Shown here: in pieces, positions 1 to 49,037 of the stretch
Numbering within the stretch: the first letter of the stretch is position 1
Layout: each line of letters opens with the position of its first letter
Assembly: GCA_023246955.1 (NCBI GenBank)
Contig: JAHFHK010000003.1
Location: forward strand, 1-49,037
Length of the DNA: 49,037 nt
Direction: 5' to 3'
Source of the DNA: Candidatus Uhrbacteria bacterium
GTDB taxonomy: Bacteria; Patescibacteriota; Patescibacteriia; JACQRZ01
Made by a program: the position numbers and the translations under genes
Notes under the pieces: model-generated
Databases searched by the model: none
Told to the model about the DNA's origin: nothing
The model's input: the letters and a program-made list of their open reading frames with translations, nothing else

Positions 1-1
1 C

Positions 2-502
2 ATCATTGTTGCGACCGCATTTTCAGTCAACGAAATCGACGGGCTCGATGGTCTTGCGGGGGGGACGCTCCTTTCTGCATTTTTTTCCTTTGGTGCTATC
101 GCATTCATCCAAGGCAAGTATGACCTCGCAACATTCTGTGGGGTGATCGTGGGGTCTCTCCTCGCATTTCTGTGGTTCAATATCTACCCCGCAAAGTTCT
201 TCATGGGAGATACGGGTTCGATGTCTCTCGGGATCACGCTCGGGATCGTAGCAATGCTCACAAATTCTGCGCTGTTGCTGCCGATCATCGGAATCCTGTT
301 TGTACTCGAGTCGCTGTCTGCACTCATTCAGATGGCATCCAAAAAATTCCGCAAAAAGAAAGTATTCCTTTCGGCGCCGATTCATCATCACTTTGAAGCA
401 CTGGGGTGGGCAGAGCCAACGATCGTCATGCGCTTTTGGGTTATATCATGGGTCATGGCAGTCGTGGGGGTTATCATAACGCTCGTTGAGCGAGGATTTT
501 AA
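2..502 (+). CDS. mraY: Phospho-N-acetylmuramoyl-pentapeptide transferase MraY, C-terminal part (5' end lies outside the window)
   Basis: The frame is open from nt 2. It reads NEIDGLDGLAGG and MGDTGSMSLG, followed by hydrophobic helices, and sits first in the dcw gene order. Confidence 0.9.
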   Translation: MIVATAFSVNEIDGLDGLAGGTLLSAFFSFGAIAFIQGKYDLATFCGVIVGSLLAFLWFNIYPAKFFMGDTGSMSLGITLGIVAMLTNSALLLPIIGILFVLESLSALIQMASKKFRKKKVFLSAPIHHHFEALGWAEPTIVMRFWVISWVMAVVGVIITLVERGF

Positions 503-514
503 AAAAATGAATGT

Positions 515-2005
515 ATGGGAGGGCTCTTTCAAAATAAAAAAGTAGTAATCATGGGCCTAGGGATACATGGCGGTGGCTTGGCAGCCGCGCAGTGGTTTTT
601 TAAAGAAGGGGCAGAAGTCATTGTGACGGATACAAAGGATCGAGACGCACTAAGCAGATCCATCCACGAGCTTGACGAATATTGTCGCAGAGAACGACTC
701 TCTCACGGAAAGAAAAAATACCACAGCATAGAATATATACTCGGAGGGCATCGCGAGAAGGATTTTGAGACCGCAGACCTTATAGTGCGCAATCCCGGCG
801 TCCCTCCGACATCTCGATTCCTCGCGATAGCACGAGAGAAGGGGGTTCCTATCGAGAATGAAGCAAGCCTATTTTTGAAACTCACTCCCGGACTCTATAC
901 AATCGGAGTAACGGGAACACGAGGGAAATCCACCACCACATCACTCTTGTACCAAATGCTCTACGCGATGCGCCCGGGAACACGGATGGGAGGCAATATT
1001 GCGACGAGTGCGCTGTTTGGACTTCTCGATATCGCACGAGAAAGAAATGCAAAAATGGGTGACCCAATCGTCATGGAACTTTCGAGCTGGCAGCTTGAAT
1101 CCCTCGCGGATAGCCACCAAAGTCCGACGCTTGCTCTGATGACCAACATATATCCAGATCATCTTGATCGCCATACGTCCATGGAGGAATATATTGGCGC
1201 AAAGAAAAACATATACCTTTTCCAAAAACCAGGCGAACGCGTAGTGATGAATTATGACAACGCGATAACACGGGAGCTAGGAGAAGAACTCGGAGAGGAG
1301 AGAGTCCTCTGGTTTTCACAAAAAAATCCAAAACTCAAAAAAGGAGCATTCGTTACTACGGGGCACAGCCACGGTGGACAAAAGGGAGAAGAAGAGATTC
1401 ATATTCGTCTCCACGGCAAAGAGGAGCGTATATGTGCACTCAAAGATATTCCCTTGCCCGGAGAGCACATGGTGGATACCGTTCTCAGAGCGGCGATGGC
1501 GGCCCGCTGGTTTGGCGTTCCGGCGAATATGATTGCAGATGCGATTGCAGCATTCAAAGGCGTCCCAGGAAGGCTAGAGTTTTTGGGATACCAAAAAGAC
1601 CGATATGTATACAACGACACGACCGCGACGACTCCCGAGGCAACACGCGCAGCACTCCAGGCACTCGAGAAGCATAATGGATCGCTCTATCTTATCGCAG
1701 GAGGATCACACAAAAACCTAGACTTCACAGAGCTGGGAAAAGATATTGCCAAAGACGTGGCAGGAGTCGTGCTCTTTTCTGGAACGGCAACACCCCATCT
1801 GGCCACCGCGATAGGGGACGCAGGATACAAAGGCCCACTAGAAATGGCAAACAGCATGGAGGAGGCAGTCATGAAGGCATGGAAGATGTCGCGCCGTGAT
1901 GATACAATACTCTTGTCGCCCGCATGTGCGAGCTTTGGCATGTTCCTCCATGAATTCGACCGAGGCGATCGTTTTATACAAGCCGTCAAAGCTATCCAAA
2001 AATAG
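515..2005 (+). CDS. murD: UDP-N-acetylmuramoylalanine--D-glutamate ligase
   Basis: N-terminal Rossmann motif VVIMGLGIHGGG and Mur ligase P-loop GVTGTRGKSTTTSLL. Lies between mraY and ftsW. Confidence 0.93.
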   Translation: MGGLFQNKKVVIMGLGIHGGGLAAAQWFFKEGAEVIVTDTKDRDALSRSIHELDEYCRRERLSHGKKKYHSIEYILGGHREKDFETADLIVRNPGVPPTSRFLAIAREKGVPIENEASLFLKLTPGLYTIGVTGTRGKSTTTSLLYQMLYAMRPGTRMGGNIATSALFGLLDIARERNAKMGDPIVMELSSWQLESLADSHQSPTLALMTNIYPDHLDRHTSMEEYIGAKKNIYLFQKPGERVVMNYDNAITRELGEELGEERVLWFSQKNPKLKKGAFVTTGHSHGGQKGEEEIHIRLHGKEERICALKDIPLPGEHMVDTVLRAAMAARWFGVPANMIADAIAAFKGVPGRLEFLGYQKDRYVYNDTTATTPEATRAALQALEKHNGSLYLIAGGSHKNLDFTELGKDIAKDVAGVVLFSGTATPHLATAIGDAGYKGPLEMANSMEEAVMKAWKMSRRDDTILLSPACASFGMFLHEFDRGDRFIQAVKAIQK

Positions 2006-2010
2006 ACATC

Positions 2011-3162
2011 ATGAAAAAAATCATCAACGCGTTCTGGTCACTGCCACTATTCAAGGGATCAAAAGGAAAGCCCGACTTATGGTTCGTCGGGGGCTTTGTC
2101 GTGCTGTGCGTATTCGGGCTCATCATGCTTTCCTCTGCATCGAATGTCGTCGCGTATAGCCGTTTTGGAACACCGTATTATTTTTTTATCCATCAACTAT
2201 TCAGTGGCTTTCTTCCTGGAGTCGTGGTTCTCTATCTTGCCTCAAAGATCGACTACCATATATGGAAAAAATTCGCACTTCCTCTATTCATAACAGCAAT
2301 GGTGCTCCTTGCAGTGGTGTTGATACCAGGGTTGGGACTGAGCGCAAAAGGGGCGAGTCGATGGATTGTGTTGGGGCCTATCAGTATCCAGCCGGCAGAG
2401 ATTGCAAAGCTTGCATTAATCTTGTATTTGGCAGCATGGTTCGATAAGCGCAGCGACAAAGAGGTAAAGGACTTCGTCTATGGGTTCATCATCTTTGCGG
2501 TAATCGTTGTTGCCATGGCACTGTTGATCATCGCTCAGCCCGACCTAGGAACAGTATCGGTAATCGGGATCATCGCCTTTGTGATGTATTTTGTCGCAGG
2601 AGCAAGCATGGGGCATATACTCCTCGCAATAGGAGGTGCATTCAGTACGCTCGCGGTTCTCATCAAAATAAAACCACACGCATTTCAGCGCTTTACCGTG
2701 TTCCTTCACCCCGAATATGATCCGCTCGGCATCGGATACCACATCAATCAGGCGCTTCTCGCAATCGGATCAGGAGGGGTGTTTGGCAGAGGGTTCGGGC
2801 ATTCACGACAGAAGTTCAACTATTTGCCGGAAGTATTTGGAGATTCTATCTTTGCCGTCATCGCCGAAGAGCTCGGTATGGTATTCTCGGTACTCCTCAT
2901 ATCACTCTACGCGTTTCTTGCATTTCGCATGATGCGTATCGCGCGTCTTGCACCGGATAAGTTCGGGAAATATATCGCAACAGGGGTTATGACATGGATC
3001 ACGTATCAGGCGCTCGTGAACATCGGAGCTATGCTTTCTATTATTCCGCTCACGGGGGTAACATTGCCGTTCGTAAGCTACGGAGGATCATCCCTGCTTA
3101 CACTAATGGCGGGGGTAGGAATTCTTTTGAATATTTCCCGTCAATCAAAACAACCTTCGTAA
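2011..3162 (+). CDS. ftsW: SEDS-family peptidoglycan glycosyltransferase FtsW/RodA
   Basis: Polytopic membrane protein with SEDS motifs (QPAEIAKLALILYLA, SGGVFGRGFG, LPFVSYGGSS) in the dcw position. Confidence 0.92.
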   Translation: MKKIINAFWSLPLFKGSKGKPDLWFVGGFVVLCVFGLIMLSSASNVVAYSRFGTPYYFFIHQLFSGFLPGVVVLYLASKIDYHIWKKFALPLFITAMVLLAVVLIPGLGLSAKGASRWIVLGPISIQPAEIAKLALILYLAAWFDKRSDKEVKDFVYGFIIFAVIVVAMALLIIAQPDLGTVSVIGIIAFVMYFVAGASMGHILLAIGGAFSTLAVLIKIKPHAFQRFTVFLHPEYDPLGIGYHINQALLAIGSGGVFGRGFGHSRQKFNYLPEVFGDSIFAVIAEELGMVFSVLLISLYAFLAFRMMRIARLAPDKFGKYIATGVMTWITYQALVNIGAMLSIIPLTGVTLPFVSYGGSSLLTLMAGVGILLNISRQSKQPS

Positions 3163-3165
3163 TCT

Positions 3166-4245
3166 ATGCGCATACTCTACACGGGAGGGGGATCGCTCGG
3201 ATCAGTAACGCCACTCTTGGCTGTCCACGAATCCTTGGCATCCTCTCAAAAAAAATCATACAGCGCAGCATGGATAGGGACATGCAGTGGACCGGAGCGC
3301 GCCCTCATTAATGAATATCACATTCCTTTTGACACGGTACCCACCGCAAAGCTCCGCCGATATTTTGATCTTCGCAACTTCCTTGATCCCTTCATTCTGA
3401 TAGGGGGAGTATTCCGTGCATTTTTTCTTTTAAAACGAATACGGCCAGACGTCGTGCTGAGCGCAGGAGGCTTTGTTGCAGTGCCAGTGATATGGGCAGC
3501 GTGGCTCCTCGGGATCAAAAGTATGCTCTTGCAGATAGACATCAAGCACGGCCTCGCAAATATTCTCACGGTGCAGCAAGCATCAACGGTCGCGGTGAGT
3601 TTTGAGGAACTGAAAGCCTTCTATGGAACAAAGGGGGTAGTAACGGGTATTCCCGTACGGGCAGCACTCGACCAATGGCGCGGCATTTCCAATACACAAC
3701 AACAAGCAATGAAAAAACGCCTTGGACTTCCTGCGAAGATTCCCACGGTGTTGATTGTGGGAGGCGGGCAAGGCGCAACAGGTATCAATGATTTAGTGGC
3801 CACGATGAGACCTTCACTCAAAGAAAAAGTGCATATCATACATATAACCGGAACAGGGAAGGGAGAGGAAAAGCGAGAAGAAGGATATTGGGCCTTTCCG
3901 CAGCTAGGGGCAGAGTATCTAGAATACTTGGCAACTGCCGATATTGTAGTCACGCGTGCAGGTATGGGATCGCTCGCAGAATGTGCAACCCTCGGCAAGC
4001 CGATGATTATAATTCCTATTCCCGATTCACACCAGGTGTATAACGCAGAGTATTTTGAAAAAAAGAAAGCAGCTATTTTCTTTGCGCAAGCGAAAGGTGC
4101 CGAGATGTTAGGGAGAGAGATACTGCGTTTCATAAAAGACGAGAGCGGAGCAAAAATGGGTACCAAAGCGTCGACACTCATCGACGGCGCAGGGGCAGCC
4201 CGGTGTGCCGCACAAATTATTTCCCTATGCGCAACAAAAAAATAA
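3166..4245 (+). CDS. murG: Undecaprenyldiphospho-muramoylpentapeptide beta-N-acetylglucosaminyltransferase
   Basis: N-terminus reads YTGGGSLGSVTPLLAV. GT28 C-terminal motifs are present (VVTRAGMGSLAECATLGKPMIIIP). dcw context. Confidence 0.9.
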   Translation: MRILYTGGGSLGSVTPLLAVHESLASSQKKSYSAAWIGTCSGPERALINEYHIPFDTVPTAKLRRYFDLRNFLDPFILIGGVFRAFFLLKRIRPDVVLSAGGFVAVPVIWAAWLLGIKSMLLQIDIKHGLANILTVQQASTVAVSFEELKAFYGTKGVVTGIPVRAALDQWRGISNTQQQAMKKRLGLPAKIPTVLIVGGGQGATGINDLVATMRPSLKEKVHIIHITGTGKGEEKREEGYWAFPQLGAEYLEYLATADIVVTRAGMGSLAECATLGKPMIIIPIPDSHQVYNAEYFEKKKAAIFFAQAKGAEMLGREILRFIKDESGAKMGTKASTLIDGAGAARCAAQIISLCATKK

Positions 4246-4880
4246 CCCTCGCAGCGGTGGTACCCGCATACAACGAAGCCGAGAATATCGGGACAGTACT
4301 CGCTATCCTCAAAAAATGTCCCCGCATTGACGAGATTATTGTCGTCGATGACGGTTCAGCCGACAAGACATCACAAGTCGCAGCCAAATACGGAGTGACC
4401 GTCATAAAGCAAAAGAATCAAGGGAAAGGTGTAGCGATGAAAACGGGAGTAAAGGCAACAGACGCACCCTACATCTTCTTTGCCGATGCCGATATCCTCG
4501 GATTCAACAACGAACATCTCGAAGCACTCGCGCGTCCCGTGATCGAAAAGAACGCGATGATGACCGTCGGACTACGCGACAGAGGAAGTTTCCTAGTCTG
4601 GCTCCTCCCCAAAATCGCCCCCGTCCTCGGCGGTGAACGGGTAATGCCCCGCGAGCTCTTCCTCTCCCTATCGGGGCCCGCGACACGAGACTTTGGTATT
4701 GAGACAGTAATGAATGCCTACTGTGCCAAAAAACACCTTGCTGTCGAATACGTTTCGCTAAAAGGTGTGACACAAGTCATCAAAGAAAAAAAGTACGGCT
4801 GGTGGCGAGGATTTCGTGCACGTGTTAGGATGGTGGGTCAGATCCTCCGCGCCGAGTGGGGAGTGATGCGCATGAAATAA
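4227..4880 (+). CDS. Family 2 glycosyltransferase inserted in the dcw cluster
   Basis: GT2 signature AAVVPAYNEAENI...VVDDGSADKT...FADADI. The start is taken at the ATG 24 nt inside the track ORF and overlaps the murG end. Confidence 0.8.
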   Translation: MRNKKITLAAVVPAYNEAENIGTVLAILKKCPRIDEIIVVDDGSADKTSQVAAKYGVTVIKQKNQGKGVAMKTGVKATDAPYIFFADADILGFNNEHLEALARPVIEKNAMMTVGLRDRGSFLVWLLPKIAPVLGGERVMPRELFLSLSGPATRDFGIETVMNAYCAKKHLAVEYVSLKGVTQVIKEKKYGWWRGFRARVRMVGQILRAEWGVMRMK

Positions 4881-6292
4881 TGATAATAAAGACCACGCCC
4901 CGCAGCGGTCTCACAGGCTATATGAACATATTTACTCCAGGAAAACACATACACTGCATCGGTATCAAGGGGGTGGGGATGACCGCCCTTGCCCAGCTTT
5001 TGTCGCGCCGAGGGGTGCAAGTTACCGGTTCTGACGTGGATGAAAAATTCTTCACCGACGCTGTGCTCGCGAAAGAAGGAATAGCGGTGGTGTCGTTTGG
5101 TGAAGCAGATATGGAAGGAGTCGATGCGGTAGTATATTCAACCGCATACGGGGATACGAATGTTGATATGCAAGGCGCAAAGGAACACGACATACCACGC
5201 TACTCATATCCCGAGGCAATAGCCCAGCTCTTTAACGGATCGCAAGGGATTGCAATTGCAGGGTCTCATGGGAAGACAACGACAACAGCACTGGCTGGGT
5301 ATGTCTTCTCACAAATCGGCGCAGATCCTACAGTAATCGTAGGGTCGAACGTACCACAGTTCGGGGGGAATATCTTGGTAGGGAAGAGCGACATGATGAT
5401 CCTCGAGGCGGATGAATATCAGAACAAGCTTGAACTCTATCAACCCCAGCACGCAATGGTGACGAGCATCGACTACGACCATCCCGATTTTTTCCCCAAC
5501 CCAGAAGAATACGAAAAAGTTTTTAAGAATTTTATCGAAAAGATCCCCGGTATCGTCGTGCTCTGTATCGATGATGCGGGGATAGAAAAAATACTCCCAA
5601 CGCTTTCTCCGCAAGGGACGATAATAACGTATGGTTCAAAAGAAGGCGCTCAGTATCGCTACACACGCGAAGGTACGGAAGGAGTATTTACAATAACGGA
5701 CCCATCAGGAGCCCGACACACACTAAAGAATGCCCTCATCGGCAAACACAATCAAGAGAACGCCTGCGGAGTATTCGCACTCATCCATGCGCTCAAGATC
5801 CCCTACGATCCACAGAAGCTCGAAGAAGCCTTCGCCTCATTCCAGGGAACAGAGCGCCGCTGCCAGAAGAAGGGAGTGTGGCAGGGCGTAGTAATTATAG
5901 ACGACTACGCACATCACCCAACAGAGATCCGTGCAACCCTCGCAGCACTACGAGAACAATACCCCGACCAACGTATCGCCTGCGTCTTCCACGCCCATAC
6001 CTTCAGCCGCACTGAGAGCCTCTTCGCAGACTTTGCGGAAAGTTTCAAAGACGTCGATACCGTCCTCGTCCTCGACGTATACGGATCCGCACGAGAGAGC
6101 AAAGGAACCATGACCTCACAAAAACTCACCGACGCGATCAACCACCACTCCCATAACGCGGTCTCAACCCCGACGCATGACGACACATTTCAGTATCTCA
6201 TCACGCATCACGATTCCTTCGATGTAGTAGTAACGATGGGCGCAGGCGACGTATGGAAGATCGGCGATCAACTCCTCCACTATGCCAATTAG
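4880..6292 (+). CDS. murC: UDP-N-acetylmuramate--L-alanine ligase
   Basis: IHCIGIKGVGMTALAQLL and P-loop IAGSHGKTTTTAL. ATG 4880 overlaps the GT2 stop (TAATG coupling). An alternative start lies at 4922. Confidence 0.9.
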   Translation: MIIKTTPRSGLTGYMNIFTPGKHIHCIGIKGVGMTALAQLLSRRGVQVTGSDVDEKFFTDAVLAKEGIAVVSFGEADMEGVDAVVYSTAYGDTNVDMQGAKEHDIPRYSYPEAIAQLFNGSQGIAIAGSHGKTTTTALAGYVFSQIGADPTVIVGSNVPQFGGNILVGKSDMMILEADEYQNKLELYQPQHAMVTSIDYDHPDFFPNPEEYEKVFKNFIEKIPGIVVLCIDDAGIEKILPTLSPQGTIITYGSKEGAQYRYTREGTEGVFTITDPSGARHTLKNALIGKHNQENACGVFALIHALKIPYDPQKLEEAFASFQGTERRCQKKGVWQGVVIIDDYAHHPTEIRATLAALREQYPDQRIACVFHAHTFSRTESLFADFAESFKDVDTVLVLDVYGSARESKGTMTSQKLTDAINHHSHNAVSTPTHDDTFQYLITHHDSFDVVVTMGAGDVWKIGDQLLHYAN

Positions 6293-7202
6293 TATTCGTG
6301 AAAATGAACCCCTAGCGCGCTACACCACCTTCAAGATCGGAGGCCCGGCTCGCTTTTTTATTCCCACAAAATCCGAAGAAGATATCATCGAAGCCGTACG
6401 CTTTGCCGCCTCGCAAAACCTCCCCTACATATTCCTCGGGGGAGGGACGAATACCCTCGTGAGCGATGAAGGATATCGGGGTGTAGTGATTCGTAACGAG
6501 GATCGCACCGTATCGTTCAACGGCCCGCTCGTGTATGCCTCCGCAGGAGCAATTCTTGCCGTGATGGTGCACGAAGCAGTGCAAAGAGGACTCTCGGGTA
6601 TGGAATGGGCATTCGGTGTACCAGGAACCGTAGGAGGAGCAGTGCGAGGGAACGCCGGTGCATTCGGACTTTCTACCTACGAATCGATATATCGTGTTCG
6701 TGTACTCCAGCCAGATTCATATCGCGTACGTATGCTCGATCGTGATGAGCTAACCTGGGGATACCGCGATAGCATTTTCAAACACAATCCGCTTATCATC
6801 CTCGCCGCCGAGTTCATGTTCACCCCCATTGATATCGAGCAATGCAAAACGAATCTCGAATTGTATCTCGCCCGCAAAAAAGAAAGCCAACCCCTCGGCA
6901 AAGAATGCGCCGGATGTGTTTTCAAAAATCCGCACATTCAATCCTTCCCCAAAGATGTATCGCTCCCGATAGAATTTTTTCAAAAAGAATACGTACCCGC
7001 CGGATGGCTCGTCGAACAAGTGAATCTGAAGCATCATGTCATCGGCGGTGCAACCATTTCAGGAAAACACGGAAACTTTTTTCTCAATGCAAACCACGCA
7101 ACCGCCGCAGATGTGGTACAATTAATCACACTCGCGAAAGAGCGCGTGTATGAAAAGTTCGGCGTCACCCTCGAAGAAGAAATAGTCTATCTCGGGTTCT
7201 AG
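6282..7202 (+). CDS. murB: UDP-N-acetylenolpyruvoylglucosamine reductase
   Basis: LARYTTFKIGGPARFF and FLGGGTNTLV (FAD-binding) plus a MurB C-terminal region. Overlaps the murC end by 11 nt. Confidence 0.9.
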   Translation: MPISIRENEPLARYTTFKIGGPARFFIPTKSEEDIIEAVRFAASQNLPYIFLGGGTNTLVSDEGYRGVVIRNEDRTVSFNGPLVYASAGAILAVMVHEAVQRGLSGMEWAFGVPGTVGGAVRGNAGAFGLSTYESIYRVRVLQPDSYRVRMLDRDELTWGYRDSIFKHNPLIILAAEFMFTPIDIEQCKTNLELYLARKKESQPLGKECAGCVFKNPHIQSFPKDVSLPIEFFQKEYVPAGWLVEQVNLKHHVIGGATISGKHGNFFLNANHATAADVVQLITLAKERVYEKFGVTLEEEIVYLGF

Positions 7203-7232
7203 TTTTTCTCAAAAAATCCTCCCCATCATTGT

Positions 7233-8108
7233 ATGTTCCCCACCATCATTCTTTTGTTTTTCGTATGCGCCGGAATAGGCGCCGCAATGAGTATTGCAGC
7301 GGATAGAAAGATGAAGAGAGGCGAGAGGGGAGATGAAGAAAGAGAGGTGGCACTGATCGTCGATGGACTCGCGATGTCAGATGCGACAAACGATGACGAA
7401 GTATCTGCAGCCGCGCACGCATTCCGTGCACCCCTCGCAGAAGAGAAGTGGTATCTCGACCTGCTCATGGACCAGAGTGCAGGGAAGCTCAATGCAAAGC
7501 AAAAAGAATACCTCATACGCGCCCAGGAGAATAATACTCGGCTTACCACGATCGCAAACAATCTCCTCAACATATCACGCGTCACCAACGGCACGATGAT
7601 TGTCTGTCCCGAGACGGGGGATATAGTGGCGAGAACAAGAGAGATCGTCGACGCGCACGCGACGTGCATGGAAGAATACGCATGTACCGCGAGAATAACC
7701 GCACGCCCCGCAGCAATATTTTTGAATATCGATACCGACCTCTATAGCGAGATTCTAGGGCATCTCCTTATGAACGCAATGCAATACAACGAGAACAAGA
7801 ACCCCATCATCACCATCACTATCAAGAAAGAACCATCCCATATCACCGTATCAGTCACCGACAATGGGAAAGGAATGGCCACAAAGGAAAGCGCGCATAT
7901 TTTTAAAAAATTCTCTCGTACGCGCAAAGGAATCAAACGAGTTCCCGAAGGAAGTGGTCTTGGACTCCACGTCGCGCACACCATAGCGGCAAAACTAGGG
8001 GGATCACTCACCTATGCAAACACCACAAAGAAAGGATCGACATTTACACTAGCACTCCCCGCAGAAGGAGTGGCGCCACATAAGGGCACCCGCCCGCTCG
8101 CACGATAA
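7233..8108 (+). CDS. Membrane-anchored sensor histidine kinase with no adjacent response regulator
   Basis: N-terminal TM helix, H-box-like AAAHAFRAPLA, HATPase_c N/G boxes (LLMNAMQYN, VTDNGKGM, GSGLGLHVAHTIA). Confidence 0.75.
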   Translation: MFPTIILLFFVCAGIGAAMSIAADRKMKRGERGDEEREVALIVDGLAMSDATNDDEVSAAAHAFRAPLAEEKWYLDLLMDQSAGKLNAKQKEYLIRAQENNTRLTTIANNLLNISRVTNGTMIVCPETGDIVARTREIVDAHATCMEEYACTARITARPAAIFLNIDTDLYSEILGHLLMNAMQYNENKNPIITITIKKEPSHITVSVTDNGKGMATKESAHIFKKFSRTRKGIKRVPEGSGLGLHVAHTIAAKLGGSLTYANTTKKGSTFTLALPAEGVAPHKGTRPLAR

Positions 8109-8134
8109 TAACGCACACCCCCCACCATCAATCT

Positions 8135-8254
8135 ATGAACACCCACCTTCACAAAAATCAACGCGGCGTCTCGGTACTCGAGGTAGTGATATCTTTTGCG
8201 CTCCTCGCAGTACTGTGTGGAATCTCTGCATATATCGTCATGCAATATGCCTAG
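8135..8254 (+). CDS. 39-aa ORF with a prepilin-type N-terminal signal (pseudopilin-like stub)
   Basis: My own translation gives MNTHLHKNQRG|VSVLEVVISFALLAVLCGISAYIVMQYA. It has a G-x-S-x-L-E class III signal-like motif followed by a hydrophobic helix. It is too short to appear in the ORF track. Confidence 0.3.
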   Translation: MNTHLHKNQRGVSVLEVVISFALLAVLCGISAYIVMQYA

Positions 8255-8954
8255 CAAGAAATCCCTACAAACAATCGTCGTCGATATAGGACTGCAAACA
8301 ACCGACGTGCTTCTTTTCAAAGGGGATACATGTGTTGGTCATTATGCGATCCACCTTGCAGGGGATGCCGTGACGCGTGCTATCGCAACACGCCTAGATA
8401 TCTCGATGGCGGAAGCAGAAGAGCTGAAGTGCGCAACGGAATTTTTTGAAGAAAAAAAGACGAAGAAAGTTAAAGGGAAAAAAGGAGCAAAGAAAGTGCC
8501 CATATCAGAAACCACAAAGAAGGTACGCGCAAGTGTCGAACCGATCGTGCAGGCGATTCTCGAGGGAGTGCAAGACGCAATAGAGATTACGAAGACCGAC
8601 GGAGGCTTCTCGCCGAGAGAGTGCATCCTCACGGGAGGATCCTCGGAAATGAAAGGCCTGGCGCACTATTGCGAGAGTATCCTCAAAATCCCCGTGAGTA
8701 TGAGGAACACTGCAACCAAAGCCACCCGAGACGAGCCCATGCAGATAGGGCAATACACACCCGATCTAGATGCCGCCAACCCATGGATCGACGAGTACGA
8801 CCCAGATGATAATAAACACGAAACACTGACTGACCTCCCCGCATCTACTTCTTCAAATGAGTATACCTTCATAACCCCGCTCACCACATTCTTTTCTGGC
8901 ATCCTCATAGGCATGCTCATCACCTACATCCTCCTCGGCGCCATAGGGCGATAA
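8247..8954 (+). CDS. Actin-like ATPase fragment (FtsA/PilM C-terminal half) with a C-terminal TM helix
   Basis: VVDIGLQTTDVLLF...IHLAGDAVTRAIA...AEAEELK and ILTGGSSEMKGLA match FtsA/PilM domain 2. No domain 1A/1C is encoded upstream. The C-terminus FFSGILIGMLITYILLGAI is hydrophobic. Confidence 0.6.
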   Translation: MPSKKSLQTIVVDIGLQTTDVLLFKGDTCVGHYAIHLAGDAVTRAIATRLDISMAEAEELKCATEFFEEKKTKKVKGKKGAKKVPISETTKKVRASVEPIVQAILEGVQDAIEITKTDGGFSPRECILTGGSSEMKGLAHYCESILKIPVSMRNTATKATRDEPMQIGQYTPDLDAANPWIDEYDPDDNKHETLTDLPASTSSNEYTFITPLTTFFSGILIGMLITYILLGAIGR

Positions 8955-8989
8955 AAGACCATAATACAAAGGATTTCAGCCAAAAACGC

Positions 8990-9018
8990 TTGACAAAATG
9001 GCTGTTTTGTGTTATTAT
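8990..9018 (+). promoter_or_regulatory. Sigma-70-type promoter (TTGACA-N17-TATTAT)
   Basis: Exact -35 and a near-consensus -10 lie about 37 nt upstream of ATG 9055. A GAAGGAG RBS precedes the ATG. Confidence 0.6.
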
Positions 9019-9054
9019 TTCAGGTAACACTGTTCTTTTAGAAGGAGAAATACA

Positions 9055-9621
9055 ATGAGCAAGCTCGTTAATAATGCTTCACGCGAAGCGGTTATTATAG
9101 AAAGAATACCATTCCCCGTCTGGAAAACCATCGAACTGGGCACCTACCATAGCGTTGATGATCTTTGGAGCACACTAAAGTATCAAGGGTACAAATTGGA
9201 AGACTGGAGCAAGATGATAAAAAGATTCTCTTTCGTGCTAGAAAAAGTAAAAACAAGAATTGATCTTGTTAAGGTCACCCCAGCCGCCCTTGGCCTTACC
9301 GAGGAAACTGCAACTTTACAGGAGATATACAAATGTGTACGTGGATATGGTCTAAAACCATGTCCTATGGAGGTGGCACCTCAATTACGCCTCCAATACA
9401 GGAATCAGCCGATAGGGGAGTGTCTCAAGGTTTCGATAGAGAATTTTGGCAACTTTAACGAAGAGCTTTATGCATTCGGTATAGAACACAACTACGGGAG
9501 AGAGTTGCGGCTAGATGAATATCATATTGAACCTGACGGTACATGGTTTCCTGATATATCTTGGATCTTTACCCCCTCGGGAGTCGTAGGCGGAGGCGCA
9601 ATACAGACCTTTAGTCCTTAA
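9055..9621 (+). CDS. Hypothetical protein; stand-alone unit with lower GC
   Basis: 188-aa ORF with its own promoter, RBS and terminator. No recognisable motifs. Visibly more AT-rich than its neighbours. Confidence 0.6.
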   Translation: MSKLVNNASREAVIIERIPFPVWKTIELGTYHSVDDLWSTLKYQGYKLEDWSKMIKRFSFVLEKVKTRIDLVKVTPAALGLTEETATLQEIYKCVRGYGLKPCPMEVAPQLRLQYRNQPIGECLKVSIENFGNFNEELYAFGIEHNYGRELRLDEYHIEPDGTWFPDISWIFTPSGVVGGGAIQTFSP

Positions 9622-9630
9622 TTTCAAAAA

Positions 9631-9661
9631 GTCCTCGTTCGCAATGACGAGAACTTTTTTA
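9631..9661 (+). terminator. Rho-independent terminator
   Basis: Hairpin CCTCGT...ACGAGAA followed by TTTTTT. Confidence 0.6.
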
Positions 9662-9804
9662 TACGATTAAATCTTAATTGAAGGTTCATGTTCACAACAT
9701 TACCCCGCAATACGAATCTGGGTATTTTCTGCAATATACCCGCCTTGTCGAAGCTCCCCACTTGTGGTAAGGTGATGGGGTAATTTTTTCAAAAAAATCC
9801 CGAT

Positions 9805-12621
9805 ATGTCGTTATTTACCCGTATTTTTGGTGATCCTAATGAGCGCATCATAAAAGAACTTCGAGGAATCGTAGACCAGATCAACGCGCGCGAAGCGACA
9901 TATACGGCAATGCCGAACGAGGAGCTCAAAGAACAGACGCTTCATTTTCGTAAAAAACTCACCGAAGGGACCGCCACCCTCGACACATTACTTCCCGACG
10001 CGTTCGCAGTCTGTCGTGAAATGGCAAAGCGCAAAATAGGACAGCGACATTTTGATGTACAGCTCATGGGAGGCATCGCACTCCACCGAGGACAGATCGC
10101 CGAAATGCGCACCGGAGAAGGAAAGACACTGATGGCAACCGCACCGGTATATCTCAACGCCCTCGAGGGAAAGGGAGTGCACCTCGTCACCGTCAACGAC
10201 TACCTCGCCATGCGTGATGCCGTATGGATGGGGCAGGTATACTACGCACTCGGCCTCTCAGTAGGATGTATCCAGCACGAAGTCGCATATCTCTATGATC
10301 CGACTTACAAAGTAGAAAAGGAATCCGAAGAAGAAAAAACCGAAACAGAAAAAGAACAAGATACCGAGGGAGCATTCCGTATTCAGCATGAGTTTATGCG
10401 CCCCTGCACTCGCCAAGAGGCATACAAAGCAGACATTCTCTACGGGACGAACAACGAATTTGGATTTGACTACCTCCGTGATAACCTCGCGTCATCGAAC
10501 GCACAGATGGTACAGCGCACACTCCACTATGCTATCGTCGATGAAGTCGATAGCATTCTCATTGACGAAGCTCGTACCCCACTCATCATCTCCGCAGCCG
10601 CCGAAGAATCAGCACAAGACTACTACCTCTATGCCAAATATGTCGCCCAGCTCATAGAAGGCGAAGACTATAACATCGATGAAAAACTCCGCGCGTCCAC
10701 GCTCACTGAAGAAGGCCTCCTGAAGATGGAGCAGCTTCTCGGTATGAAAGATTTTTACACTACCGCAGGCGTACGCACCGTCCACCACATCGAACAAGCC
10801 CTCAAAGCCCATGCACTCTTCAAGCGCGACAAAGATTACGTCGTAAAGGATAACGAAGTGGTGATTGTCGATGAATTCACTGGCCGTCTCATGCAGGGAC
10901 GTCGCTACTCAGAAGGACTCCATCAGGCAATCGAAGCCAAAGAAGGCGTCACGATCCAGCGCGAGAGCCAGACTCACGCAACCATCACCTTTCAAAACCT
11001 CTTCCGTCTCTATACGAAGCTTGCGGGTATGACCGGTACCGCAGCAACCGAAGCGGAAGAGTTTGCAAAAATCTACAAACGCGAAGTACTCACCATTCCG
11101 ACGCACCGCGGCATCGTTCGTAAAGACTTACCCGATCGCGTATACAAGTCCGAAGTAGGGAAGTTCAAGTCAGTAGTAGAAGATATACGCATCCGTCACG
11201 AAAGAGGACAGCCAGTCCTCGTCGGTACCGGCTCGATCGCAAAGAACGAGATCCTGAGCAACATGCTCGAAAAAGAAGGAATACCGCATGAAGTGCTGAA
11301 CGCAAAGAACCATGAACGCGAAGGAGAAATTATCGCACAGGCAGGACGTCTCGGAGGAGTCACAATTGCAACGAACATGGCAGGACGTGGAGTGGACATT
11401 CTCCTCGGAGGGAATCCACCTATACCTGAAGAAGCAGAGAAAGTACGTGCACTCGGAGGACTCTTTGTGCTCGGCACAGAGCGTCACGAATCACGACGTA
11501 TCGACAACCAGTTGCGCGGACGCGCAGGACGTCAAGGAGATCCAGGAGAAACACAGTTTACGGTATCGCTCGAAGATGACCTCATGCGTATCTTTGGATC
11601 CGAACGGATAAAAGGACTCATGGAGCGTCTCGGGGTTCCTGAGGATATGCCGATCGAAAATAAGATGATTACCCGTTCCCTCGAAGAAGCCCAGAAAAAG
11701 GTCGAGGGGCATAATTTTGATACCCGTAAGCATGTTGTTGAATATGACGACGTAATTAACAAGCATCGAGAAGTGATATATAGGAAGCGCCATGAGCTAC
11801 TCGACGCCTACGATCGAGAGATCGCAGCAATCAACGCCCAGGAAGAAGTTGCAGGGATAACACTCCGCAGTCTCATTATGGACGCAGTAGAGGATGAAAT
11901 CGAAAAACTCGTGCTCTTTCATACCGCGTCAGAACATGAAGGGGAATGGAATATCCAAGAGATCTACGAATCGGTACACTCCATGTTCCCGATAGCGGAC
12001 AGTGCGCGTATTGACCTCGATGGAATTCAGCGCACCGCCGGAGACAAGCTCGCCGACGCCCATGCGCGCACCGCAATCATTGCCTATCTCATGGATCTCG
12101 CACGGAAGAACTATGAAGAATTTGAAAAACATTTCATGGAGCAGATTCATGCAGTGGATGCATCAGTAAATCCCGCAACAATAGTTCGCCAAATCGAAAA
12201 GGACGTGTACCTCCGTTCACTTGATAGCATGTGGGTGGAGCATCTTGAAGCAATTGACCATCTGCGCACCGGTATCGGTTTGCGAGGATACGGACAGCGT
12301 GACCCGCTCGTGGAATACAAGAAGGAAGCATACCGCCTGTTCAGTGAACTCCTCACGCTCATCAACAAGCACGTCGTGTACACGATCTTCAAGCTGGGTA
12401 TTACACCACCAACGATACCTCCTGCAGAGGAACCTTCGTCGCTACCGATGAATGTAACTCTGAGTGCTCCCGCAAAAGAAGGGGATGTATCGAGCATCGC
12501 CACATCACAGCAAACGGGCACACCATCGAATACACCAGGGACTACGTATGAAAAAGTAGGCCGCAACGACCTCTGCCCCTGCGGAAGTGGCAAGAAGTAC
12601 AAGAAGTGTCACGGCGCGTAG
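9805..12621 (+). CDS. secA: Preprotein translocase ATPase SecA
   Basis: MRTGEGKTL Walker A, DEVDSILIDEARTPLIIS, TNMAGRGVDI, and the C-terminal zinc motif CPCGSGKKYKKCHG. Confidence 0.97.
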   Translation: MSLFTRIFGDPNERIIKELRGIVDQINAREATYTAMPNEELKEQTLHFRKKLTEGTATLDTLLPDAFAVCREMAKRKIGQRHFDVQLMGGIALHRGQIAEMRTGEGKTLMATAPVYLNALEGKGVHLVTVNDYLAMRDAVWMGQVYYALGLSVGCIQHEVAYLYDPTYKVEKESEEEKTETEKEQDTEGAFRIQHEFMRPCTRQEAYKADILYGTNNEFGFDYLRDNLASSNAQMVQRTLHYAIVDEVDSILIDEARTPLIISAAAEESAQDYYLYAKYVAQLIEGEDYNIDEKLRASTLTEEGLLKMEQLLGMKDFYTTAGVRTVHHIEQALKAHALFKRDKDYVVKDNEVVIVDEFTGRLMQGRRYSEGLHQAIEAKEGVTIQRESQTHATITFQNLFRLYTKLAGMTGTAATEAEEFAKIYKREVLTIPTHRGIVRKDLPDRVYKSEVGKFKSVVEDIRIRHERGQPVLVGTGSIAKNEILSNMLEKEGIPHEVLNAKNHEREGEIIAQAGRLGGVTIATNMAGRGVDILLGGNPPIPEEAEKVRALGGLFVLGTERHESRRIDNQLRGRAGRQGDPGETQFTVSLEDDLMRIFGSERIKGLMERLGVPEDMPIENKMITRSLEEAQKKVEGHNFDTRKHVVEYDDVINKHREVIYRKRHELLDAYDREIAAINAQEEVAGITLRSLIMDAVEDEIEKLVLFHTASEHEGEWNIQEIYESVHSMFPIADSARIDLDGIQRTAGDKLADAHARTAIIAYLMDLARKNYEEFEKHFMEQIHAVDASVNPATIVRQIEKDVYLRSLDSMWVEHLEAIDHLRTGIGLRGYGQRDPLVEYKKEAYRLFSELLTLINKHVVYTIFKLGITPPTIPPAEEPSSLPMNVTLSAPAKEGDVSSIATSQQTGTPSNTPGTTYEKVGRNDLCPCGSGKKYKKCHGA

Positions 12622-12662
12622 TTTCGTAAAAAAAAGCGATTTTACAGAGGTATGAGCAAAAT

Positions 12663-12702
12663 AAAAAGCGTATACATGAATTACTCATTGTATACGCTTT
12701 TT
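12663..12702. terminator. Bidirectional terminator between the convergent secA and the minus-strand operon
   Basis: 13-bp stem AAAAGCGTATACA/TGTATACGCTTTT flanked by A and T runs. Confidence 0.7.
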
Positions 12703-12723
12703 GAAATTCCAGGCGAGCTCTGA

Positions 12724-13371
12724 TTAAAAGAACTCGAACTGGTATTTGGAAGGAGCTGCCTTATCCTGGACAATTCTGACATTGCCAGAAGCGGAGGCGT
12801 TGCCCATGTCCAGCTTCAGCCAGCTTGCACCGACTTTGCCAGGTAAGGCGAAGAACGCGTTCCCAACATCGTTAGGGAGAACATTGGTCAGGGAGAACAC
12901 CGCAGTGTTTCCATCCCACTTACCTTCAATGGCGCCATTGCCGATTTCATAACCTAGGCGATTAATTCCCAGGTACGGTTTCAGACTGGCATCGATATTT
13001 CCCTGGTACCCGAATGTGGGGAGCGAGGGAAACGCGACGCGGAGATCACTGCCACTTCGAGTGACGGTGATATTCTGCACTGGTGCAGTCTGGGGGTTGG
13101 CAATAACTTGGCCGGAGCTAGTCACTTGTGTACCAGCGGATACACCGCCAGCCATAGGTTGGCCAGGGGTTGCATTCACCACCGTTCCATTTGGAGAGTT
13201 ATTAGCTCCCGTCTGGTTTGTGTTGGATGCACCAGGGCTTGCGCTACTGGTGGCGGTTGTTCCTGGGGCAGTGCTGTTAAGAACCGCTCCTGGAATGGTT
13301 TTCTTACACCCAGTCGTCGAAACGGCTAAGGCAACTGTCAATAGGATTCCAAAAAACTTTCTTTTATCCAT
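12724..13371 (-). CDS. Secreted lipoprotein, hypothetical
   Basis: Lipobox signal MDKRKFFGILLTVALAVSTTGC, a low-complexity S/T/N/G linker, then a beta-rich C-terminal domain. Confidence 0.7.
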   Translation of the reverse strand: MDKRKFFGILLTVALAVSTTGCKKTIPGAVLNSTAPGTTATSSASPGASNTNQTGANNSPNGTVVNATPGQPMAGGVSAGTQVTSSGQVIANPQTAPVQNITVTRSGSDLRVAFPSLPTFGYQGNIDASLKPYLGINRLGYEIGNGAIEGKWDGNTAVFSLTNVLPNDVGNAFFALPGKVGASWLKLDMGNASASGNVRIVQDKAAPSKYQFEFF

Positions 13372-13388
13372 CTTTCTTCTCTATTCTC

Positions 13389-14435
13389 CTAGTTTTCTTT
13401 CGTATGCGCCGCTAAAGCATTATTTGCATCCTGCACTTGGCGCTGTTGTGCAAGGACATCAATCGTTGGCTCAACTGCAGGTGCTTGCTCTTGTGAAGCA
13501 GGCGCTGCTGGTTTGGCTGCCGGTACTCTTGGTGGTGGATACACCCGTCGAGCGGCGGGTTCAGGCGGAACGTACTGAGGATACGATATCACATCCTCAC
13601 GAGGAGGGGGAGTCGGATCCGGCGTAGGCGTTGCCTTCGGCAGAGTCACGTTCACATCTATCTTGCTGGGCATCACTCCCGCTGTTGCTCCTTGAGCCGA
13701 AGCCGAAGGGGGCTGTGATGCAGGGGGTCGAACGGTATGAGGATCGGTTACTGCCTGTATATTTCCGCTGTCATTCCTCGTGAGAGGTGACACGGCGACA
13801 AATATGAGTAGTAGCCCACAGAGTGCAACCCCGAGTAACGTCGCTACTTGCATACCTCCTTGATAGGGAGTACCGCTCGCTACAGAAGAAACCACTTTAG
13901 GCTTCAGCGCGTCTTCAAGATCCTTCTTGAGTTTTGCGATTTCCTGTTCCTTCATTACGAGCGTTGCTTTCGCTTTGCCAATGGTTTCATTAGCTTGAGT
14001 GATGGTATCTTGTTCTCGAGCGTTAGTATTGGCAACCAGGCTACCCTTCGCTGCGAGCTCTTCGGTGAGACCTTGATTCTTCTGTTGGAGCTCCTCTACT
14101 TGTTTAAGGACTTTCCCTTTTTCAGCAGTGGCGTTCCTTTGAAGATCAGCGATTTCGGTTTCTAGATTTATTCGTGCGCTGATCGCATCATTTCTCTGTT
14201 GGTTCGCGGTTGCGATCATGGCAGAAAAACTAGCGAGGGTGCCTTCAAGACTTCTATTATCCTTTGCGAGGATGATGGTCAGCTCCTGAAGTTTTTCCTG
14301 GACATCAAGTCCCTGGCTAAACCCCTCTTCTATCTCCTTTTTGAGACCCTGAATCTTTTTCTTCGTTGATTCACGACCTGGTTGAGGAGGAGAAGAAGGG
14401 GGGGTATCAGGCGCCGAAATTGCTTGTGGTGCCAT
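13389..14435 (-). CDS. Bitopic membrane protein: N-terminal coiled coil, one TM helix, proline-rich exterior tail
   Basis: Heptad-like E/K/Q/L-rich region, TM helix VATLLGVALCGLLLIFVAV, and a PPxP-rich C-terminus. Confidence 0.65.
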   Translation of the reverse strand: MAPQAISAPDTPPSSPPQPGRESTKKKIQGLKKEIEEGFSQGLDVQEKLQELTIILAKDNRSLEGTLASFSAMIATANQQRNDAISARINLETEIADLQRNATAEKGKVLKQVEELQQKNQGLTEELAAKGSLVANTNAREQDTITQANETIGKAKATLVMKEQEIAKLKKDLEDALKPKVVSSVASGTPYQGGMQVATLLGVALCGLLLIFVAVSPLTRNDSGNIQAVTDPHTVRPPASQPPSASAQGATAGVMPSKIDVNVTLPKATPTPDPTPPPREDVISYPQYVPPEPAARRVYPPPRVPAAKPAAPASQEQAPAVEPTIDVLAQQRQVQDANNALAAHTKEN

Positions 14436-14461
14436 ATAACCCCTCCTTTCTTTTCTTTATT

Positions 14462-15235
14462 TTAGTTCTGGCTGTGATAGTCGGTACTCGGAGCACCGAT
14501 TTGGAAGTCGCTTCCAAAGTTGAACAATGTCACCGAAGCGCTACCGCTCGGCATCCATTTTTCTCCATCGAAAGCAATCATGGGAGTCAACTTAACTCTC
14601 CCGGCGAAGAAATCGAATTCAAATCCTCCGACTCCAGTCACCCCTGGCGTTCCATCAAAGGTGCCATTCATATGAGTACCGAGCGTAACCCACATAGAGA
14701 AGAACTTATCTTTCTCTGTGTTGGGGAAGGGGAGCCGTACGGACATGGTGTGATCCATGGCATACTGACCAAAGTCAGTAGTCGCACGGGCAGACCCTTT
14801 GAGATCAACGCCACCTAAGTTGAAGGTTTTGGTGAAATCAAGATCTATCCTCGGCCCGAGAAAGGCTCCATCGTTGGGGTTACCGAGAACATGGATTGCT
14901 CCAATCAATTCCCAATCTTTCCCACGAAGGACGCCGCCAGCACCACCACCGAGTCCATATTCACCAGACGAGTAGGGGCTCTGCGTGAGTCCATTCTCGA
15001 GTCCTGCGATATGTCCAACGACATCAGCGGTAAAACCGAATTCAATCTCCCCAGTTTTCCCGAGCATCGCAATAAAGCGAAGTCTTTGATCCCAGAAAGT
15101 AGCCTCATCATTACTGTCAGAGGTATTTTGCTGGAACGCAGTATTGCTACGCACTTCTAAGTGCGCATTATACGGCTTTGCCGGTTCTTTGATGGTGATC
15201 GGCTTTATTGGAGCAGGTGCTTCAGTGAGCGTCAC
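14462..15235 (-). CDS. Beta-strand-rich hypothetical protein without an obvious signal peptide
   Basis: Alternating aromatic/Gly-rich beta-like segments (GFEFDFFAGRVKLTPMIAF). The start lies 3 nt after the upstream gene's stop. Confidence 0.55.
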   Translation of the reverse strand: MTLTEAPAPIKPITIKEPAKPYNAHLEVRSNTAFQQNTSDSNDEATFWDQRLRFIAMLGKTGEIEFGFTADVVGHIAGLENGLTQSPYSSGEYGLGGGAGGVLRGKDWELIGAIHVLGNPNDGAFLGPRIDLDFTKTFNLGGVDLKGSARATTDFGQYAMDHTMSVRLPFPNTEKDKFFSMWVTLGTHMNGTFDGTPGVTGVGGFEFDFFAGRVKLTPMIAFDGEKWMPSGSASVTLFNFGSDFQIGAPSTDYHSQN

Positions 15236-15238
15236 CGA

Positions 15239-16027
15239 CTAATTCGTCGAAGACACAGGATTTTCTCCCATGAAGGTAACAGTATAGGGAAGCTTCGAAC
15301 GGCAGAAGTGTTCAACTCCTGTCTTCTTGGCGCTATACGGGTCACCTACCCCAGCTTGCTTGACCAGCTTGCCCTCTATATAGAGAGACTCAGCATTGGA
15401 TGACCACGTTAAATCGGTACATCCACCCTTTTTCAAGGAGGTTTTTTTCGCTTCAAGGGTTGAAGAAGCCTTTTCATACACATTAACAATCAGAGTTTCG
15501 GTAACCGTATTTCCACTAATACCAGTTGCCTGGACAGTGATAACACTTCTGCCGGGTTTCTTGAATGCCACGGTCGTTTTTGGAGTGAATTTCTGGGCAA
15601 AGTTGCTAATGCGGTATGCTGCATCCATACTATCTAACCCAAGGGCTTGATACTGGATACTCGACCCATTCCCACTTGACTGGTTCTGGGTGACCTTATA
15701 AGTCTGGTTGGCATTGGTAGTGCCTGCTGGAACAACTTTTTGGAAGGTTGCCTCACCGTTGGTGGCGATCGTTATGAGCTCCACTAACTCTGCACCTATC
15801 TCAATATCCTGGGGTTCATCAACTTTGAGATTGAGAACCTGTGGCCCATTGCCACTTTTCAGCTGTTTGCTGAGGATAGTGACCTTCCCTACCTTCTTAG
15901 CTCTTTCTTGAGGAGAGAGCACTTTCTTAGTAGGAGCCTTAGCAGGAGCTGCCTGTGAGGGCAGATTGCCAAACGCAACCGTGAGAGCGATAGCCGTAAT
16001 CATCAACTGAGAAAATCTTTTCTTCAT
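15239..16027 (-). CDS. Secreted hypothetical protein
   Basis: Signal peptide MKKRFSQLMITAIALTVAFGNLPSQAAP. First gene of the four-gene minus-strand operon. Confidence 0.65.
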   Translation of the reverse strand: MKKRFSQLMITAIALTVAFGNLPSQAAPAKAPTKKVLSPQERAKKVGKVTILSKQLKSGNGPQVLNLKVDEPQDIEIGAELVELITIATNGEATFQKVVPAGTTNANQTYKVTQNQSSGNGSSIQYQALGLDSMDAAYRISNFAQKFTPKTTVAFKKPGRSVITVQATGISGNTVTETLIVNVYEKASSTLEAKKTSLKKGGCTDLTWSSNAESLYIEGKLVKQAGVGDPYSAKKTGVEHFCRSKLPYTVTFMGENPVSSTN

Positions 16028-16244
16028 TTTCCTTATACTTCCTTTTTCTTTCTCTACTTTACCTTAGATCAATTTTCAATATACAGTTCTGAATCCGGGA
16101 GGCATCGTGAGATGCGTGGTTCTTTGTGAGGATTTCAGATTGCCTGCACGTTAGCATGCTTTATATTTTTTGTCAAGAGTGATTTTCATTAATTATTCCC
16201 GAGGAGCCTAGCGGGCATTCCCAGCCAGCGACCACAGGGGGGAC

Positions 16245-16273
16245 TTGACAAAACTTGAATAGTCTGGTAGTGT
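16245..16273 (+). promoter_or_regulatory. Sigma-70-type promoter (TTGACA-N17-TAGTGT, with TGG upstream of the -10)
   Basis: Located in the divergent intergenic region upstream of 16355. A second TTGACA lies at 16309, and a minus-strand TTGACA-N17-TAACGT at about 16150-16180. Confidence 0.5.
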
Positions 16274-16354
16274 ACAGGCAATTCAGAGAGTAACACTCTG
16301 GAGCAACCTTGACAAATAAAAACATTAAGTAAAGAAAGGGGGTTTTCATAGATC

Positions 16355-17701
16355 ATGAAAACCACAAAATTGACGGTAAAGTTAAGCGTATTGATGATTT
16401 CTCTAGCCCTGATGACCCTCCCTGGCTGCAAAAAACAGCTTCCGGCGGGTACAACTGGCCCCTCTGCTTCGCCATCTCCTTCGGGATCGGCGTCCGCATC
16501 AGCAAGCCCCTCACCGAGCGCAAGCCCAACCAGCACGCTTCCTAACGCTGCTGATCCGCCCAGAATCATTTCCCTGACAGCAGGGAATACAAACCCCGTC
16601 AAAGGGGAGGTGGTAAATTTCACTATCGGCATGGGTCCCGCACTCCGTGAAGGCTATAACAGCCGTGTAGTCCTAGAAAACAGCAATGGAGTCCGGATCT
16701 ACGAAGGGGCATACGGCAACGCTAATGTCACCGTAAACGCCTCCAAGGCTATTGATCAGTCAGGCGCCGTGACGGTGAAAGCCTATGTGGAAGCCGATAA
16801 GGTTATCACAGGGATGTCAACGCAACGGGGGCAAGAGCTTACACTCGCCTTGAACGTAAAAGAAGGAAGCGGATCAAACGATCCTAACGCTACCGACCCT
16901 CAAAAGGTGCTCAGTCTCATGCTGAGCTCTACTAATGTGAAGGTAGGGGATGCAGTGAATGCCGTCTATACCCTCAACCCAGCAAAAAACACCGACTATC
17001 AGGTAGCAGTGAAGGTCAATTGGGGAGATGGTGCTCCGAGCAGTACTCAGCTCTTCACCCCAGGAACGATGGCACCTTCGCTAGGAAGTCATACGTATAA
17101 CAGCGCAGGCACCTACAGTGTCTCCGCCTATACGGAATCTCCTACAAAAGGAACCTCACAGGCGATGTTTGCAACTATCATGGTCCAGGCAAACCCCGTA
17201 CCAACCCCGATTCCAGTCGTGACCCCTATACCAGTAGTCACTCCGCTACCCGTGAATCCAACGGTAGCACCTACGGTGAATCCAACAGTGAACCCCACGG
17301 TAGCGCCAACAGTAGCACCGACCGTGAATCCGACTGTTGCACCAACAGTGAATCCAACAGTGGCTCCCGCGCAAGGAGCAGCGATCTCTCGCTCAGGAAG
17401 CACGGTTACCATAACCGGACTATCCGCCGCGAATATCGTCGGCCCCTTCCCAGCCGGATATGATGCTGCAAAAATCATCGCAGACTTAGCTTCTGGAGCA
17501 GCAAAGCCTTCATTTGTCGGCACTGCTTCCGGATGGCAAGGTCCTGGGAGTCTCGGTAGTTATTCCGCCGGAACGGCAACGGTAACAGTGAGTGGCGAAG
17601 GCAATGTTGCCTACGTCGCTGGCAGCACGGTGCTAGGATGGACACTCAATACGTCCCTCCAAAACTATGCTACGGTATATACCGGTACCACCATAAAGTA
17701 A
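16355..17701 (+). CDS. Surface lipoprotein with a PKD-like domain and PT-rich tandem repeats
   Basis: Lipobox LMTLPGC, PKD-like NWGDGAPSS...HTYNSAGTYSVSAY, and (PTV[NA])n repeats. Confidence 0.75.
   Translation: MKTTKLTVKLSVLMISLALMTLPGCKKQLPAGTTGPSASPSPSGSASASASPSPSASPTSTLPNAADPPRIISLTAGNTNPVKGEVVNFTIGMGPALREGYNSRVVLENSNGVRIYEGAYGNANVTVNASKAIDQSGAVTVKAYVEADKVITGMSTQRGQELTLALNVKEGSGSNDPNATDPQKVLSLMLSSTNVKVGDAVNAVYTLNPAKNTDYQVAVKVNWGDGAPSSTQLFTPGTMAPSLGSHTYNSAGTYSVSAYTESPTKGTSQAMFATIMVQANPVPTPIPVVTPIPVVTPLPVNPTVAPTVNPTVNPTVAPTVAPTVNPTVAPTVNPTVAPAQGAAISRSGSTVTITGLSAANIVGPFPAGYDAAKIIADLASGAAKPSFVGTASGWQGPGSLGSYSAGTATVTVSGEGNVAYVAGSTVLGWTLNTSLQNYATVYTGTTIK
17199..17368 (+). repeat. In-frame tandem repeats coding PIPVVT x2 and about 9 units of PTV(N/A) (12-nt period)
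   Basis: Read directly as ...PTPIPVVTPIPVVTPLPVNPTVAPTVNPTVNPTVAPTVAPTVNPTVAPTVNPTVAP. Confidence 0.85.
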
Positions 17702-17704
17702 TCC

Positions 17705-17751
17705 AAGCTCCGATTGATTCTGAAATAACAGAATTGATCGGAGCTTTTTTC
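17705..17751 (+). terminator. Rho-independent terminator
   Basis: 18-bp stem AAGCTCCGATTGATTCTG/CAGAATTGATCGGAGCTT followed by a T-run. Confidence 0.8.
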
Positions 17752-17775
17752 TTTGTACAAAAGGGCGAATCGATC

Positions 17776-17804
17776 TTGACAAAAAATAAAACCTGTGCTA
17801 GAGT
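17776..17804 (+). promoter_or_regulatory. Sigma-70-type promoter (TTGACA-N17-TAGAGT, with TGTGC upstream)
   Basis: Consensus -35 and an extended -10-like TG, 60 nt upstream of ATG 17865. An AAAGGAGAA RBS is present. Confidence 0.55.
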
Positions 17805-17864
17805 GTGCGGGATAGAAACGATCTTTAAAAACTCAAATAAGCTGAAAGAAAAAGGAGAATAGAG

Positions 17865-20339
17865 ATGAAAAAGACGAATTCTTGCGCACCATGCGCACAA
17901 GCAAAGAAAAAAGCTTTTGGTCTAGCCCTAATCATGGGAGCGCTTCTGAGCGTCTCCGCATGCACCAAAGAGCTACCGCCGACAACCGCGGCATCAGCAT
18001 CGCCCACGCCCGACCCTAACAAGGTCGAAGTGACGTGCGGAGGAAAGAAAGTCTTTGTTGAAAAAGCGATAGCGCGGTTTGACCCCGTGACTGGTCAGAT
18101 TAACGTTGGGCTCACGTGCTCAAACGAAGCGGATAGCCTCAAAGGCATTATTCCTTCGGTGATCGTTCTGCCTAACGGAAGCACCATCAGTGGCATTGGT
18201 TCAAACAACGCGCCAAACGGAACAGTGATCAACGGGACAGGGATAACGAATCCCTCACCTTCGCCTACAGTAAGCGTATTGCCCAACCTCCTTGCACAAA
18301 ATATTGCCCCGAACCCGGGAACAATATCTTTTGATGGGAGCGTCAAGGTAGGAAATCCTATACCAATAGGGTTCTCGGCCGTTGACCCGAATGGCGATAG
18401 TATGACCTATTCAGTCGACTATGGTGATGGAAAAGGAGTCGTTGAGCAAGCAGGGAATGCTTCTGGAAACAAGTTTTCCCGAAGTATCACCTACGAAAGC
18501 CCAGGAACCAAAACAATCACTGCCTACGCAAAAGATAGTTTTGGCGCGCAAAGCGGTGTCGCAACACGGACGCTAGAAGTGAGCGGTGAATTCCGCCCTG
18601 CAGACATCCTGAATGTCCGCCTCACGAACCAGAACACGAGTGTTCTCATCGAGTGGGACGCGGCACAGTATGCCGCCTTCTATCGCATCGAGCGAAAGGA
18701 AGACGCCACACAGATCGTCAAGCTATTTGACGCGACAACGAATGTCTTCACTGACACCGATGTTCAACCCGGGCTCAAGTACATCTACACGGTAACCGGT
18801 GTAAATAAGTTCGGTGATCGTGGTCCGGGTCTTCAGAAAAGCGTCACTACCGGTGATCTTCCGATGATGACGGGGGTACAAGTGTACCTCGCTGATGCAG
18901 GAAAAGTGACGACGGCATGGGCGCGCGCAGGGAATATTGCAGGAGTTCGTATTTTCAAATACGACAAGACCAACAATACTACCGAACAGATAGACATCAC
19001 AGACCCTACGGTGAGTTCATATACATTTTCTGCCGAATCCATTCGGACGAACATTAATTACGAATTCAACATCGTGGCGCGAAACACGAGAGGGGATTTA
19101 GGAGCACCTCTCGGTGCAAATATTCCTCTGAATCGTGGCGCACCCCCTGCGATCCTCATCGATACAGCGGTACTCTCCGCCAACGAAGCAGGATATACAG
19201 GAGCGGTTCGTGTGTTGTATCCACCCAACCCTATCGTTGCATTCGCCATTGCAGTGTATCGTCTCTTTAGGCTTGATGACATTAACAAGTCCTCGAACTG
19301 GAAGCAGGTCATACAGTATGACAAGTACCCAACACAAAACTACGACGACACGACGATAGATAAGTCGAATCAGGCCTACTATTACTTCGTGCAGACATGC
19401 ACGACGGATGGGTTCTGCACATCACTGCCGAACACCACCAATCCAGCAACCCTGGAAGCGATAGCAGGAGTGAAGAAGGCGATATCGGGACCGATAAAGT
19501 TATTCCCGGGCATGGCTTCGGTAGATAGCGTAACGGGGATAGACCGTACGACCGTAGAGCTCACTATCGGTACCGTAACCGATGGAGAAACCTACGACAT
19601 ACTGTACAAACCGGCGGTCAATCAAAGCGAAGATAACTATATGTTGCTCCTTGCTCGAGTTGCACCGCCAGGTGATCTCCCGACGCCAGGCCGCTTCAAA
19701 GTTCAGGCGACAGTACAAACGGGAGTATATAGGTTCAAAGTCCAGGCAAACAACAAGCGTGGTCCTGGGCCTCTATCGAACTCAACCCTCGGTGCGACCG
19801 TCTGTGGCGATCCAGCCCAGGCACAAGCGCAAGGGTGTGTAGCGCCAGCCCCCGTGGTGACGCCTACGCCGGTGATAACACCGAACCCCGTAGTAACACC
19901 AACACCGGTGACGACGCCCTTTCCTGTCCAGACATTGCCTCCGGTTTCCAACCGCGCAATAACGGCATCGGGCGGAAACCTCCGGTTTTCATTGGGATTC
20001 CAAGGAACGGTGGTCGGAGATAATTTTGGTGCATTACCTGGCGAAACAATCGACCTGGGACAGGTAACCTCTATTGTCTACGGCAATAACCGTACCGGAT
20101 GGTTCCCGACTTCACCCAATCCGATTCGCTGTAATGCGATCTTCGGAGCAACTACAGAAATCAGCTGTAGCGGGGTGAGGGCAGGGGATCAAGGAAACCT
20201 ACGGTTCCAGTACGCCAATGGGACAGTGAAGTGGTTCGACATTCGTGACTTTGAAGTATTCACTTCTCTGTCGGGGGTGACAATCACCACCGATCCCGCA
20301 GACAGCGCAAAGCGTCAGCTGCGCGCAGATGTAAATTAG
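17865..20339 (+). CDS. Large surface lipoprotein with PKD-like and multiple fibronectin-III-like domains
   Basis: Lipobox LLSVSAC, PKD-like DYGDGKG...YESPGTKTITAYAKDSFG, FN3-like repeats (WDAAQYAAFYRIERKED...GLKYIYTVTGVNKFGDRGP), and linker PVVTPTPVITPNPVVTPTPVTTP. Confidence 0.75.
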   Translation: MKKTNSCAPCAQAKKKAFGLALIMGALLSVSACTKELPPTTAASASPTPDPNKVEVTCGGKKVFVEKAIARFDPVTGQINVGLTCSNEADSLKGIIPSVIVLPNGSTISGIGSNNAPNGTVINGTGITNPSPSPTVSVLPNLLAQNIAPNPGTISFDGSVKVGNPIPIGFSAVDPNGDSMTYSVDYGDGKGVVEQAGNASGNKFSRSITYESPGTKTITAYAKDSFGAQSGVATRTLEVSGEFRPADILNVRLTNQNTSVLIEWDAAQYAAFYRIERKEDATQIVKLFDATTNVFTDTDVQPGLKYIYTVTGVNKFGDRGPGLQKSVTTGDLPMMTGVQVYLADAGKVTTAWARAGNIAGVRIFKYDKTNNTTEQIDITDPTVSSYTFSAESIRTNINYEFNIVARNTRGDLGAPLGANIPLNRGAPPAILIDTAVLSANEAGYTGAVRVLYPPNPIVAFAIAVYRLFRLDDINKSSNWKQVIQYDKYPTQNYDDTTIDKSNQAYYYFVQTCTTDGFCTSLPNTTNPATLEAIAGVKKAISGPIKLFPGMASVDSVTGIDRTTVELTIGTVTDGETYDILYKPAVNQSEDNYMLLLARVAPPGDLPTPGRFKVQATVQTGVYRFKVQANNKRGPGPLSNSTLGATVCGDPAQAQAQGCVAPAPVVTPTPVITPNPVVTPTPVTTPFPVQTLPPVSNRAITASGGNLRFSLGFQGTVVGDNFGALPGETIDLGQVTSIVYGNNRTGWFPTSPNPIRCNAIFGATTEISCSGVRAGDQGNLRFQYANGTVKWFDIRDFEVFTSLSGVTITTDPADSAKRQLRADVN

Positions 20340-20354
20340 CAGAGCAATTCTGCA

Positions 20355-20397
20355 AAGACCCTTTATATCACACATGTGGTATGGGGGTCTTTTTTTA
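20355..20397 (+). terminator. Rho-independent terminator
   Basis: Stem AGACCC...GGGTCT followed by TTTTTTT. It lies inside the 5' end of track ORF 20381, which argues for the later start. Confidence 0.65.
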
Positions 20398-20473
20398 TAT
20401 ACTCAGTGAGAAGGGGATAGCCTCCAGGAATCGTGCGGAGAGAGCGTCTATATGTTATAATTTCAAAGATTAT

Positions 20474-21730
20474 ATGGCATCAACTACCTCTATAAAAAAA
20501 TCACCATCAGATCGCCTTGCTTCATGGATTATGGAGCAATGGTGGAAGGTGCTCGTATGTATTCCCGTGACCGCTTTATTGGGTCCTATTGCATCGCTAC
20601 CGCTCTTAGGGCGACAGTATGAGATAACGGTGCCAGAAATCATCATAGGCACCTCTATAGTGCTCTCAGTGTGTCTGTGGGTTTCGCGCCAGCGTCCACG
20701 GGGGTTTCGCGCCACTCCCATCGGTGGCGCGCTGCTCGTCATCCTGGGGTGGATGCTGCTATCGGGTGCCTGGGTTGAGAGTCTTGATAAGTACGCCATT
20801 GCCCTTAGGGTGGTAATATATCAGATGGCAACCTTCTTCCTCATGCTGAATTTTTTCCGTACATCACGGCAGATACGTGCGGGGCTGTGGTCGGTAGCGC
20901 TCCTGGGAGTGGGTGCCGCTGCTATGACAATTTTAACGATCATTGACATTCCGTTTCGGCAGCTATTTACGGCGAATAGGGCATTGATAGTCATGCCTAT
21001 GGGAGCGCTCTCCTATGTAGCAGCCATGATTGCCATGTTCATCCCGCTTCTTCTTTTTCTTACAACAATCGAAAAAAAGCCCATAGCGACATGGCTGCTC
21101 CGGAGTTTCTATACTCTTGCACTCGTGGCACTCCTCTACGCGGCAGGAAAGGCCGCCATTCTCTCGACCATAATCGGGCTAGGGGTATTCCTTATCTTCA
21201 ACAAAAAGCAACGCTTTCCGGCGCTAGTAGCGACCTTCTTCGCGGTGTGTATATTCATCGCCCTGGCAGATAGGGAAGTGGCAACGCATACCTTTGAGCG
21301 GTTTCAAGACATAGCGATCGACGCAAGTACATCATTTCGTACTCTGGAGCTTGGTGCTGCCCGACAGATTTTTATGAGCCATTGGCTCATCGGAACGGGG
21401 GCGGGGAATCTCAAGATAGCCTACAAAGCGATAACCGGCTTCTATGAAGGAGAGGCGAATAATATTATTGTTCAGTTTGGAGCTGAGCTTGGCATCATCG
21501 GTTTGGGACTATTTTCGCTACTCATAGCGCAGGGGATACGCTGGTTCCGATCTCTCGTAGATCAGGGGGGCGAAAAGCGCATGCTCGTGTTTGGTATGCT
21601 CCCTTTCTTTGTAACCGTAGCTATCAACGCAATGTTCGAGGTGACGATCGTAGGGCTTCTTTACGGAATATTTTTTTGGTATATCCTGGCTCTTTTTTAT
21701 CGCTATGCTGAAATCGAAGAAAAAATCTAA
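20474..21730 (+). CDS. O-antigen ligase/polymerase-like (Wzy_C-type) polytopic membrane protein
   Basis: About 10 TM helices with a central loop of the O-antigen ligase type. The start is placed after the terminator. Context is glycosyltransferases. Confidence 0.65.
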   Translation: MASTTSIKKSPSDRLASWIMEQWWKVLVCIPVTALLGPIASLPLLGRQYEITVPEIIIGTSIVLSVCLWVSRQRPRGFRATPIGGALLVILGWMLLSGAWVESLDKYAIALRVVIYQMATFFLMLNFFRTSRQIRAGLWSVALLGVGAAAMTILTIIDIPFRQLFTANRALIVMPMGALSYVAAMIAMFIPLLLFLTTIEKKPIATWLLRSFYTLALVALLYAAGKAAILSTIIGLGVFLIFNKKQRFPALVATFFAVCIFIALADREVATHTFERFQDIAIDASTSFRTLELGAARQIFMSHWLIGTGAGNLKIAYKAITGFYEGEANNIIVQFGAELGIIGLGLFSLLIAQGIRWFRSLVDQGGEKRMLVFGMLPFFVTVAINAMFEVTIVGLLYGIFFWYILALFYRYAEIEEKI

Positions 21731-22682
21731 GCAGGCTTTTTTGGTCAGAAAGAATAGCCAAAAAAATTCTTCGGGCAAGGGGCTGATTTCGTGTGTCATC
21801 GTAACGTATAATAGCGCACAATACATTCAAAAATGTCTCCGCTCATTAGCGCGTGCTTTAAAAAATATTCCCCATGAAATTATTCTCGTCGATAATGCCT
21901 CGACAGATGGGACACTGTTGATTCTAAAAGAATACAAGAAGGAATACGTCATAATCACAAGCCCAGACAATAGAGGTTTTTCCGGAGGGGTCAATCGAGG
22001 ACTCATGTATGCAAAGGGAGAATATATATGGCTGGTGAATCCCGACACTGAAGTGAGCGCAAAATCAGCAAAGGTTCTAAGCGAGTATCTACGCAATCAC
22101 GATAACGTCGGAATCGTAGGAGCGCAGATGACTCATTCGGGCGGGAAACTGCAGGCAAGCTTTGGAAACTTCCCTTCGTTCTTCAAAGAGTGGATGCAGA
22201 TTCTTCAGGGGTACAAACTATTTCCATGGGGGAGGGTAGTAATGCCAGGACTCTTCACGATGAATTCTTTTGGGCGATCACATGGCGTGGATTGGGTGAG
22301 TGGGGGGTGTCTGATGATGCGTCGAGAAGTACTGGAATCGCTAGGGGGACTCGATGAAACGTACTTCATGTATCTCGAGGACGTAGACTTTTGCAAACAG
22401 GCACAAATAGCAGGATTTGAAACGGCATATGTGAGCGATGCGCATGTCATGCACCATCATCGCAAGTCATTTCAGGGAAAGCTCATCCTCGCAAATATCT
22501 ACGAAGCAGCGAGCACTATCGAATTCTGGAAGAAGTGGTCAACCGGACCCCGTTGGCAGCTTCTCGCACTGCGTGCTGCACTGCGTATAAAATTTTTACT
22601 CAAGCTAGGAATATCCCTGGCACTCTCGGATGAATATCGGGACAAGAGGGGTGAGTATGTAAGGGCAATCATGAAGATATGA
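21705..22682 (+). CDS. Family 2 glycosyltransferase
   Basis: SCVIVTYNSAQYI...LVDNASTDGT...GFSGGVNRG...NPDT...YLEDVDFC (GT2, rhamnosyltransferase-like pattern). Confidence 0.85.
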   Translation: MLKSKKKSKQAFLVRKNSQKNSSGKGLISCVIVTYNSAQYIQKCLRSLARALKNIPHEIILVDNASTDGTLLILKEYKKEYVIITSPDNRGFSGGVNRGLMYAKGEYIWLVNPDTEVSAKSAKVLSEYLRNHDNVGIVGAQMTHSGGKLQASFGNFPSFFKEWMQILQGYKLFPWGRVVMPGLFTMNSFGRSHGVDWVSGGCLMMRREVLESLGGLDETYFMYLEDVDFCKQAQIAGFETAYVSDAHVMHHHRKSFQGKLILANIYEAASTIEFWKKWSTGPRWQLLALRAALRIKFLLKLGISLALSDEYRDKRGEYVRAIMKI

Positions 22683-23911
22683 AAATAGTCATTGCAAATA
22701 AATTCTATCACCCGCAGGGGGGTGCAGACACACACGTGCTTGCCTTGCGTGATCTTTTGCTATCAGGAGGGCATGAGGTCATTCCCTTTGCTATGGATGA
22801 TCCAAAAAACGAGAAGACGCCCTGGAGTAAGTACTTCGTGAGCGCTATTGATTTTGGGAAGAAGGATCGTTCACTCTCCGAACAGTGGAGTATCGTAAAA
22901 CGGACGATCTATTCACGAGAAGCAAAGAAGAAATTCGGCGCACTTCTCGATACGGCAAAACCTGACATCGTACACATTCATAATATTTACCATCAAATAT
23001 CGCCCTCTATACTCGATGCTGCCCGAGAGAGAGGAGTCCCCGTCATAGGCACCATTCACGACTACAATCTCATCTGCCCGAACTACAAGCTCTTTGCTCG
23101 CGGATATATTGAATCCTATTGCAAAGGAGGACGATACTATCGGGAGGCGCTGTATAAAACCGTACAAGACTCATATCCTGCGAGCATTCTTGCCGCCACA
23201 GAACACTATTTCCATGATTGGTCGGGGATATACCGAAAAGGAGTGAGACACTGGATAGCCCCCTCTCGCTTTGTAAAAAAGAAATTCACCGAATACGGTA
23301 TGCCATCTGAGAGCATGTCGGTTCTCTACCACTTTCTTTCCGACACCAATACGAAGCCCACGTATAAGCCAGGAGCCGCATACGTATACGCAGGGAGGCT
23401 ATCAGAGGAAAAGGGCATAGGAGGACTCCTGGAGGCCATAGCACTCGTGCCCAAAGCTGAGCTTAGTATCGTAGGGGATGGTCCTCTACGAAATGAACTG
23501 CAACGACAAGTTGAGAAGCTCGATATTGGCAGTCGCGTGTCCTTCAAAGGGCATGTAGATGGTGATACGCTCAAAGAGATTATACGCACCGCGCGGGCGG
23601 TAATAGTGCCCTCGGTATGGTATGAGATATTTGGCCTCGCAGCAACGGAAGGGTGGGCGCTTGGCAAGGCAGTTATCGCAAGTCGAATAGGTGCCCTTGA
23701 GGAGCTAGGAGACAGGGTGTCGCCCGAACTCTTATTCCCTCCAGGAGATACAAAAAGCCTCGCAAAACTGCTCCAAAAAGGCCTATCCGACCCAGGGAGT
23801 CTTGAGGCGGCAGGGCGGAAAGGGCGGGAATTCACTGAACAAAATTGTGATTCAGGCATCTATATCGAGAGTCTTGTGCAGCTCTATACTAAGGTTATAG
23901 CCAAGAAATAG
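22679..23911 (+). CDS. Family 4 (GT-B) glycosyltransferase
   Basis: ATGA start/stop overlap with the upstream gene. GGADTHV N-terminus and C-terminal PSVWYEIFGLAATEGWALGKAVIAS (E-x7-E-like). Confidence 0.85.
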   Translation: MKIVIANKFYHPQGGADTHVLALRDLLLSGGHEVIPFAMDDPKNEKTPWSKYFVSAIDFGKKDRSLSEQWSIVKRTIYSREAKKKFGALLDTAKPDIVHIHNIYHQISPSILDAARERGVPVIGTIHDYNLICPNYKLFARGYIESYCKGGRYYREALYKTVQDSYPASILAATEHYFHDWSGIYRKGVRHWIAPSRFVKKKFTEYGMPSESMSVLYHFLSDTNTKPTYKPGAAYVYAGRLSEEKGIGGLLEAIALVPKAELSIVGDGPLRNELQRQVEKLDIGSRVSFKGHVDGDTLKEIIRTARAVIVPSVWYEIFGLAATEGWALGKAVIASRIGALEELGDRVSPELLFPPGDTKSLAKLLQKGLSDPGSLEAAGRKGREFTEQNCDSGIYIESLVQLYTKVIAKK

Positions 23912-24214
23912 GGGCCAGGAGCTCTGTATAGAGCCCAAGACAGGGGTGTAGAGAGACGCCAATTAAGGCGAAGTTAGAGAATAATCCTTTTAAATATAAT
24001 AAAAAACAGTACCGAGCGCTGCTCGGTACTGAAAGGTCGACGGGAAAAGCCTCTAAGTGTTTATAACACCATATAGAAGGCTTTTTATATTTATATTTGT
24101 TTTTTGAAAGACCCGACTCGTCTTCCATACATGTATACTATCATGATTCAGGGTTTTAATCAAGGGGATAACTAGAGTACATTTTGTATACACCAGCCGT
24201 TTTTCCTTTTAAGC

Positions 24215-24243
24215 TTGACAAAAACGCCCCCTTGTGATAAGGT
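24215..24243 (+). promoter_or_regulatory. Sigma-70-type promoter (TTGACA-N17-TAAGGT, or N16-GATAAG with TGT)
   Basis: The TTG start of track ORF 24215 is itself the -35 hexamer. The real start is ATG 24281. Confidence 0.5.
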
Positions 24244-24280
24244 CGCCGCAAATCAATATCAACGGCAAAAGCCTATATTT

Positions 24281-25390
24281 ATGCGTATTGCAATGATCGG
24301 ACAAAAGGGGATTCCAGCCCGTTCTGGTGGTGTAGAGCGCCACGTAGAAGAGCTGGCAACACGACTCGCGGCATCTGGCCATGAGGTCTTTGTCTATTGC
24401 CGCAAACAGTACGGGAAAGAGGCAAAGAACCCGGAAGCGTACAAAGGGGTACGATTGGTCTATGTGCCGACGATTCAAACGAAACATCTTGATGCAATAG
24501 TAGGAACCTTCCTTGCATCGATTCATGCTTTGTTTATGGGGATAGATATATTCCACTATCATGCAATTGGTCCCTCTCTATTCACCTGGATTCCTCGTAT
24601 AGGACGTCCTCGAGCAAAGGTGATTGCGACCTTCCACTGTCAGGACTACTACCACAAGAAATGGGGAGTATTCGCACGCTTTGTGTTGCGTCTCGGAGAA
24701 CGTGCAGCGTGTGCGTTCCCTCATGAGACGATTGTGGTGTCAAAGACGCTACAGAAGTATGTACAAAAGACGTATCGTCGCGAATCGTTGTACATCCCGA
24801 ACGGAGTAACCATCCCCGCAAAACAGTCAACAGGGGCGTTAGCGCAATGGGGCCTCATGCCAGGGAAGTACGTCCTCTCCGTATCTCGTCTCGTGAAGCA
24901 CAAAGGTATTCACTACCTCATCGATGCATTTCGGAAAGTGAAAGCAACCCTCCCCGCAGGCATGAAGCTCGTGATCGTGGGCGGCTCCTCATATACCGAC
25001 GAGTACGTGGCAGCACTCCACACCCTTGCAAACACTGATCCAGATATTCTGTTCTTAGGAGAGCAGAGTGGCGCACCACTCGCACAGCTTTATGCGCATG
25101 CAGGACTCTTTGTGCAGCCCTCTGAAGGTGAAGGACTTTCAGTAGCACTCCTTGAGGCAATGTCGTATGGCATCCCCGTGCTGGTGTCGAGTATTCCTCA
25201 AAACACCGAGGTGCTTCCCGATAAGACATGGCAGTTCCGTAACAAGAGCGTTCCTGATCTCGGGCGGAAAATTGATGGAGCATTCAAAAAGGACGTCGGC
25301 AAGGCGGGTCAGCAAAATAGGAAACATGTTACAGAAAACTATAATTTTGACCACTTAATTACCGAAGCGCTCAAAGTATATAGTATATAA
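24281..25390 (+). CDS. Family 4 (GT-B) glycosyltransferase
   Basis: MRIAMIGQKGIPARSGGVERHVEEL and PSEGEGLSVALLEAMSYGIPVLVS. Confidence 0.85.
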   Translation: MRIAMIGQKGIPARSGGVERHVEELATRLAASGHEVFVYCRKQYGKEAKNPEAYKGVRLVYVPTIQTKHLDAIVGTFLASIHALFMGIDIFHYHAIGPSLFTWIPRIGRPRAKVIATFHCQDYYHKKWGVFARFVLRLGERAACAFPHETIVVSKTLQKYVQKTYRRESLYIPNGVTIPAKQSTGALAQWGLMPGKYVLSVSRLVKHKGIHYLIDAFRKVKATLPAGMKLVIVGGSSYTDEYVAALHTLANTDPDILFLGEQSGAPLAQLYAHAGLFVQPSEGEGLSVALLEAMSYGIPVLVSSIPQNTEVLPDKTWQFRNKSVPDLGRKIDGAFKKDVGKAGQQNRKHVTENYNFDHLITEALKVYSI

Positions 25391-25391
25391 A

Positions 25392-25420
25392 ATATCTCTC
25401 GAAAGAGGGATATTTTTCTT
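25392..25420 (+). terminator. Rho-independent terminator
   Basis: Stem ATATCTCTC/GAGGGATAT followed by TTTTTCTTTT. Confidence 0.6.
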
Positions 25421-25565
25421 TTCAACTAGACAGCGATACTTCTTTCGGTTACACTATAAGTCGAATTTGAATATTGTATTCTTGTTTTGTATGCCGCTTT
25501 TTGTACTCTTCTGTATCACGGTTCTCAGTTTTGGGTTATTTTTGCTCTCGATAGCGATATGGTCA

Positions 25566-27644
25566 ATGCGGACACGCATTCGCCTTGCACTGGCCTCTCT
25601 GGTCTTATTCGCACTTCTCTGTGGATCATACGGGAGTCTTGAGGCGTATAGCCCTAATAAAGGCGGCATCGAAAGTGCTCTTCATAAGATTTCCTTCCTA
25701 AAGGGGGTATCTCTCCCCGACATCAACGTCTGGAAGTGGATCCCACCCCAGTTTCATCTTGGTCTTGATATCCGGGGAGGTACGCATCTCGTCTATGACG
25801 CAGATGTTTCAAAATATGCCCCAGAGGAAAAGGCATCAGGTATCGAGGGTCTTCGTGATGTCATTGAACGTCGCGTGAATGCGTTTGGCGTAGCCGAACC
25901 AGTAATTCAAGCAGTAAAATCAGGAGATGGGTACCGGGTGATTGTAGAACTCGCAGGAATTAGTGACGTAAACCAGGCGATCAAGATGATCGGCGATACC
26001 ACGCTGCTCGAGTTCAAGGAACAGGCAAATCAGGCAACAAAGAAAGAGCTGACCGAAGACCAAAAGAAAGAAATGAAAGAATACAATGACGCAGCAAGCC
26101 GAAGGGCAGCGGAATTGATGAAGCAAGCGCAGGCACCAGGAGCGGATTTTGCAGCACTGGCGAAAGAGCGTTCAGAAGACGTGAATACAAAGGATAAGGG
26201 AGGAGACTTAGGATTTATCTCTAAAGACGGAGCATACAGCTTCCTCGAGAGCCCTATCTCTAAAATTCCGAAAGGTACCATTGGCAAAGAGCTTTTGAAT
26301 GGTCCCGACGGTATCAGCATAGTCAAAGTAGATGATATCCGTACTACTGAGCAGGAAGTAAAGGCACGCCACCTTTTGATTTGTTACAAAGGCGCAAAGA
26401 GCTGTGACAAGGATACTTCCAAAGAAGACGCACGTAAAAAGATCGAAGAAATTGCAAAGCAGGCAAACCCACAGAACTTTGAGGAACTGGTAAAGAAGAA
26501 CTCAACAGAGCCCGGCGCAGCAGAACGAGGGGGGGATCTGGGATGGTTTGCAAAGGGAATGATGGTAAAACAATTCGAAGATGCAGTGTTTTCGATGAAA
26601 AAAGGAACGATATCAGGAATAATAGAAACAGACTTTGGATTCCATCTCATCTACCGTGAAGACGAACGACCACTTACTGAATACAAAGTTGCCCGTATCC
26701 TCGTCAAAACTAAGACCGATCAGGACTATCTCTCACAAGATGGATGGCAAGACACAGGGCTGACCGGAAAGCAGCTGAAGAAAGCGTATGTAGAGACGAA
26801 TCAGACCACAGGTGCATATGAGGTAGGTATTGAATTTAACGATGAAGGCAAGAAGCTCTTCGGAGAGATTACGCAGAGAAATGTCGGAAAGCCAGTAGGA
26901 ATTTTTCTCGATACACAGCCGATAAGTACTCCGAATGTCAATACGCCGATCCTGGACGGTCGTGCAGTAATTCAGGGCGATTTCAGCTCTTTGGAAGCAA
27001 AGCAACTCGCGCAACGCCTCAACGCAGGGGCATTACCCGTTCCGGTAACACTCATCAGTCAACAGACCGTAGGGGCATCACTGGGCGAGGTATCGCTCCA
27101 TAAGAGTCTCTTCGCGGGGCTCATTGGATTCTTCTTCGTGGCTCTCTTCATGATCCTGTATTACCGTCTCGCAGGGCTCCTTGCAATAATTGCATTGGCC
27201 ATGTACACCACCTTTTCGATGGCGCTCTTCAAGTTCGGTATCCCCTTCATCGGTCCCGTGACGATGAGCCTCTCCGGTATAGCGGGATTCATCTTGTCGA
27301 TCGGTATGGCCGTGGACGCGAACGTGCTCATTTTTGAGCGAATGAAAGAAGAGCTGCGCGGAGGAAAGCAGCTCGAGATTGCGATCCGCGACGGATACAA
27401 GCGTGCATGGACATCGATCCGTGACAGCAATGTTTCTTCACTGATCACCTGTCTTATCCTCTTTAGCTTCTCCACCAGCCTCATCAAAGGATTCGCACTC
27501 ACGCTTGCGGCAGGTATCCTCGTGAGTATGTTCACCGCACTGACGGTGACAAAGCTTCTCTTGCGCCTCGTCGCAGGATGGAAGCTCTCGCAGAACACCT
27601 GGTTGTTCGGTGCATCTAACAAAAAAGACGGTAGCGCCGTATAA
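25566..27644 (+). CDS. secD: Protein-export membrane protein SecD carrying an inserted parvulin-type PPIase module
   Basis: SecD motifs LGLDIRGG, VIVELAGI, and the C-terminal six-TM block with GIAGFILSIGMAVDANVLIFER. The insert has GGDLGF.../GGDLGWFAKGMMVKQFEDAVF...DFGFHLI. The start is uncertain (TTG 25467, ATG 25491 or ATG 25566). Confidence 0.88.
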   Translation: MRTRIRLALASLVLFALLCGSYGSLEAYSPNKGGIESALHKISFLKGVSLPDINVWKWIPPQFHLGLDIRGGTHLVYDADVSKYAPEEKASGIEGLRDVIERRVNAFGVAEPVIQAVKSGDGYRVIVELAGISDVNQAIKMIGDTTLLEFKEQANQATKKELTEDQKKEMKEYNDAASRRAAELMKQAQAPGADFAALAKERSEDVNTKDKGGDLGFISKDGAYSFLESPISKIPKGTIGKELLNGPDGISIVKVDDIRTTEQEVKARHLLICYKGAKSCDKDTSKEDARKKIEEIAKQANPQNFEELVKKNSTEPGAAERGGDLGWFAKGMMVKQFEDAVFSMKKGTISGIIETDFGFHLIYREDERPLTEYKVARILVKTKTDQDYLSQDGWQDTGLTGKQLKKAYVETNQTTGAYEVGIEFNDEGKKLFGEITQRNVGKPVGIFLDTQPISTPNVNTPILDGRAVIQGDFSSLEAKQLAQRLNAGALPVPVTLISQQTVGASLGEVSLHKSLFAGLIGFFFVALFMILYYRLAGLLAIIALAMYTTFSMALFKFGIPFIGPVTMSLSGIAGFILSIGMAVDANVLIFERMKEELRGGKQLEIAIRDGYKRAWTSIRDSNVSSLITCLILFSFSTSLIKGFALTLAAGILVSMFTALTVTKLLLRLVAGWKLSQNTWLFGASNKKDGSAV

Positions 27645-27672
27645 TTTCTCTCGATAATCGATATTTGATGAT

Positions 27673-28581
27673 ATGCGTACACTTCCCATCATGAAACTTC
27701 GCACGATTTGGCTCAGTATTGCAGGGGCTCTCGTTGTGCTCTCAATCATCTTCCTTTCCTTATGGGGTCTTCGCCTCGGGATAGACTTCACCGGAGGGAG
27801 TATTATTGATCTCTCCTTCCCAGGAAATACTCGCCCTTCGCTGGAGGTAGTAAAGAATGCACTACAGACCGCAGGAGTGAATGACGCAGAGGTACGATTC
27901 GTAGGAGATGAAGAAGTGATTGGGCGCTTCAAAACAATAGACGAGGCTACTCATCAAAAAATTCTCGATGAAGTAAAAAAGAATGCGCCGACGGTGAGTC
28001 AAAAGTCATTTGACTCTATCGGCCCCGTGGTAGGTGCCGAACTGGGGCAGAAAGCATTCATTGCCCTTGCGCTCACGCTTCTTGCTATCTTGGCATATAT
28101 CTCTTTCGTATTCAGAAAAGTATCTCGTCCAGTGCAATCGTGGAAGTATGGTACAGTAGCAATTATCACACTCTTTCATGACCTTATTATCACCATAGGC
28201 GTCTTCTCTCTTCTCGGAAAATTCGGGGGCGTAGAGATTAATGCGTCATTCATCGCAGCATTCCTCACCGTTCTGGGGTTCTCTGTCCACGACACCATCG
28301 TTATTTTCGACCGTATTAGAGAGAATCTCTTGCGCACCCGAGATTCATTTGAAGTAACCGTAAACCGCGCAGTGAATGAATCATTTGCTCGTTCGGTTAA
28401 TACGTCAGTGACGACCCTGTTGTCACTCGTCGCCATCTTCTTCTTTGGAGGAGAGTCATTGAGGTACTTCGCACTTGCTCTCATCGTTGGTATTGCCGCA
28501 GGAACCTACTCCTCGATTTTCTTCTCTTCACCGCTCCTTATCGTTTGGCACAATTTCTCGGAGAAAAGAAAAGCAAAATAA
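27673..28581 (+). CDS. secF: Protein-export membrane protein SecF
   Basis: LGIDFTGG, the SecF TM block, and GFSVHDTIVIFDRIREN. Confidence 0.92.
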   Translation: MRTLPIMKLRTIWLSIAGALVVLSIIFLSLWGLRLGIDFTGGSIIDLSFPGNTRPSLEVVKNALQTAGVNDAEVRFVGDEEVIGRFKTIDEATHQKILDEVKKNAPTVSQKSFDSIGPVVGAELGQKAFIALALTLLAILAYISFVFRKVSRPVQSWKYGTVAIITLFHDLIITIGVFSLLGKFGGVEINASFIAAFLTVLGFSVHDTIVIFDRIRENLLRTRDSFEVTVNRAVNESFARSVNTSVTTLLSLVAIFFFGGESLRYFALALIVGIAAGTYSSIFFSSPLLIVWHNFSEKRKAK

Positions 28582-28609
28582 CCGGAGTGTCTCTCTTGTC
28601 TACTACAAA

Positions 28610-28639
28610 CCCTCTCACATCGATACGAGAGGGTTTTTT
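28610..28639 (+). terminator. Rho-independent terminator
   Basis: Stem CCCTCTC/GAGAGGG followed by TTTTTT. Confidence 0.7.
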
Positions 28640-28680
28640 GATGGCAAAAGGGCAAAAAAGATGATATACTACCTCACACT

Positions 28681-30069
28681 ATGGACTTTGCGATCGATTT
28701 GGGGCCTGCCCCCGATTTATCAAACCCCCTGAGCGTTCTTTGGTTTGTGTACACCCACGGACTATGGCTTTTTTTCGTTGCGACATTGATTCGTGGTGGA
28801 TGGATGTTCTGGGTATATACCGTGCAGAATCGATACGATGGAGCGATCACCCACATGACCCTCGCCATTAGTGTGCCAAAGACGACCGAACAGACGCCAA
28901 AGGCAGTCGAGAACTTTTTTGCGCATCTTACAGGAACGATGAGTGGATCAGGGAATTTTATCGAAAAGCACTTCAAGGGGAAGAATCAGGAGACCCTCTC
29001 GGTAGAACTCGTGAGCAGAGGGGGCAACGTACAATATTATGTGAACACTCCGTCTAAGTTCCGCAACCTAATCGAAGCATCGATATATGCACAGTACCCT
29101 GATGCAGAAATTGTCGAGGCGACCGACTATACCGACGAACTCCCTTCGCGATTTCCGAATGAACATTACGACCTATGGGGAACGGAGCTCACCCTCAAAA
29201 AAGATTCAGAATACCCCATCAAGACATATCAGGCCTTCGAGCATACACTGCAGGGCACGTTCAAGGACCCACTTGCATCACTCCTCGAGTATCTAGGAAC
29301 ATTCCTTCCAGGGGAAGAAGCGTGGGTGCAGATTATTCTCAAGCCAGTAGGGGATGATTGGAAAAAGAAGAGCGACGCAACGGCAAAGAAGATCATGGGG
29401 GTTCCCGTCAAGAAGACACACTCACCAATTCATACAATGACCGCCCCTATCATCGCGAATATAGAGGGAATACTAGCGACAGCGGTAGGGTACCAGGCAC
29501 CCGCAGTAGTGAAAGAGGTCAAAAAAGACGCACCACCCTCATTGATGCAGCATCTTTCTCCAGGTGAGAAAAACCTGATAGAGGCGATACAGAACAAAGC
29601 ATCACGCCCCGCTTTTGCCGTAAAGATCCGCCTCGTGTATATTGCACGCAAGGAGATTTTTAATAAAGGCAAGATGATCGCGGGGGTATTTGGTGCATTT
29701 CAACAACTCAGTGACGCAAATGCCTTCGGTATGGACAAGGGAACAAAAGTAGGGGCAAACTATTACCAGGTAGAAAGGCGCGCAGCAGTCAAGAAGAACA
29801 AGATTCTGAAAGCATACAGAGGCCGTTCGGGTGGACGCGGTGCGGCACCGTTCATCCTCAACGTTGAAGAACTCGCGACGATCTGGCACTTTCCGACGAT
29901 TGATATCAAGGCACCACTTCTTCGTAAAACAGAAGCAAAGCGTGCAGAGCCCCCTACGGCGCTCCCAACCCGCGAAGAGGCATTCGCTCACATTCCAGAA
30001 ACACCCTTTCCTTCTCTCGGCGGGGAGGATGAAGGATCGGAAATACCCTCTAATCTCCCTTTTGCATAG
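28681..30069 (+). CDS. Membrane-anchored hypothetical protein; partner of the downstream coupling-protein-like ATPase
   Basis: N-terminal hydrophobic hairpin (LSVLWFVYTHGLWLFFVATLIRGGWMFWVY) followed by a soluble domain of about 400 aa. Only a 3-nt gap separates it from the next gene. Confidence 0.6.
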   Translation: MDFAIDLGPAPDLSNPLSVLWFVYTHGLWLFFVATLIRGGWMFWVYTVQNRYDGAITHMTLAISVPKTTEQTPKAVENFFAHLTGTMSGSGNFIEKHFKGKNQETLSVELVSRGGNVQYYVNTPSKFRNLIEASIYAQYPDAEIVEATDYTDELPSRFPNEHYDLWGTELTLKKDSEYPIKTYQAFEHTLQGTFKDPLASLLEYLGTFLPGEEAWVQIILKPVGDDWKKKSDATAKKIMGVPVKKTHSPIHTMTAPIIANIEGILATAVGYQAPAVVKEVKKDAPPSLMQHLSPGEKNLIEAIQNKASRPAFAVKIRLVYIARKEIFNKGKMIAGVFGAFQQLSDANAFGMDKGTKVGANYYQVERRAAVKKNKILKAYRGRSGGRGAAPFILNVEELATIWHFPTIDIKAPLLRKTEAKRAEPPTALPTREEAFAHIPETPFPSLGGEDEGSEIPSNLPFA

Positions 30070-30072
30070 GAT

Positions 30073-32046
30073 ATGTACGATAATAATCCTGACATTACCG
30101 TATTCGCAGAAACGAACTACCGCACGATGCGGCGACGTTTTGGTATCAAGCGAGATGATCGCCGCCGCCACATGTATGTAGTGGGAAAGACCGGTATGGG
30201 GAAGTCGACACTGCTCGAAAACATGATCATCGATGATATCCGTGAAGGACATGGCGTAGGGGTAGTAGATCCTCACGGAGACTTGGCGGAAAAGATTCTT
30301 AAGTTCATTCCGCCAGAACGTATCAACGACATTGTGTATGTGAACCCCGCCGATTTTGAATATCCGGTAGCCTTTAATATTCTCGAGAACGCCAACCCAC
30401 AATACAAGCACCTCATCGCGTCAGGGCTGATGGGAGTTTTCAAAAAGATCTGGCCAGACGTATGGAGCGCACGTATGGAATATATCCTCAACAATACGCT
30501 TCTTGCACTCCTCGACTATCCAGGGACGACGATGCTTGCGGTGAACCGTATGCTTTCAGACAAGGCATTTCGCACCAAGGTCGTTGAGCGCGTCCAGGAC
30601 CCAGTCGTAAAATCGTTTTGGGTGGATGAATTCGCCAAATATAATGACAAGTTTGCCTCAGAAGCAATCGCCCCTATCCAAAACAAAGTCGGGCAATTCC
30701 TTTCCGCATCCGTGATTCGTAATATCATCGGACAAGTGAAGTCCACGATCAATATTCGTGAATGCATGGACACAGGGAAGATCATCATCATGAATCTTTC
30801 AAAAGGGCGCGTGGGAGAGGATAACGCACGTCTACTCGGCGGTATGTTGATCACAAAGATCCAGCTCTCAGCGATGGAGCGCGTGGACATGCCGGAATCA
30901 GAACGTCGTGATTTCTACCTCTATGTCGACGAGTTTCAAAATTTTGCAACAGAAAGTTTTGCAACAATTCTTTCTGAAGCCCGTAAATATCGTCTATCGC
31001 TCGTGGTAGCGCACCAGTACATAGAACAGCTCGATGAAAAAGTAGCCGCAGCTATCTTCGGAAACGTAGGCACTATGGTGGTATACCGCGTGGGAGCAGC
31101 CGATGCAGACTATCTCGTCAAAGAATTCACGCCACGATTCATCGAAGAGGACCTTGTTAATATTCCAAAATTTAGCTTCTACCTAAAACTAATGATCGAC
31201 GGCGTAGCATCAGAGCCATTTTCCGCCAAGTGTCTCCCTCCGCTCAGCCCAGAAGAAGATACACATAACGAAGAAAAGGTCATTCGCTCCAGCCGTGAAC
31301 GCTATGCAATGCCACGCCTTGAAGTAGAAGAAAAGATCGCACGATGGTCATCGTCTTTGGACGAATCCGCAAAGGAAGCAGCGGATAGCGCTCCATCAAA
31401 AAAGAAAGCAGTTAACCAAGAGATGCCATCTCCCGATCGCCCCTACGAAGCCAAATGTGTGCGATGCGGAAAAACAATTTATTTGAACTTTCAACCCGAC
31501 GGCGTACGCCCAGTGTATGACAGCGACTGTTTTAAGATAGTAAAAGATGAGCGAGAGGCAAAGTTGGCAGGAGGCACAATGCCTGCCTCTCCGGCACCCA
31601 CTCCCGTCTCAACGCCCCCTCCCTTTGTGGCAGTAACGCCCCCCCCTCCCGTGGCACCTGCACCGATACCCATCCCTGCTGTACCCCCCGCAACACCGCC
31701 TCGTGTATCACCGAACCCTGCTGCTGCTTCGCAACCGAGACCATCAGAACGTCCACATTCGGCAATACCATCACCAAGACCGCCGTATATACCACGTGAA
31801 AGGCCCGTATCCCCATCACGCGATACTCGCCCCTCGCAAGAAAGACGAAGCACAGGAACTCCGCAGCGCCCCACCTCCCCAGCCACTCACAGCCGTCCTC
31901 TGCGCCCTCCCGTATCGGCTGCTCCACACCCCGTAGAAACAAAGCCGACGATTCCCGCGCAGACGTTCTCCCTGAAAGATCTCGCAGACAAGAAGCCGAC
32001 CCGATTCCGCGAAAAGGAAAGCGGTGGTGACGGCCCGAAACCATAG
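30073..32046 (+). CDS. P-loop NTPase of the TraD/VirD4/TrwB (type IV coupling protein)-like or HerA-like class, with a C-terminal zinc-ribbon-like motif and a proline-rich tail
   Basis: Walker A VVGKTGMGKST, Walker B FYLYVDEFQNF, SLVVAHQYIEQL, CVRCGK...RPVYDSDC, and about 160 aa of P/S/T/A-rich sequence. Confidence 0.7.
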   Translation: MYDNNPDITVFAETNYRTMRRRFGIKRDDRRRHMYVVGKTGMGKSTLLENMIIDDIREGHGVGVVDPHGDLAEKILKFIPPERINDIVYVNPADFEYPVAFNILENANPQYKHLIASGLMGVFKKIWPDVWSARMEYILNNTLLALLDYPGTTMLAVNRMLSDKAFRTKVVERVQDPVVKSFWVDEFAKYNDKFASEAIAPIQNKVGQFLSASVIRNIIGQVKSTINIRECMDTGKIIIMNLSKGRVGEDNARLLGGMLITKIQLSAMERVDMPESERRDFYLYVDEFQNFATESFATILSEARKYRLSLVVAHQYIEQLDEKVAAAIFGNVGTMVVYRVGAADADYLVKEFTPRFIEEDLVNIPKFSFYLKLMIDGVASEPFSAKCLPPLSPEEDTHNEEKVIRSSRERYAMPRLEVEEKIARWSSSLDESAKEAADSAPSKKKAVNQEMPSPDRPYEAKCVRCGKTIYLNFQPDGVRPVYDSDCFKIVKDEREAKLAGGTMPASPAPTPVSTPPPFVAVTPPPPVAPAPIPIPAVPPATPPRVSPNPAAASQPRPSERPHSAIPSPRPPYIPRERPVSPSRDTRPSQERRSTGTPQRPTSPATHSRPLRPPVSAAPHPVETKPTIPAQTFSLKDLADKKPTRFREKESGGDGPKP

Positions 32047-32070
32047 GCTCCTCATTCCCTACCCGCAAGA

Positions 32071-32226
32071 GACCTCTGAAAAAGTGATGTATTTTCATTG
32101 AATGGGCTGTTGAGCTCCAGGAAACGTATACAAATGTATGTTTCCGCCAGTAGGCGGATCCGCCATCTGGCGGAGAGTGGAGTCAACGGGTGCCCATGAA
32201 ATGAAAAGACGCGATTTTACAGAGGT
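32071..32226. repeat. Structured palindromic element, copy A (candidate ncRNA or MITE-like repeat)
   Basis: Terminal inverted ends GACCTCTGAAAA / TTTTACAGAGGT with nested stems. Homologous to 45565-45687, with compensatory stem substitutions. Confidence 0.6.
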
Positions 32227-32245
32227 TTCAAACAGAATAACCCCC

Positions 32246-33823
32246 ATGGAAAACATACTCTCAAAACCACTCAAAGCCTTTCTCGAACAGCGAGTATCAC
32301 ACGCGGTGGTCGAAGATGCCGACGAGGCAAAAATTACGATCAACGAAGCGGTCGGCGCCATCGCGTTTTATTATGAAAAAATTCGGAGCGTCGTTGAGTA
32401 TCAAGATGAGCACTTGGTCCGTCAAAATGCAATCCGACGCATCCTCGGCCGGCGCACGCTTCTGTCGCAGACAACCGAGAAGATGGCGGAAAAAATCTTG
32501 CGTGAGCTCGTACGCTCGCGATACTTTGCGAACAATACATTGCCGGCGCGCAACATCCACACTATCGCCCGTATCATCGAGCGCTATCTCGGCATCATAG
32601 AAATACTCCAAAAACAGAGACAGTGTTCCGATCACGACGAAGAGTGGCTCCTCGCAATGGCCTCGTGCGCAATCGACGAGGCACTCGTACCTATGGATGA
32701 CGAAGAGGCGCTCGTGAAGCTCATGTACGATATGGTCGCATCGAACGTAGAATTAGGGCGTTTTGCAACCGATAATAAGACGAAGGCAATTCAAATATAT
32801 CTTGGCGTCTACCGAGTCCTTCTCAAACCCGACACCCATCGTCTGCGCTACTTTGTCCTGAAACATTCATTCCCTGCGTGGACCCATCTCGAAGAAGATA
32901 ATCTTGCCGCACTTGCACATAGCTACAAAGATGTACGATCCGTCATAGAGCTCACGATCAATCACCCTCTCGGAAAGAAGCTCTTTCCACTCCTTCGCCG
33001 TTTCCGCATTCCCTTTGCCGTGCTCCACACGATTATCCTGAACCAACCTCCGGAAATTTTTCAAAACCCAGAACAGCTTGACGCAGAAGTACGTAAACTG
33101 TGCGAAGGATTCTACGCATCACAAAAAAGGCGCCTCAAAACACGCAGTGTCCGCGCCTTCATCTATGTATTTTGTACCAAAATGGTGCTCGGTATGGGGC
33201 TAGAGATTCCTTACGACTTGCTCGTGATGCACCACATCCGTTTTCTCCCGCTGAGCATCAACGTTCTCTTTCCCCCTGTTCTCCTGGCAGTGATAGCGCT
33301 GTCAACACGCTTTCCCGGCAAAGACAATACCGATCGTATATCGCAGGCGGTAAAGGAAATCGTATATGCAGATCAGGAGCGCACAGTATTTGTCCCTCGC
33401 AACTATTTTGCCGCCAAAACAAACGTAGCGCTATACGTCCTATTCACCCTTCTCTACGTGGTGATGTTTGGACTTTCTTTCACGTTGCTTGCATGGTTCT
33501 TGCGCGCATTTGAATTCAACGCAATGAGTGGCGTCGTATTCGTACTCTTCTTCTGTCTCATCACGTTCTTTGGAATCACGCTCCGTCGCTCGGTCAAGGA
33601 TCTCATTATGACCACCGCAAAGCCGAGCCTTTTTGGAGTATTCCTCGACCCGCTCCTTCTTCCCATAGTCCAGGTAGGTCGCTGGCTTTCATCGAATGTC
33701 TCCAAGGTCAATGTCTTCGTCTTCGTCCTGGACGTCCTTATCGAGCTTCCACTCCAGGCACTCATCGAAATAACCGAAGATTGGTTCCAGTTTATCCGCG
33801 ACAAGAAGGAAGAGATCGATTAG
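32246..33823 (+). CDS. Hypothetical polytopic membrane protein
   Basis: Long ORF with a soluble N-terminal half and several C-terminal TM helices. The start is moved to ATG 32246 because the 5' extension in the track covers the repeat element. Confidence 0.6.
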   Translation: MENILSKPLKAFLEQRVSHAVVEDADEAKITINEAVGAIAFYYEKIRSVVEYQDEHLVRQNAIRRILGRRTLLSQTTEKMAEKILRELVRSRYFANNTLPARNIHTIARIIERYLGIIEILQKQRQCSDHDEEWLLAMASCAIDEALVPMDDEEALVKLMYDMVASNVELGRFATDNKTKAIQIYLGVYRVLLKPDTHRLRYFVLKHSFPAWTHLEEDNLAALAHSYKDVRSVIELTINHPLGKKLFPLLRRFRIPFAVLHTIILNQPPEIFQNPEQLDAEVRKLCEGFYASQKRRLKTRSVRAFIYVFCTKMVLGMGLEIPYDLLVMHHIRFLPLSINVLFPPVLLAVIALSTRFPGKDNTDRISQAVKEIVYADQERTVFVPRNYFAAKTNVALYVLFTLLYVVMFGLSFTLLAWFLRAFEFNAMSGVVFVLFFCLITFFGITLRRSVKDLIMTTAKPSLFGVFLDPLLLPIVQVGRWLSSNVSKVNVFVFVLDVLIELPLQALIEITEDWFQFIRDKKEEID

Positions 33824-33825
33824 AC

Positions 33826-33853
33826 TTGACAATATTTCCTCTTGTGCTATTTT
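33826..33853 (+). promoter_or_regulatory. Sigma-70-type promoter (TTGACA-N16-TATTTT with TGTGC)
   Basis: Lies directly after the stop of the upstream gene, 100 nt before ATG 33953. Confidence 0.45.
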
Positions 33854-33952
33854 CTAGGAGTTACCTTGAAAATTCATAGGAAAGTCTGAAAGGAGCTTTC
33901 GGGAATAAAGGTCCCTATCGAGAAGCAATATTCAGGAGAATACAGAGAAAAT

Positions 33953-34780
33953 ATGAGTAATAGCATGAAAGTACACCTGGTCATTATTGACCCACAAAAC
34001 GACTTCATGGACAGCCCTGGATCGGCGTTGCCGGTCTCTGGTGCCAATGAAGACATGCGCCGTTTGGCAGCCATGATCGAGCGCGTTGGCCATAAATTGG
34101 ACGATATCCACGTGACCCTCGACTCGCACCGCGTCATCGACGTGGGGCATCCAGGCATGTGGCGTGATCAAGACGGTAATCTTCCCGGTCCATTCACGAT
34201 CATATCGGCTGACGATATCAAGAACGGTATCTGGACGCCGAGAAACCCGAACTTTCGAGCAAGGATGCTAGAATATGCACGTGCTCTTGAAGTCCAAGGC
34301 AACTATCCATTGATGGTGTGGCCTGAGCATTGTCTCATCGGAACTCCCGGTCACAATGTGCAAGCAGACCTCATGGCAGTGTTGCAACGATGGGAGCGTA
34401 CTGAGTACGCGAATGTCGACTTTGTGACAAAGGGAACAAATACGTTTACCGAGCACTACGGTGCGTTGCAGGCAGAAGTGGTAGATGCCACAGATCCTTC
34501 AACGAGTCTCAACACGGCATTTCTCGACGTTTTAGCGAATGCAGATATTGTGGCAGTTGCAGGAGAGGCATTGAGCCATTGCGTAAAATCTACAGTGACC
34601 CAGATCGCTCAACATATCGGTCCGGATCAACTAAAAAAGTTTTACGTCCTGACCGATTGTACGAGTTCCGTTTCCCAAGTCGGAAATGGTCCTGACTTTC
34701 CCGCAATTGGACAAGCGTTTCTAAAAGAGATGGAAGCAAAAGGCATGACGCTGACCACCTCTATTGAATTTCTGAGCTAG
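33953..34780 (+). CDS. Isochorismatase/nicotinamidase-family cysteine hydrolase
   Basis: LVIIDPQNDF (catalytic Asp), FVTKGTN (Lys) and VAGEALSHCV (Cys) match the D-K-C triad pattern of this family. Confidence 0.7.
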   Translation: MSNSMKVHLVIIDPQNDFMDSPGSALPVSGANEDMRRLAAMIERVGHKLDDIHVTLDSHRVIDVGHPGMWRDQDGNLPGPFTIISADDIKNGIWTPRNPNFRARMLEYARALEVQGNYPLMVWPEHCLIGTPGHNVQADLMAVLQRWERTEYANVDFVTKGTNTFTEHYGALQAEVVDATDPSTSLNTAFLDVLANADIVAVAGEALSHCVKSTVTQIAQHIGPDQLKKFYVLTDCTSSVSQVGNGPDFPAIGQAFLKEMEAKGMTLTTSIEFLS

Positions 34781-34794
34781 GGAGGAAAATAAGA

Positions 34795-35541
34795 ATGCCA
34801 AGACTCGGAACCCAATCAGACATGCAAACCCACGCCTTGGGGGGAAATTTTAATTTCCAAGGAGCCAGGATCGATAACCTGGGTGCTACAGAATATACGC
34901 TCGTCACTATTGCGGTGGATACAACCGGATCGGTGAGCGGCTTCGCAAGTGAGCTAGACATGATGCTGGCAACTGCCGTTGAAGCTTGCAAAAAGTCTCC
35001 TCGGTCGGACAATCTACTGGTGCGAGTGATCTTCTTCTCGAGTATGAGAGGAGTTGATGAGATACACGGCTTCAAGCCACTTGCGGAAATTGATCCGCAG
35101 GCGTATCCAAAAATCAATCCCGGAGGCGCAACGCCGCTCTACGATGCGTGCTTTTCGGGCATTGCCGCCATGAATCTCTATGGCAAACAATTGACCGATC
35201 AAGATTTTGGCGTTAATGCCATATTTATAGCGGTCACTGACGGCGCGAACAATGATTCGAAGACTTCTGTGTCAATGGTGGCACAAGAGATCAAAAAGGC
35301 AGTCAGTGGAGAACTGGTTGAGTCGTTGGTATCGCTATTAATAGGGATCAATGCAAGTGGATGTGCTTCTGAACTACAGAGTTTCAAGAATGACGCAGGA
35401 CTTGACAGTTACATTGATGCCGGTGACGTGACGAAAGGAAAGCTGGCTAAGATTGCAGGATTTATTTCCCAGTCAATATCGAGCCAAAGCCAGGCATTGG
35501 GGACAGGCGGACCAAGCCAGCACATTTCTGCGACCATCTAA
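34795..35541 (+). CDS. von Willebrand factor A (TerY-like) domain protein
   Basis: MIDAS-like IAVDTTGSVSG (DxTxS) and IFIAVTDGANND. GGAGG RBS. Cytoplasmic, with no signal peptide. Confidence 0.75.
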   Translation: MPRLGTQSDMQTHALGGNFNFQGARIDNLGATEYTLVTIAVDTTGSVSGFASELDMMLATAVEACKKSPRSDNLLVRVIFFSSMRGVDEIHGFKPLAEIDPQAYPKINPGGATPLYDACFSGIAAMNLYGKQLTDQDFGVNAIFIAVTDGANNDSKTSVSMVAQEIKKAVSGELVESLVSLLIGINASGCASELQSFKNDAGLDSYIDAGDVTKGKLAKIAGFISQSISSQSQALGTGGPSQHISATI

Positions 35542-35566
35542 AATAGAGGGTCGTATCTGACATAAT

Positions 35567-35599
35567 GGCGATGGGGAACATTCTCCATCGCTTTTTTTC
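35567..35599 (+). terminator. Rho-independent terminator or attenuator between the vWA and PP2C genes
   Basis: Stem GCGATGGGGA/TCTCCATCGC followed by TTTTTTT. Confidence 0.6.
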
Positions 35600-35631
35600 T
35601 TCAAGAATAAAGAAAGGAAAAGGACTAAAAA

Positions 35632-36540
35632 ATGGACGAAATCAATAGAGGGGAACTTTCCGCGGACCATTATTTTCATATTGGTCAGGCACACCTCGTA
35701 AGCGGAAAACCGTGTCAGGATTATGCTATCTCTGGCCTCCATATGGGAGCCGCATACGCAGTCATTGCTGATGGGTGCTCTACGGGAGGAAATACCGATG
35801 TGGGCGCACGTATCATAGCACTGTCTACTGCCCAAGCGATACGGGAGCATCATATACTTATGCTTGCAAGTCAGGGAGGGGTGACAATGGGTGCTCAAGA
35901 AATAAACGAACGACAAAAAGGAGTACTCAGTGTCACACGAAAACTCCTCGGCCTTGAGCAGAGTGATATGCTGGCAACATGTCTCTATGTGTATATGACT
36001 CCTCGCGGGGGGGTTATCAATATACGAGGGGATGGAGTTGTTGCGCTGAAGTATCGAACGGGAGATATAAAAGTATTCCGTATGGAGTGGGGGAACAATA
36101 TGCCATTCTATCCGGCATACGAGGAATCACAGCTGAGCAGCTTTATAGCAGCCCATGGCGCAAATAACGAACCATCACTACGGTTGGAATGTAATATATA
36201 TAACCCAGATGGGACACTAAGAAAGGGGTATTGCCGAGAGCTATCTCTTGATTCGGGCATCGCAGGAAATACATTGAGTATTCCAGAAAAAGAGATGGAT
36301 CAGTTAGAGTTTGTCGCAGTATTTTCTGATGGGGTGACACAAATCGATGCCGTGGAATGGAGCAAAGCGGTGCAGTCATTCATGCGGTTTAAGAACACTA
36401 CTGGTGAGTTTGCAAAGCGACGAATGATTCGTGGCATTAAAGACTTTCAGAAGATGGGTAAAGGTCCCATTGATGATATAGCCTATGCGGTGGTGTACAA
36501 TAATCAGATACAGTTACGGGAGGATACAACATATGGCTAA
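35632..36540 (+). CDS. PP2C-family (PP2C_2-like) serine/threonine phosphatase
   Basis: GKPCQDY, AVIADGCSTGGNTDVGARI and AVFSDGVTQ metal-binding aspartate motifs. Confidence 0.7.
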   Translation: MDEINRGELSADHYFHIGQAHLVSGKPCQDYAISGLHMGAAYAVIADGCSTGGNTDVGARIIALSTAQAIREHHILMLASQGGVTMGAQEINERQKGVLSVTRKLLGLEQSDMLATCLYVYMTPRGGVINIRGDGVVALKYRTGDIKVFRMEWGNNMPFYPAYEESQLSSFIAAHGANNEPSLRLECNIYNPDGTLRKGYCRELSLDSGIAGNTLSIPEKEMDQLEFVAVFSDGVTQIDAVEWSKAVQSFMRFKNTTGEFAKRRMIRGIKDFQKMGKGPIDDIAYAVVYNNQIQLREDTTYG

Positions 36541-38254
36541 TCGCGAGGTAATACTCGAACATAGAGGTGCGCTAACACTACGTACCAGTGACTATATCAC
36601 AACGGGAGGAGAGGGGAGCGTCTATAAAAAAGGCGATACCGTCATAAAGATATACACCGATCCCAAAAAAATGCAGAACGAGGGTATGCCGGAAAAGATA
36701 CGACTACTTTCACGGCTTGCGCACGAATATATTATAGAGCCCAAGGGGCTTGTGATGAACAAAGCAGGAAACCCGATAGGATTCTATATGGCCCATGCCG
36801 CAGGAGAACCACTATCGCGCGTATTTACGAATGATTTTCGTACTCGTGAGGCATTCGGTGATGATGACGTATTGGTGCTTGCGGATCGTATGCGTAATGT
36901 TTGTATCTTCGCACACGGCAAGAACGCCCTTTTGGTCGATCCCAACGAGCTTAATTGGCTTGTTGCATTGAGTAAGAAAGACGGCCCAGCACCAAGAGCA
37001 ATCGACGTAGACTCATGGGCTATCGGGAAATGGAAAGGGACAGTGATTATGCCATCAATTCGTGACTGGCATTCGCGGGTCTTTGATCAACGTACCGATT
37101 GGTATGCATGGGGAATAGTAACATTCCAGCTCTTCACGGGGATTCATCCCTATAAAGGTAAGTTAGATGGGTATAAGCCTGGTGAGATGGAACGACGCAT
37201 GAAAGAAAATGCTTCAGTATTTCGCCCGGATATCCGTCTCAATAGTGCAGTACGCGACTTTGCATGCATCCCGAATCGTCTCCTCAACTGGTACGTCGCT
37301 ACCTTCGAAAGGGGTGAACGAACGATACCGCCATCACCGTTTGACATCGCTCATATACCAACACCTGCAATACAGACGCTCCGTGCCGTGGTAACGGGTT
37401 CTGGGCTCCTGACGTATCAGAAGCTACTGAGTGGTGTTGGAGATCCTATTATAAGGATTTTCACGAACGGCATTGTGCTATCGAAATCAGGAAAACTATT
37501 GCATCTCGGTACAAAGCGAGAAATAGGGAGAACCACCTCACTAGATATTGAGGTGGTAGCGGTGCATGGAGGGTATGTGAAGGTAGAGAAAAATAACGGA
37601 CAATTTCTCTTCTCCTTCATGAACGGAGTGAGTCTTCAAGAACAGCCTCTCTCATGTCCGATCCAACCACATAGCATTGTATGGTATGAGGACCGCATGT
37701 TCGCCGTTACGGAGCAGGGACTCAGTGAGCTAGTGTTCAGGATACTGGGAAAGCCCATACTGTCTATGGGGCAGACATGGGGAGCGATGATGAATGCAAC
37801 CCGTTGGTATGACGGAGTAGGTATTCAGGATGCCATGGGGGCAACCTATGTGATCGCTCCGTTCGAGGCGGCATCATGTGCGCATATTCGTGTGCATGAG
37901 CTTGATGGCATGAAGCCCATTAACGCAAAGGCGGGTAATCGTTTCATAGTCATTATCGCCATCGATCGATCGGGAAGATATCACAAGATTGAACTCACGA
38001 TGGATCGAGTATACAAACAGTATGTATTCTGGAAGCGTGAGAAGGATAGCCCTGAGCTCAACACGGTTATTCTCCCAAAGGGGGTAGCCGCAGTCATAGA
38101 AGAGGACGGTGAACTTAATATCTACGTTCCCACGAATGGTGCTCTGAACAAAATAAAAGACAAGGGTATAAAAACCGACAGACCTTTATCACGCTGGGGG
38201 GACATAGTAACATATATCCACGACGGCGATATATGGAGTATACGAGTGAAATAA
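36533..38254 (+). CDS. Protein-kinase-like protein with a C-terminal domain of about 280 aa of unknown function
   Basis: G-loop/Lys TTGGEGSVYKKGDTVIKIY, catalytic-loop-like LLVDPNELNWL, DFG-equivalent IDVDSW, and TDWYAWGIVTFQLFTGIHPYKG. The ATG overlaps the PP2C stop (ATGGCTAA). Confidence 0.7.
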   Translation: MANREVILEHRGALTLRTSDYITTGGEGSVYKKGDTVIKIYTDPKKMQNEGMPEKIRLLSRLAHEYIIEPKGLVMNKAGNPIGFYMAHAAGEPLSRVFTNDFRTREAFGDDDVLVLADRMRNVCIFAHGKNALLVDPNELNWLVALSKKDGPAPRAIDVDSWAIGKWKGTVIMPSIRDWHSRVFDQRTDWYAWGIVTFQLFTGIHPYKGKLDGYKPGEMERRMKENASVFRPDIRLNSAVRDFACIPNRLLNWYVATFERGERTIPPSPFDIAHIPTPAIQTLRAVVTGSGLLTYQKLLSGVGDPIIRIFTNGIVLSKSGKLLHLGTKREIGRTTSLDIEVVAVHGGYVKVEKNNGQFLFSFMNGVSLQEQPLSCPIQPHSIVWYEDRMFAVTEQGLSELVFRILGKPILSMGQTWGAMMNATRWYDGVGIQDAMGATYVIAPFEAASCAHIRVHELDGMKPINAKAGNRFIVIIAIDRSGRYHKIELTMDRVYKQYVFWKREKDSPELNTVILPKGVAAVIEEDGELNIYVPTNGALNKIKDKGIKTDRPLSRWGDIVTYIHDGDIWSIRVK

Positions 38255-38280
38255 TTTCACTCCGCACGAATCAATGATAG

Positions 38281-38312
38281 GGATAGCTAATATATAGCTA
38301 TCCCTCTTTTTA
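38281..38312 (+). terminator. Rho-independent terminator
   Basis: Stem GGATAGCTA/TAGCTATCC followed by a T-rich tail. Confidence 0.65.
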
Positions 38313-38321
38313 TAAAAACCC

Positions 38322-38350
38322 TTGACAAAATAAGCGATTCGTGGTATATA
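38322..38350 (+). promoter_or_regulatory. Sigma-70-type promoter (TTGACA-N17-TATATA, with TGG upstream); paralogous to 39543-39571
   Basis: ACCCTTGACAAAATAAGCGATTCGTGGTATATATAC closely matches the region upstream of 39621. Confidence 0.6.
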
Positions 38351-38400
38351 TACACCCAGATTCATTGAAAATAAAAAAGAAAAGGGAGACATAAGACACC

Positions 38401-39477
38401 ATGAAAAGAACAGTAATACTAGGAATAATGGCGATACTGACGGCATGTGGGGAGGGAACGAATCTTTCGACCCCGCCAACACCACTCACGGCAAGCATGA
38501 CAAAGACGCTTGCACAGCAAACCCAGGATGACGTGGTAACGCAAGGCTTCAATGCAACTATAACGGGTCTGCAAAAGATGGTAGAAACATTAACCGATGC
38601 CAATACCAAAAATCTCGGCGAGATTGCTCGACTCCAGGATGAAGTGAAAGCATGGAAAAAAATCGCAGAGGCAACACAACCCGGCACCACGGCAATACCT
38701 GCTGATGTCCAAAAACAAATCGCAGTGCTGGAGACCAGGATTGCAGTATTGCAAAAAAATGGAGACTCGGTACCCATCGATCTTTTTCGAGAGGTGCTCG
38801 ACAAACTCCCTATTGCATCAGCGGTGCCAACAAGTACCTCTCCATTCGGTGATGACGATTTCTTCCATCCAACACTGCCGATACCAACGCCCTCGCCTAC
38901 ACCTTCTCAATCTCCGACCGAAGCGTCCCCGCCGACGGTTGTCTCCTCTACGTCCCCGGTAACAGAAGGGGCGAGTCAGCTCTCATGGAGTAAGGGATAC
39001 AAGTACGTCAGGATAACGACGAATACCCTAACGCAGACCTTTGATCTGAATTGGAAATATCCGGAATCGGTAGCGGAAATAACGCTGAGAGGGGTCAGTG
39101 ATATATACACTGGAGTAAACATACGAGACATGATGATGGTCGTCGAAGAAGGATATTCTTCAGCAACGCCCAAACTAACCCTCTTGAATGGATCGCATCC
39201 AGTAACGCTAGCAGAAGACGCGGAAAGCCGAGGGGTATACCGCATCGCACAGGACCTCATCATACCGACAGATACTCCCGTGGTACTACGAGCGTATTTC
39301 TCTCCGAATCCAGAGTTGAAGGAAGACTCATGGATGCCCTCATCCTTTAAACTTTCCGTTTACATGACCCCGGTCGAACGATATCAAGACTCGACCTACC
39401 AGCACGGAGAGAAGAATGTGTCCTCCTTCACGGTGATACCGCTCACTCCATCGCCCAGCCCATCGCCCAGTGCCTAA
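38401..39477 (+). CDS. Lipoprotein with a coiled-coil segment, PT/S linker and beta-rich C-terminal domain
   Basis: Lipobox GIMAILTAC, a heptad-like region, TPSPTPSQSPTEASPP, and a PSPSPSPSA tail. Confidence 0.7.
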   Translation: MKRTVILGIMAILTACGEGTNLSTPPTPLTASMTKTLAQQTQDDVVTQGFNATITGLQKMVETLTDANTKNLGEIARLQDEVKAWKKIAEATQPGTTAIPADVQKQIAVLETRIAVLQKNGDSVPIDLFREVLDKLPIASAVPTSTSPFGDDDFFHPTLPIPTPSPTPSQSPTEASPPTVVSSTSPVTEGASQLSWSKGYKYVRITTNTLTQTFDLNWKYPESVAEITLRGVSDIYTGVNIRDMMMVVEEGYSSATPKLTLLNGSHPVTLAEDAESRGVYRIAQDLIIPTDTPVVLRAYFSPNPELKEDSWMPSSFKLSVYMTPVERYQDSTYQHGEKNVSSFTVIPLTPSPSPSPSA

Positions 39478-39490
39478 ATAAGCCATACAT

Positions 39491-39531
39491 GCCGCTATAT
39501 TTTTCATAATGAGAAATATGGCGGCTTTTTT
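39491..39531 (+). terminator. Rho-independent terminator
   Basis: Stem GCCGCTATATTT/AAATATGGCGGC followed by TTTTTT. Confidence 0.75.
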
Positions 39532-39542
39532 ATGCAAAACCC

Positions 39543-39571
39543 TTGACAAAATAAGCTATTCATGGTATACA
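39543..39571 (+). promoter_or_regulatory. Sigma-70-type promoter (TTGACA-N17-TATACA, with TGG upstream)
   Basis: ACCCTTGACAAAATAAGCTATTCATGGTATACATAC. Confidence 0.6.
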
Positions 39572-39620
39572 TACGAGCGAATTCATTGCCAAATACAAAC
39601 AAAAAAAGGGAGAGAAAACA

Positions 39621-40283
39621 ATGAATAAAGTAGCAATAACGATAGCGATAGTGATAGTGAGTGTTCTGACGGGTTGCGGAGGAAATTCGCAATTCTATGA
39701 AATGGAAGCGATGAAGGCAAAGATAAAAAGCCTGGAAGAAAGAGTACCGGTAGCTTTGCAAAAAGCACCCGCACCACCCCCGCCACTGATCACTAACGCC
39801 ATTGCGCCAATCCCGCTACAAAGCTGGAGCGTCGTAAGCGATAAAGTACGCGTAGAAGGAATACCATCCCAAAATCCTCTGGATCAAGGAATGCTCCAGG
39901 TACGCATTGCAGAAATGAAAGTGACAAACAGTGCACCAGGGCCAGTCAACCTTCAGGGCATGTATATGCTCGTGAAGCCAGTGAATATGGACCTCTCCGA
40001 CGTGAAAGCATTCAGTGAACACGTTACAACCATGCAGCATATCGGTGACCTATCTGAGGGAACGCGAGTGTATAAGATCAATGATCCATTCATTGTTCAG
40101 ACCAGTGCTCCCCTCGGTGGATTCGTCCTCGCGGATGCATTCAAGCAAGACCGCAACCGCATTGGCGTTGTAGAAACGACCTTCGTAGGACGACCTCTGG
40201 GCGATATGAGCGCCGGCGATGTATACACTCAGGTAGCGGCAAATCCTTCGATCGCCGCGAAAGTAGTAAATACTTTCAAATAA
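39621..40283 (+). CDS. Lipoprotein, hypothetical
   Basis: Lipobox VSVLTGC, a short coiled coil, APAPPPP linker, and a beta-rich domain. Confidence 0.7.
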   Translation: MNKVAITIAIVIVSVLTGCGGNSQFYEMEAMKAKIKSLEERVPVALQKAPAPPPPLITNAIAPIPLQSWSVVSDKVRVEGIPSQNPLDQGMLQVRIAEMKVTNSAPGPVNLQGMYMLVKPVNMDLSDVKAFSEHVTTMQHIGDLSEGTRVYKINDPFIVQTSAPLGGFVLADAFKQDRNRIGVVETTFVGRPLGDMSAGDVYTQVAANPSIAAKVVNTFK

Positions 40284-40297
40284 ATTCAAATAAAAAA

Positions 40298-40338
40298 CGG
40301 ACAGACGGGAAATATCAATCTCGTCTGTCTTTATTTTG
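40298..40338 (+). terminator. Rho-independent terminator
   Basis: Stem GACAGACG/CGTCTGTC followed by TTTATTTT. Confidence 0.65.
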
Positions 40339-40388
40339 CGCAAGATACGCCCCCGACACACCCCACTCTTCCAAAATCAAACCGAATA

Positions 40389-41531
40389 ATGTACACTGCC
40401 CCCATGAATCAGCCCATCCCTCATAACAATCAGGAAAACCCCAAACAGCGCATTTTCGTCGCCATGTCCGGTGGTGTCGACTCCTCGACAGTGGCCGCCA
40501 TCCTCAAAGAACAAGGCCATGACATCATAGGCGTCTTTATGCGCCAATACGACGCAGACTACGGACCTGCAGCGCTCTCCGATGATCTCGACGCCGTACG
40601 GTGTTCCTGGCGCGAAGACAAGCGCGATGCCCTCGCCGCATGCGCAACACTCGGTATCCCCTTTGAAGAATGGGATTTTCGTGATGTGTACCAAAGAGAA
40701 GTCGTCGACTACATGACCCGCGAATACGCAGCCGGAAGAACACCGAATCCCGACGTGATGTGTAATCGCTTCGTGAAGTTCGATGCATTTTTCAAAAAAG
40801 CCCGCGAACACGGTGCCGACATGATTGCCACAGGGCACTACGTCCGCATTCAGCACACCGAAGACGGCCACGGCCTCTACGAAGCACACGACACGAACAA
40901 GGATCAATCCTACTTCCTCTGGGCGCTCTCTCCCGAAGTACTCCCATATTGTCTCTTTCCCTTAGGCGATCTCGAGAAGCCCACAGTCCGCACCCTCGCA
41001 AAGAAACACGCCCTCGCGAACTGGGACAAGAAAGATAGCCAAGGCGTATGCTTCATCGGCAAGATCAGCATGCGGGACTTCCTCAAAGGAAAAATCGCAA
41101 CAACACCAGGACCCCTCTGTACCCTCGACGGCAAGCAGGTCGGTACCCATGACGGCGCGGCACTGTATACCATCGGCCAGCGTCATGGCCTAGGTTTTGG
41201 CGGTGGGGAACATACCTACTACGTCGCAAAGAAAGACATGAAGGCAAATATCGTCTATGTCGCCCCCGAAACCGAGCCGGAACATCTCTTGGCCAAAACC
41301 TTGCAGTTTGATACAGTGAACTGGCTTGCTCCACTCCCTGTGTTTCCGTTACAGTGCAAAGCGCGTACACGCTACCGAGAGCCCCTCCATGATGTGACGA
41401 TCCGCGAAGTTGCTCCCGGAACCTTCATGGCTGAATTCGAGGAGTCCATCCGCGCCATCACCGAAGGACAGGCGATCGTGCTGTACGACAAAGGAAAGAT
41501 GCTCGGCGGCGGAGTTATAACCAGTAAATAA
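40389..41531 (+). CDS. mnmA: tRNA-specific 2-thiouridylase MnmA
   Basis: PP-loop VAMSGGVDSS, NPDVMCN, KDQSYFL and QGVCFIG. Confidence 0.93.
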   Translation: MYTAPMNQPIPHNNQENPKQRIFVAMSGGVDSSTVAAILKEQGHDIIGVFMRQYDADYGPAALSDDLDAVRCSWREDKRDALAACATLGIPFEEWDFRDVYQREVVDYMTREYAAGRTPNPDVMCNRFVKFDAFFKKAREHGADMIATGHYVRIQHTEDGHGLYEAHDTNKDQSYFLWALSPEVLPYCLFPLGDLEKPTVRTLAKKHALANWDKKDSQGVCFIGKISMRDFLKGKIATTPGPLCTLDGKQVGTHDGAALYTIGQRHGLGFGGGEHTYYVAKKDMKANIVYVAPETEPEHLLAKTLQFDTVNWLAPLPVFPLQCKARTRYREPLHDVTIREVAPGTFMAEFEESIRAITEGQAIVLYDKGKMLGGGVITSK

Positions 41532-41534
41532 TAT

Positions 41535-43298
41535 ATGATGACATCAGGTGATATCCGACAAAAATTCGTAGCATATTTTCAAAAACAAGGACACGCAGTA
41601 GTCCCATCTTCGTCACTCCTTCCTGACGACCCATCGGTGCTACTCACCACCGCAGGAATGCAGCAATTCAAAAAATACTACACCGGCGAAGCAGACGCCA
41701 TGAAAGATTTTTCGTCAAAGAGTACGGCGTCCATCCAAAAATGCTTCCGTACTTCCGACATCGACGAGGTAGGGGACGAGACGCATCTCACATTTTTTGA
41801 AATGGTAGGAAACTTTTCTTTTGGAGGATATTTCAAAGAACCCGCAATCCGGTACGCATTCGAATTCATCACCCAAGAAATCGGACTCACGATTAAGTAT
41901 GTGACAATCTTCGAAGGATCGCACGGTGTGCCAAAGGATGAGGCATCAGCGACAGTATGGAAACAGCTGGGCGTTTCCGATATCCGCGAAGAGGGGATAG
42001 GGGACGTATTCTGGGGACCTACGGGCACCGAAGGACCTTGCGGACCATCGACCGAAATATATTGCACGAACACCAACGGACAGGACGTAGAAATTTGGAA
42101 CATTGTATTCAATGAATACTATTGCAGTGGATCACGCGAAGAGCTCATCGAGCAGAAAGAGGGCGTGACGCTCAAACCTCTCGAAACTCCTGGCATCGAC
42201 ACGGGGATGGGACTCGAGCGCCTCTGTATGATCGCGCAAGATGCAAAGAATCTTTTTGAAACCGATCTATTCACCCCGCTCATCGCACTACTTCCAGAGT
42301 CGCTCGACGTACGTATCAAGCGCATCATCGCCGATCATGGACGTGCGACAGCCATGCTCATCGCCGACGGAGTACGCCCTAGTAACAAGGGGGCAGGATA
42401 TATCCTTCGCCGCCTCATGCGCCGCGCCATGGTATACGAACATCAGCACGCCCTCTCTCCCGAGATCATGAAGCAAGTCCTCGCCACCGTCATCGCGAAC
42501 TACAGCGCCCACTATCCCGAACTTACGAGCGAAGAGTCAGTAATCATGCAGGTATTCCAGGCAGAATACGACAAGTTCACAAAAACGTTGCAGCGCGGTG
42601 TTCGAGAACTCGAAAAAGTCGCATTCCTCGATGCAGCCTCCTCGTTCAAACTGTACGAGAGTTTTGGGCTGCCCTACGAAATCATCAAAGAAATGGGAGG
42701 AACACGTGCGGACGATCTGACGCGCGAAGATTTTGAAGAAGAATTCCGCAAGCATCAGGAAATCTCTCGCCAAGGACAAGAAAAGAAATTCGGTGGCCAC
42801 GGACTCATCCTCGACACAGGAGAGCTGAAGGCGGGCACCGAAGAAGAGCTCGCCATCGTCACACGCCTTCACACCGCCACCCATCTTCTCCAGCAGGCAC
42901 TGCGCGAAACACTCGGCAACGAAATACACCAGATGGGATCAGACATCACCGCCGAGCGACTACGTTTTGACTTTAACTTTGACCGCAAGATGACCGATGA
43001 GGAAATCACCAAAGTCGAAAAGCGCGTCAACGAATGGAGTATGATGCACCTCCCCATGCAATATCAGGAGATGCCCCTCGAAGAAGCCAAGACAACCGGC
43101 GCCCTCTACTTTTTCAAAGAAAAGTACCCCGAAACCGTAAAAGTATACTTCGCCGGCCAGAGCCTCGAATCAGCCGTCAGCAAAGAGTTCTGCGGAGGCC
43201 CCCACGTCGACAACACCGCAAGAGTCGGCATCTTCCACATCGTCAAAGAAGAATCCTGTGGTGCAGGAGTGAGACGTATCAGGGCTACAGTGGAATAG
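41535..43298 (+). CDS. alaS: Alanine--tRNA ligase, short form (catalytic, tRNA-recognition and editing regions; no C-Ala domain)
   Basis: IRQKFVAYFQKQGH, TTAGMQQFK, FEMVGNFSFGGYFK, and editing motifs HTATHLL / CGGPHV. Only 587 aa. Confidence 0.9.
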   Translation: MMTSGDIRQKFVAYFQKQGHAVVPSSSLLPDDPSVLLTTAGMQQFKKYYTGEADAMKDFSSKSTASIQKCFRTSDIDEVGDETHLTFFEMVGNFSFGGYFKEPAIRYAFEFITQEIGLTIKYVTIFEGSHGVPKDEASATVWKQLGVSDIREEGIGDVFWGPTGTEGPCGPSTEIYCTNTNGQDVEIWNIVFNEYYCSGSREELIEQKEGVTLKPLETPGIDTGMGLERLCMIAQDAKNLFETDLFTPLIALLPESLDVRIKRIIADHGRATAMLIADGVRPSNKGAGYILRRLMRRAMVYEHQHALSPEIMKQVLATVIANYSAHYPELTSEESVIMQVFQAEYDKFTKTLQRGVRELEKVAFLDAASSFKLYESFGLPYEIIKEMGGTRADDLTREDFEEEFRKHQEISRQGQEKKFGGHGLILDTGELKAGTEEELAIVTRLHTATHLLQQALRETLGNEIHQMGSDITAERLRFDFNFDRKMTDEEITKVEKRVNEWSMMHLPMQYQEMPLEEAKTTGALYFFKEKYPETVKVYFAGQSLESAVSKEFCGGPHVDNTARVGIFHIVKEESCGAGVRRIRATVE

Positions 43299-43302
43299 AC
43301 CC

Positions 43303-43331
43303 TTGACGCCCCATCCCATCCATGCTAGTAT
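43303..43331 (+). promoter_or_regulatory. Sigma-70-type promoter (TTGACG-N17-TAGTAT, with TGC extended -10) for DGR target 1
   Basis: Same TGCTAGTAT -10 block as the promoter of target 2 at 47169-47197. Confidence 0.6.
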
Positions 43332-43381
43332 CTGCGCAAAGATAGTTCCTTCAAAAATCAAAAGAAAGCGAGAGAATAATC

Positions 43382-44449
43382 ATGAATATTCAAGGAAGGC
43401 ACCCCTCAGGACCTCCATTCAAAATGGAGCCAAAGGTAGAAGAGCTCATTAACGCCATGATAGCATTCTGCGAGCAACCACTGCCGGAAGAAGATCCCGC
43501 TACCACAAGTCCAGTGGAGACCATGGTACCTACTGGCACAGCACTGGATCTTCCGGAACCTCCAAAAGGCGCGATGCCCCTCCCCGCAACAACTCCAGTA
43601 ACGACGGTACTATTTCCCGCCCCCGCTATATATTTCCCCCCGGCGCCAAAACCAGGAAATATATCATTAGACGAGGCTGCCGATCATACTCAGTACCAGC
43701 AGTTCTATACAGAACTCAAGACGCTTTTTGGCACAGGCTTCTGTGGTATCGACGAGGTAACCCGTGCGTTCACTACTCAAAATGGGGTTCTGCCAGGGAA
43801 CACCATGGCATCCTTCCACGAACGACTCCATGGAGCCACTCTCAAGGCCCTCTGGGATAACTGCCAAAAACCAGACATCGCCGCATTCCTTTCCAAGATA
43901 AAAGCTGGAGAAGTAAACGCAAGCGACTGGCTCCTCATCCTCAGGATACCATTCCTAAAGAAGCCAAATGAGGAGAAAGAAATCCCGCTCACCATGAAAG
44001 CCCTCCAGGAGCACATCGCTCCCGATATGCTCAAGTGTGAGCAAGGGAAGCTTCTTTATGAGGTAAGCTGGTATCCACAGGAAGTTTTCTATGCCACTCA
44101 GGCGATATCTAGCTTCCATTGGCAATTTGTCACCAAGGCATGTACTCCAGGAACCAAAGGCGTGAATCACGATGCGCAAGCTACCGCACTGAACGCCTAT
44201 GCTCAAAAAGTAGGTCTCGACCCTGCGCTAACCCGCAGACGCATCCCTGTCGAAGTACCCTACGATCATCTCGTGACACTCCGTGCACACAACATGCGCC
44301 TCCTCGTCAATGAGTACGATTGGACGGATACGCGTGCGTCTGATGGCGGCTGCGTGTTCGTCGGTGATGGTGATGCGTACGGGCTCGGCGTGTTCAGGCG
44401 CTCCGCCGACGTCTCGGACGGTGATCGGGGTGCGTGCCTCTCCCGCTGA
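43382..44449 (+). CDS. DGR variable (target) protein 1, with a C-terminal VR-bearing domain
   Basis: The C-terminal 38 codons are VR1. The last roughly 230 aa are paralogous to target 2 (LFG..FCGID.VTRAFT, WLLILRIPFLK, LTMKALQEH.APDM, HWQFVTKAC). Confidence 0.85.
   Translation: MNIQGRHPSGPPFKMEPKVEELINAMIAFCEQPLPEEDPATTSPVETMVPTGTALDLPEPPKGAMPLPATTPVTTVLFPAPAIYFPPAPKPGNISLDEAADHTQYQQFYTELKTLFGTGFCGIDEVTRAFTTQNGVLPGNTMASFHERLHGATLKALWDNCQKPDIAAFLSKIKAGEVNASDWLLILRIPFLKKPNEEKEIPLTMKALQEHIAPDMLKCEQGKLLYEVSWYPQEVFYATQAISSFHWQFVTKACTPGTKGVNHDAQATALNAYAQKVGLDPALTRRRIPVEVPYDHLVTLRAHNMRLLVNEYDWTDTRASDGGCVFVGDGDAYGLGVFRRSADVSDGDRGACLSR
44332..44445 (+). repeat. DGR variable repeat VR1
   Basis: 114-nt alignment to the TR (45389-45502). 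There are 20 mismatches, 19 of them at TR adenines. The 3' 18 nt are identical. Confidence 0.85.
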
Positions 44450-44578
44450 TGTTGACACTGTCCTGCTGGACCCTTGACCGCCCCTGGCGGCCTGACCACC
44501 AGCGAGCCAGCTGGTGGATTGGACTCCTGACTGTCCCCTGAATTCCTTCAGTGTACCGACCCCGTCGGTGCACCTCCC

Positions 44579-44610
44579 GAGCCCTTTCGAATGAAAGGGC
44601 TCTTTTTTAT
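44579..44610 (+). terminator. Rho-independent terminator (repeated module GAGCCCTTTCGAATGAAAGGGCTC + T6)
   Basis: Perfect 10-bp stem followed by a T-run. An identical copy is at 48609-48640 and a variant at 47084-47110. Confidence 0.8.
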
Positions 44611-44689
44611 ACCACGCGTCGAATTGGTGAATGTTTTCTTGAAAACAATCTGTCATCGTGGTAGTATCAATAATAATAATGGTTGCAAT

Positions 44690-44935
44690 ATGAAAAAATC
44701 ATCAAAAATTTACCACTTTTCCGTTGTCATAGAGCGTGATGAAGATGGCATGTACGTCGGCACTGTGCCTGCTCTACGCTCATGCTACACGCAGGCAAAA
44801 ACTATACCAGTATTGTACGAGCGTCTTGAAGAAGTTGTGGCTCTGTGTCTAGAAGTTGAGAAGGACATTTTCAAAGATCACATTACGCAAAACCAGTTGG
44901 TAGGAGTGCAGCAATTAGATTTTAAAATGGCATAG
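44690..44935 (+). CDS. hicB: HicB-family antitoxin (UPF0150-type)
   Basis: YHFSVVIERDEDGMYVGTVPALRSCYTQAKTIPVLYERLEEVVALCLE matches the HicB N-terminal fold pattern. A promoter-like TTGAAA-N17-TAGTAT lies upstream. Confidence 0.75.
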   Translation: MKKSSKIYHFSVVIERDEDGMYVGTVPALRSCYTQAKTIPVLYERLEEVVALCLEVEKDIFKDHITQNQLVGVQQLDFKMA

Positions 44936-44939
44936 CAGT

Positions 44940-45173
44940 ATGCCACCGCTACACCTCGTATCAGGAAAGAGGCTACTAAAGATGATGAAGGAGCTTGATT
45001 TTGAAGTTATCCGCGTTCGTGGGAGCCATCATTTTCTTAGTCGAATGTCTGACGGAAAAACAACGGTGGTATCTATTCATGGTAATGACGAGATAAGCAG
45101 AGGTCTTCTTCGCACTATCCTGAGAGACATAGAAATTTCTGTAGAGGAATATGAAAAACTGCGTGTGATGTAA
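44940..45173 (+). CDS. hicA: HicA-family mRNA interferase toxin
   Basis: SGKRLLKMMKELDFEVIRVRGSHHFL...VVSIHGNDEISRGLLRTILRD (YcfA/HicA pattern). Confidence 0.8.
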   Translation: MPPLHLVSGKRLLKMMKELDFEVIRVRGSHHFLSRMSDGKTTVVSIHGNDEISRGLLRTILRDIEISVEEYEKLRVM

Positions 45174-45276
45174 GTCGCATAAGCACCATAAACTATCCCT
45201 TGAACCTCCTCGGCGCTATACTAAATGAATGATGGTTTATAGAATCACCACATCCTGTGGACTGGTTTACCGTCAT

Positions 45277-45312
45277 GATACGATTGTCAACACTGCTTCG
45301 TATCGTTTTTTT
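45277..45312 (+). terminator. Rho-independent terminator after hicBA
   Basis: Stem GATACGA/TCGTATC followed by GTTTTTTT. Confidence 0.6.
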
Positions 45313-45388
45313 CTCAGGCGAGGGGGTCAAGGAAGATTAACATCCAGCAAACCCATCTCGCCACGAATACGGATGCGCGATATGAAGG

Positions 45389-45502
45389 ACGTACGTCTAA
45401 TGGCAACTTCGTGAACGTCGGTAATGGTGATGCGAACGGGCTCAACGTGAACAGGAACTCCGCCGACGACTCGAACGGTAATCAGGGTGCGTGCCTCTCC
45501 CG
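45389..45502 (+). repeat. DGR template repeat (TR)
   Basis: Non-coding copy of the VR sequence, rich in AAC/AAT triplets. 22 of its 27 adenines are substituted in VR1 and/or VR2. Homology to the VRs ends at CTCCCG and then diverges (IMH* versus IMH). Confidence 0.85.
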
Positions 45503-45524
45503 AAGTGTCGACAACGATCGTAGG

Positions 45525-45556
45525 GAGTCCTTCTTCATACGGAGGACTCTTTTTTC
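45525..45556 (+). terminator. Terminator-like hairpin directly 3' of the TR
   Basis: Stem GAGTCC/GGACTC followed by TTTTTT. Confidence 0.5.
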
Positions 45557-45564
45557 ATGGAAAA

Positions 45565-45687
45565 GACCTCTGAAAAATTGATGGATTTTCATTGAATGGG
45601 CTATCGAATCCAGGGAACGTATGGATAATACGTTGAGTGGATTCGATGGGTGCCCGTGAAATGAAAAGGCGCGATTTTGCAGGGGTC
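45565..45687. repeat. Structured palindromic element, copy B (candidate ncRNA), lying between the TR and the avd 3' end
   Basis: Homologous to 32071-32226, with compensatory changes (ATCGAATCC/GGATTCGAT versus GTTGA(G)CTCC/GGAGTCAAC). Confidence 0.6.
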
Positions 45688-45689
45688 GT

Positions 45690-46040
45690 CTATATCGAAC
45701 GGATCCATCCACCGAGCATTCTGCCAACCTCGTCGAGCTCTTCTTCGAGATCAAGATACGTTTTCTCGGGGATAATACGGAGACGGGCACTCAGCCGAAT
45801 CAAGATCTTCACCTCATCGAGGCGTGGACTCACCTGTATGAGCTGAAAACGAGCCTGCTCTCGGCTCAAATACTGCGCGCGCATAATGACGGTAAGAAGT
45901 TCGAGCAATGAATCAGAGACTTTGTGTGCTATGGTATAGCGGTCACTTTTCGGAAATTTTTTTGCATAGATATGCCACCGACAAAAGAAATCAAACAAAC
46001 GCGAGAAAAGGACAGTGTTCCGTTGGGGGGGGGTAGACAT
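45690..46040 (-). CDS. avd: Avd-like four-helix-bundle protein (DGR accessory variability determinant; 23S rRNA IVS protein family)
   Basis: YAKKFPKSDRYTIAHKVSDSLLELL...RLDEVKILIRLS...LDLEEELDEVGRMLGGWI matches the four-helix-bundle family pattern. It is adjacent to the TR and RT. Confidence 0.7.
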   Translation of the reverse strand: MSTPPQRNTVLFSRLFDFFCRWHIYAKKFPKSDRYTIAHKVSDSLLELLTVIMRAQYLSREQARFQLIQVSPRLDEVKILIRLSARLRIIPEKTYLDLEEELDEVGRMLGGWIRSI

Positions 46041-47042
46041 AGTACCTTATTTGAAAAAATAATAAGCCTCGCAAACCTCTATGCTGCGTGGCGAGAATTT
46101 GAAAGAGGAAAACGCAATCGCCCAGACGTGCAAGAATTCGCATACGATATCGAGAAAAATATCTTCGATCTTCGCGCACGACTCGTATCGCAACAATGGA
46201 CGCACGACCAGTATACAATGTTTCATGTCTGCGATCCAAAACCGCGCATAGTCCACAAAGCGACCGTAAGCAATCGAATCGTACACCACGCTATCGTTCG
46301 TCACATCGAACCCCTATTCGAACGGTCTTTCATCTTTGATACCTGGTCATGCAGGACAGGAAAGGGGACGCATGCAGCGATGCTCCGTGCGCATGAGAAA
46401 TTAAGAGAACTCTCCCAAAAAACCAAAGGAGAGATATGGGTCCTGCAATGCGACATCAAAAAATATTTTCAATCCGTCGATCACGATATACTGACACGCA
46501 TACTTCAAAAAAATATCATCGACACAGAGACGCTCACGCTCCTGCGAAATATCATCGATAGTTTCTCGCCCGGCATCCCTCTAGGGAATCTCACATCACA
46601 GCTCTTCGCAAACATCTACCTCAACCCCTTCGATCACTTCGTCAAAGAAATCCTGCGCCCCGCATCCTACATTCGCTATTGCGATGACTTCTTCCTCACA
46701 CATCCCTCCCGGGAATATCTAGTGAATTGCTACCGCCAAATCGACACATTCCTCAAGACCCGCCTTCACCTTACCCTCCATCCGAATAAAATCCACCTCC
46801 ACCCATTCCGCTACGGCATAGATTTCCTCGGTCACGTACTGTACCCCGACGGAAGGAGACTACGCCACGTTTCTCGAAAACGTATGCAGCGACGAGTCCA
46901 GGAGGCGGTCAACGAGTTGAGCACAGGAAAACGCTCGTATGCATCTACATGCGCAATCATCGCCTCGTATAAGGGCATGGTGCAGTACGCCTCATCTCAT
47001 TACGACGACGAGCTCCTCGATCTGCTAAAACAATGCCTATAA
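45972..47042 (+). CDS. DGR-type reverse transcriptase
   Basis: RT motifs DPKPRIVHKA, QCDIKKYFQSVDH, IPLGNLTSQLFANIYLNPFDH (the DGR-typical LGxxxSQ) and YIRYCDDFFL. About 356 aa, with no maturase or endonuclease domains. Start is uncertain (GTG 45924, ATG 45972, TTG 46023). Confidence 0.88.
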   Translation: MPPTKEIKQTREKDSVPLGGGRHSTLFEKIISLANLYAAWREFERGKRNRPDVQEFAYDIEKNIFDLRARLVSQQWTHDQYTMFHVCDPKPRIVHKATVSNRIVHHAIVRHIEPLFERSFIFDTWSCRTGKGTHAAMLRAHEKLRELSQKTKGEIWVLQCDIKKYFQSVDHDILTRILQKNIIDTETLTLLRNIIDSFSPGIPLGNLTSQLFANIYLNPFDHFVKEILRPASYIRYCDDFFLTHPSREYLVNCYRQIDTFLKTRLHLTLHPNKIHLHPFRYGIDFLGHVLYPDGRRLRHVSRKRMQRRVQEAVNELSTGKRSYASTCAIIASYKGMVQYASSHYDDELLDLLKQCL

Positions 47043-47083
47043 CCACCCTACCAAACTACGTCGATCCCGTTGGAGCCCTCCCC

Positions 47084-47110
47084 GAGCCCTCTTAAATGAA
47101 AGGGCTCTTT
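47084..47110 (+). terminator. Terminator-like hairpin after the RT (variant of the repeated GAGCCC...GGGCTC module)
   Basis: Stem GAGCCCT/AGGGCTC with a short T-run. Confidence 0.5.
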
Positions 47111-47168
47111 ACGCACGCTATGCAAGAGCGACTTCCCAAAAAACCCAAAAATATAACCAAAACTGACC

Positions 47169-47197
47169 TTGACAACCACACATATCTCTGCTAGTAT
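47169..47197 (+). promoter_or_regulatory. Sigma-70-type promoter (TTGACA-N17-TAGTAT, with TGC extended -10) for DGR target 2
   Basis: The TTG start of track ORF 47169 is the -35 hexamer itself. The real start is ATG 47238. Confidence 0.6.
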
Positions 47198-47237
47198 CGG
47201 GACAAGTATATCGTTCATTGAAAGGAAAACACAACTC

Positions 47238-48443
47238 ATGAGTGAACAGACGGAAAAAACATTACGCGAGTATGCCCCGCTCATACTCCGAACATTTCAT
47301 AACGAATACGGACGGAGCGGAGCATACCCCATCTTTCACCTCACACAGAACGCAGAAGCCACGGCATTCGTGGCGGGTGGGAACACGAGTAACTGGCAAG
47401 AAGGAATGCGTTCAGTCGGTGTTGCACTGTATCATAGCGTGCGGGGAGTGTCAGAACACACAGACCCCAGCTACGCGATCAACCCTTATCCACCACTCGA
47501 AGGAACACTAGGGGAGATCATCAACGAATTAGTAGACGATCGAGTATCTATTGATACGCTGGATCGCCTCCTCGCAGGTCTACAGAGACCTCAACCCAGC
47601 ATAACGTTAATTCCGACAAACCTACCGAGCAACGGCCCATTGGTGATTATCGTACCAGATCCACCGAAGCCAAGCGCAATAGAAGAACAAGCGAGACACT
47701 ATGAATCACTCCGCACACTCTTTGGCGCTAACTTCTGCGGTATCGATGGAGTAACCCGTGCATTCACATTGAACGACGGTACCACATTAGCATCCTATCC
47801 GGATGCGTACCGTGTATCTATCCTGAAAGCGCTCTGGGACAAATGCCAAGAGCCCGACGTAGCAAAGTTCCTCTCTCATATTAAAGAGGGAAAGGTAAGT
47901 GCAAGTGGTTGGCTCCTCATACTCCGAATACCGTTCCTGAAACGGGCAGGCAAAGATATTCCGCTCACCATGAAAGCGCTTCAAGAGCATGTCGCTCCCG
48001 ACATGATAGCGCACAGCCAAGGAAAATTGTTTTGTTCGGCTGCAGACAGTAACTGTTGGTATACAAACAACGAAGTATTCTACGATACCGAGTCGATACC
48101 ATCATGTCATTGGCAATTCGTAACAAAAGCGTGCGTCGAAGGGACAAAAGGTAAAAAACACGGGCAACAAACAACGGTACTCAATAAGTGTGCCAAAACA
48201 GTAGGATTCGATCCTACCCTCGTCCGCAGGCGCAGGCCAGTGGAAATACCATACGACCACGCCATAATGCTGCGAGAACATAATGTACGTCTTCTCGAAG
48301 GTGAATGGGATTGCACGGACACAATGCGTGCGTCTGATGGCCTCTTCGTGAGCGTCGGTTATGGTGATGCGTACGGGCTCGACGTGAGCAGGCTCTCCGC
48401 CGGCGGCTCGGGCGGTGGTCAGGGTGCGTGCCTCTCCCGCTGA
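47238..48443 (+). CDS. DGR variable (target) protein 2
   Basis: The C-terminal codons are VR2. It is paralogous to target 1 over the C-terminal region of about 230 aa and has a different N-terminal region. Confidence 0.85.
   Translation: MSEQTEKTLREYAPLILRTFHNEYGRSGAYPIFHLTQNAEATAFVAGGNTSNWQEGMRSVGVALYHSVRGVSEHTDPSYAINPYPPLEGTLGEIINELVDDRVSIDTLDRLLAGLQRPQPSITLIPTNLPSNGPLVIIVPDPPKPSAIEEQARHYESLRTLFGANFCGIDGVTRAFTLNDGTTLASYPDAYRVSILKALWDKCQEPDVAKFLSHIKEGKVSASGWLLILRIPFLKRAGKDIPLTMKALQEHVAPDMIAHSQGKLFCSAADSNCWYTNNEVFYDTESIPSCHWQFVTKACVEGTKGKKHGQQTTVLNKCAKTVGFDPTLVRRRRPVEIPYDHAIMLREHNVRLLEGEWDCTDTMRASDGLFVSVGYGDAYGLDVSRLSAGGSGGGQGACLSR
48326..48439 (+). repeat. DGR variable repeat VR2
   Basis: 114-nt alignment to the TR shows 18 mismatches, all at TR adenines. 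Confidence 0.85.
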
Positions 48444-48608
48444 TGTTGACACTGTCCTGCTGGTCTCTTAACCGCCCCTGGCGGCCTGACCACCAGTTCG
48501 ACTGGTGGATTGGACTCCTGACTGCCCCCTGAATTTACTCAGTGCGCTAGCATAGTCGGCGTACTCCGATTTCAATGAGTGTCGCTGGCTGTATCGGCGC
48601 GCCCCTCC

Positions 48609-48640
48609 GAGCCCTTTCGAATGAAAGGGCTCTTTTTTAT
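48609..48640 (+). terminator. Rho-independent terminator (identical copy of 44579-44610)
   Basis: GAGCCCTTTCGAATGAAAGGGCTC followed by TTTTTT. Confidence 0.8.
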
Positions 48641-48678
48641 ACCCCAAAACGAGCCAAAACCCACGCCCCCGCTGGCTA

Positions 48679-48707
48679 TTGACAAAACTGTATTTTCCTG
48701 CAAGAAT
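48679..48707 (+). promoter_or_regulatory. Sigma-70-type promoter (TTGACA-N17-AAGAAT, with TGC upstream)
   Basis: Lies upstream of the GGGAGG RBS and ATG 48754. Confidence 0.5.
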
Positions 48708-48753
48708 AGGGACATATTCGTTATTTGAAAATTTTAATATTGGGAGGTGGCCT

Positions 48754-49037
48754 ATGAGCCATATTTCGCAGAGCACATCAAAGATCACTGCGGTAGATAC
48801 AGACACGTTAGCAGCAACGCTGCGATACGTAGCAAAGCTGCAAAACGTCGAAATGACCGATTACATCAAGAACTATAACGGTGGCACACAAAAAGAGTGG
48901 AAGGGAAATAAAGTCCTCGGCGCCCTCATCGCCAAAGATGTCCCCCGCGGTATCGGCGTCAGCGTCGATAGTAACGGAAAGATGATCTTCATCGGCGACG
49001 ACTACGGCTATACAACCGGCTACGCAAAACTCAAAAC
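48754..49037 (+). CDS. Hypothetical protein, 3' end outside the window (possibly DUF1257/Ycf35-like)
   Basis: My own translation gives MSHISQSTSKITAVDTDTLAATLRYVAKLQ...GIGVSVDSNGKMIFIGDDYGY, open to the window end. The MSH-x-S start and the late GxxxxxDDYG pattern recall DUF1257. This is a weak call. Confidence 0.5.
   Translation, partial: MSHISQSTSKITAVDTDTLAATLRYVAKLQNVEMTDYIKNYNGGTQKEWKGNKVLGALIAKDVPRGIGVSVDSNGKMIFIGDDYGYTTGYAKLK

Follow-up and report, generated by a model that had tools for sequence, protein, structure and literature searches.

The sequence repeated at positions 32071–32227 and 45565–45687 of the analysed DNA is best explained as a dispersed mobile palindrome of the MITE or REPIN kind, non-autonomous and about 123 nt long, in an uncultured groundwater bacterium of the Patescibacteria that is related to Candidatus Uhrbacteria. 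We give this reading a probability of about 0.7. The window, that is, the whole stretch of 49,037 nt that was analysed, is chromosomal DNA from a member of the Patescibacteria (CPR). It carries murD, ftsW, murG, murC, murB, secA, secDF, alaS and the gene for a TraD/TrwB-like ATPase, among others, and the best-named homologs of this ATPase are from Candidatus Uhrbacteria and Falkowbacteria. The ends of the element are highly conserved and have sharp boundaries, and its centre varies without loss of pairing. Like a MITE, it is short (123–157 nt), has stop codons in all + frames, terminal inverted repeats and many copies, and differs in presence and absence. It is a new repeat family of a familiar kind of element and not a new kind of RNA gene.

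Copy A occupies 157 nt of the + strand (32071–32227). An earlier note on this DNA had placed its end at 32226; one more base, 32227, was included here, and it is the pairing partner of G32071. The left arm (32071–32113) carries the conserved terminus GACCTCTGAAAAA and the inner box TTTTCATTGAATGGGC, the fold places the apical hairpin GGAAACGTATAC/GTATGTTTCC at 32119–32143, and the right arm GAGTGGAGTCAACGGGTGCCCATGAAATGAAAAGACGCGATTTTACAGAGGTT lies at 32175–32227. At 32144–32174, copy A alone has a nested 31-nt G+C-rich palindrome, CCGCCAG-TAG-GCGGATCCGC-CAT-CTGGCGG; this is the extra palindrome described before, here located at 32144–32173/4 and unique in the window. Copy B, also on the + strand, is 123 nt long, which is the common length class, and runs from 45565 to 45687, exactly where it had been placed. 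Its left arm (45565–45607) and right arm (45635–45687) were recognized by their likeness to the arms of copy A and by metagenome contigs. No part of the family varies more than the apical hairpin, in copy B AACGTAT-GGATA-ATACGTT (45616–45634), where other copies show linked compensatory changes.

Identity between the two copies is 89% over 47 nt in the left arms and 87% over 52 nt in the right arms. Conservation is highest at the termini, with 14/14 identical positions at the left end, and in both copies the termini form terminal inverted repeats in which GACCTCTG.AAAA pairs with TTTT.CAG(A/G)GGT(C/T). A solo right end, AAAAGCGATTTTACAGAGGT, which had already been pointed out, was confirmed on the + strand at 12632–12651. 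It starts 10 nt past the secA stop codon and contains the exact 16-mer GCGATTTTACAGAGGT (12636–12651), preceded by a run of A; it is probably the remnant of a copy that decayed. The right-end motif has three matches in the window against 0.17 expected, and the inner-arm motif four against 0.63. The 8-mer GACCTCTG, which equals the left terminus of the element, is also present at 12568–12575, within the last secA codons, which encode the DLC of the zinc-finger tail. It lies 61 nt upstream from the solo end and could pair with it. This 8-mer occurs five times in the window against 1.4 expected, and the occurrence inside secA may be due to chance.

The + strand of each copy folds as one long imperfect hairpin, at -72.6 kcal/mol (z = -8.9) for copy A, with the insert nested in it, and at -61.8 kcal/mol (z = -10.8) for copy B. 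In both cases 0 of 200 shuffled sequences folded as well, and together with the motif counts this places the shared motifs and folds beyond chance. The arms folded alone reached only -0.5 to -2.8 kcal/mol (z -0.85 to +1.3), no better than shuffles. When the insert of copy A is set aside, the two copies have 38 consensus pairs in common and none is broken. Two pairs have changed on both sides (G-C to A-U and U-A to C-G), three have changed on one side to G.U, and three U.G pairs are common to both copies. The stems quoted in the earlier note, GTTGA(G)CTCCA/TGGAGTCAAC in copy A and ATCGAATCCA/TGGATTCGAT in copy B, are correct, and so are its apical hairpins. A covariance model built from two sequences, copy A without its insert and copy B, matched only copy A (101.6 bits) and copy B (142 bits) in the window. 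The compensatory stem changes that the note had claimed are thus real, with two double changes and no broken pair among 38, but it does not follow from them that the element is an RNA, as the same pattern is found in REPIN mobile DNA (PMC3116915).

Contigs of the source metagenome show further changes of this type. Six contigs cross the centre of the element. The apical stem reads GATGTAG...CTACATT in the two with depths of 7.6 and 8.03, and AACGTAT...ATACGTT in others. The variant stem has changed on single molecules from C-G to U-A, from U-A to G-C and from A-U to G.U, that is, by two linked double changes and one G.U. Aligned to copy B, the same two contigs account for two paired changes at depth 15.6, namely 45618 C>T with 45632 G>A and 45622 T>G with 45628 A>C, and for 45616 A>G; the contig of depth 8.03 additionally has 45610 C>T with 45640 G>A. 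Elsewhere in the stem, paired columns have matching variant counts: 45603 A>G (7 contigs) with 45647 T>C (11 contigs), 45605 C>T (6) with 45645 G>A (6), and 45608 A>T (4) with 45642 T>A (3), while columns 45597/45656 are seen as U.G, U-A or C-G. Many contigs cover one arm only as the assembler breaks inside the repeat, and the counts of the two arms come partly from different copies; except in the cases given with their depths, they are matched frequencies and not linked pairs. Linked full-length copies number two (A and B), and most covariation at the level of the family comes from partial contigs.

The copy number was estimated from Logan contigs of the source groundwater metagenome aligned to copy A at 80% likeness. 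Across the 46 contigs found, depth rose from 4.9–5.2 in the unique flanks to 215–265 in the arms (left arm, 215–265 against 5 in the flanks; right arm, 88–225). It stayed at 4.9 in the private insert of copy A, which indicates that the other copies do not have the 31-nt insert. On copy B, 55 contigs gave a depth of 130–310, and their alignments ended sharply at 45564/5 and 45687. Past 45564 and 45687 the letters of these contigs agreed only at 0.47–0.53, and therefore the flanks differ between copies. The contigs had depths of 4.7–11, like that of the window itself. The rise from about 5 in the flanks to 130–310 suggests roughly 30–60 copies, mostly of the 123-nt type of copy B, although the contigs of this sample may stem from more than one strain or species. 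Such a number agrees with what the window contains, two copies and a fragment in 49 kb, given a genome size of about 1 Mb. The differences among the copies on these contigs are mostly transitions and are not specific to adenines. The search for further copies by sequence likeness, which had been proposed earlier, thus yielded dozens in the source metagenome.

Judged from related sequences, which lack the element at the matching positions, both window copies are inserted into very short spacers adjoining stop codons. Copy A begins 24 nt past the stop codon of the TraD-like gene and ends 18 nt before the start codon of a membrane-protein gene at 32246. The closest relative obtained is the Logan contig L105. 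It is syntenic with the window, with a nucleotide identity of about 78%, and its TraD-like protein is 96% identical to that of the window over the ATPase region. In L105 the distance from the TraD-like stop codon to the next ATG is 5 nt, against 199 nt in the window including copy A. The orthologous site is therefore empty and copy A is an insertion, although at an identity of only about 78% the comparison cannot fix the exact insertion point. The element had been thought to lie in the 5' region of the membrane-protein gene; this is not the case, as the L105 ortholog starts at an ATG matching 32246 and the element lies in the spacer, between genes whose closeness in the relative had gone unnoticed. 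With the start fixed at 32246, the 561-aa open reading frame from 32138, whose ATG is inside the element, is an artefact. This ATG (MKRRDF...; window 32138–32245) belongs to the right arm, reads outward and, in copy A, shares the frame of the downstream gene. In both copies, each of the three + frames of the left arm contains a TGA stop codon. Further downstream, a segment of about 6.3 kb (33953–40283) holds seven genes (isochorismatase-like, PP2C-like and several without a Pfam match) between the membrane-protein gene and a tRNA methyltransferase gene. These two genes are about 0.4 kb apart in L105, which suggests a strain-specific island.

Copy B sits inside a diversity-generating retroelement (DGR), a setting that the earlier note had missed. 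The DGR (43382–48443) is complete and has two targets. Target gene 1 (43382–44449) contains the variable repeat VR1 (44333–44445), and target gene 2 (47169–48443) contains VR2 (48327–48439). Between them are the template repeat (TR, 45390–45502), a bAvd gene on the - strand (45690–46040) and, divergent from it, the reverse transcriptase (RT) gene on the + strand (about 46044–47042). VR1 differs from the TR at TR adenines in 18 of 19 positions and VR2 in 17 of 17, and from its sequence the DGR looks intact and active. L105 has a homolog of the target gene (14673–15587), with a VR (15470–15583) that is 82% identical to the window TR, and its contig ends directly after it. In the window the TR is followed by a short spacer with a hairpin (45523–45555), the 123-nt element and the avd stop codon; copy B begins 62 nt past the TR and ends 2 nt from this codon. 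The nearest RT homologs, in loci L107 and L109, are only 52–55% identical. Both loci have the same layout, with a target, the TR, one hairpin, avd (-) and RT (+), and there roughly 50–80 nt without the element separate the end of the TR from the avd stop codon. As the homologous DGRs lack the element between TR and avd, copy B is also an insertion. With dozens of copies, differing flanks and empty sites in relatives at both loci, the MITE- or REP-like mobile palindrome has gained support among the options of the earlier note, which had also named a small RNA and a protein-binding cruciform.

Several other small structures lie in the same locus. Between the TR and the avd stop codon, directly behind the TR, three related DGRs each have one hairpin, at 45523–45555 in the window, about 4607–4636 in L107 and about 4600–4635 in L109. 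Its position is conserved but its sequence is not, and its role may be that of a two-way terminator or of a structure at the 3' end of the TR RNA. A second small repeat, at 44557–44605, 47062–47110 and 48587–48635, consists of a terminator-like hairpin GAGCCCTTTCGAATGAAAGGGCTCTTT with a conserved leader of about 20 nt, and follows target 1, the RT gene and target 2. A HicB-like/HicA toxin–antitoxin pair lies between target 1 and the TR (44591–45173); L107 and L109 have no such pair there, and it therefore looks like another cassette insertion.

The place of copy B, 62 nt past the TR and adjoining avd and the RT gene, raises the question of whether the element is a native part of the DGR, as a structured spacer RNA 3' of the TR needed by the RT/Avd complex, with copy A as a stray duplicate. 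The Bordetella phage DGR reportedly needs a spacer RNA after the TR for priming, which would count in favour of this explanation. However, homologous DGRs of the same layout keep only the short hairpin, and in relatives, including the L107 and L109 loci, the covariance model found only ordinary terminator hairpins. Tens of copies have unrelated flanks, copy A is 13 kb from the DGR, and the copies differ mostly by transitions and not specifically at adenines. The absence of the element from the L107 and L109 spacers indicates that it is not a DGR component; a DGR spacer RNA was rejected on these grounds, and we consider the explanation very improbable. The two strands of the element are not equivalent. 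The + strand folds contain six (copy A) and five (copy B) G.U pairs, 11 in all at eight distinct positions of which three are common to both copies, and the - strand folds contain none. Fold energies are -72.6 on the + strand against -62.1 kcal/mol on the - strand for copy A, and -61.8 against -40.5 kcal/mol for copy B. Of the 20–21 internal unpaired bases on the + strand 19–20 are purines, and these include conserved tandem G-A/A-G oppositions. As G.U pairs are confined to the + strand and the loops are purine-rich, the imperfections are not those of a double-stranded palindrome decaying at random. It is in the single-stranded + form, whether ssDNA or RNA, that the fold matters or that mutations are at least filtered. 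This partly answers which strand would be transcribed, which the earlier note had left undecided, since all G.U pairs and nearly all mismatched bases favour folding of the + strand. G.T wobble stabilizes hairpins of ssDNA too, so that the asymmetry fits ssDNA as well as RNA, and an asymmetry in G.T alone could instead result from strand-biased C-to-T mutation.

These features might mean that the element is mainly a module acting at the RNA level, either an ERIC-like cis-acting hairpin in the + transcript that serves processing, stability or coupling of the neighbouring cistrons or a released small RNA, with mobility merely the means of its spread. Copy A lies within a gene pair that is tightly coupled in L105, and all three window copies (3/3) are sense-oriented behind + strand genes or transcripts, although n = 3 proves little. 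On the other hand, relatives do without the element at both sites, the family seems limited to one lineage and has no match in Rfam, and the element contains no promoter-like hexamers or terminator-like site and has no T run after the hairpin. Three metatranscriptomes of the same study gave no contig of the element despite about 50 loci, and this argues weakly against an abundant small RNA, as they also contained nothing from 20 kb of the same organism. Taken together, we regard a mainly RNA-level module as rather unlikely. By a broader account, which we hold to be improbable too, the hairpin is selected as a single-stranded + structure, either (a) in a mobile RNA module that is a processing or stability signal between cistrons of CPR or (b) as the substrate of a hairpin-ssDNA transposition other than REP/RAYT. 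The conserved U.G pairs and tandem G-A loops lead to option (a); if option (b) is true, this would be the first hairpin-ssDNA transposition system described in reduced Patescibacteria genomes. A different question is whether the palindrome moves as a classical MITE of a DDE transposase, that is, an internally deleted insertion sequence of which only the termini are functional and the internal complementarity is inherited, not selected. This is the commonest origin of bacterial MITEs (PMC10969869), and well-conserved termini, many copies and empty sites in relatives are all in line with it. Against it, copy B has no abutting direct repeat of at least 3 nt, and at copy A only inconsistent 3-mers were found, even with each boundary shifted by up to 6 nt; this test of target-site duplication covers two copies only, and such duplications decay with age. 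The double changes keep the pairing of the middle and apical stems, which a DDE enzyme does not need, and the wobble pairs are found on one strand only. The lack of target-site duplication, the pairing over the whole length and the one-strand asymmetry point away from a DDE-type MITE and towards a folded single-strand intermediate, and we consider a DDE origin rather unlikely.

For the non-autonomous mobile palindrome that we favour, a mechanism can be proposed. A transposase encoded elsewhere in the genome would act in trans and recognize the conserved 13–14 nt termini; the window genes include no transposase domain and no autonomous parent element. The hairpin would be needed over its whole length in the single-stranded + form, most simply as a folded ssDNA intermediate such as has been proposed for REPINs and IS200/IS605-type elements. 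This intermediate would explain the absent target-site duplication, the compensatory changes and the wobble pairs on one strand. After sense insertion behind genes, the element would be transcribed along with them and form a very stable hairpin in the 3' UTR or between cistrons. A hairpin of -60 to -70 kcal/mol at such a site would be expected to affect RNA processing or decay, and it may be a barrier to RNases or a substrate of RNase III, as in Correia and ERIC elements, which would be a side effect and not its raison d'être.

The family was searched for elsewhere. Rfam gave no matches at the gathering score for the whole window, in agreement with the earlier note, which had recognized no named RNA family, and around the copies at E values up to 10 it gave only one meaningless 13-bit lncRNA match. 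In a run index, 31-mers of the element occurred only in the run of the source DNA, a groundwater metagenome. Exact-pattern scans for the inner left arm returned chance-level numbers, with 66 matches in GTDB species genomes, 24 in JGI metagenomes and 10 + 4 in IMG/VR, and none had the partner arm; the family was therefore not found outside the source sample. A 20-mer match in a viral contig was dismissed as chance. The element was unmatched by blastn against plasmids and phages, and a chimeric peptide made from all its open frames matched nothing among 5.8 billion proteins. A literature search found no report of such repeats in Patescibacteria. From these searches the family appears to be confined to one lineage, as repeats of this type usually are.

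Genomes of CPR/Patescibacteria measure about 1 Mb, are compact and, by most descriptions, contain little mobile DNA. A 123-nt hairpin present in tens of copies, one of them between genes separated by 5 nt in a relative and another inside an active-looking DGR, would show that miniature mobile elements can still expand in a reduced CPR genome. The repeat has practical consequences as well. It disrupts the short-read assembly of this organism, whose Logan contigs end inside the element, and it creates spurious long open reading frames such as the 561-aa reading of the membrane-protein gene. A full set of copies would test whether the compensatory changes reflect an ssDNA transposition intermediate or a role in RNA. 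The current understanding of bacterial repeats is unchanged by the element. The window also contains other repeats. An 80-nt repeat (76% identical; 38304–38383 and 39525–39604) lies upstream of two neighbouring genes of unknown function and holds a near-consensus promoter, with CTTGACA, 17 nt and then TATATA or TATACA. Tandem 12-nt repeats at 17250–17371 form a repetitive coding stretch within the gene at 16355–17701.

Among known systems, the element resembles REPINs, which are REP doublets that form hairpins and are mobilized by the tyrosine HUH transposases RAYT/TnpA-REP (Bertels & Rainey 2011, PMC3116915). REPINs have conserved ends, a variable spacer, common compensatory changes and singlet remnants (PMC3116915). 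Both have inverted conserved ends, a variable spacer in which compensatory changes keep the pairing, a single-strand hairpin over the whole length, tens to hundreds of extragenic copies, no target-site duplication, and lone ends that are read as decayed remnants. Unlike REPINs, the arms of the element have no REP-type hairpins of their own and its ends have no GTAG-type motif; there is no sequence similarity, and the host belongs to the CPR and is neither a proteobacterium nor a cyanobacterium. Identity with REP units was rejected because the arms do not fold alone. The window contains no gene for a RAYT (Y1 HUH transposase). ERIC/IRU elements of Enterobacteriaceae and Vibrionaceae, imperfect palindromes of about 127 bp, are similar in size and in being palindromic over their whole length. 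They too occupy short spacers between genes, within transcription units or directly behind them, and have size variants caused by an internal insert such as that of copy A. ERIC has orientation-dependent effects on mRNA decay (PMC10969869). The host phylum is different, however, and blastn in a distant mode against 5,426 complete E. coli genomes, which carry ERIC, found no match to the element and thus no sequence similarity.

Correia elements (CREE, or NEMIS, of Neisseria) and other MITEs such as RUP, QMITE and Sulfolobus SM1-4 are likewise small, non-coding and multi-copy, with inverted ends, copy numbers in the tens and insertion next to genes. MITEs occupy intergenic or 3' UTR sites in tens of copies and give stable stem-loop transcripts (PMC10969869), and Correia elements are co-transcribed as stable hairpins that can be cleaved by RNase III (PMC2649163; PMC10969869). 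Insertion of Correia elements duplicates TA, and these elements contain promoter and IHF motifs, whereas the element described here shows no duplication and no promoter-like hexamers, and it is complementary along its full length and not just at its ends. An integron attC site, which needs RYYYAAC...GTTRRRY cores, was rejected as well: the ends of the element are GACCTCTG...CAG(A/G)GGT(C/T), its copies are dispersed and there is no cassette array. MITE-like insertions in DGR loci have been reported in Thiohalocapsa PB-PSB1 (bioRxiv 10.1101/2023.09.22.558884), where, as at copy B, a hairpin-forming mobile repeat lies inside the DGR cassette near the TR and accessory genes. The repeats of Thiohalocapsa match ends of insertion sequences of the same genome, form arrays and destroyed parts of the DGR, whereas copy B is single and lies in a spacer of a DGR that looks intact and active.

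What the first reader, a model, noticed from the sequence alone, without database searches (positions are those of the whole stretch)
33826..38254. vWA / PP2C phosphatase / protein kinase triad (TerY-P-like) preceded by an isochorismatase-family hydrolase
Four consecutive plus-strand genes encode a D-K-C cysteine hydrolase of the isochorismatase/nicotinamidase family, a cytoplasmic vWA protein with a MIDAS-like DxTxS motif, a PP2C_2-like phosphatase, and a kinase-fold protein with a long uncharacterised C-terminal domain. The vWA + PP2C + Ser/Thr kinase combination is the architecture described computationally as the TerY-phosphorylation triad. As far as I recall, it was later listed among experimentally tested anti-phage systems under the name TerY-P. 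Three points are specific to this locus. The hydrolase is transcriptionally linked to the vWA gene (14-nt gap, GGAGG RBS). A strong hairpin plus T7 (35567-35599) splits the locus into hydrolase-vWA and PP2C-kinase units. The kinase start overlaps the PP2C stop. A nicotinamidase-like enzyme next to a putative defence or signalling module could point to an NAD-related effector or salvage step, but this is speculative.
Basis: partly seen in the sequence, partly recalled or inferred. Interest (0 to 1): 0.75.

Follow-up and report, generated by a model that had tools for sequence, protein, structure and literature searches.

The report
Nicotinamidase wired to a phospho-switch triad
Four genes in this candidate-phyla-radiation bacterium (a nicotinamidase, a vWA protein, a PP2C phosphatase and a kinase with a beta-propeller) form one strictly conserved cassette that is also found in many huge phages and belongs to the NAD-recycling regulon in related bacteria, which links the poorly understood TerY-P type signalling triad to NAD salvage.

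Summary
This covers the four genes, the 14-nt gap with its GGGAGG site, the internal hairpin with T7, the PP2C/kinase overlap, and a flanking promoter-like site and terminator.

The vWA, PP2C and kinase genes are distant relatives of E. coli YegL/PphC/YegI, a TerY-P type triad. However, the kinase ends in a soluble beta-propeller, not the Zn-ribbon, OB fold or membrane segment of described triads.

The hydrolase is not an accidental neighbour:
- All 45 of 45 related genome loci with enough upstream DNA have the same four-gene order.
- Searching from the hydrolase returns the triad in most metagenome loci and in 64 of 75 viral contigs, including curated huge phages and a Bradyrhizobium prophage-like region.
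- The hydrolase keeps the full nicotinamidase catalytic triad and metal site.
- In related Patescibacteria the cassette lies between or beside nrtR, pncB and nadD.
- In 36 loci it is preceded by NrtR-type operators (TAGTGT-N7-ACACTA).

My best reading is a regulated nicotinamidase module for NAD salvage. The triad would act as a phospho-switch on the invariant Ser/Gln-rich tail of the vWA protein. A classical anti-phage role is not excluded but is less likely. I found no description of this cassette in the literature I searched.

The parts
33826..33853 (+). Promoter-like site (TTGACA, 16 nt, TG-extended TATTTT), 100 nt upstream of the hydrolase start
   Evidence: 10 of 12 consensus matches, with TG before the -10 element. 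This is a consensus match only. No NrtR-type box lies in this upstream region.
33953..34780 (+). Nicotinamidase (PncA-like cysteine hydrolase of the isochorismatase superfamily), 275 aa
   Evidence: Pfam PF00857 scores 28.2 bits against a cut-off of 27. PDB sequence hits with E <= 0.05 are all nicotinamidases: yeast Pnc1 2h0r, 29iv, M. tuberculosis PncA 3pl1 and 1ilw. The catalytic triad D13/K160/C210 and the metal site D57/H59/H126 are invariant in 20 relatives, and the motifs that hold them are conserved in at least 80-95% of 187 sequences including phage copies.
34780..34797 (+). GGGAGG ribosome-binding site and vWA start codon, 14 nt after the hydrolase stop
   Evidence: Read directly from the sequence. 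In 42 related loci the hydrolase-vWA gap has a median of 41 nt and a range of 10-194 nt.
34795..35541 (+). Cytoplasmic TerY/YegL-type vWA protein with a MIDAS site, 248 aa
   Evidence: The AlphaFold model has pLDDT 85 and pTM 0.87. Foldseek against PDB matches integrin I / vWA domains with probability 1.0 and TM about 0.65. D42, S46, T113 and D149 are invariant. JGI names homologues 'YegL' and NCBI names them 'VWA domain-containing'. There is no transmembrane segment.
35464..35538 (+). Near-invariant Ser/Gln-rich C-terminal tail of the vWA protein (SQSISSQSQALGTGGPSQHISATI); proposed phospho-acceptor
   Evidence: The tail is nearly invariant in 25 relatives. The pattern F.S.S.SSQSQ.LG.G..S is kept in 154 sequences including phage copies. 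The model is disordered from residue 238. A Ser-rich tail aligns in E. coli YegL. The phospho-acceptor role is my inference.
35567..35599 (+). Intrinsic-terminator-like hairpin (11 pairs, 6 G-C) plus T7, between the vWA and PP2C genes
   Evidence: A GC-rich hairpin with a T-run lies at the same intergenic position in 37 of 45 related loci, with unrelated sequences. What is conserved is therefore the structure and position, not the sequence.
35632..36540 (+). PP2C-type Ser/Thr phosphatase, 302 aa
   Evidence: Pfam PF13672 PP2C_2, E = 1.3e-13. The Asp-containing metal-site motifs DGCS, GDG, DG and DD are conserved in 140 sequences. A single-comparison BLASTP to E. coli PphC is weak, E = 7e-4.
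36533..37342 (+). Protein-kinase domain (residues 1-270) of the 573-aa kinase; its start overlaps the PP2C stop by 8 nt
   Evidence: Foldseek probability 1.0 to ULK1, Aurora, PknS and others. hhalign to E. coli YegI gives 96% probability, E = 2e-9. GGEG, K39, D136/N141, D158/D160 and GIHPxKG are conserved in 130 sequences.
37373..38248 (+). C-terminal all-beta, propeller-like domain of the kinase (residues 281-572); proposed sensor or docking domain
   Evidence: The model shows about 29 strands with pLDDT mostly 80-90. Foldseek hits include the HOPS complex 8dit chain B, the CNH domain, a designed propeller, and LRRK1 (kinase plus WD40). In BFVD the hits include WD40, Kelch and a 7-bladed lactonase, and a two-domain phage homologue matches at E = 8.6e-26. 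This domain is less conserved than the kinase domain.
38279..38311 (+). Terminator-like hairpin and T-run after the kinase gene, marking the end of the unit
   Evidence: 11 pairs, 5 of them G-C, followed by CTTTTTAT.

Best explanation
The four genes form one functional cassette. Its enzymatic output is nicotinamide deamidation, the first step of Preiss-Handler NAD salvage.

Shown:
- The hydrolase has every catalytic and metal-binding residue of a nicotinamidase.
- The four genes are inherited together across Patescibacteria, huge phages and a Bradyrhizobium prophage-like region.
- In related Patescibacteria the cassette lies beside or between nrtR, pncB and nadD.
- In those bacteria it is preceded by NrtR-type operators. 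By analogy with characterised NrtR repressors, which are released by ADP-ribose, it would be switched on when NAD is being consumed.
- A terminator-like hairpin at a conserved position separates hydrolase-vWA from PP2C-kinase. The PP2C and kinase genes are translationally coupled.

Inferred:
- The nicotinamidase and the vWA protein are made in larger amounts and act together.
- The YegI-like kinase phosphorylates the near-invariant Ser/Gln-rich tail of the vWA protein, and the PP2C removes the phosphate.
- The kinase's beta-propeller senses a ligand or docks a partner.
- The phosphorylation state, possibly read by the vWA MIDAS site, tunes nicotinamidase activity or where the enzyme acts.
- In phages the same module would help keep NAD available during infection, for example against NAD-depleting host defences.
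For: Co-conservation:
- 45 of 45 genome loci with enough upstream DNA carry hydrolase-vWA-PP2C-kinase in the same order, while the window's flanking genes are not conserved.
- Searching from the hydrolase finds the vWA gene next, followed by PP2C and kinase, in nearly all metagenome loci with room, and in 64 of 75 IMG/VR loci.
- Pairwise-identity matrices of the four families correlate at r = 0.69-0.89 over 112 loci.

Nicotinamidase identity.

Link to NAD:
- Neighbours are NrtR (NrtR_WHD plus NUDIX), NAPRTase and a NadD-like adenylyltransferase.
- The cassette lies between nrtR and nadD/pncB in L059 and between nrtR and pncB in L063; nadD and pncB directly follow the kinase gene in L067 and L072.
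- The motif TAGTGT-N7-ACACTA occurs 120 times in 2.67 Mb. My own estimate of the chance expectation is about 6. Of these, 53 lie upstream of the hydrolase gene (36 loci), 16 upstream of nrtR, 10 upstream of pncB and 2 upstream of nadD.
- This fits the published NrtR operator form, a 21-bp palindrome with a GT-N7-AC core that is released by ADP-ribose (PMC2330246).
- NadE and Tpt1 lie near the cassette in huge phage LR756500.1.

Triad identity.

Conserved tail and catalytic residues.

Conserved internal terminator and coupling.
Against: - No experiment bears on any step.
- This window has no NrtR-type box upstream of the hydrolase gene and no pncB, nadD or nrtR within its 49 kb. The regulon link rests on relatives.
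- Nothing shows that the vWA tail is the kinase substrate, or that the vWA protein touches the nicotinamidase.
- The hydrolase is far below NCBIfam's PncA equivalog cut-off (26.9 against 174 bits), and its substrate could be another pyridine amide.
- TerY-P triads have been reported as anti-phage systems, according to secondary sources on Gao et al. 2020. A defence role is therefore not excluded.
- A few hydrolase loci lack the triad: L069, L075, L103 and L126, and L198, L206, L213 and L214.
Confidence: 0.55

Rival explanations
1. It is an anti-phage defence system of the TerY-P kind. The triad senses infection, and the nicotinamidase is the effector or an accessory. For example, it could remove nicotinamide so that invading phages cannot rebuild NAD, or it could reinforce NAD depletion.
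For: - The triad has the TerY-P composition, and its kinase is related to E. coli YegI.
- TerY-P was reported active against T7-like phages, according to secondary sources.
- Outside the NAD genes the flanks vary between genomes, as expected for mobile modules.
- Prophages and phages also carry defence genes.
Against: - In Patescibacteria the cassette sits inside the NAD salvage neighbourhood and behind NrtR operators. No restriction or other recognised defence genes turned up among its conserved neighbours, although I did not screen the flanks for defence genes.
- It is very common in lytic-type huge phage genomes.
- The kinase lacks the OB fold or Zn-ribbon of described TerY-P kinases.
- No PADLOC model matched, though the control shows that test is uninformative.
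Confidence: 0.15
2. It is mainly a phage counter-defence module that some Patescibacteria have taken over. It rebuilds NAD through nicotinate after host NADase defences fire, and the triad switches it on only during infection or NAD stress.
For: - 139 IMG/VR stretches encode a hydrolase relative, and 64 of 75 testable loci carry the full cassette, across GC 26-66% and contigs up to 618 kb.
- Three huge-phage genome records carry it.
- A Bradyrhizobium prophage-like region carries it.
- Phage-borne pncB, nadD and nadE lie nearby in some loci.
- Jumbo phages are known to encode Preiss-Handler genes (PMC11662467).
Against: - The window itself is a cellular chromosome, with MurC, MurD, FtsW, SecA, SecDF, MnmA and AlaRS.
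- The cellular copies are under NrtR-type control like ordinary salvage genes.
- The direction of transfer was not determined.
- This overlaps with the best explanation rather than excluding it.
Confidence: 0.2
3. The hydrolase is the organism's ordinary housekeeping nicotinamidase. The triad is an unrelated signalling module kept next to it only through shared transcription, with no functional link.
For: - Some hydrolase relatives occur without the triad.
- The internal terminator could mean that the two halves are expressed separately.
Against: - The order is kept in 45 of 45 genome loci and in most viral loci, across hydrolase identities down to about 40% (about 31% between the most distant members) and GC from 26 to 66%.
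- The four families co-vary.
- The flanking genes change while the four stay together.
Confidence: 0.07

Closest known systems
TerY-phosphorylation (TerY-P) triad, e.g. E. coli YegL / PphC (YegK) / YegI, and the TerY-P defence system of Gao et al. 2020
   Same: - The three components are the same and appear in the same order: a MIDAS-bearing vWA protein, a PP2C_2 phosphatase and a Hanks-type Ser/Thr kinase.
- The kinase start overlaps the phosphatase stop, as in E. coli B strains.
- The kinase family matches YegI by hhalign at 96% probability.
- The vWA protein has a Ser-rich C-terminal tail that aligns with YegL's.
   Different: - A nicotinamidase gene is an obligatory fourth member.
- The kinase is soluble and ends in a beta-propeller of about 290 aa. 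Described triads have a Zn-ribbon (CoCoNuT-linked), an OB fold (Gao-type) or two membrane helices (YegI).
- The context is NAD salvage under NrtR control, and phage genomes, rather than ter operons or restriction systems.
- Sequence similarity of the vWA and PP2C proteins to YegL and PphC is marginal.
NrtR-regulated Preiss-Handler salvage operons (nrtR-pncA-pncB-nadD-nadE; Rodionov et al. 2008, PMC2330246)
   Same: - The gene set and order in relatives is nrtR, then pncA, then pncB/nadD.
- The operators are 21-bp-type palindromes with a GT-N7-AC core.
   Different: - Three signalling genes are inserted directly after pncA. None of the NrtR regulons tabulated in that paper contains a vWA, PP2C or kinase gene.
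- This window lacks the NrtR box and the other salvage genes.
Phage NAD synthesis and reconstitution genes of jumbo phages (NadV/NMNAT; pncB-nadD-nadE clusters; PMC7824862, PMC11662467)
   Same: These are phage-borne NAD salvage enzymes, sometimes clustered with pncB, nadD and nadE.
   Different: Those reports describe enzymes only. In the papers I read, neither a nicotinamidase nor any other NAD enzyme is linked to a vWA/PP2C/kinase triad.

Membership tests
TerY-P triad | vWA-domain protein with a MIDAS metal site | tested here: met
   The model matches the vWA fold with Foldseek probability 1.0. D42-x-T-G-S46, T113 and D149 are invariant.
TerY-P triad | The vWA protein belongs to the TerY/YegL subfamily specifically | tested here: inconclusive
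   hhalign against E. coli YegL gives E = 1.5e-3 and only 17% probability, although the MIDAS motifs and the Ser-rich tail align. JGI labels homologues 'YegL'. There is no Pfam vWA hit.
TerY-P triad | Adjacent PP2C-type phosphatase | tested here: met
   PF13672, E = 1.3e-13. The metal-binding Asp motifs are conserved.
TerY-P triad | Adjacent Ser/Thr kinase of the YegI type | tested here: met
   Foldseek probability 1.0 to protein kinases. hhalign to YegI gives 96% probability, E = 2e-9. Catalytic residues are conserved.
TerY-P triad | Kinase C-terminal Zn-ribbon (CoCoNuT-linked) or OB fold (Gao-type defence) | tested here: not met
   The C-terminal 290 aa are an all-beta, propeller-like domain. 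The definition is taken from PMC11090510.
TerY-P triad | Recognised by defence-system profile models | tested here: inconclusive
   PADLOC gives no TerY-P hit. The E. coli YegL/PphC/YegI control also gives none, so the library cannot decide the question.
TerY-P triad | Protects against phage | not testable with these tools
   This needs heterologous expression and phage challenge.
Nicotinamidase (PncA, isochorismatase superfamily) | Asp-Lys-Cys catalytic triad | tested here: met
   D13, K160 and C210 are invariant in 20 relatives, their motifs are conserved at >= 80-95% in 187 sequences, and they align with the corresponding residues of yeast Pnc1.
Nicotinamidase (PncA, isochorismatase superfamily) | Asp/His/His metal site that distinguishes nicotinamidases from other isochorismatase-family enzymes (this criterion rests on my knowledge of the Pnc1 and PncA structures) | tested here: met
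   D57-x-H59 and H126 (in WPEHC) are invariant. WPxHC aligns with Pnc1 LWPVHC.
Nicotinamidase (PncA, isochorismatase superfamily) | Passes curated family thresholds | tested here: inconclusive
   Pfam PF00857 passes only just, 28.2 against 27 bits. The NCBIfam PncA equivalog is far below its cut-off, 26.9 against 174 bits. This is a divergent subfamily of 275 aa with insertions.
Nicotinamidase (PncA, isochorismatase superfamily) | Nicotinamide deamidase activity | not testable with these tools
   This needs an enzyme assay or complementation of a pncA mutant.
NrtR regulon | NrtR-type operator (palindrome with GT-N7-AC core) upstream of the operon | tested here: not met
   For this window there is no site upstream of the hydrolase gene, only one 2-mismatch match inside the kinase gene, which is at chance level. 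The feature is met in relatives: 53 sites upstream of the hydrolase gene in 36 loci.
NrtR regulon | Neighbourhood with nrtR and other NAD salvage genes | tested here: not met
   For this window there is no nrtR, pncB or nadD in the 49 kb. The feature is met in about 20 genome loci and many metagenome loci.

The most novel reading that the evidence does not exclude
TerY-type vWA/PP2C/kinase triads are general phospho-switch adaptors that can be attached to different outputs. Here the output is a nicotinamidase. This would give huge phages and CPR bacteria a sensor-controlled route for rebuilding NAD through nicotinate. In phages it would be a third, regulated NAD reconstitution pathway used against NAD-depleting immunity. 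It would also offer the first concrete biochemical read-out for how a TerY-P triad works.
Probability: 0.3. Interest if true: 0.85.

Novelty: new variant of a known kind. Interest (0 to 1): 0.72.

Why it matters
- I found no described mechanism for TerY-P triads in the papers I read, although they are listed among anti-phage systems. A variant with an obligatory, easily assayed enzyme partner (nicotinamidase) makes the triad's switch directly testable.
- The cassette adds a signalling layer to NAD salvage in genome-reduced CPR bacteria, which I expect to depend on salvage. That expectation is my own knowledge and was not tested here.
- The same cassette in many huge phages bears on the NAD-centred arms race between phages and bacterial immunity.
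- A Bradyrhizobium prophage-like copy provides a culturable starting point for experiments.

Tried and rejected
- PADLOC profiles gave no TerY-P hit. I rejected this as evidence after the E. coli YegL/PphC/YegI control also failed to hit.
- Pfam did not recognise the vWA protein and scored the kinase below threshold. Structure prediction and Foldseek settled both.
- NCBIfam and PHROGs gave only weak hits.
- I searched for an NrtR box upstream of the hydrolase gene in this window and found none.
- I looked for conserved flanking genes of the window in relatives and found none. This rules out a larger conserved island around this particular copy.
- Literature searches for the combination (TerY plus nicotinamidase; NrtR plus pncA plus vWA plus PP2C) returned nothing. 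The nrtX/nrtY genes of the NrtR paper are a two-gene set of unknown function that I could not tie to this triad.
- The original TerY-P paper (PMC4104200) is not held, so its definition was taken from later papers.
- I considered that the hydrolase might deamidate the Gln-rich vWA tail. I set this aside because it keeps the pyridine-binding metal site of nicotinamidases and is linked to pncB, nadD and nrtR.
- I considered that the window might be a phage. I rejected this because of its cell-wall, Sec and translation genes.

Full report
**What is in the window**

Four + strand ORFs lie at 33953-34780 (275 aa), 34795-35541 (248 aa), 35632-36540 (302 aa) and 36485/36533-38254.
- The hydrolase stop TAG is at 34778-34780. 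GGGAGG follows at 34780-34785 and the next ATG is at 34795, a 14-nt gap.
- An 11-pair hairpin at 35567-35592, followed by T7, lies between the second and third genes.
- The kinase's conserved start, ATG 36533 (MANREV...), overlaps the PP2C stop within ATGGCTAA.

I also found a promoter-like site at 33826-33853 (TTGACA-16-TG-TATTTT) and a second terminator-like hairpin at 38279-38305. The unit is therefore delimited on both sides.

None of the four proteins has a hydrophobic stretch compatible with a membrane helix.

The window is a cellular chromosome. It encodes MurD, FtsW, MurC, SecA, SecDF, MnmA and AlaRS. The closest homologues of the cassette proteins come from Patescibacteria (Parcubacteria-type) genomes.

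**What the four proteins are**

Hydrolase:
- It passes Pfam Isochorismatase only just, at 28.2 against 27 bits.
- It is far below NCBIfam's PncA equivalog threshold.
- The PDB sequence matches with E <= 0.05, with the single sequence and with a 20-member profile, are all nicotinamidases: yeast Pnc1, 29iv, M. tuberculosis PncA and P. horikoshii PncA.
- The catalytic Asp13/Lys160/Cys210 are invariant in 20 relatives. So is the Asp57-x-His59 ... His126 (WPEHC) metal site that marks nicotinamidases.
- Their motifs are conserved in at least 80-95% of 187 sequences that include phage copies.

vWA protein:
- It has no Pfam hit.
- Its AlphaFold model (pLDDT 85, pTM 0.87) matches integrin I / vWA domains with Foldseek probability 1.0.
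- The MIDAS residues D42-x-T-G-S46, T113 and D149 are invariant.
- Its last 25 residues (SQSISSQSQALGTGGPSQHISATI) are nearly invariant, their last ~11 residues are predicted disordered, and they are kept even in phage versions.

Phosphatase: it is a clear PP2C_2 (E = 1.3e-13) with conserved metal-binding aspartates.

Kinase:
- It is sub-threshold in Pfam.
- Its model (pLDDT 82) matches many protein kinases with probability 1.0 over residues 1-270.
- The P-loop GGEG, K39, D136/N141 and D158/D160 are conserved.
- Residues 281-572 form an all-beta domain. Its matches are beta-propellers: the HOPS complex 8dit chain B, a CNH domain, a designed propeller, and WD40, Kelch and 7-bladed lactonase in BFVD. 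The best overall PDB hit is LRRK1, a kinase followed by WD40.

**Relation to TerY-P**

Later papers define the TerY-P triad as a TerY-like vWA protein, a PP2C-like phosphatase and a Ser/Thr kinase. The kinase carries a C-terminal zinc ribbon in CoCoNuT-linked triads and an OB fold in the stand-alone systems reported as anti-phage (PMC11090510; PMC7699616; PMC4978471).

E. coli YegL/PphC/YegI has this vWA/PP2C/kinase composition, and JGI labels homologues of the window's vWA protein 'YegL'. I compared the window proteins with it:
- The kinase family aligns with YegI at 96% hhalign probability, E = 2e-9.
- The vWA family aligns with YegL only weakly (E = 1.5e-3, probability 17%). The MIDAS motifs and a Ser-rich C-terminal tail are nevertheless in register.
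- The PP2C comparison with PphC is marginal, at E = 7e-4 for the single comparison.

The triad is therefore a distant relative. It differs in one defining feature, the kinase's C-terminal domain. It also differs from YegI, which is a two-pass membrane protein.

PADLOC found no TerY-P model for any of the proteins. The E. coli triad also found none, so that negative result says nothing.

**Is the hydrolase adjacency accidental? No.**

- A scan of one genome per species with a kinase alignment returned 50 loci. All come from Patescibacteria-type assemblies, some with evidently wrong taxon labels.
- In every one of the 45 loci with enough upstream DNA, the order is hydrolase-vWA-PP2C-kinase. None of the window's flanking genes recurs.
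- In the reciprocal test I scanned metagenomes with a hydrolase alignment. Nearly every locus with room downstream had the vWA gene next, then PP2C and kinase. In some, one to three genes are inserted between vWA and PP2C. Clear exceptions are L069, L075, L103 and L126.
- The pairwise identity matrices of the four families correlate at r = 0.69-0.89 over 112 loci. This fits inheritance as one unit.
- The kinase family alone has 922 clusters at 50% identity with E <= 1e-30.

**Link to NAD salvage**

- Clustering of neighbouring ORFs showed three recurrent neighbours in about 20 genome loci each.
- Pfam identifies them as NrtR (NrtR_WHD plus NUDIX), nicotinate phosphoribosyltransferase, and a NadD-like adenylyltransferase.
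- In L059 the cassette lies between nrtR and nadD/pncB, and in L063 between nrtR and pncB. In L067 and L072 nadD and pncB directly follow the kinase gene.
- Published NrtR operators are 21-bp palindromes with a GT-N7-AC core, and ADP-ribose releases the repressor (PMC2330246).
- A search for that form upstream of the hydrolase gene found a sharp motif, TTAGTGT-N7-ACACTAA, in 43 of 199 upstream regions. It occurred in only 6 of the 199 coding-region controls.
- Scanning all fetched DNA (2.67 Mb) for TAGTGT-N7-ACACTA with at most one mismatch gave 120 sites. My own estimate of the chance expectation, assuming uniform composition, is about 6.
- Of the 120 sites, 53 lie within 400 nt upstream of the hydrolase gene (36 loci), 16 upstream of nrtR, 10 upstream of pncB and 2 upstream of nadD.
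- In many Patescibacteria the cassette is therefore part of the predicted NrtR regulon.
- This window is an exception. It has no such box upstream of the hydrolase gene, and no nrtR, pncB or nadD in 49 kb.

**Presence in phages**

- Protein searches of deposited phage genomes found the hydrolase in three huge uncultured phage genomes: LR745208.1 (485 kb), LR756511.1 (595 kb) and LR756500.1 (462 kb, GC 23%). In the first two the BLAST search also found the vWA gene next to it.
- The cassette follows in the same order in LR745208.1 and LR756500.1. LR756500.1 also has the PP2C/kinase overlap, and there the vWA and PP2C identities rest on ORF position and motifs rather than BLAST hits. For LR756511.1 the fetched stretch ends before a kinase match.
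- In IMG/VR, 139 stretches encode a hydrolase relative. Of the 75 loci with at least 5 kb downstream, 64 carry vWA, PP2C and kinase. They span GC 26-66% and contigs up to 618 kb, and some have pncB, nadD or nrtR nearby.
- NadE and the NAD-dependent Tpt1 lie 3-8 kb upstream of the cassette in LR756500.1.
- A high-GC version occurs in Bradyrhizobium genomes. In B. cenepequi it sits in a prophage-like stretch with Dam, an RNase T-family exonuclease, T5orf172 and a lytic transglycosylase.
- The best BFVD structural match of the kinase is a two-domain kinase from a myovirus, E = 8.6e-26.

**Operon architecture**

- The internal hairpin is a conserved feature. In 37 of 45 related loci the vWA-PP2C spacer holds a GC-rich hairpin followed by a T-run. 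The sequences are unrelated.
- The PP2C-kinase junction is an overlap or a gap of at most 10 nt in all 42 loci examined.
- This suggests two expression levels, higher for nicotinamidase plus vWA and lower for phosphatase plus kinase. That reading is an inference.

**Most likely mechanism**

Shown:
- a nicotinamidase with a complete active site
- strict co-inheritance with a YegL/PphC/YegI-like triad
- NrtR-type operators and NAD salvage neighbours in relatives
- a conserved internal terminator and translational coupling
- a near-invariant Ser/Gln-rich tail on the vWA protein

Inferred:
- The kinase phosphorylates that tail and the PP2C reverses it.
- The propeller senses a ligand or docks a partner.
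- The phosphorylation state, perhaps read by the MIDAS site, controls the activity or partners of the nicotinamidase. Conversion of nicotinamide to nicotinate would thereby be matched to NAD turnover.
- In phages the module would support NAD supply during infection.

I put about 0.85 on the claim that the four genes form one NAD-linked unit. I put about 0.55 on the regulated-nicotinamidase model as a whole, and much less on any single step of the switch.

**Rivals**

- A true anti-phage TerY-P system with the nicotinamidase as effector: about 0.15.
- A primarily phage counter-defence module borrowed by CPR bacteria: about 0.2. This overlaps with the best explanation.
- A functionally unrelated neighbour: about 0.07.

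**Novelty**

- Full-text searches for TerY with nicotinamidase, and for NrtR with pncA, vWA and PP2C, returned nothing.
- The jumbo-phage and viral NAD surveys I read describe NAD enzymes, but none linked to such a triad.
- The NrtR paper lists no vWA, PP2C or kinase gene in any regulon.
- Within the limits of the held library, this is an undescribed variant of a known kind: a TerY-P-like triad with an obligatory nicotinamidase and a propeller-bearing soluble kinase, shared by CPR bacteria and huge phages.

Noticed in passing
L004:4595-5200 (also L002:4275-5060, L005, L010, L043, L060, L061): A protein of about 200 aa with no Pfam hit, 83-85% identical to the L004 copy where measured (L060, L061), sits directly upstream of the nicotinamidase gene or is read in frame with it. 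NrtR-type boxes with no assigned gene occur in some of these and other loci (L002 at 3809 and 3856, upstream of this ORF; also L027 at 4803 and 4850; L059 at 2288, 7536 and 7581). It may be a new member of the NAD/NrtR regulon.
   Followed up: partly
window 25467-27644: SecD is fused to two PPIC-type peptidyl-prolyl isomerase (rotamase) domains inserted in its periplasmic region. SecF follows at 27673-28581.
   Followed up: no
window 28681-33823: A TrwB/VirD4-like coupling ATPase (30073-32046) carries a treble-clef zinc finger and a long Pro-rich tail. It is flanked by a 462-aa and a 561-aa protein with no Pfam hit; the 561-aa protein is strongly hydrophobic. None of the three recurs next to the cassette in other genomes.
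   Followed up: partly
L108:9580-10698, L079:3054-4984, and L149, L171, L195, L201: Phage and metagenome variants of the cassette carry extra genes between vWA and PP2C. These are a recurrent 372-aa family with no confident Pfam hit and, in L079, an SPFH/Band 7 protein plus a 317-aa unknown protein.
   Followed up: partly
L215:6622-11743 (Bradyrhizobium cenepequi chromosome, 4.70 Mb region): A high-GC copy of the cassette lies in a prophage-like block of same-strand small genes that includes Dam, an RNase T-family exonuclease, T5orf172 and a lytic transglycosylase. Two extra small ORFs lie inside the cassette. This is a culturable host for experiments.
   Followed up: partly
L134:1106-1666 and L134:4849-5709 (huge phage LR756500.1): An RNA 2'-phosphotransferase (Tpt1/KptA, NAD-dependent) and an NAD synthase (NadE) are encoded a few kb upstream of the phage copy of the cassette. 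A PTH2 peptidyl-tRNA hydrolase, a dCMP deaminase and a sigma-70-like factor are also there.
   Followed up: partly
L013:10742-11776 and L037:4346-5206: Second nicotinamidase paralogues lie near the cassette in two Patescibacteria loci. In L013 an NrtR-type box lies about 320 nt upstream of the paralogue's BLAST match (about 190 nt upstream of the ORF start).
   Followed up: no
window 38401-40283: Two lipoprotein-like genes of 358 and 220 aa, each with an N-terminal Cys-containing signal-like sequence, lie directly downstream of the cassette. They have no Pfam hit and are not conserved next to it elsewhere.
   Followed up: no

Follow-up and report, generated by a model that had tools for sequence, protein, structure and literature searches.

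The founding diversity-generating retroelement (DGR), that of the Bordetella phage BPP-1 (mtd-avd-TR-brt), is phage-borne and comprises a reverse transcriptase (RT; bRT in BPP-1), a bAvd-family accessory protein and a template repeat (TR), with adenine-specific changes in the variable repeat (VR) at the 3' end of its target gene. According to passages in two reports (PMC5758913, PMC10907252), DGRs of CPR and DPANN organisms have multiple targets and unrelated ORFs nested within them, most targets of CPR DGRs cannot be assigned to Pfam, and the AAA ATPase is reportedly the commonest target architecture in the CPR. Here we describe an element located in a window of 49,037 nucleotides (the whole stretch of DNA that was analysed) from Candidatus Uhrbacteria bacterium. 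It resembles the BPP-1 element in having a bAvd-family protein, a TR within the range of about 114–134 nt, adenine-specific VR changes at the target 3' end, AAY codons and an IMH-like end rich in GC, and in both elements the VR is followed by an inverted repeat; the RT of the present element is homologous to bRT over the full length, with the catalytic and adenine-mutagenesis-associated residues conserved. However, unlike the phage-borne BPP-1 DGR, this element is chromosomal, has two targets and a nested hicBA pair, and carries avd in inverted orientation, overlapping the start of the RT gene. Its targets have no detectable similarity to Mtd, and the loops of its post-VR hairpins are of 3 nt or 6 nt, whereas BPP-1 requires 4-nt GRNA loops. 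The Patescibacteria host, the multiple targets, the nested unrelated ORFs and the lack of a Pfam assignment for the targets are features in common with the CPR/DPANN DGRs as described in those passages; in contrast to the commonest architecture given there, the targets in the window lack an AAA ATPase domain. The RT also does not fall in an obviously CPR-only clade, cyanobacterial DGR RTs (33–40% identity) being the nearest to it once its own small lineage is set aside.

The cassette is a genuine and complete DGR, a clean but ordinary case of a known system, in which the anatomy, the adenine-specific pattern and the family assignments of RT and Avd are established; most of the DGR hallmarks that can be tested in sequence were checked and are present at the locus. 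The initial annotation had read it as a DGR, a class that it described as common in CPR genomes. The DGR reading and the attribution to the CPR are both borne out, the first by the DGR-type RT, the Avd, the adenine-specific VRs at gene 3' ends, the IMH-like end and the post-VR inverted repeats, and the second by the named relatives of the neighbouring AlaRS, all of which are Patescibacteria. We consider it nearly certain that the window carries a chromosomal DGR of a Patescibacteria/CPR bacterium, which would work as proposed by homology to BPP-1.

Anatomy of the cassette and its repeats

The order of the cassette is target 1 (VR1), hicBA, TR, avd (on the opposite strand), RT and target 2 (VR2), and its features are as follows.

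43382–44449, plus strand: target gene 1 (355 aa), an ORF that ends in VR1
44332–44445, plus strand: VR1, with 20 differences from TR, 19 at TR adenines and one T>G
44446–44553, plus strand: post-VR element of target 1, with an IMH-like 3' part and two inverted repeats
44478–44490, plus strand: inverted repeat 1 of target 1, CCGCC-CCT-GGCGG
44496–44517, plus strand: inverted repeat 2 of target 1, CCACCAGC-GAGCCA-GCTGGTGG
44579–44608, plus strand: intrinsic terminator, hairpin GAGCCCTTTCGAATGAAAGGGCTC then T6
44690–44935, plus strand: hicB-like gene (81 aa; HicB_lk 21.3 bits, below the cutoff of 27)
44940–45173, plus strand: hicA (HicA PF07927, 56.9 bits, cutoff 27)
45389–45502, plus strand: TR, with 27 adenines, its terminal 18 nt the same as in both VRs
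45525–45555, plus strand: hairpin 22 nt 3' of TR, with a 9-bp core stem and a 7-nt loop, then T6
45603–45647, plus strand: long imperfect hairpin, 20-nt arms (85% complementary), 5-nt loop
45690–46040, minus strand: avd (116 aa), bAvd-family accessory gene
46023–47042, plus strand: DGR RT (about 340 aa), start TTG 46023 or ATG 45972
46025–46033, no strand: G9 homopolymer, common to avd codons 3–5 and RT codons 2–4
47084–47107, plus strand: variant copy of the terminator hairpin, after the RT gene
47238–48443, plus strand: target gene 2 (401 aa), an ORF that carries VR2
48326–48439, plus strand: VR2, with 18 differences from TR, all at TR adenines
48440–48544, plus strand: post-VR element of target 2, with inverted repeats at 48472–48484 and 48490–48508
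48609–48638, plus strand: terminator hairpin and T6, identical to the copy after target 1

A repeat finder recovered a direct repeat in three copies, starting at 44332, 45389 and 48326, in agreement with the earlier description of a TR that is repeated at the 3' ends of two paralogous genes. When TR (27 A, 34 G, 31 C and 22 T) was compared with VR1 and VR2 without gaps, the computed alignments reproduced the differences previously counted by hand for each VR as well as the 22 of 27 TR adenines that are substituted in at least one of them, and the single mismatch at a base other than adenine, the T>G in VR1, was located at position 45409. Tabulated by TR base, the mismatches are strongly biased to adenine (hypergeometric P = 2e-14 for VR1 and 1e-14 for VR2), and the non-adenine sites are otherwise identical between TR and the VRs (86/87). 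With every A changed to N, the TR has no mismatch to VR2 and one to VR1, and this pattern has exactly three matches in the window as against 0.00 expected. VR1 and VR2 share the same base at eight of the 15 sites substituted in both, where the base bias predicts 7.5, and they thus look independently diversified. In the reading frame of the VRs, 26 of the 27 TR adenines lie at codon positions 1–2, the TR codons include seven AAC and three AAT, and no stop codon arises in any of the 192 combinations of TR-adenine substitutions; a stop codon is located 4 nt beyond the end of each VR. To judge from these codons, up to 16 of them, mostly AAC/AAT, could be recoded, giving about 1e15 possible peptides per target. 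The 5' boundary of TR is uncertain by one base (both VRs have G at the position of 45389), and no homology was found upstream of the TR/VR start at 45389. Two mechanical ORFs (45411–45581 and 45229–45414) overlap TR, and nothing points to either being a gene.

The GC-rich terminal 18-mer GGGTGCGTGCCTCTCCCG has exactly three occurrences in the window (0.05 expected), and it is invariant in TR, VR1 and VR2, as was noted earlier. The divergence of TR and VR after this 18-mer was likewise seen, although partial similarity remains over the next 30 nt; the flanks of VR1 and VR2 are identical for 24 nt more. By their sequence, the IMH-like 18-mer and the diverging flank fit the pattern of an IMH in the VR versus an IMH* in the TR. 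GC-rich inverted repeats follow both VRs and are absent after TR; a repeat of this kind downstream of the VR occurs in about a third of DGRs. The post-VR element of target 1 (DNA fold z = -3.6) has conserved counterparts in the VR2 flank and in the targets of a sister genome. Hairpin 1 is present in five of five related targets and hairpin 2 in four of five, with one compensatory change, and in the 48490–48508 repeat the stem is preserved despite a change from C-G to T-A.

The terminator hairpin of the cassette occurs in three copies, all within the cassette. Promoter-like sites are located at 43303–43331 (target 1), 44639–44667 (hicBA) and 47169–47197 (target 2), and none was found for TR or RT. 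The 45525–45555 hairpin is stable in both MFE and centroid folds and, by analogy (after Handa et al.), it may serve as the stem-loop bound by Avd, as the terminator of the TR RNA, or as both, while the 45603–45647 hairpin sits in the spacer between TR and the 3' end of avd. The fold of the whole TR RNA was no better than that of shuffled sequence (z = -0.24), and no upstream/downstream duplex around it that beat the shuffles was found. The hicBA toxin-antitoxin pair (44690–45173), which was missing from the initial annotation, is nested between VR1 and TR and was probably carried along as a passenger, not as a component of the DGR.

Reverse transcriptase, Avd and target proteins

The LGNLTSQ and YCDD motifs reported earlier are both present in the RT. 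Its best PDB match is 8ub7 (BPP-1 bRT; E 6e-44, 154 bits), with the alignment starting at bRT residue 2, and the next-best matches are group II-like RTs at 66 bits, 88 below 8ub7. The RT also matches RVT_1 and, at 370 bits, phrog_1423. It retains residues equivalent to K29, R74, D138, Q187 and D215/D216 of bRT, and the equivalent of I181 is L; translated from TTG, its N-terminus is M-G-G-G-R-H, like M-G-K-R-H of bRT. Three other assignments were rejected, namely group II intron RT (TIGR04416, 122.8 bits vs a cutoff of 300), retron RT (NF038233, 59 vs 235) and defence-associated RT (Drt models, 18–62 vs cutoffs of 200–550); no corresponding Rfam group II, retron RNA or defence-associated match was found in the window, and no maturase or endonuclease domain was detected in the RT.

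The avd product is matched by PF22296 (bAvd; 66.2 bits, cutoff 40), by the PHROG family 'Avd protein of DGR' (1e-14) and by NCBIfam NF033474 at 71.3 bits, just below the equivalog cutoff of 80. An Avd-like gene between the repeats had been recognized in the initial annotation, and its presence is upheld, but the strand had been omitted: the gene lies on the minus strand in a head-to-head arrangement with the RT gene, its start overlapping the RT 5' end. This inversion and overlap rule out a single transcript for TR, avd and RT. The TR-(avd)-RT order is a catalogued DGR architecture, B3 (Wu et al. 2018, PMC5758913), and the core order with inverted avd seen here is of this known type. Among the loci of RT relatives, Avd is upstream and on the same strand in 135 of the 144 where it is detectable, and an independent detector found an adenine-biased TR/VR pair in 105/161, with at least two VRs in 32 of these 105.

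The mechanism that we propose is inferred by homology to the BPP-1 DGR. The TR and its downstream spacer would be transcribed, with RNA boundaries that are presumed, and an RT-Avd complex would bind this TR RNA and, after a likewise presumed priming step, make cDNA, misincorporating opposite the template adenines. Either target gene would then have the homologous VR at its 3' end replaced by the mutagenised cDNA, whose homing may be directed by the shared IMH-like 18-mer together with the VR-specific flank and the inverted repeats that it contains, in which the hairpins have a putative role. The TR would stay unchanged.

Target 1 consists of a disordered Pro-rich N-terminus and, after it, a conserved module (about 250 aa) with VR1 at its end, and target 2 is its paralog (about 50% identity). 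No Pfam, NCBIfam, PADLOC or PHROG match was found for target 1, nor a PHROG match for either target, nor any sequence or profile match of the target to a PDB chain. The family is unannotated (528 cluster representatives), and no Pfam family was assigned across 45 of its members; AAA_5 is present in some members, those of the window not among them. The AF2 model of target 1 has a pLDDT of 85.5, and above 95 for residues 100–355. The model of the target C-terminal domain (pLDDT 89.7) has a beta-alpha-alpha-beta-beta-beta topology in which the VR forms the last beta-strands. Its top Foldseek matches are C-type lectins, EgtB/SenA FGE-like domains, TvpA and Mtd, none of them significant (best E 0.47; TM about 0.4, at most 0.45). 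The placing of the VR in the last beta-strands of a C-terminal domain would be in common with DGR variable proteins of the C-type lectin fold (Mtd, TvpA 2Y3C, FGE-type), to which the matches are not significant. The domain may be C-type-lectin-like and ligand-binding, and the recoded residues would lie on its surface. No signal peptide or TM segment was found in the target proteins, and both appear to be cytoplasmic.

Homing history and alternative explanations

In the sister genome (AlaRS 96% and RT 85% identical), the same element occupies the corresponding chromosomal position, with alaS on one side and the same downstream genes on the other. Its three VRs differ mutually at 21 of the 27 sites that correspond to adenines of the window TR but at only 6/87 others (Fisher 1e-12), and five lineage-specific non-adenine changes are common to all three. 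Since these VRs vary at adenine-templated sites and also share lineage-specific changes at other sites, homing took place after the two lineages split. The initial annotation had called the element probably active, which goes too far: the evidence reaches no further than homing since this divergence. As read from the sequences, a concerted flow of information from TR to VR is shown in two sister lineages.

It could be argued that the element is a relic, in which the targets were diversified in the past, retrohoming was lost and the VRs are now frozen. This would agree with the target-1 protein being identical on three contigs from at least two assemblies, although these are consensus sequences, which cannot reveal minority variants, and also with the lack of a promoter-like site for TR or RT and with the T>G in VR1, which looks as if an ordinary mutation had accrued after the last homing. 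However, all parts are intact and in frame (the RT catalytic residues, Avd and the G9 tract), TR and the VRs agree at 86/87 non-adenine sites, and the sister lineage shows homing after the split. We regard a relic as rather unlikely.

The possibility that this is the DGR of an integrated phage or mobile element, whose diversified target would be a receptor-binding protein, is raised by the phage-borne founding DGR, by the PHROG families that match RT and Avd and by the toxin-antitoxin pair nested in the cassette. It is very improbable in view of the housekeeping flanks, where the neighbouring genes are chromosomal (dcw cluster, secA, secDF, mnmA, alaS) and, to either side of the cassette, show synteny with the sister genome; in addition, no phage genes, integrase or phage structural genes were seen around the cassette, the targets have no PHROG match, signal peptide or TM segment, and only one RT relative, a distant one (32%), was found in 2.9 million viral contigs. 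Lastly, homogenisation of a paralogous sequence and a gene fragment by gene conversion beside an unrelated group II, retron or defence RT, to which the sub-threshold matches of the RT to group II, retron and DRT models might point, is effectively refuted by the adenine bias (P ~1e-14), the restriction of the A-to-N pattern to the three copies, the 88-bit lead of the DGR RT as best structural relative, the adjacent Avd, the lack of Rfam group II or retron RNA in the window and the lack of a maturase or endonuclease domain in the RT.

The G tract at the avd/RT junction

The junction of avd and RT in this chromosomal DGR contains the G9 tract listed above, which is in frame for both genes and encodes Thr-Pro-Pro in avd and Gly-Gly-Gly in the RT. 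A G8–G10 tract at this junction is kept in four loci (closest relatives), whereas none was seen in the 145 other Avd genes that were inspected, and it has been maintained as a homopolymer across RTs that are 42–46% identical. In two of the relative loci the tract is not RT-coding, and dual coding therefore cannot explain its conservation there. G:C tracts of at least 8 nt number 14 in the 1.33 Mb of fetched loci, and three of these 14 are at an avd/RT junction. In the assembly of one locus (L084), a shift of one G puts avd out of frame, and in another (L082) the assembly breaks exactly at the tract.

The contingency loci of Neisseria, Campylobacter, Bordetella and Mycobacterium provide a parallel, as here too a G:C tract of 8–10 nt is present in the first codons of a gene (avd); in contrast to them, the tract in the window is also constrained by dual coding, with RT Gly in register with avd Pro. 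These observations raise the speculative and, in our judgement, improbable suggestion that the G8–G10 tract acts as a slipped-strand phase switch for Avd, and here also for the RT, that gates target hypermutation. If this were true, a diversity generator would be under the control of a contingency locus, and hypermutation would be stochastically gated in the population.

Adenine-specific differences between the template and variable repeats

The interpretation of this locus as a diversity-generating retroelement (DGR), proposed in the initial annotation, is borne out by the adenine bias of its repeats, a DGR-type reverse transcriptase (RT), an Avd protein and variable repeats (VRs) that lie in frame at the ends of genes. 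The element, which belongs to a CPR genome, is a complete DGR that appears intact and follows a catalogued architecture; its components are as follows.

Features of the DGR cassette (coordinates in the window, strand where applicable, description)
43382-44449, plus strand, target 1 gene (355 aa), containing VR1 at 44332-44445
44478-44490 and 48472-48484, inverted repeat 1 after the VR, found in all five targets compared
44496-44517 and 48490-48508, inverted repeat 2 after the VR, found in four of the five targets, with a compensatory C-G to T-A change after VR2
44579-44602, 47084-47107 and 48609-48632, 24-nt terminator hairpin after target 1, the RT gene (a variant copy) and target 2, respectively
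44690-45173, hicB-like/hicA toxin-antitoxin pair between VR1 and TR (HicA, 57 bits; HicB-like ORF, weak)
45389-45502, template repeat (TR)
45525-45555, stable hairpin with T6, downstream of TR
45603-45647, long imperfect hairpin, downstream of TR
45690-46040, minus strand, avd (PF22296 bAvd, 66 bits against a cutoff of 40)
46025-46033, G9 tract in the avd/RT overlap (avd codons 3-5, Thr-Pro-Pro; Gly-Gly-Gly in RT)
46023 or 45972 to 47042, plus strand, RT gene (RVT_1 match)
47238-48443, plus strand, target 2 gene (401 aa), containing VR2 at 48326-48439

A repeat finder run on the window identified a single direct repeat in three copies, starting at 44332, 45389, and 48326. The mismatch counts reported in the initial annotation were reproduced exactly by a computed ungapped alignment of TR with VR1 and VR2. 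TR contains 27 adenines, and 22 of these are altered in at least one VR; 19 of the 20 mismatches in VR1 are at TR adenines, the remaining one being a T>G change at 45409, and all 18 mismatches in VR2 are at TR adenines. Given the composition of TR, the hypergeometric probability of this bias is 2e-14 for VR1 and 1e-14 for VR2. When each adenine of TR was replaced by N, the resulting pattern matched VR2 with no mismatch and VR1 with one, and its only matches in the window were the three known copies (0.00 expected). Similarly, the terminal 18-mer of these repeats occurs exactly three times in the window, where 0.05 occurrences are expected, and no additional VR copies were found within the 49 kb. 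The 5' boundary of the repeat is soft: the position equivalent to 45389 is a G in both VRs, and the sequences upstream do not align.

The substitutions in the two VRs comprise 24 A>G, 10 A>T, and 3 A>C changes. Common ancestry of VR1 and VR2, as judged from shared substitutions, was considered and rejected: eight of the 15 positions at which both VRs are substituted carry the same base, in comparison to 7.5 predicted by the bias toward A>G. Because of this agreement, VR1 and VR2 look to have been diversified independently of each other.

The coding arrangement of these repeats is that of a classical DGR. Both VRs are in frame and each of them ends 4 nt ahead of the stop codon of its gene. Translated in the VR frame, TR reads RTSNGNFVNVGNGDANGLNVNRNSADDSNGNQGACLSR, and 26 of its 27 adenines occupy codon position 1 or 2. 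The codons of TR include seven AAC and three AAT, none of the 192 possible adenine substitutions creates a stop, and about 1.8e15 peptides are reachable by substitution of TR adenines.

Reverse transcriptase, Avd and the regulatory elements of the cassette

Among solved structures, the closest relative of the RT is bRT, the enzyme of the Bordetella phage BPP-1 DGR (8ub7; E 6e-44, 154 bits, bRT residues 2 to 313), and the next-best matches, to group II-like RTs, reach 66 bits. Residues equivalent to K29, R74, D138, Q187, and D215/D216 of bRT are conserved, and I181 is replaced by leucine. The RT matched a PHROGs RT family at 370 bits, and the NCBIfam models for group II, retron, and DRT enzymes all scored far under their cutoffs. 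The bRT alignment and a conserved N-terminal extension both require translation to begin upstream of the sequence LFEKII, and the RT gene as annotated on the public ENA contig (304 aa) is therefore too short; the candidate starts are TTG at 46023 (M-G-G-G-R-H, compare M-G-K-R-H in bRT) and ATG at 45972. Besides its Pfam match, Avd matched the PHROG "Avd protein of DGR" at 1e-14 and scored 71.3 against NF033474 (cutoff 80), and a search of PDB sequences gave no meaningful match for it.

The avd and RT genes are arranged head-to-head with overlapping 5' ends. The avd gene is upstream of RT and on the same strand in 135 of the 144 RT-relative loci with a detectable Avd. Besides the window, the divergent order was observed in the loci of the nearest RT relatives, viz. 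L084 (46% RT identity), L085 (42%), and L095/L096 (36%). The RT scans of metagenome and viral sequences yielded nearest relatives that were just 46%, 42%, and 32% identical. Although this layout is uncommon, it is already catalogued: the order TR-(avd)-RT is architecture B3 of Wu et al. (2018), who also note that DGRs are known with components split between strands, with unrelated ORFs nested inside them and with more than one target. From the head-to-head layout, we infer that the TR RNA, avd, and RT are carried on separate transcripts. In L095 and L096, TR follows RT, giving the order (avd)-RT-TR, whereas in the window it precedes avd; hence, the position of TR has moved within this lineage.

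The roughly 100 nt located 3' of each VR are conserved between both targets of the window and three targets of a sister genome, and they include two inverted repeats that the flank of TR does not possess. These inverted repeats parallel the hairpin/cruciform on which efficient homing of BPP-1 depends; their loops, however, are not of its 4-nt GRNA type. Avd-binding stem-loops are present directly 3' of TR in 207 of 278 Avd-containing DGRs (Handa et al.), and by analogy the hairpin at 45525-45555 is a candidate for such an element. TR and its flanks, when folded as RNA, were no better than shuffled sequence (z = -0.24). Likewise, RNAduplex was used to look for a "cPRT stop" duplex between upstream and downstream sequence and for a priming duplex of TR with the spacer, and 173 of 200 shuffles gave an energy as good as or better than the best one obtained. 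A 7-bp pairing of TR with the spacer near 45667-45673 is no more than expected by chance, and no claim is made for it. No Rfam family reached its gathering threshold and no tRNA genes were detected in the window.

Promoter-like sites with 17-nt spacers are present ahead of target 1, hicBA, target 2, and the gene that follows, so that hicBA has a site of its own; the promoter scan found none for TR or RT. A possible sigma-70 promoter for TR at 45200-45222, read by eye and absent from the scan, was rejected as its spacer is only 11 nt. A hairpin with T7 at about 45278-45312 separates hicBA from TR. The terminator hairpin GAGCCCTTTCGAATGAAAGGGCTC, followed by T6, is present in three copies, all of which lie within the cassette; the remainder of the 49-kb window has none. 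The hairpin is conserved in the sister genome (2530-2553 of contig L082). About 25 nt upstream of each copy are also similar between copies.

The target proteins

Neither target has any match in Pfam, NCBIfam, PADLOC, or PHROG. A word-indexed search retrieved only five relatives, whereas a full profile search identified 528 cluster representatives, 245 of them with E values up to 1e-10. The shared module is about 250 residues long and nearly always C-terminal, in proteins of 150-1290 aa. No Pfam domain covered the module in any of the 45 family members scanned, and a few of these contain an N-terminal AAA_5 or AAA_16 domain, which agrees with the CLec-AAA fusions reported to be common among CPR targets. 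In a more distant relative (L166/L167/L168; Avd homolog P0153, 45% identical), avd is also divergent from RT, and it is convergent with and abuts the gene for a 967-aa AAA_5 protein, which is probably a DGR target of the AAA-type architecture.

The AF2 model of the target is confident, with a pLDDT of 85.5 over the full length that exceeds 95 across residues 100-355; the model of the isolated domain reaches 89.7. In the predicted beta-alpha-alpha-beta-beta-beta domain, the final three beta-strands are contributed by the VR. Foldseek searches of PDB and BFVD with the full-length and domain models gave non-significant matches only, the top ones being C-type lectins, the FGE-like EgtB/SenA, TvpA, and Mtd, with no E value under 0.47 and no TM score over 0.45, and searches of PDB sequences with the target, singly or as a profile, retrieved nothing. 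The assignment of a C-type-lectin-like fold is suggestive only. Since no segment resembling a signal peptide or a transmembrane helix is present in either target (maximum 19-aa hydropathy 1.1-1.2), both are probably cytoplasmic. This family, with a confident predicted structure and no Pfam model, could seed a domain model for CPR DGR targets.

Comparison with a sister genome and the G tract at the avd/RT junction

The window is chromosomal and carries murD-ftsW-murG-murC-murB, ftsA, secA, glycosyltransferases, secD/F, a VirD4-like ATPase, mnmA, and alaS. The CPR attribution holds, because the 587-aa AlaRS is 63-67% identical to proteins labelled by their sources as Uhrbacteria, Minisyncoccia, Parcubacteria, and Patescibacteria. 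Literature queries with the sample accessions gave no match. A sister organism from sample SRR22387887 was compared with the window protein by protein. The identity was 96% for AlaRS, 87% for MnmA, 85% for RT, 77% for target 2, and 55% for target 1 (L081 10001-10915; 57% in the non-variable scaffold), and the divergence at the target 1 site reflects either very fast evolution or replacement by a paralog. The sister DGR occupies the same chromosomal place, being found after alaS on one contig and as RT-target 2-radical SAM on another, and a third target is present in this sample (L083).

Other differences and similarities were observed outside the cassette. About 6.5 kb of the window (33833-40392) is missing from the sister, where one 76-aa ORF takes its place (L081 6500-6891). 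The 6.5-kb segment codes for an isochorismatase-like protein, a PP2C phosphatase and several further proteins that had no Pfam match. Two PpiC-type peptidyl-prolyl isomerase (rotamase) domains are inserted into the periplasmic region of SecD (25467-27644), a fusion also found in the sister (L081 gene 1). At 28681-32046, a DUF8128-type protein adjoins a coupling ATPase that resembles VirD4/TrwB and contains a treble-clef zinc finger, and this pair is syntenic in the sister; a C8 tract inside the ATPase gene (31639-31646) is not kept there.

The sister genome offers an indirect test of homing. Its three VRs differ mutually at 21 of the 27 positions corresponding to adenines of the window TR, in comparison to 6 of the remaining 87 (Fisher 1e-12). 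They also have in common five non-adenine differences from the TR and VRs of the window, and the paralogs sharing these lineage-specific changes are otherwise 50-57% identical. Homing of a diverged sister TR into all three sister VRs after the lineages split would explain these shared changes. A search for the sister TR through Avd homologs found no close ortholog assembled. The consensus target 1 protein is identical on three contigs and that of target 2 is known from one, which is uninformative on activity. The sister comparison shows information flow from TR to VR in both lineages without recourse to read data.

A G8-G10 homopolymer at the avd/RT junction is kept in the four closest loci, with RT identity down to 42%: in addition to the G9 of the window, these are G9 in the sister genome (L082 5-13), G10 in L084 (360-369), and G8 in L085 (439-446). 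Such tracts are rare, as only 14 G:C tracts of at least 8 nt are present in 1.33 Mb of loci, and among 148 Avd genes, which exclude L082 because its avd is cut by the contig end, a C-tract of at least 7 nt near the Avd N-terminus is limited to the window, L084, and L085. Dual coding cannot explain the tract in L084 and L085, since RT starts after it in these loci. In the L084 assembly, the sole ATG from which Avd could be translated at full length is shifted out of frame by a single G, and the sister contig L082 begins 4 nt ahead of the tract; these two observations hint at a variable tract length. Judging from these sequences, the tract may serve as a slipped-strand on/off (phase-variation) switch for Avd. 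The tract may instead have a different cis-function, or the pattern may reflect assembly error. A search of one library of papers listed no work linking DGRs with homopolymeric tracts or phase variation.

These results provide a clean, fully annotated two-target DGR from a Patescibacteria genome together with a sister-genome comparison. Its main points of interest are the unannotated target family, the evidence for homing that the sister genome provides and the conserved G tract. The G tract is the one feature of possibly greater importance: if its length varies, this element would exemplify a DGR under phase-variable control.

What the first reader, a model, noticed from the sequence alone, without database searches (positions are those of the whole stretch)
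44579..47110. Unusual DGR core layout: avd inverted and overlapping the RT 5' end, a G9 homopolymer in the overlap, and terminators isolating the TR
In characterised DGRs such as the Bordetella phage BPP-1 element, avd, TR and RT are co-oriented and the TR-spacer RNA is made with the RT message. Here the order is TR (+), terminator-like hairpin (45525-45556), a structured element (45565-45687), avd on the minus strand (45690-46040), then the RT on the plus strand. With its only in-frame ATG (45972) the RT overlaps the avd start by about 69 nt in a head-to-head arrangement. Even the TTG at 46023 overlaps by 18 nt. A run of nine G (46025-46033) lies in this overlap, coding PP in Avd and GGG in the RT N-terminus. 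A one-base slip there would shift the frame of both proteins at once. The TR is bracketed by a hicBA terminator upstream (45277-45312) and its own hairpin downstream, and I could not find a convincing promoter in 45313-45388. How the TR RNA is made and delivered to the RT is therefore unclear.
Basis: partly seen in the sequence, partly recalled or inferred. Interest (0 to 1): 0.62.

Follow-up and report, generated by a model that had tools for sequence, protein, structure and literature searches.

The report
Slippery G-run switch in a DGR
A bacterial "targeted mutation machine" (a diversity-generating retroelement) has a slippage-prone run of nine G's in the overlapping starts of its two enzyme genes, so a one-base length change would silence both; the inverted gene layout is normal for this bacterial group.

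Summary
All the reported features are at the stated coordinates. The layout TR(+)-avd(-)-RT(+) is not unusual: it is the published "B3" architecture, reported for 90% of CPR DGRs. I found avd opposite to the RT in 98 of 99 related loci.

The G9 tract (46025-46033) is the notable part.
- It is the longest G/C run in the 986-kb genome.
- A G8-G13 run sits at the same junction in 68 of 99 related elements. Five others carry (GA)n or (TG)n there.
- In three related elements assembled from several samples, the tract length is the only indel in 1.8-4 kb (G9/G12, G11/G12, G9/G10).
- Here G9 is in frame for both Avd and RT. Any length that is not G9 modulo 3 truncates both.

I read it as a slipped-strand on/off switch, currently ON. 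No reads could be checked for this genome.

The "structured element" is one of about 33 copies of a genome-specific hairpin repeat inserted between TR and avd. The hairpin plus U-run after the TR is a clade norm. The supposed upstream "hicBA terminator" overlaps helix P1 of a covarying RNA leader. The TR is therefore probably a self-contained structured RNA gene. Its promoter remains unidentified.

The parts
44332..44445 (+). VR1, at the 3' end of target gene 43382-44449
   Evidence: 20 differences from the TR, 19 of them at TR adenines.
44579..44608 (+). Intrinsic-terminator-like hairpin plus T6 after target gene 1
   Evidence: Found by the scanner. Folds at -18.1 kcal/mol, z = -5.0. A comparable hairpin follows the VR in 43 of 80 relatives.
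44690..45173 (+). hicB (44690-44935) and hicA (44940-45173), inserted between target 1 and the TR. A promoter-like site lies at 44639-44667.
   Evidence: Pfam HicA_toxin, E 2.2e-15; HicB_lk_antitox is weak. Promoter-like TTGAAA-17-TAGTAT.
45292..45387 (+). Putative 5' leader of the TR RNA: ACTG, P1 5' strand (45296-45306), inner hairpin (45317-45327 with 45351-45362), P1 3' strand (45377-45387).
   Evidence: The 11-bp helix CTTCGTATCGT/GCGATATGAAG sits where P1 sits in 15 subfamily relatives (9 of 1000 shuffles reach it) and is part of the MFE fold. The main-family leader covaries strongly. Model R1 does not score this copy.
45389..45502 (+). Template repeat (TR), 27 adenines in 114 nt; its 3' end (GGGTGCGTGCCTCTCCCG) is shared with both VRs
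45522..45555 (+). Hairpin plus U6 directly after the TR (terminator-like 3' end of the TR RNA)
   Evidence: Folds at -15.9 kcal/mol. A hairpin plus T-run follows the TR in 60 of 81 relatives, against 3.8% of control windows.
45564..45687 (+). Copy of a dispersed 124-nt palindromic (REPIN/MITE-like) repeat inserted between the TR terminator and the avd stop
   Evidence: 33 full and 36 total copies in the own genome, none in 15 other genomes of the family. The TR-avd gap is 187 nt here against a median of about 19 nt in 81 relatives.
45690..46040 (-). avd (116 aa), start ATG at 46040
   Evidence: Pfam bAvd, E 4.5e-18, residues 11-115. The ATG is in frame with the body only at G9 modulo 3.
46025..46033 (.). 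G9:C9 homopolymer in the dual-coding overlap; proposed slipped-strand switch, here in the ON register for both genes
   Evidence: Length polymorphism was seen in three related elements.
46023..47042 (+). DGR reverse transcriptase. TTG 46023 is the likely start (339 aa); ATG 45972 is the alternative (356 aa).
   Evidence: RVT_1. LGNLTSQ and YCDD motifs. The TTG gives the same N-terminal length as the ATG starts of relatives. AAAGGA lies 12 nt upstream, as before target gene 2.
47084..47110 (+). Terminator-like hairpin after the RT, a third copy of the module found after both target genes
   Evidence: Repeat family D3 and inverted repeats I2/I3.
48326..48439 (+). VR2, at the 3' end of target gene 47238-48443
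   Evidence: 18 differences from the TR, all at TR adenines.

Best explanation
This is an intact, recently active DGR of the CPR-typical B3 type, TR-(avd)-RT. It has two target genes. A hicBA pair and a small hairpin repeat have been inserted into the cassette.

The two enzyme genes start head to head and overlap by at least 18 nt. The G9:C9 tract lies in that overlap and is read as Gly-Gly-Gly in the RT and Pro-Pro in Avd.

I infer that replication slippage changes the tract length at high frequency. Only lengths equal to 9 modulo 3 give both proteins, so the tract acts as a heritable, reversible on/off switch for targeted hypermutation. This genome is in the ON state.

The TR is probably made as a separate structured RNA. 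It would comprise a 5' leader closed by helix P1, the TR itself and a 3' hairpin with a U-run. It would meet the RT-Avd complex in trans rather than being made as part of the RT message.

Shown: the anatomy, the frames, the conservation of the tract, its polymorphism in relatives, and leader covariation in relatives.
Inferred: the switching rate and its effect in this genome, the RT start codon, the ends of the TR RNA and its promoter.
For: DGR identity
- bAvd and RVT_1 hits.
- 37 of 38 TR/VR mismatches lie at TR adenines.

Layout is the clade norm
- Wu et al. describe architecture B3.
- avd is opposite to the RT in 98 of 99 loci.
- The TR lies upstream of the avd 3' end in 81 of 81 loci.

The tract
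- It is the longest G/C run in the genome, and the second DGR junction holds one of the seven 8-runs.
- A G8-G13 run sits at the same junction in 68 of 99 loci whose RTs are only 40-55% identical. Five others carry (GA)n or (TG)n at that spot. This argues for 'any slippery repeat' rather than a sequence or protein motif.
- The avd body frame is open through the tract in 68 of 68 loci, but only 32 of 68 have an in-frame start upstream of it.

Direct polymorphism in otherwise near-identical assemblies
- G12 against G9, with 0 mismatches in 1760 nt.
- G12 against G11, with 1 mismatch in 1787 nt; avd is in frame against out of frame.
- G9 against G10, with 1-5 mismatches in 4048 nt. This element reads both genes through the tract, as the window does. 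The G10 assemblies lose the Avd gene call, and their RT call is cut from 353 to 260 aa.

This window
- An in-silico slip of one or two bases in either direction truncates both proteins.

TR unit
- A hairpin plus T-run follows the TR in 60 of 81 loci, against 3.8% of controls.
- The leader's three-way junction is 95.3% paired, against 30-49% in slid controls. It has 191 double-change cells, against 21-57.
- The leader model hits 67 of 100 loci, once each, just upstream of the TR.
- The window has an 11-bp P1 at the homologous place.
Against: - No read-level or multi-sample data exist for this genome. Switching of this particular tract is therefore untested.
- Assembly length calls at G9-G12 can be wrong.
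- About half or more of the species representatives look 'OFF' for avd. That could instead mean the frame is corrected at the RNA or ribosome level.
- The RT start is inferred. A non-canonical start downstream of the tract would uncouple the RT from it.
- Promoters for avd, RT and the TR RNA were not found.
- The main-family leader model does not score the window's leader. Its P1 rests on one helix without close relatives.
Confidence: 0.6

Rival explanations
1. The tract works mainly at the RNA or translation level. RNA polymerase slips on the C/G run, or ribosomes shift +1 on CCC-C. A fixed fraction of Avd (and RT) is then made whatever the DNA length, which sets a low dose or a ratio. DNA length variation would be a by-product.
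For: In 36 of 68 tract-bearing loci the avd body frame has no in-frame start upstream of the tract, yet the ORFs are otherwise intact. The nearest upstream ATG is offset by +1 in 33 of 67 loci, against 17 and 17 for the other two frames, which hints at a preferred +1 correction.
Against: All three frame offsets occur, so no single recoding rule fits. (GA)n and (TG)n repeats replace the G-run in five loci. DNA-level length variants are seen directly. Transcriptional slippage is best documented for A/T runs (my own knowledge).
Confidence: 0.2
2. The tract is a cis element of the divergent avd/RT control region, such as promoter spacing, 5'-UTR structure or reiterative initiation. Its length would tune transcription rather than the reading frame.
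For: In 31 of 68 loci the RT start lies downstream of the tract, so there it sits in the RT 5' region. A promoter-like match begins right after the tract (46034-46063).
Against: The tract lies inside the open avd body frame in 68 of 68 loci. In this window it is inside both ORFs. The promoter-like site would start transcription inside the conserved RT N-terminus. The region has no notable fold (z = 0.23).
Confidence: 0.08
3. The tract has no regulatory role. It is a by-product of dual coding (Pro-Pro in Avd opposite Gly-Gly in the RT, in the same codon register, forces CCC/GGG). Length differences between assemblies would be neutral or errors.
For: In this window the two frames are in exact antisense register, where Pro opposite Gly does force G-only codons.
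Against: Pure G runs persist in the 31 loci where the RT does not read the tract. Lengths of 8-13 do not fit a fixed peptide motif. Dinucleotide repeats substitute at the same spot. Many assemblies are out of frame.
Confidence: 0.05

Closest known systems
CPR/DPANN DGRs of cassette architecture B3, TR-(avd)-RT (Wu et al. 2018, NAR 46:11, PMC5758913; Paul et al. 2017, not readable here)
   Same: The order and orientation of TR, avd and RT are the same. The host is a roughly 1-Mb CPR-type genome. Target genes carry C-terminal VRs with adenine-specific changes.
   Different: The paper text I could read does not mention a homopolymer at the avd/RT junction, overlapping starts or a structured TR leader. 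This copy also carries hicBA and a hairpin-repeat insertion inside the cassette.
Bordetella phage BPP-1 DGR (mtd-avd-TR-brt; DGR RNA = avd 3' end + TR + 140-nt spacer)
   Same: It uses the same protein parts (Avd, RT) and the same TR-to-VR adenine mutagenesis. The TR and VR share a GC-rich 3' end, and hairpins lie downstream of the VR.
   Different: Here avd is inverted. In relatives only 6-50 nt separate the TR from the avd stop, so there is no room for a BPP-1-like spacer on that side. The conserved structured RNA lies 5' of the TR. No Rfam family matched at E <= 1.
Intragenic poly-G/poly-C contingency loci of Campylobacter jejuni, Neisseria and Haemophilus (slipped-strand phase variation)
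   Same: A G/C run of 8-13 lies just after the start codon. Length varies between otherwise identical sequences. Frame decides ON or OFF.
   Different: One tract gates two divergent, overlapping genes at once. What is switched is a targeted hypermutation machine rather than a surface structure. The host is an uncultured CPR bacterium, and no rate has been measured.
REPIN/MITE-like palindromic repeats
   Same: The element at 45564-45687 is a 124-nt near-perfect hairpin. It has about 33 dispersed copies on both strands and is specific to this genome.
   Different: I did not look for an associated RAYT-type transposase. Covarying terminal stems suggest selection on the hairpin itself.

Membership tests
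Diversity-generating retroelement (DGR) | Reverse transcriptase of DGR type (RVT_1 domain with the [I/L]GxxxSQ and YxDD motifs) | tested here: met
   RVT_1, E 1.9e-19. LGNLTSQ and YCDD are present in the translation. Assigning these motifs to DGR RTs rests on my own knowledge.
Diversity-generating retroelement (DGR) | TR/VR repeat pair whose differences fall on TR adenines | tested here: met
   19 of 20 (VR1) and 18 of 18 (VR2) differences fall on TR adenines.
Diversity-generating retroelement (DGR) | Accessory variability determinant (Avd) | tested here: met
   Pfam bAvd PF22296, 66 bits against a cut-off of 40.
Diversity-generating retroelement (DGR) | Mutagenic retrohoming actually takes place | not testable with these tools
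   Only the adenine-specific VR divergence is seen. No time series or reads were available.
Architecture B3, TR-(avd)-RT (Wu et al. 2018) | The TR is upstream of an avd gene on the opposite strand, followed by the RT on the TR strand | tested here: met
   for the window. The definition is in PMC5758913. 81 of 81 relatives with a TR share it.
Simple-sequence-repeat contingency locus (phase variation) | Repeat long enough to slip, placed in the 5' coding region so that its length sets the frame | tested here: met
   G9 is the longest G/C run in the genome. Only G9 modulo 3 gives full-length proteins.
Simple-sequence-repeat contingency locus (phase variation) | Length polymorphism among otherwise identical sequences | tested here: inconclusive
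It is met in three related elements: G9/G12, G11/G12 and G9/G10.
Simple-sequence-repeat contingency locus (phase variation) | High-rate, reversible switching with a change in phenotype | not testable with these tools
   This needs culture, a reporter or deep-read data.
BPP-1-type DGR RNA (avd end - TR - spacer; Rfam families) | Match to a curated RNA family, or a spacer-like structured segment 3' of the TR | tested here: not met
   No Rfam match at E <= 1 in 43000-49037 apart from a chance sRNA hit elsewhere. The structured segment 3' of the TR is a dispersed repeat.
CPR DGR TR-leader RNA (three-way junction defined here, model R1) | P1 long-range helix plus two hairpins directly 5' of the TR | tested here: inconclusive
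   R1 gives no hit upstream of the window's TR. An 11-bp P1 and one inner hairpin lie at the homologous place. The window belongs to a divergent 'ACTGCTT' subfamily.
REPIN/MITE-like repeat | Many dispersed copies of a short palindromic element | tested here: met
   33 copies of at least 100 nt at 80-93% identity on both strands. None in 15 other genomes of the family.
REPIN/MITE-like repeat | Cognate transposase (RAYT or other) in the genome | not tested
   I did not search for one.

The most novel reading that the evidence does not exclude
Most inverted-avd DGRs of CPR bacteria may carry a second, independent hypermutation device. A slippery repeat in the 5' end of avd, often shared with the RT, would turn targeted hypermutation on and off heritably and reversibly. 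In this window a single tract is read codon for codon on both strands, so one slip switches both enzymes together. The template would be supplied by a separate RNA gene whose protein-docking scaffold lies 5' of the TR, which is permuted relative to the Bordetella phage paradigm.
Probability: 0.5. Interest if true: 0.78.

Novelty: new variant of a known kind. Interest (0 to 1): 0.64.

Why it matters
DGRs are the most powerful natural protein diversifiers known, and they are being turned into directed-evolution tools. How cells restrain them is largely unknown.

A conserved slippery tract that gates Avd, and here the RT as well, would be a simple and testable control layer: only a subpopulation mutates its targets at any time. 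It would also explain why gene callers truncate or miss avd and RT in CPR genomes. The source's own RT call here is 304 aa.

The covarying leader 5' of the TR gives a concrete RNA to test for RT-Avd binding in the most common DGR type in nature, for which no RNA model has been published as far as I could find.

Tried and rejected
- Near-identical copies of this element: scans of genome contigs and metagenome contigs with the RT gave mostly cyanobacterial and other distant DGRs, best 46-53% identity. An exact look-up of HicA found nothing. The protein search found no relative above 55% identity.
- Exact look-ups with RT proteins that contain the tract return only one tract length by construction. 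I discarded them as biased and replaced them with a look-up through a neighbouring Mur-ligase gene.
- No pairs with near-identical flanks exist among the 72 tract-bearing (G run >=6) species representatives.
- Promoters: the consensus scan found none for the TR, avd or RT. Reading alignments by eye for -35/-10 boxes gave no consistent answer, so I make no promoter claim.
- Model R1 of the main-family leader does not detect the window's leader. A MAFFT alignment of the divergent subfamily misaligned the 3' strand, so P1 was checked by a direct helix search with shuffles.
- Rfam: no family matches the TR RNA or the hairpin repeat.
- Paul et al. 2017 (Nat Microbiol) could not be read. No held paper links DGRs with repeat-mediated phase variation. 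The one paper holding 'poly-G', 'avd' and 'DGR' uses them in unrelated contexts.
- I considered and rejected the idea that the TR-avd structured element is a BPP-1-like spacer, because it is a dispersed repeat that is absent from relatives' cassettes.
Full report
**What is there**

The region holds a complete DGR.
- The RT ORF (open from 45924, stop at 47042, plus strand) matches RVT_1. It carries LGNLTSQ and YCDD.
- The 116-aa ORF at 45690-46040 on the minus strand matches Pfam bAvd at 66 bits.
- The TR (45389-45502) pairs with VR1 (44332-44445) and VR2 (48326-48439) at the 3' ends of two paralogous target genes. 37 of 38 differences lie on TR adenines.
- hicB and hicA sit between target 1 and the TR.

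**The layout is the clade norm, and is published**

The genome is about 1 Mb in 60 contigs. RT relatives carry names such as Uhrbacteria, Falkowbacteria and Patescibacteria, so this is a CPR bacterium.

Wu et al. (PMC5758913) define architecture B3 as TR-(avd)-RT. [quoted passage not shown]

In 21 loci from relatives, and then in 101 loci from species of the same class:
- avd lies on the strand opposite to the RT in 98 of 99 loci with an avd hit;
- the TR lies upstream of the avd 3' end, on the RT strand, in 81 of 81 loci where a TR could be found.

"Unusual" therefore holds only in comparison with phage BPP-1.

**The G9 tract**

G9 (46025-46033) is the only G/C run of 9 or more in the 986-kb genome. 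Of the seven 8-runs, one sits at the avd/RT junction of the genome's second DGR on contig 40.

Across 99 related loci whose RTs share only 40-55% identity, a G8-G13 run occupies the same junction in 68. Four more have G6-7. Five carry (GA)n or (TG)n at that spot. A repeat of any kind at one position points to slippage as the selected property, rather than a peptide or a specific nucleic-acid motif.

In the 68 loci with G8 or longer:
- the avd body frame is open through the tract in all 68;
- only 32 have an in-frame start upstream of it;
- the nearest upstream ATG is in frame in 17, offset by one in 33 and offset by two in 17.

The RT has an in-frame start downstream of the tract in 31 of the 68. 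In the other 37 it would have to be read through the tract, although 11 of those have no in-frame start in the assembled register.

**Direct length polymorphism**

No near-identical copy of this window exists in the collections. Three related elements were assembled from several samples.

| Element | Tract lengths | Other differences |
|---|---|---|
| A, 54% RT identity to the window | G12 vs G9 | none in 1760 nt |
| B, 53% RT identity | G12 vs G11 | 1 mismatch in 1787 nt |
| C, found through a neighbouring Mur-ligase gene to avoid ascertainment bias | G9 in three assemblies, G10 in two | 1-5 mismatches in 4048 nt |

- In element B the avd ATG is in frame at G12 and out of frame at G11. A third contig of this element ends inside the tract.
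- Element C reads both genes through the tract, as the window does. The G10 assemblies lose the Avd gene call, and their RT call drops from 353 to 260 aa.
- In all three elements the tract is the only indel.

**State of this window**

With G9, the avd ATG (46040) and the RT TTG (46023) or ATG (45972) are all in frame. The two frames are in exact antisense codon register. G7, G8, G10 and G11 each truncate Avd to 15-37 aa and the RT to 3-30 aa.

TTG 46023 is the likely RT start.
- It gives the same distance to the conserved LFxxIxSLxNL motif as the ATG starts of relatives.
- It has AAAGGA 12 nt upstream, as does target gene 2.

The nearest relatives have an RT ATG just after the tract. Here that codon reads AGT.

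The source's own gene call for the RT is 304 aa. That omits the conserved N-terminus, which is a typical annotation casualty of this arrangement.

**The TR unit**

- *Downstream hairpin.* The hairpin plus U6 after the TR (45522-45555, -15.9 kcal/mol) is a clade feature. 60 of 81 relatives have a hairpin plus T-run within about 45 nt of the TR end, against 3.8% of control windows. It often embraces the avd stop codon.
- *Inserted repeat.* The TR-avd gap is 187 nt here against a median of about 19 nt. The excess is the "structured element" at 45564-45687. This is one of 33 full copies of a 124-nt hairpin repeat with covarying terminal stems, and it is absent from 15 other genomes of the family. 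It is an insertion, not a DGR spacer.
- *Upstream leader in relatives.* Relatives share a leader directly 5' of the TR: a long-range helix P1 enclosing two hairpins. In 32 sequences 95.3% of cells pair, against 30-49% when partners are slid. 191 cells carry double changes, against 21-57. A model built from it hits 67 of 100 loci, once each, at that place.
- *Upstream leader in the window.* The model does not score the window, which belongs to a divergent "ACTGCTT" subfamily. The window does have an 11-bp P1 (45296-45306 with 45377-45387) at the homologous position (9 of 1000 shuffles), and the MFE fold uses it.
The TR RNA therefore probably begins upstream of 45292.
- *Promoter.* The promoter is unidentified. 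Read-through from the hicBA promoter (44639-44667) is possible. In 43 of 80 relatives a terminator-like hairpin follows the target gene ahead of the leader, which fits a separate TR transcription unit.

**Interpretation and limits**

The best-supported reading has three parts:
- a standard CPR DGR;
- enzyme genes gated by a hypermutable tract, here in the ON register;
- a template supplied by a self-contained structured RNA.

The main rival is that the frame is corrected at the RNA or ribosome level. That would explain why so many assemblies look OFF.

Earlier AI notes of this scan describe the same tract in many other genomes, the hairpin repeat in this genome and a 5' scaffold in CPR DGR RNAs. 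I reached the tract conservation before reading them and re-tested each point on my own data. They are not independent evidence.

I found no paper that links DGRs with repeat-mediated switching. Paul et al. 2017 could not be read.

Noticed in passing
window 45564-45687; also 32070-32226; genome contigs C29, C40, C41, C15 and others: A 124-nt near-perfect hairpin repeat (ends AGACCTCTGAAAAAT...ATTTTGCAGGGGTCTC). It has 33 full copies in this 986-kb genome, compensatory changes in the terminal stem, no copies in 15 other genomes of the family and no Rfam match.
   Followed up: partly
window 46128-47042 (source gene call, protein P0001): The collection's own gene call for the RT is 304 aa. It starts at an internal GTG and omits the conserved N-terminal LFEKIISLANLYAAWREF segment, probably because the true start overlaps avd.
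   Followed up: partly
own genome C40:17758-18744 (L021), tract at C40:18739-18746: The second DGR of the same genome has a G8 at its avd/RT junction. The nearest ATGs of both avd and RT are out of frame with their bodies, and a 7-run would bring both into frame. An in-frame GTG for the RT lies 13 nt upstream.
   Followed up: partly
relatives L201, L226, L232, L234, L250 (avd/RT junction): (GA)6-14 or (TG)7 dinucleotide repeats occupy the position where most relatives have the G-run.
   Followed up: partly
relatives, for example L011, L016, L200, L224, L245 (10-40 nt after the TR): A sequence-conserved hairpin, CTCTCC-loop-GGGAGAG followed by TTTTGTTTT, overlaps the last codons of avd on the other strand. 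It has covarying inner pairs. It may be more than a terminator, for example an RT-Avd recognition element.
   Followed up: no
window 44557-44605, 47062-47110, 48587-48635: The same roughly 49-nt terminator module (GAGCCCTTTCGAATGAAAGGGCTC plus a T-run) follows target 1, the RT and target 2.
   Followed up: no
window 44446-44553 and 48440-48544: About 105 nt downstream of both VRs are conserved (89-91% identity) and contain hairpins (CCGCCCCTGGCGG; CCACCAG...CTGGTGG). These are candidate target-recognition elements next to the IMH.
   Followed up: no
window 44690-45173: A hicBA pair with its own promoter-like site lies inside the cassette. It makes the VR1-TR distance 1057 nt, against about 440-500 nt in relatives.
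   Followed up: no
relatives L002-L004, L190-L192, L203, L208, L210, L212 (13-17 nt upstream of ACTGCTT); window 45264-45271 (GGTTTACC): A conserved box, GATAGCG(A/G)TTTGCC, lies upstream of the TR leader in the window's subfamily. Its function is unknown; it could be a promoter element or part of the RNA.
   Followed up: no
window 31639-31646 (C8) and six other G/C 8-runs in the genome (C3, C28, C38, C55, C59): These are other long G/C homopolymers that could be further slippage-prone sites. I did not examine their context.
   Followed up: no
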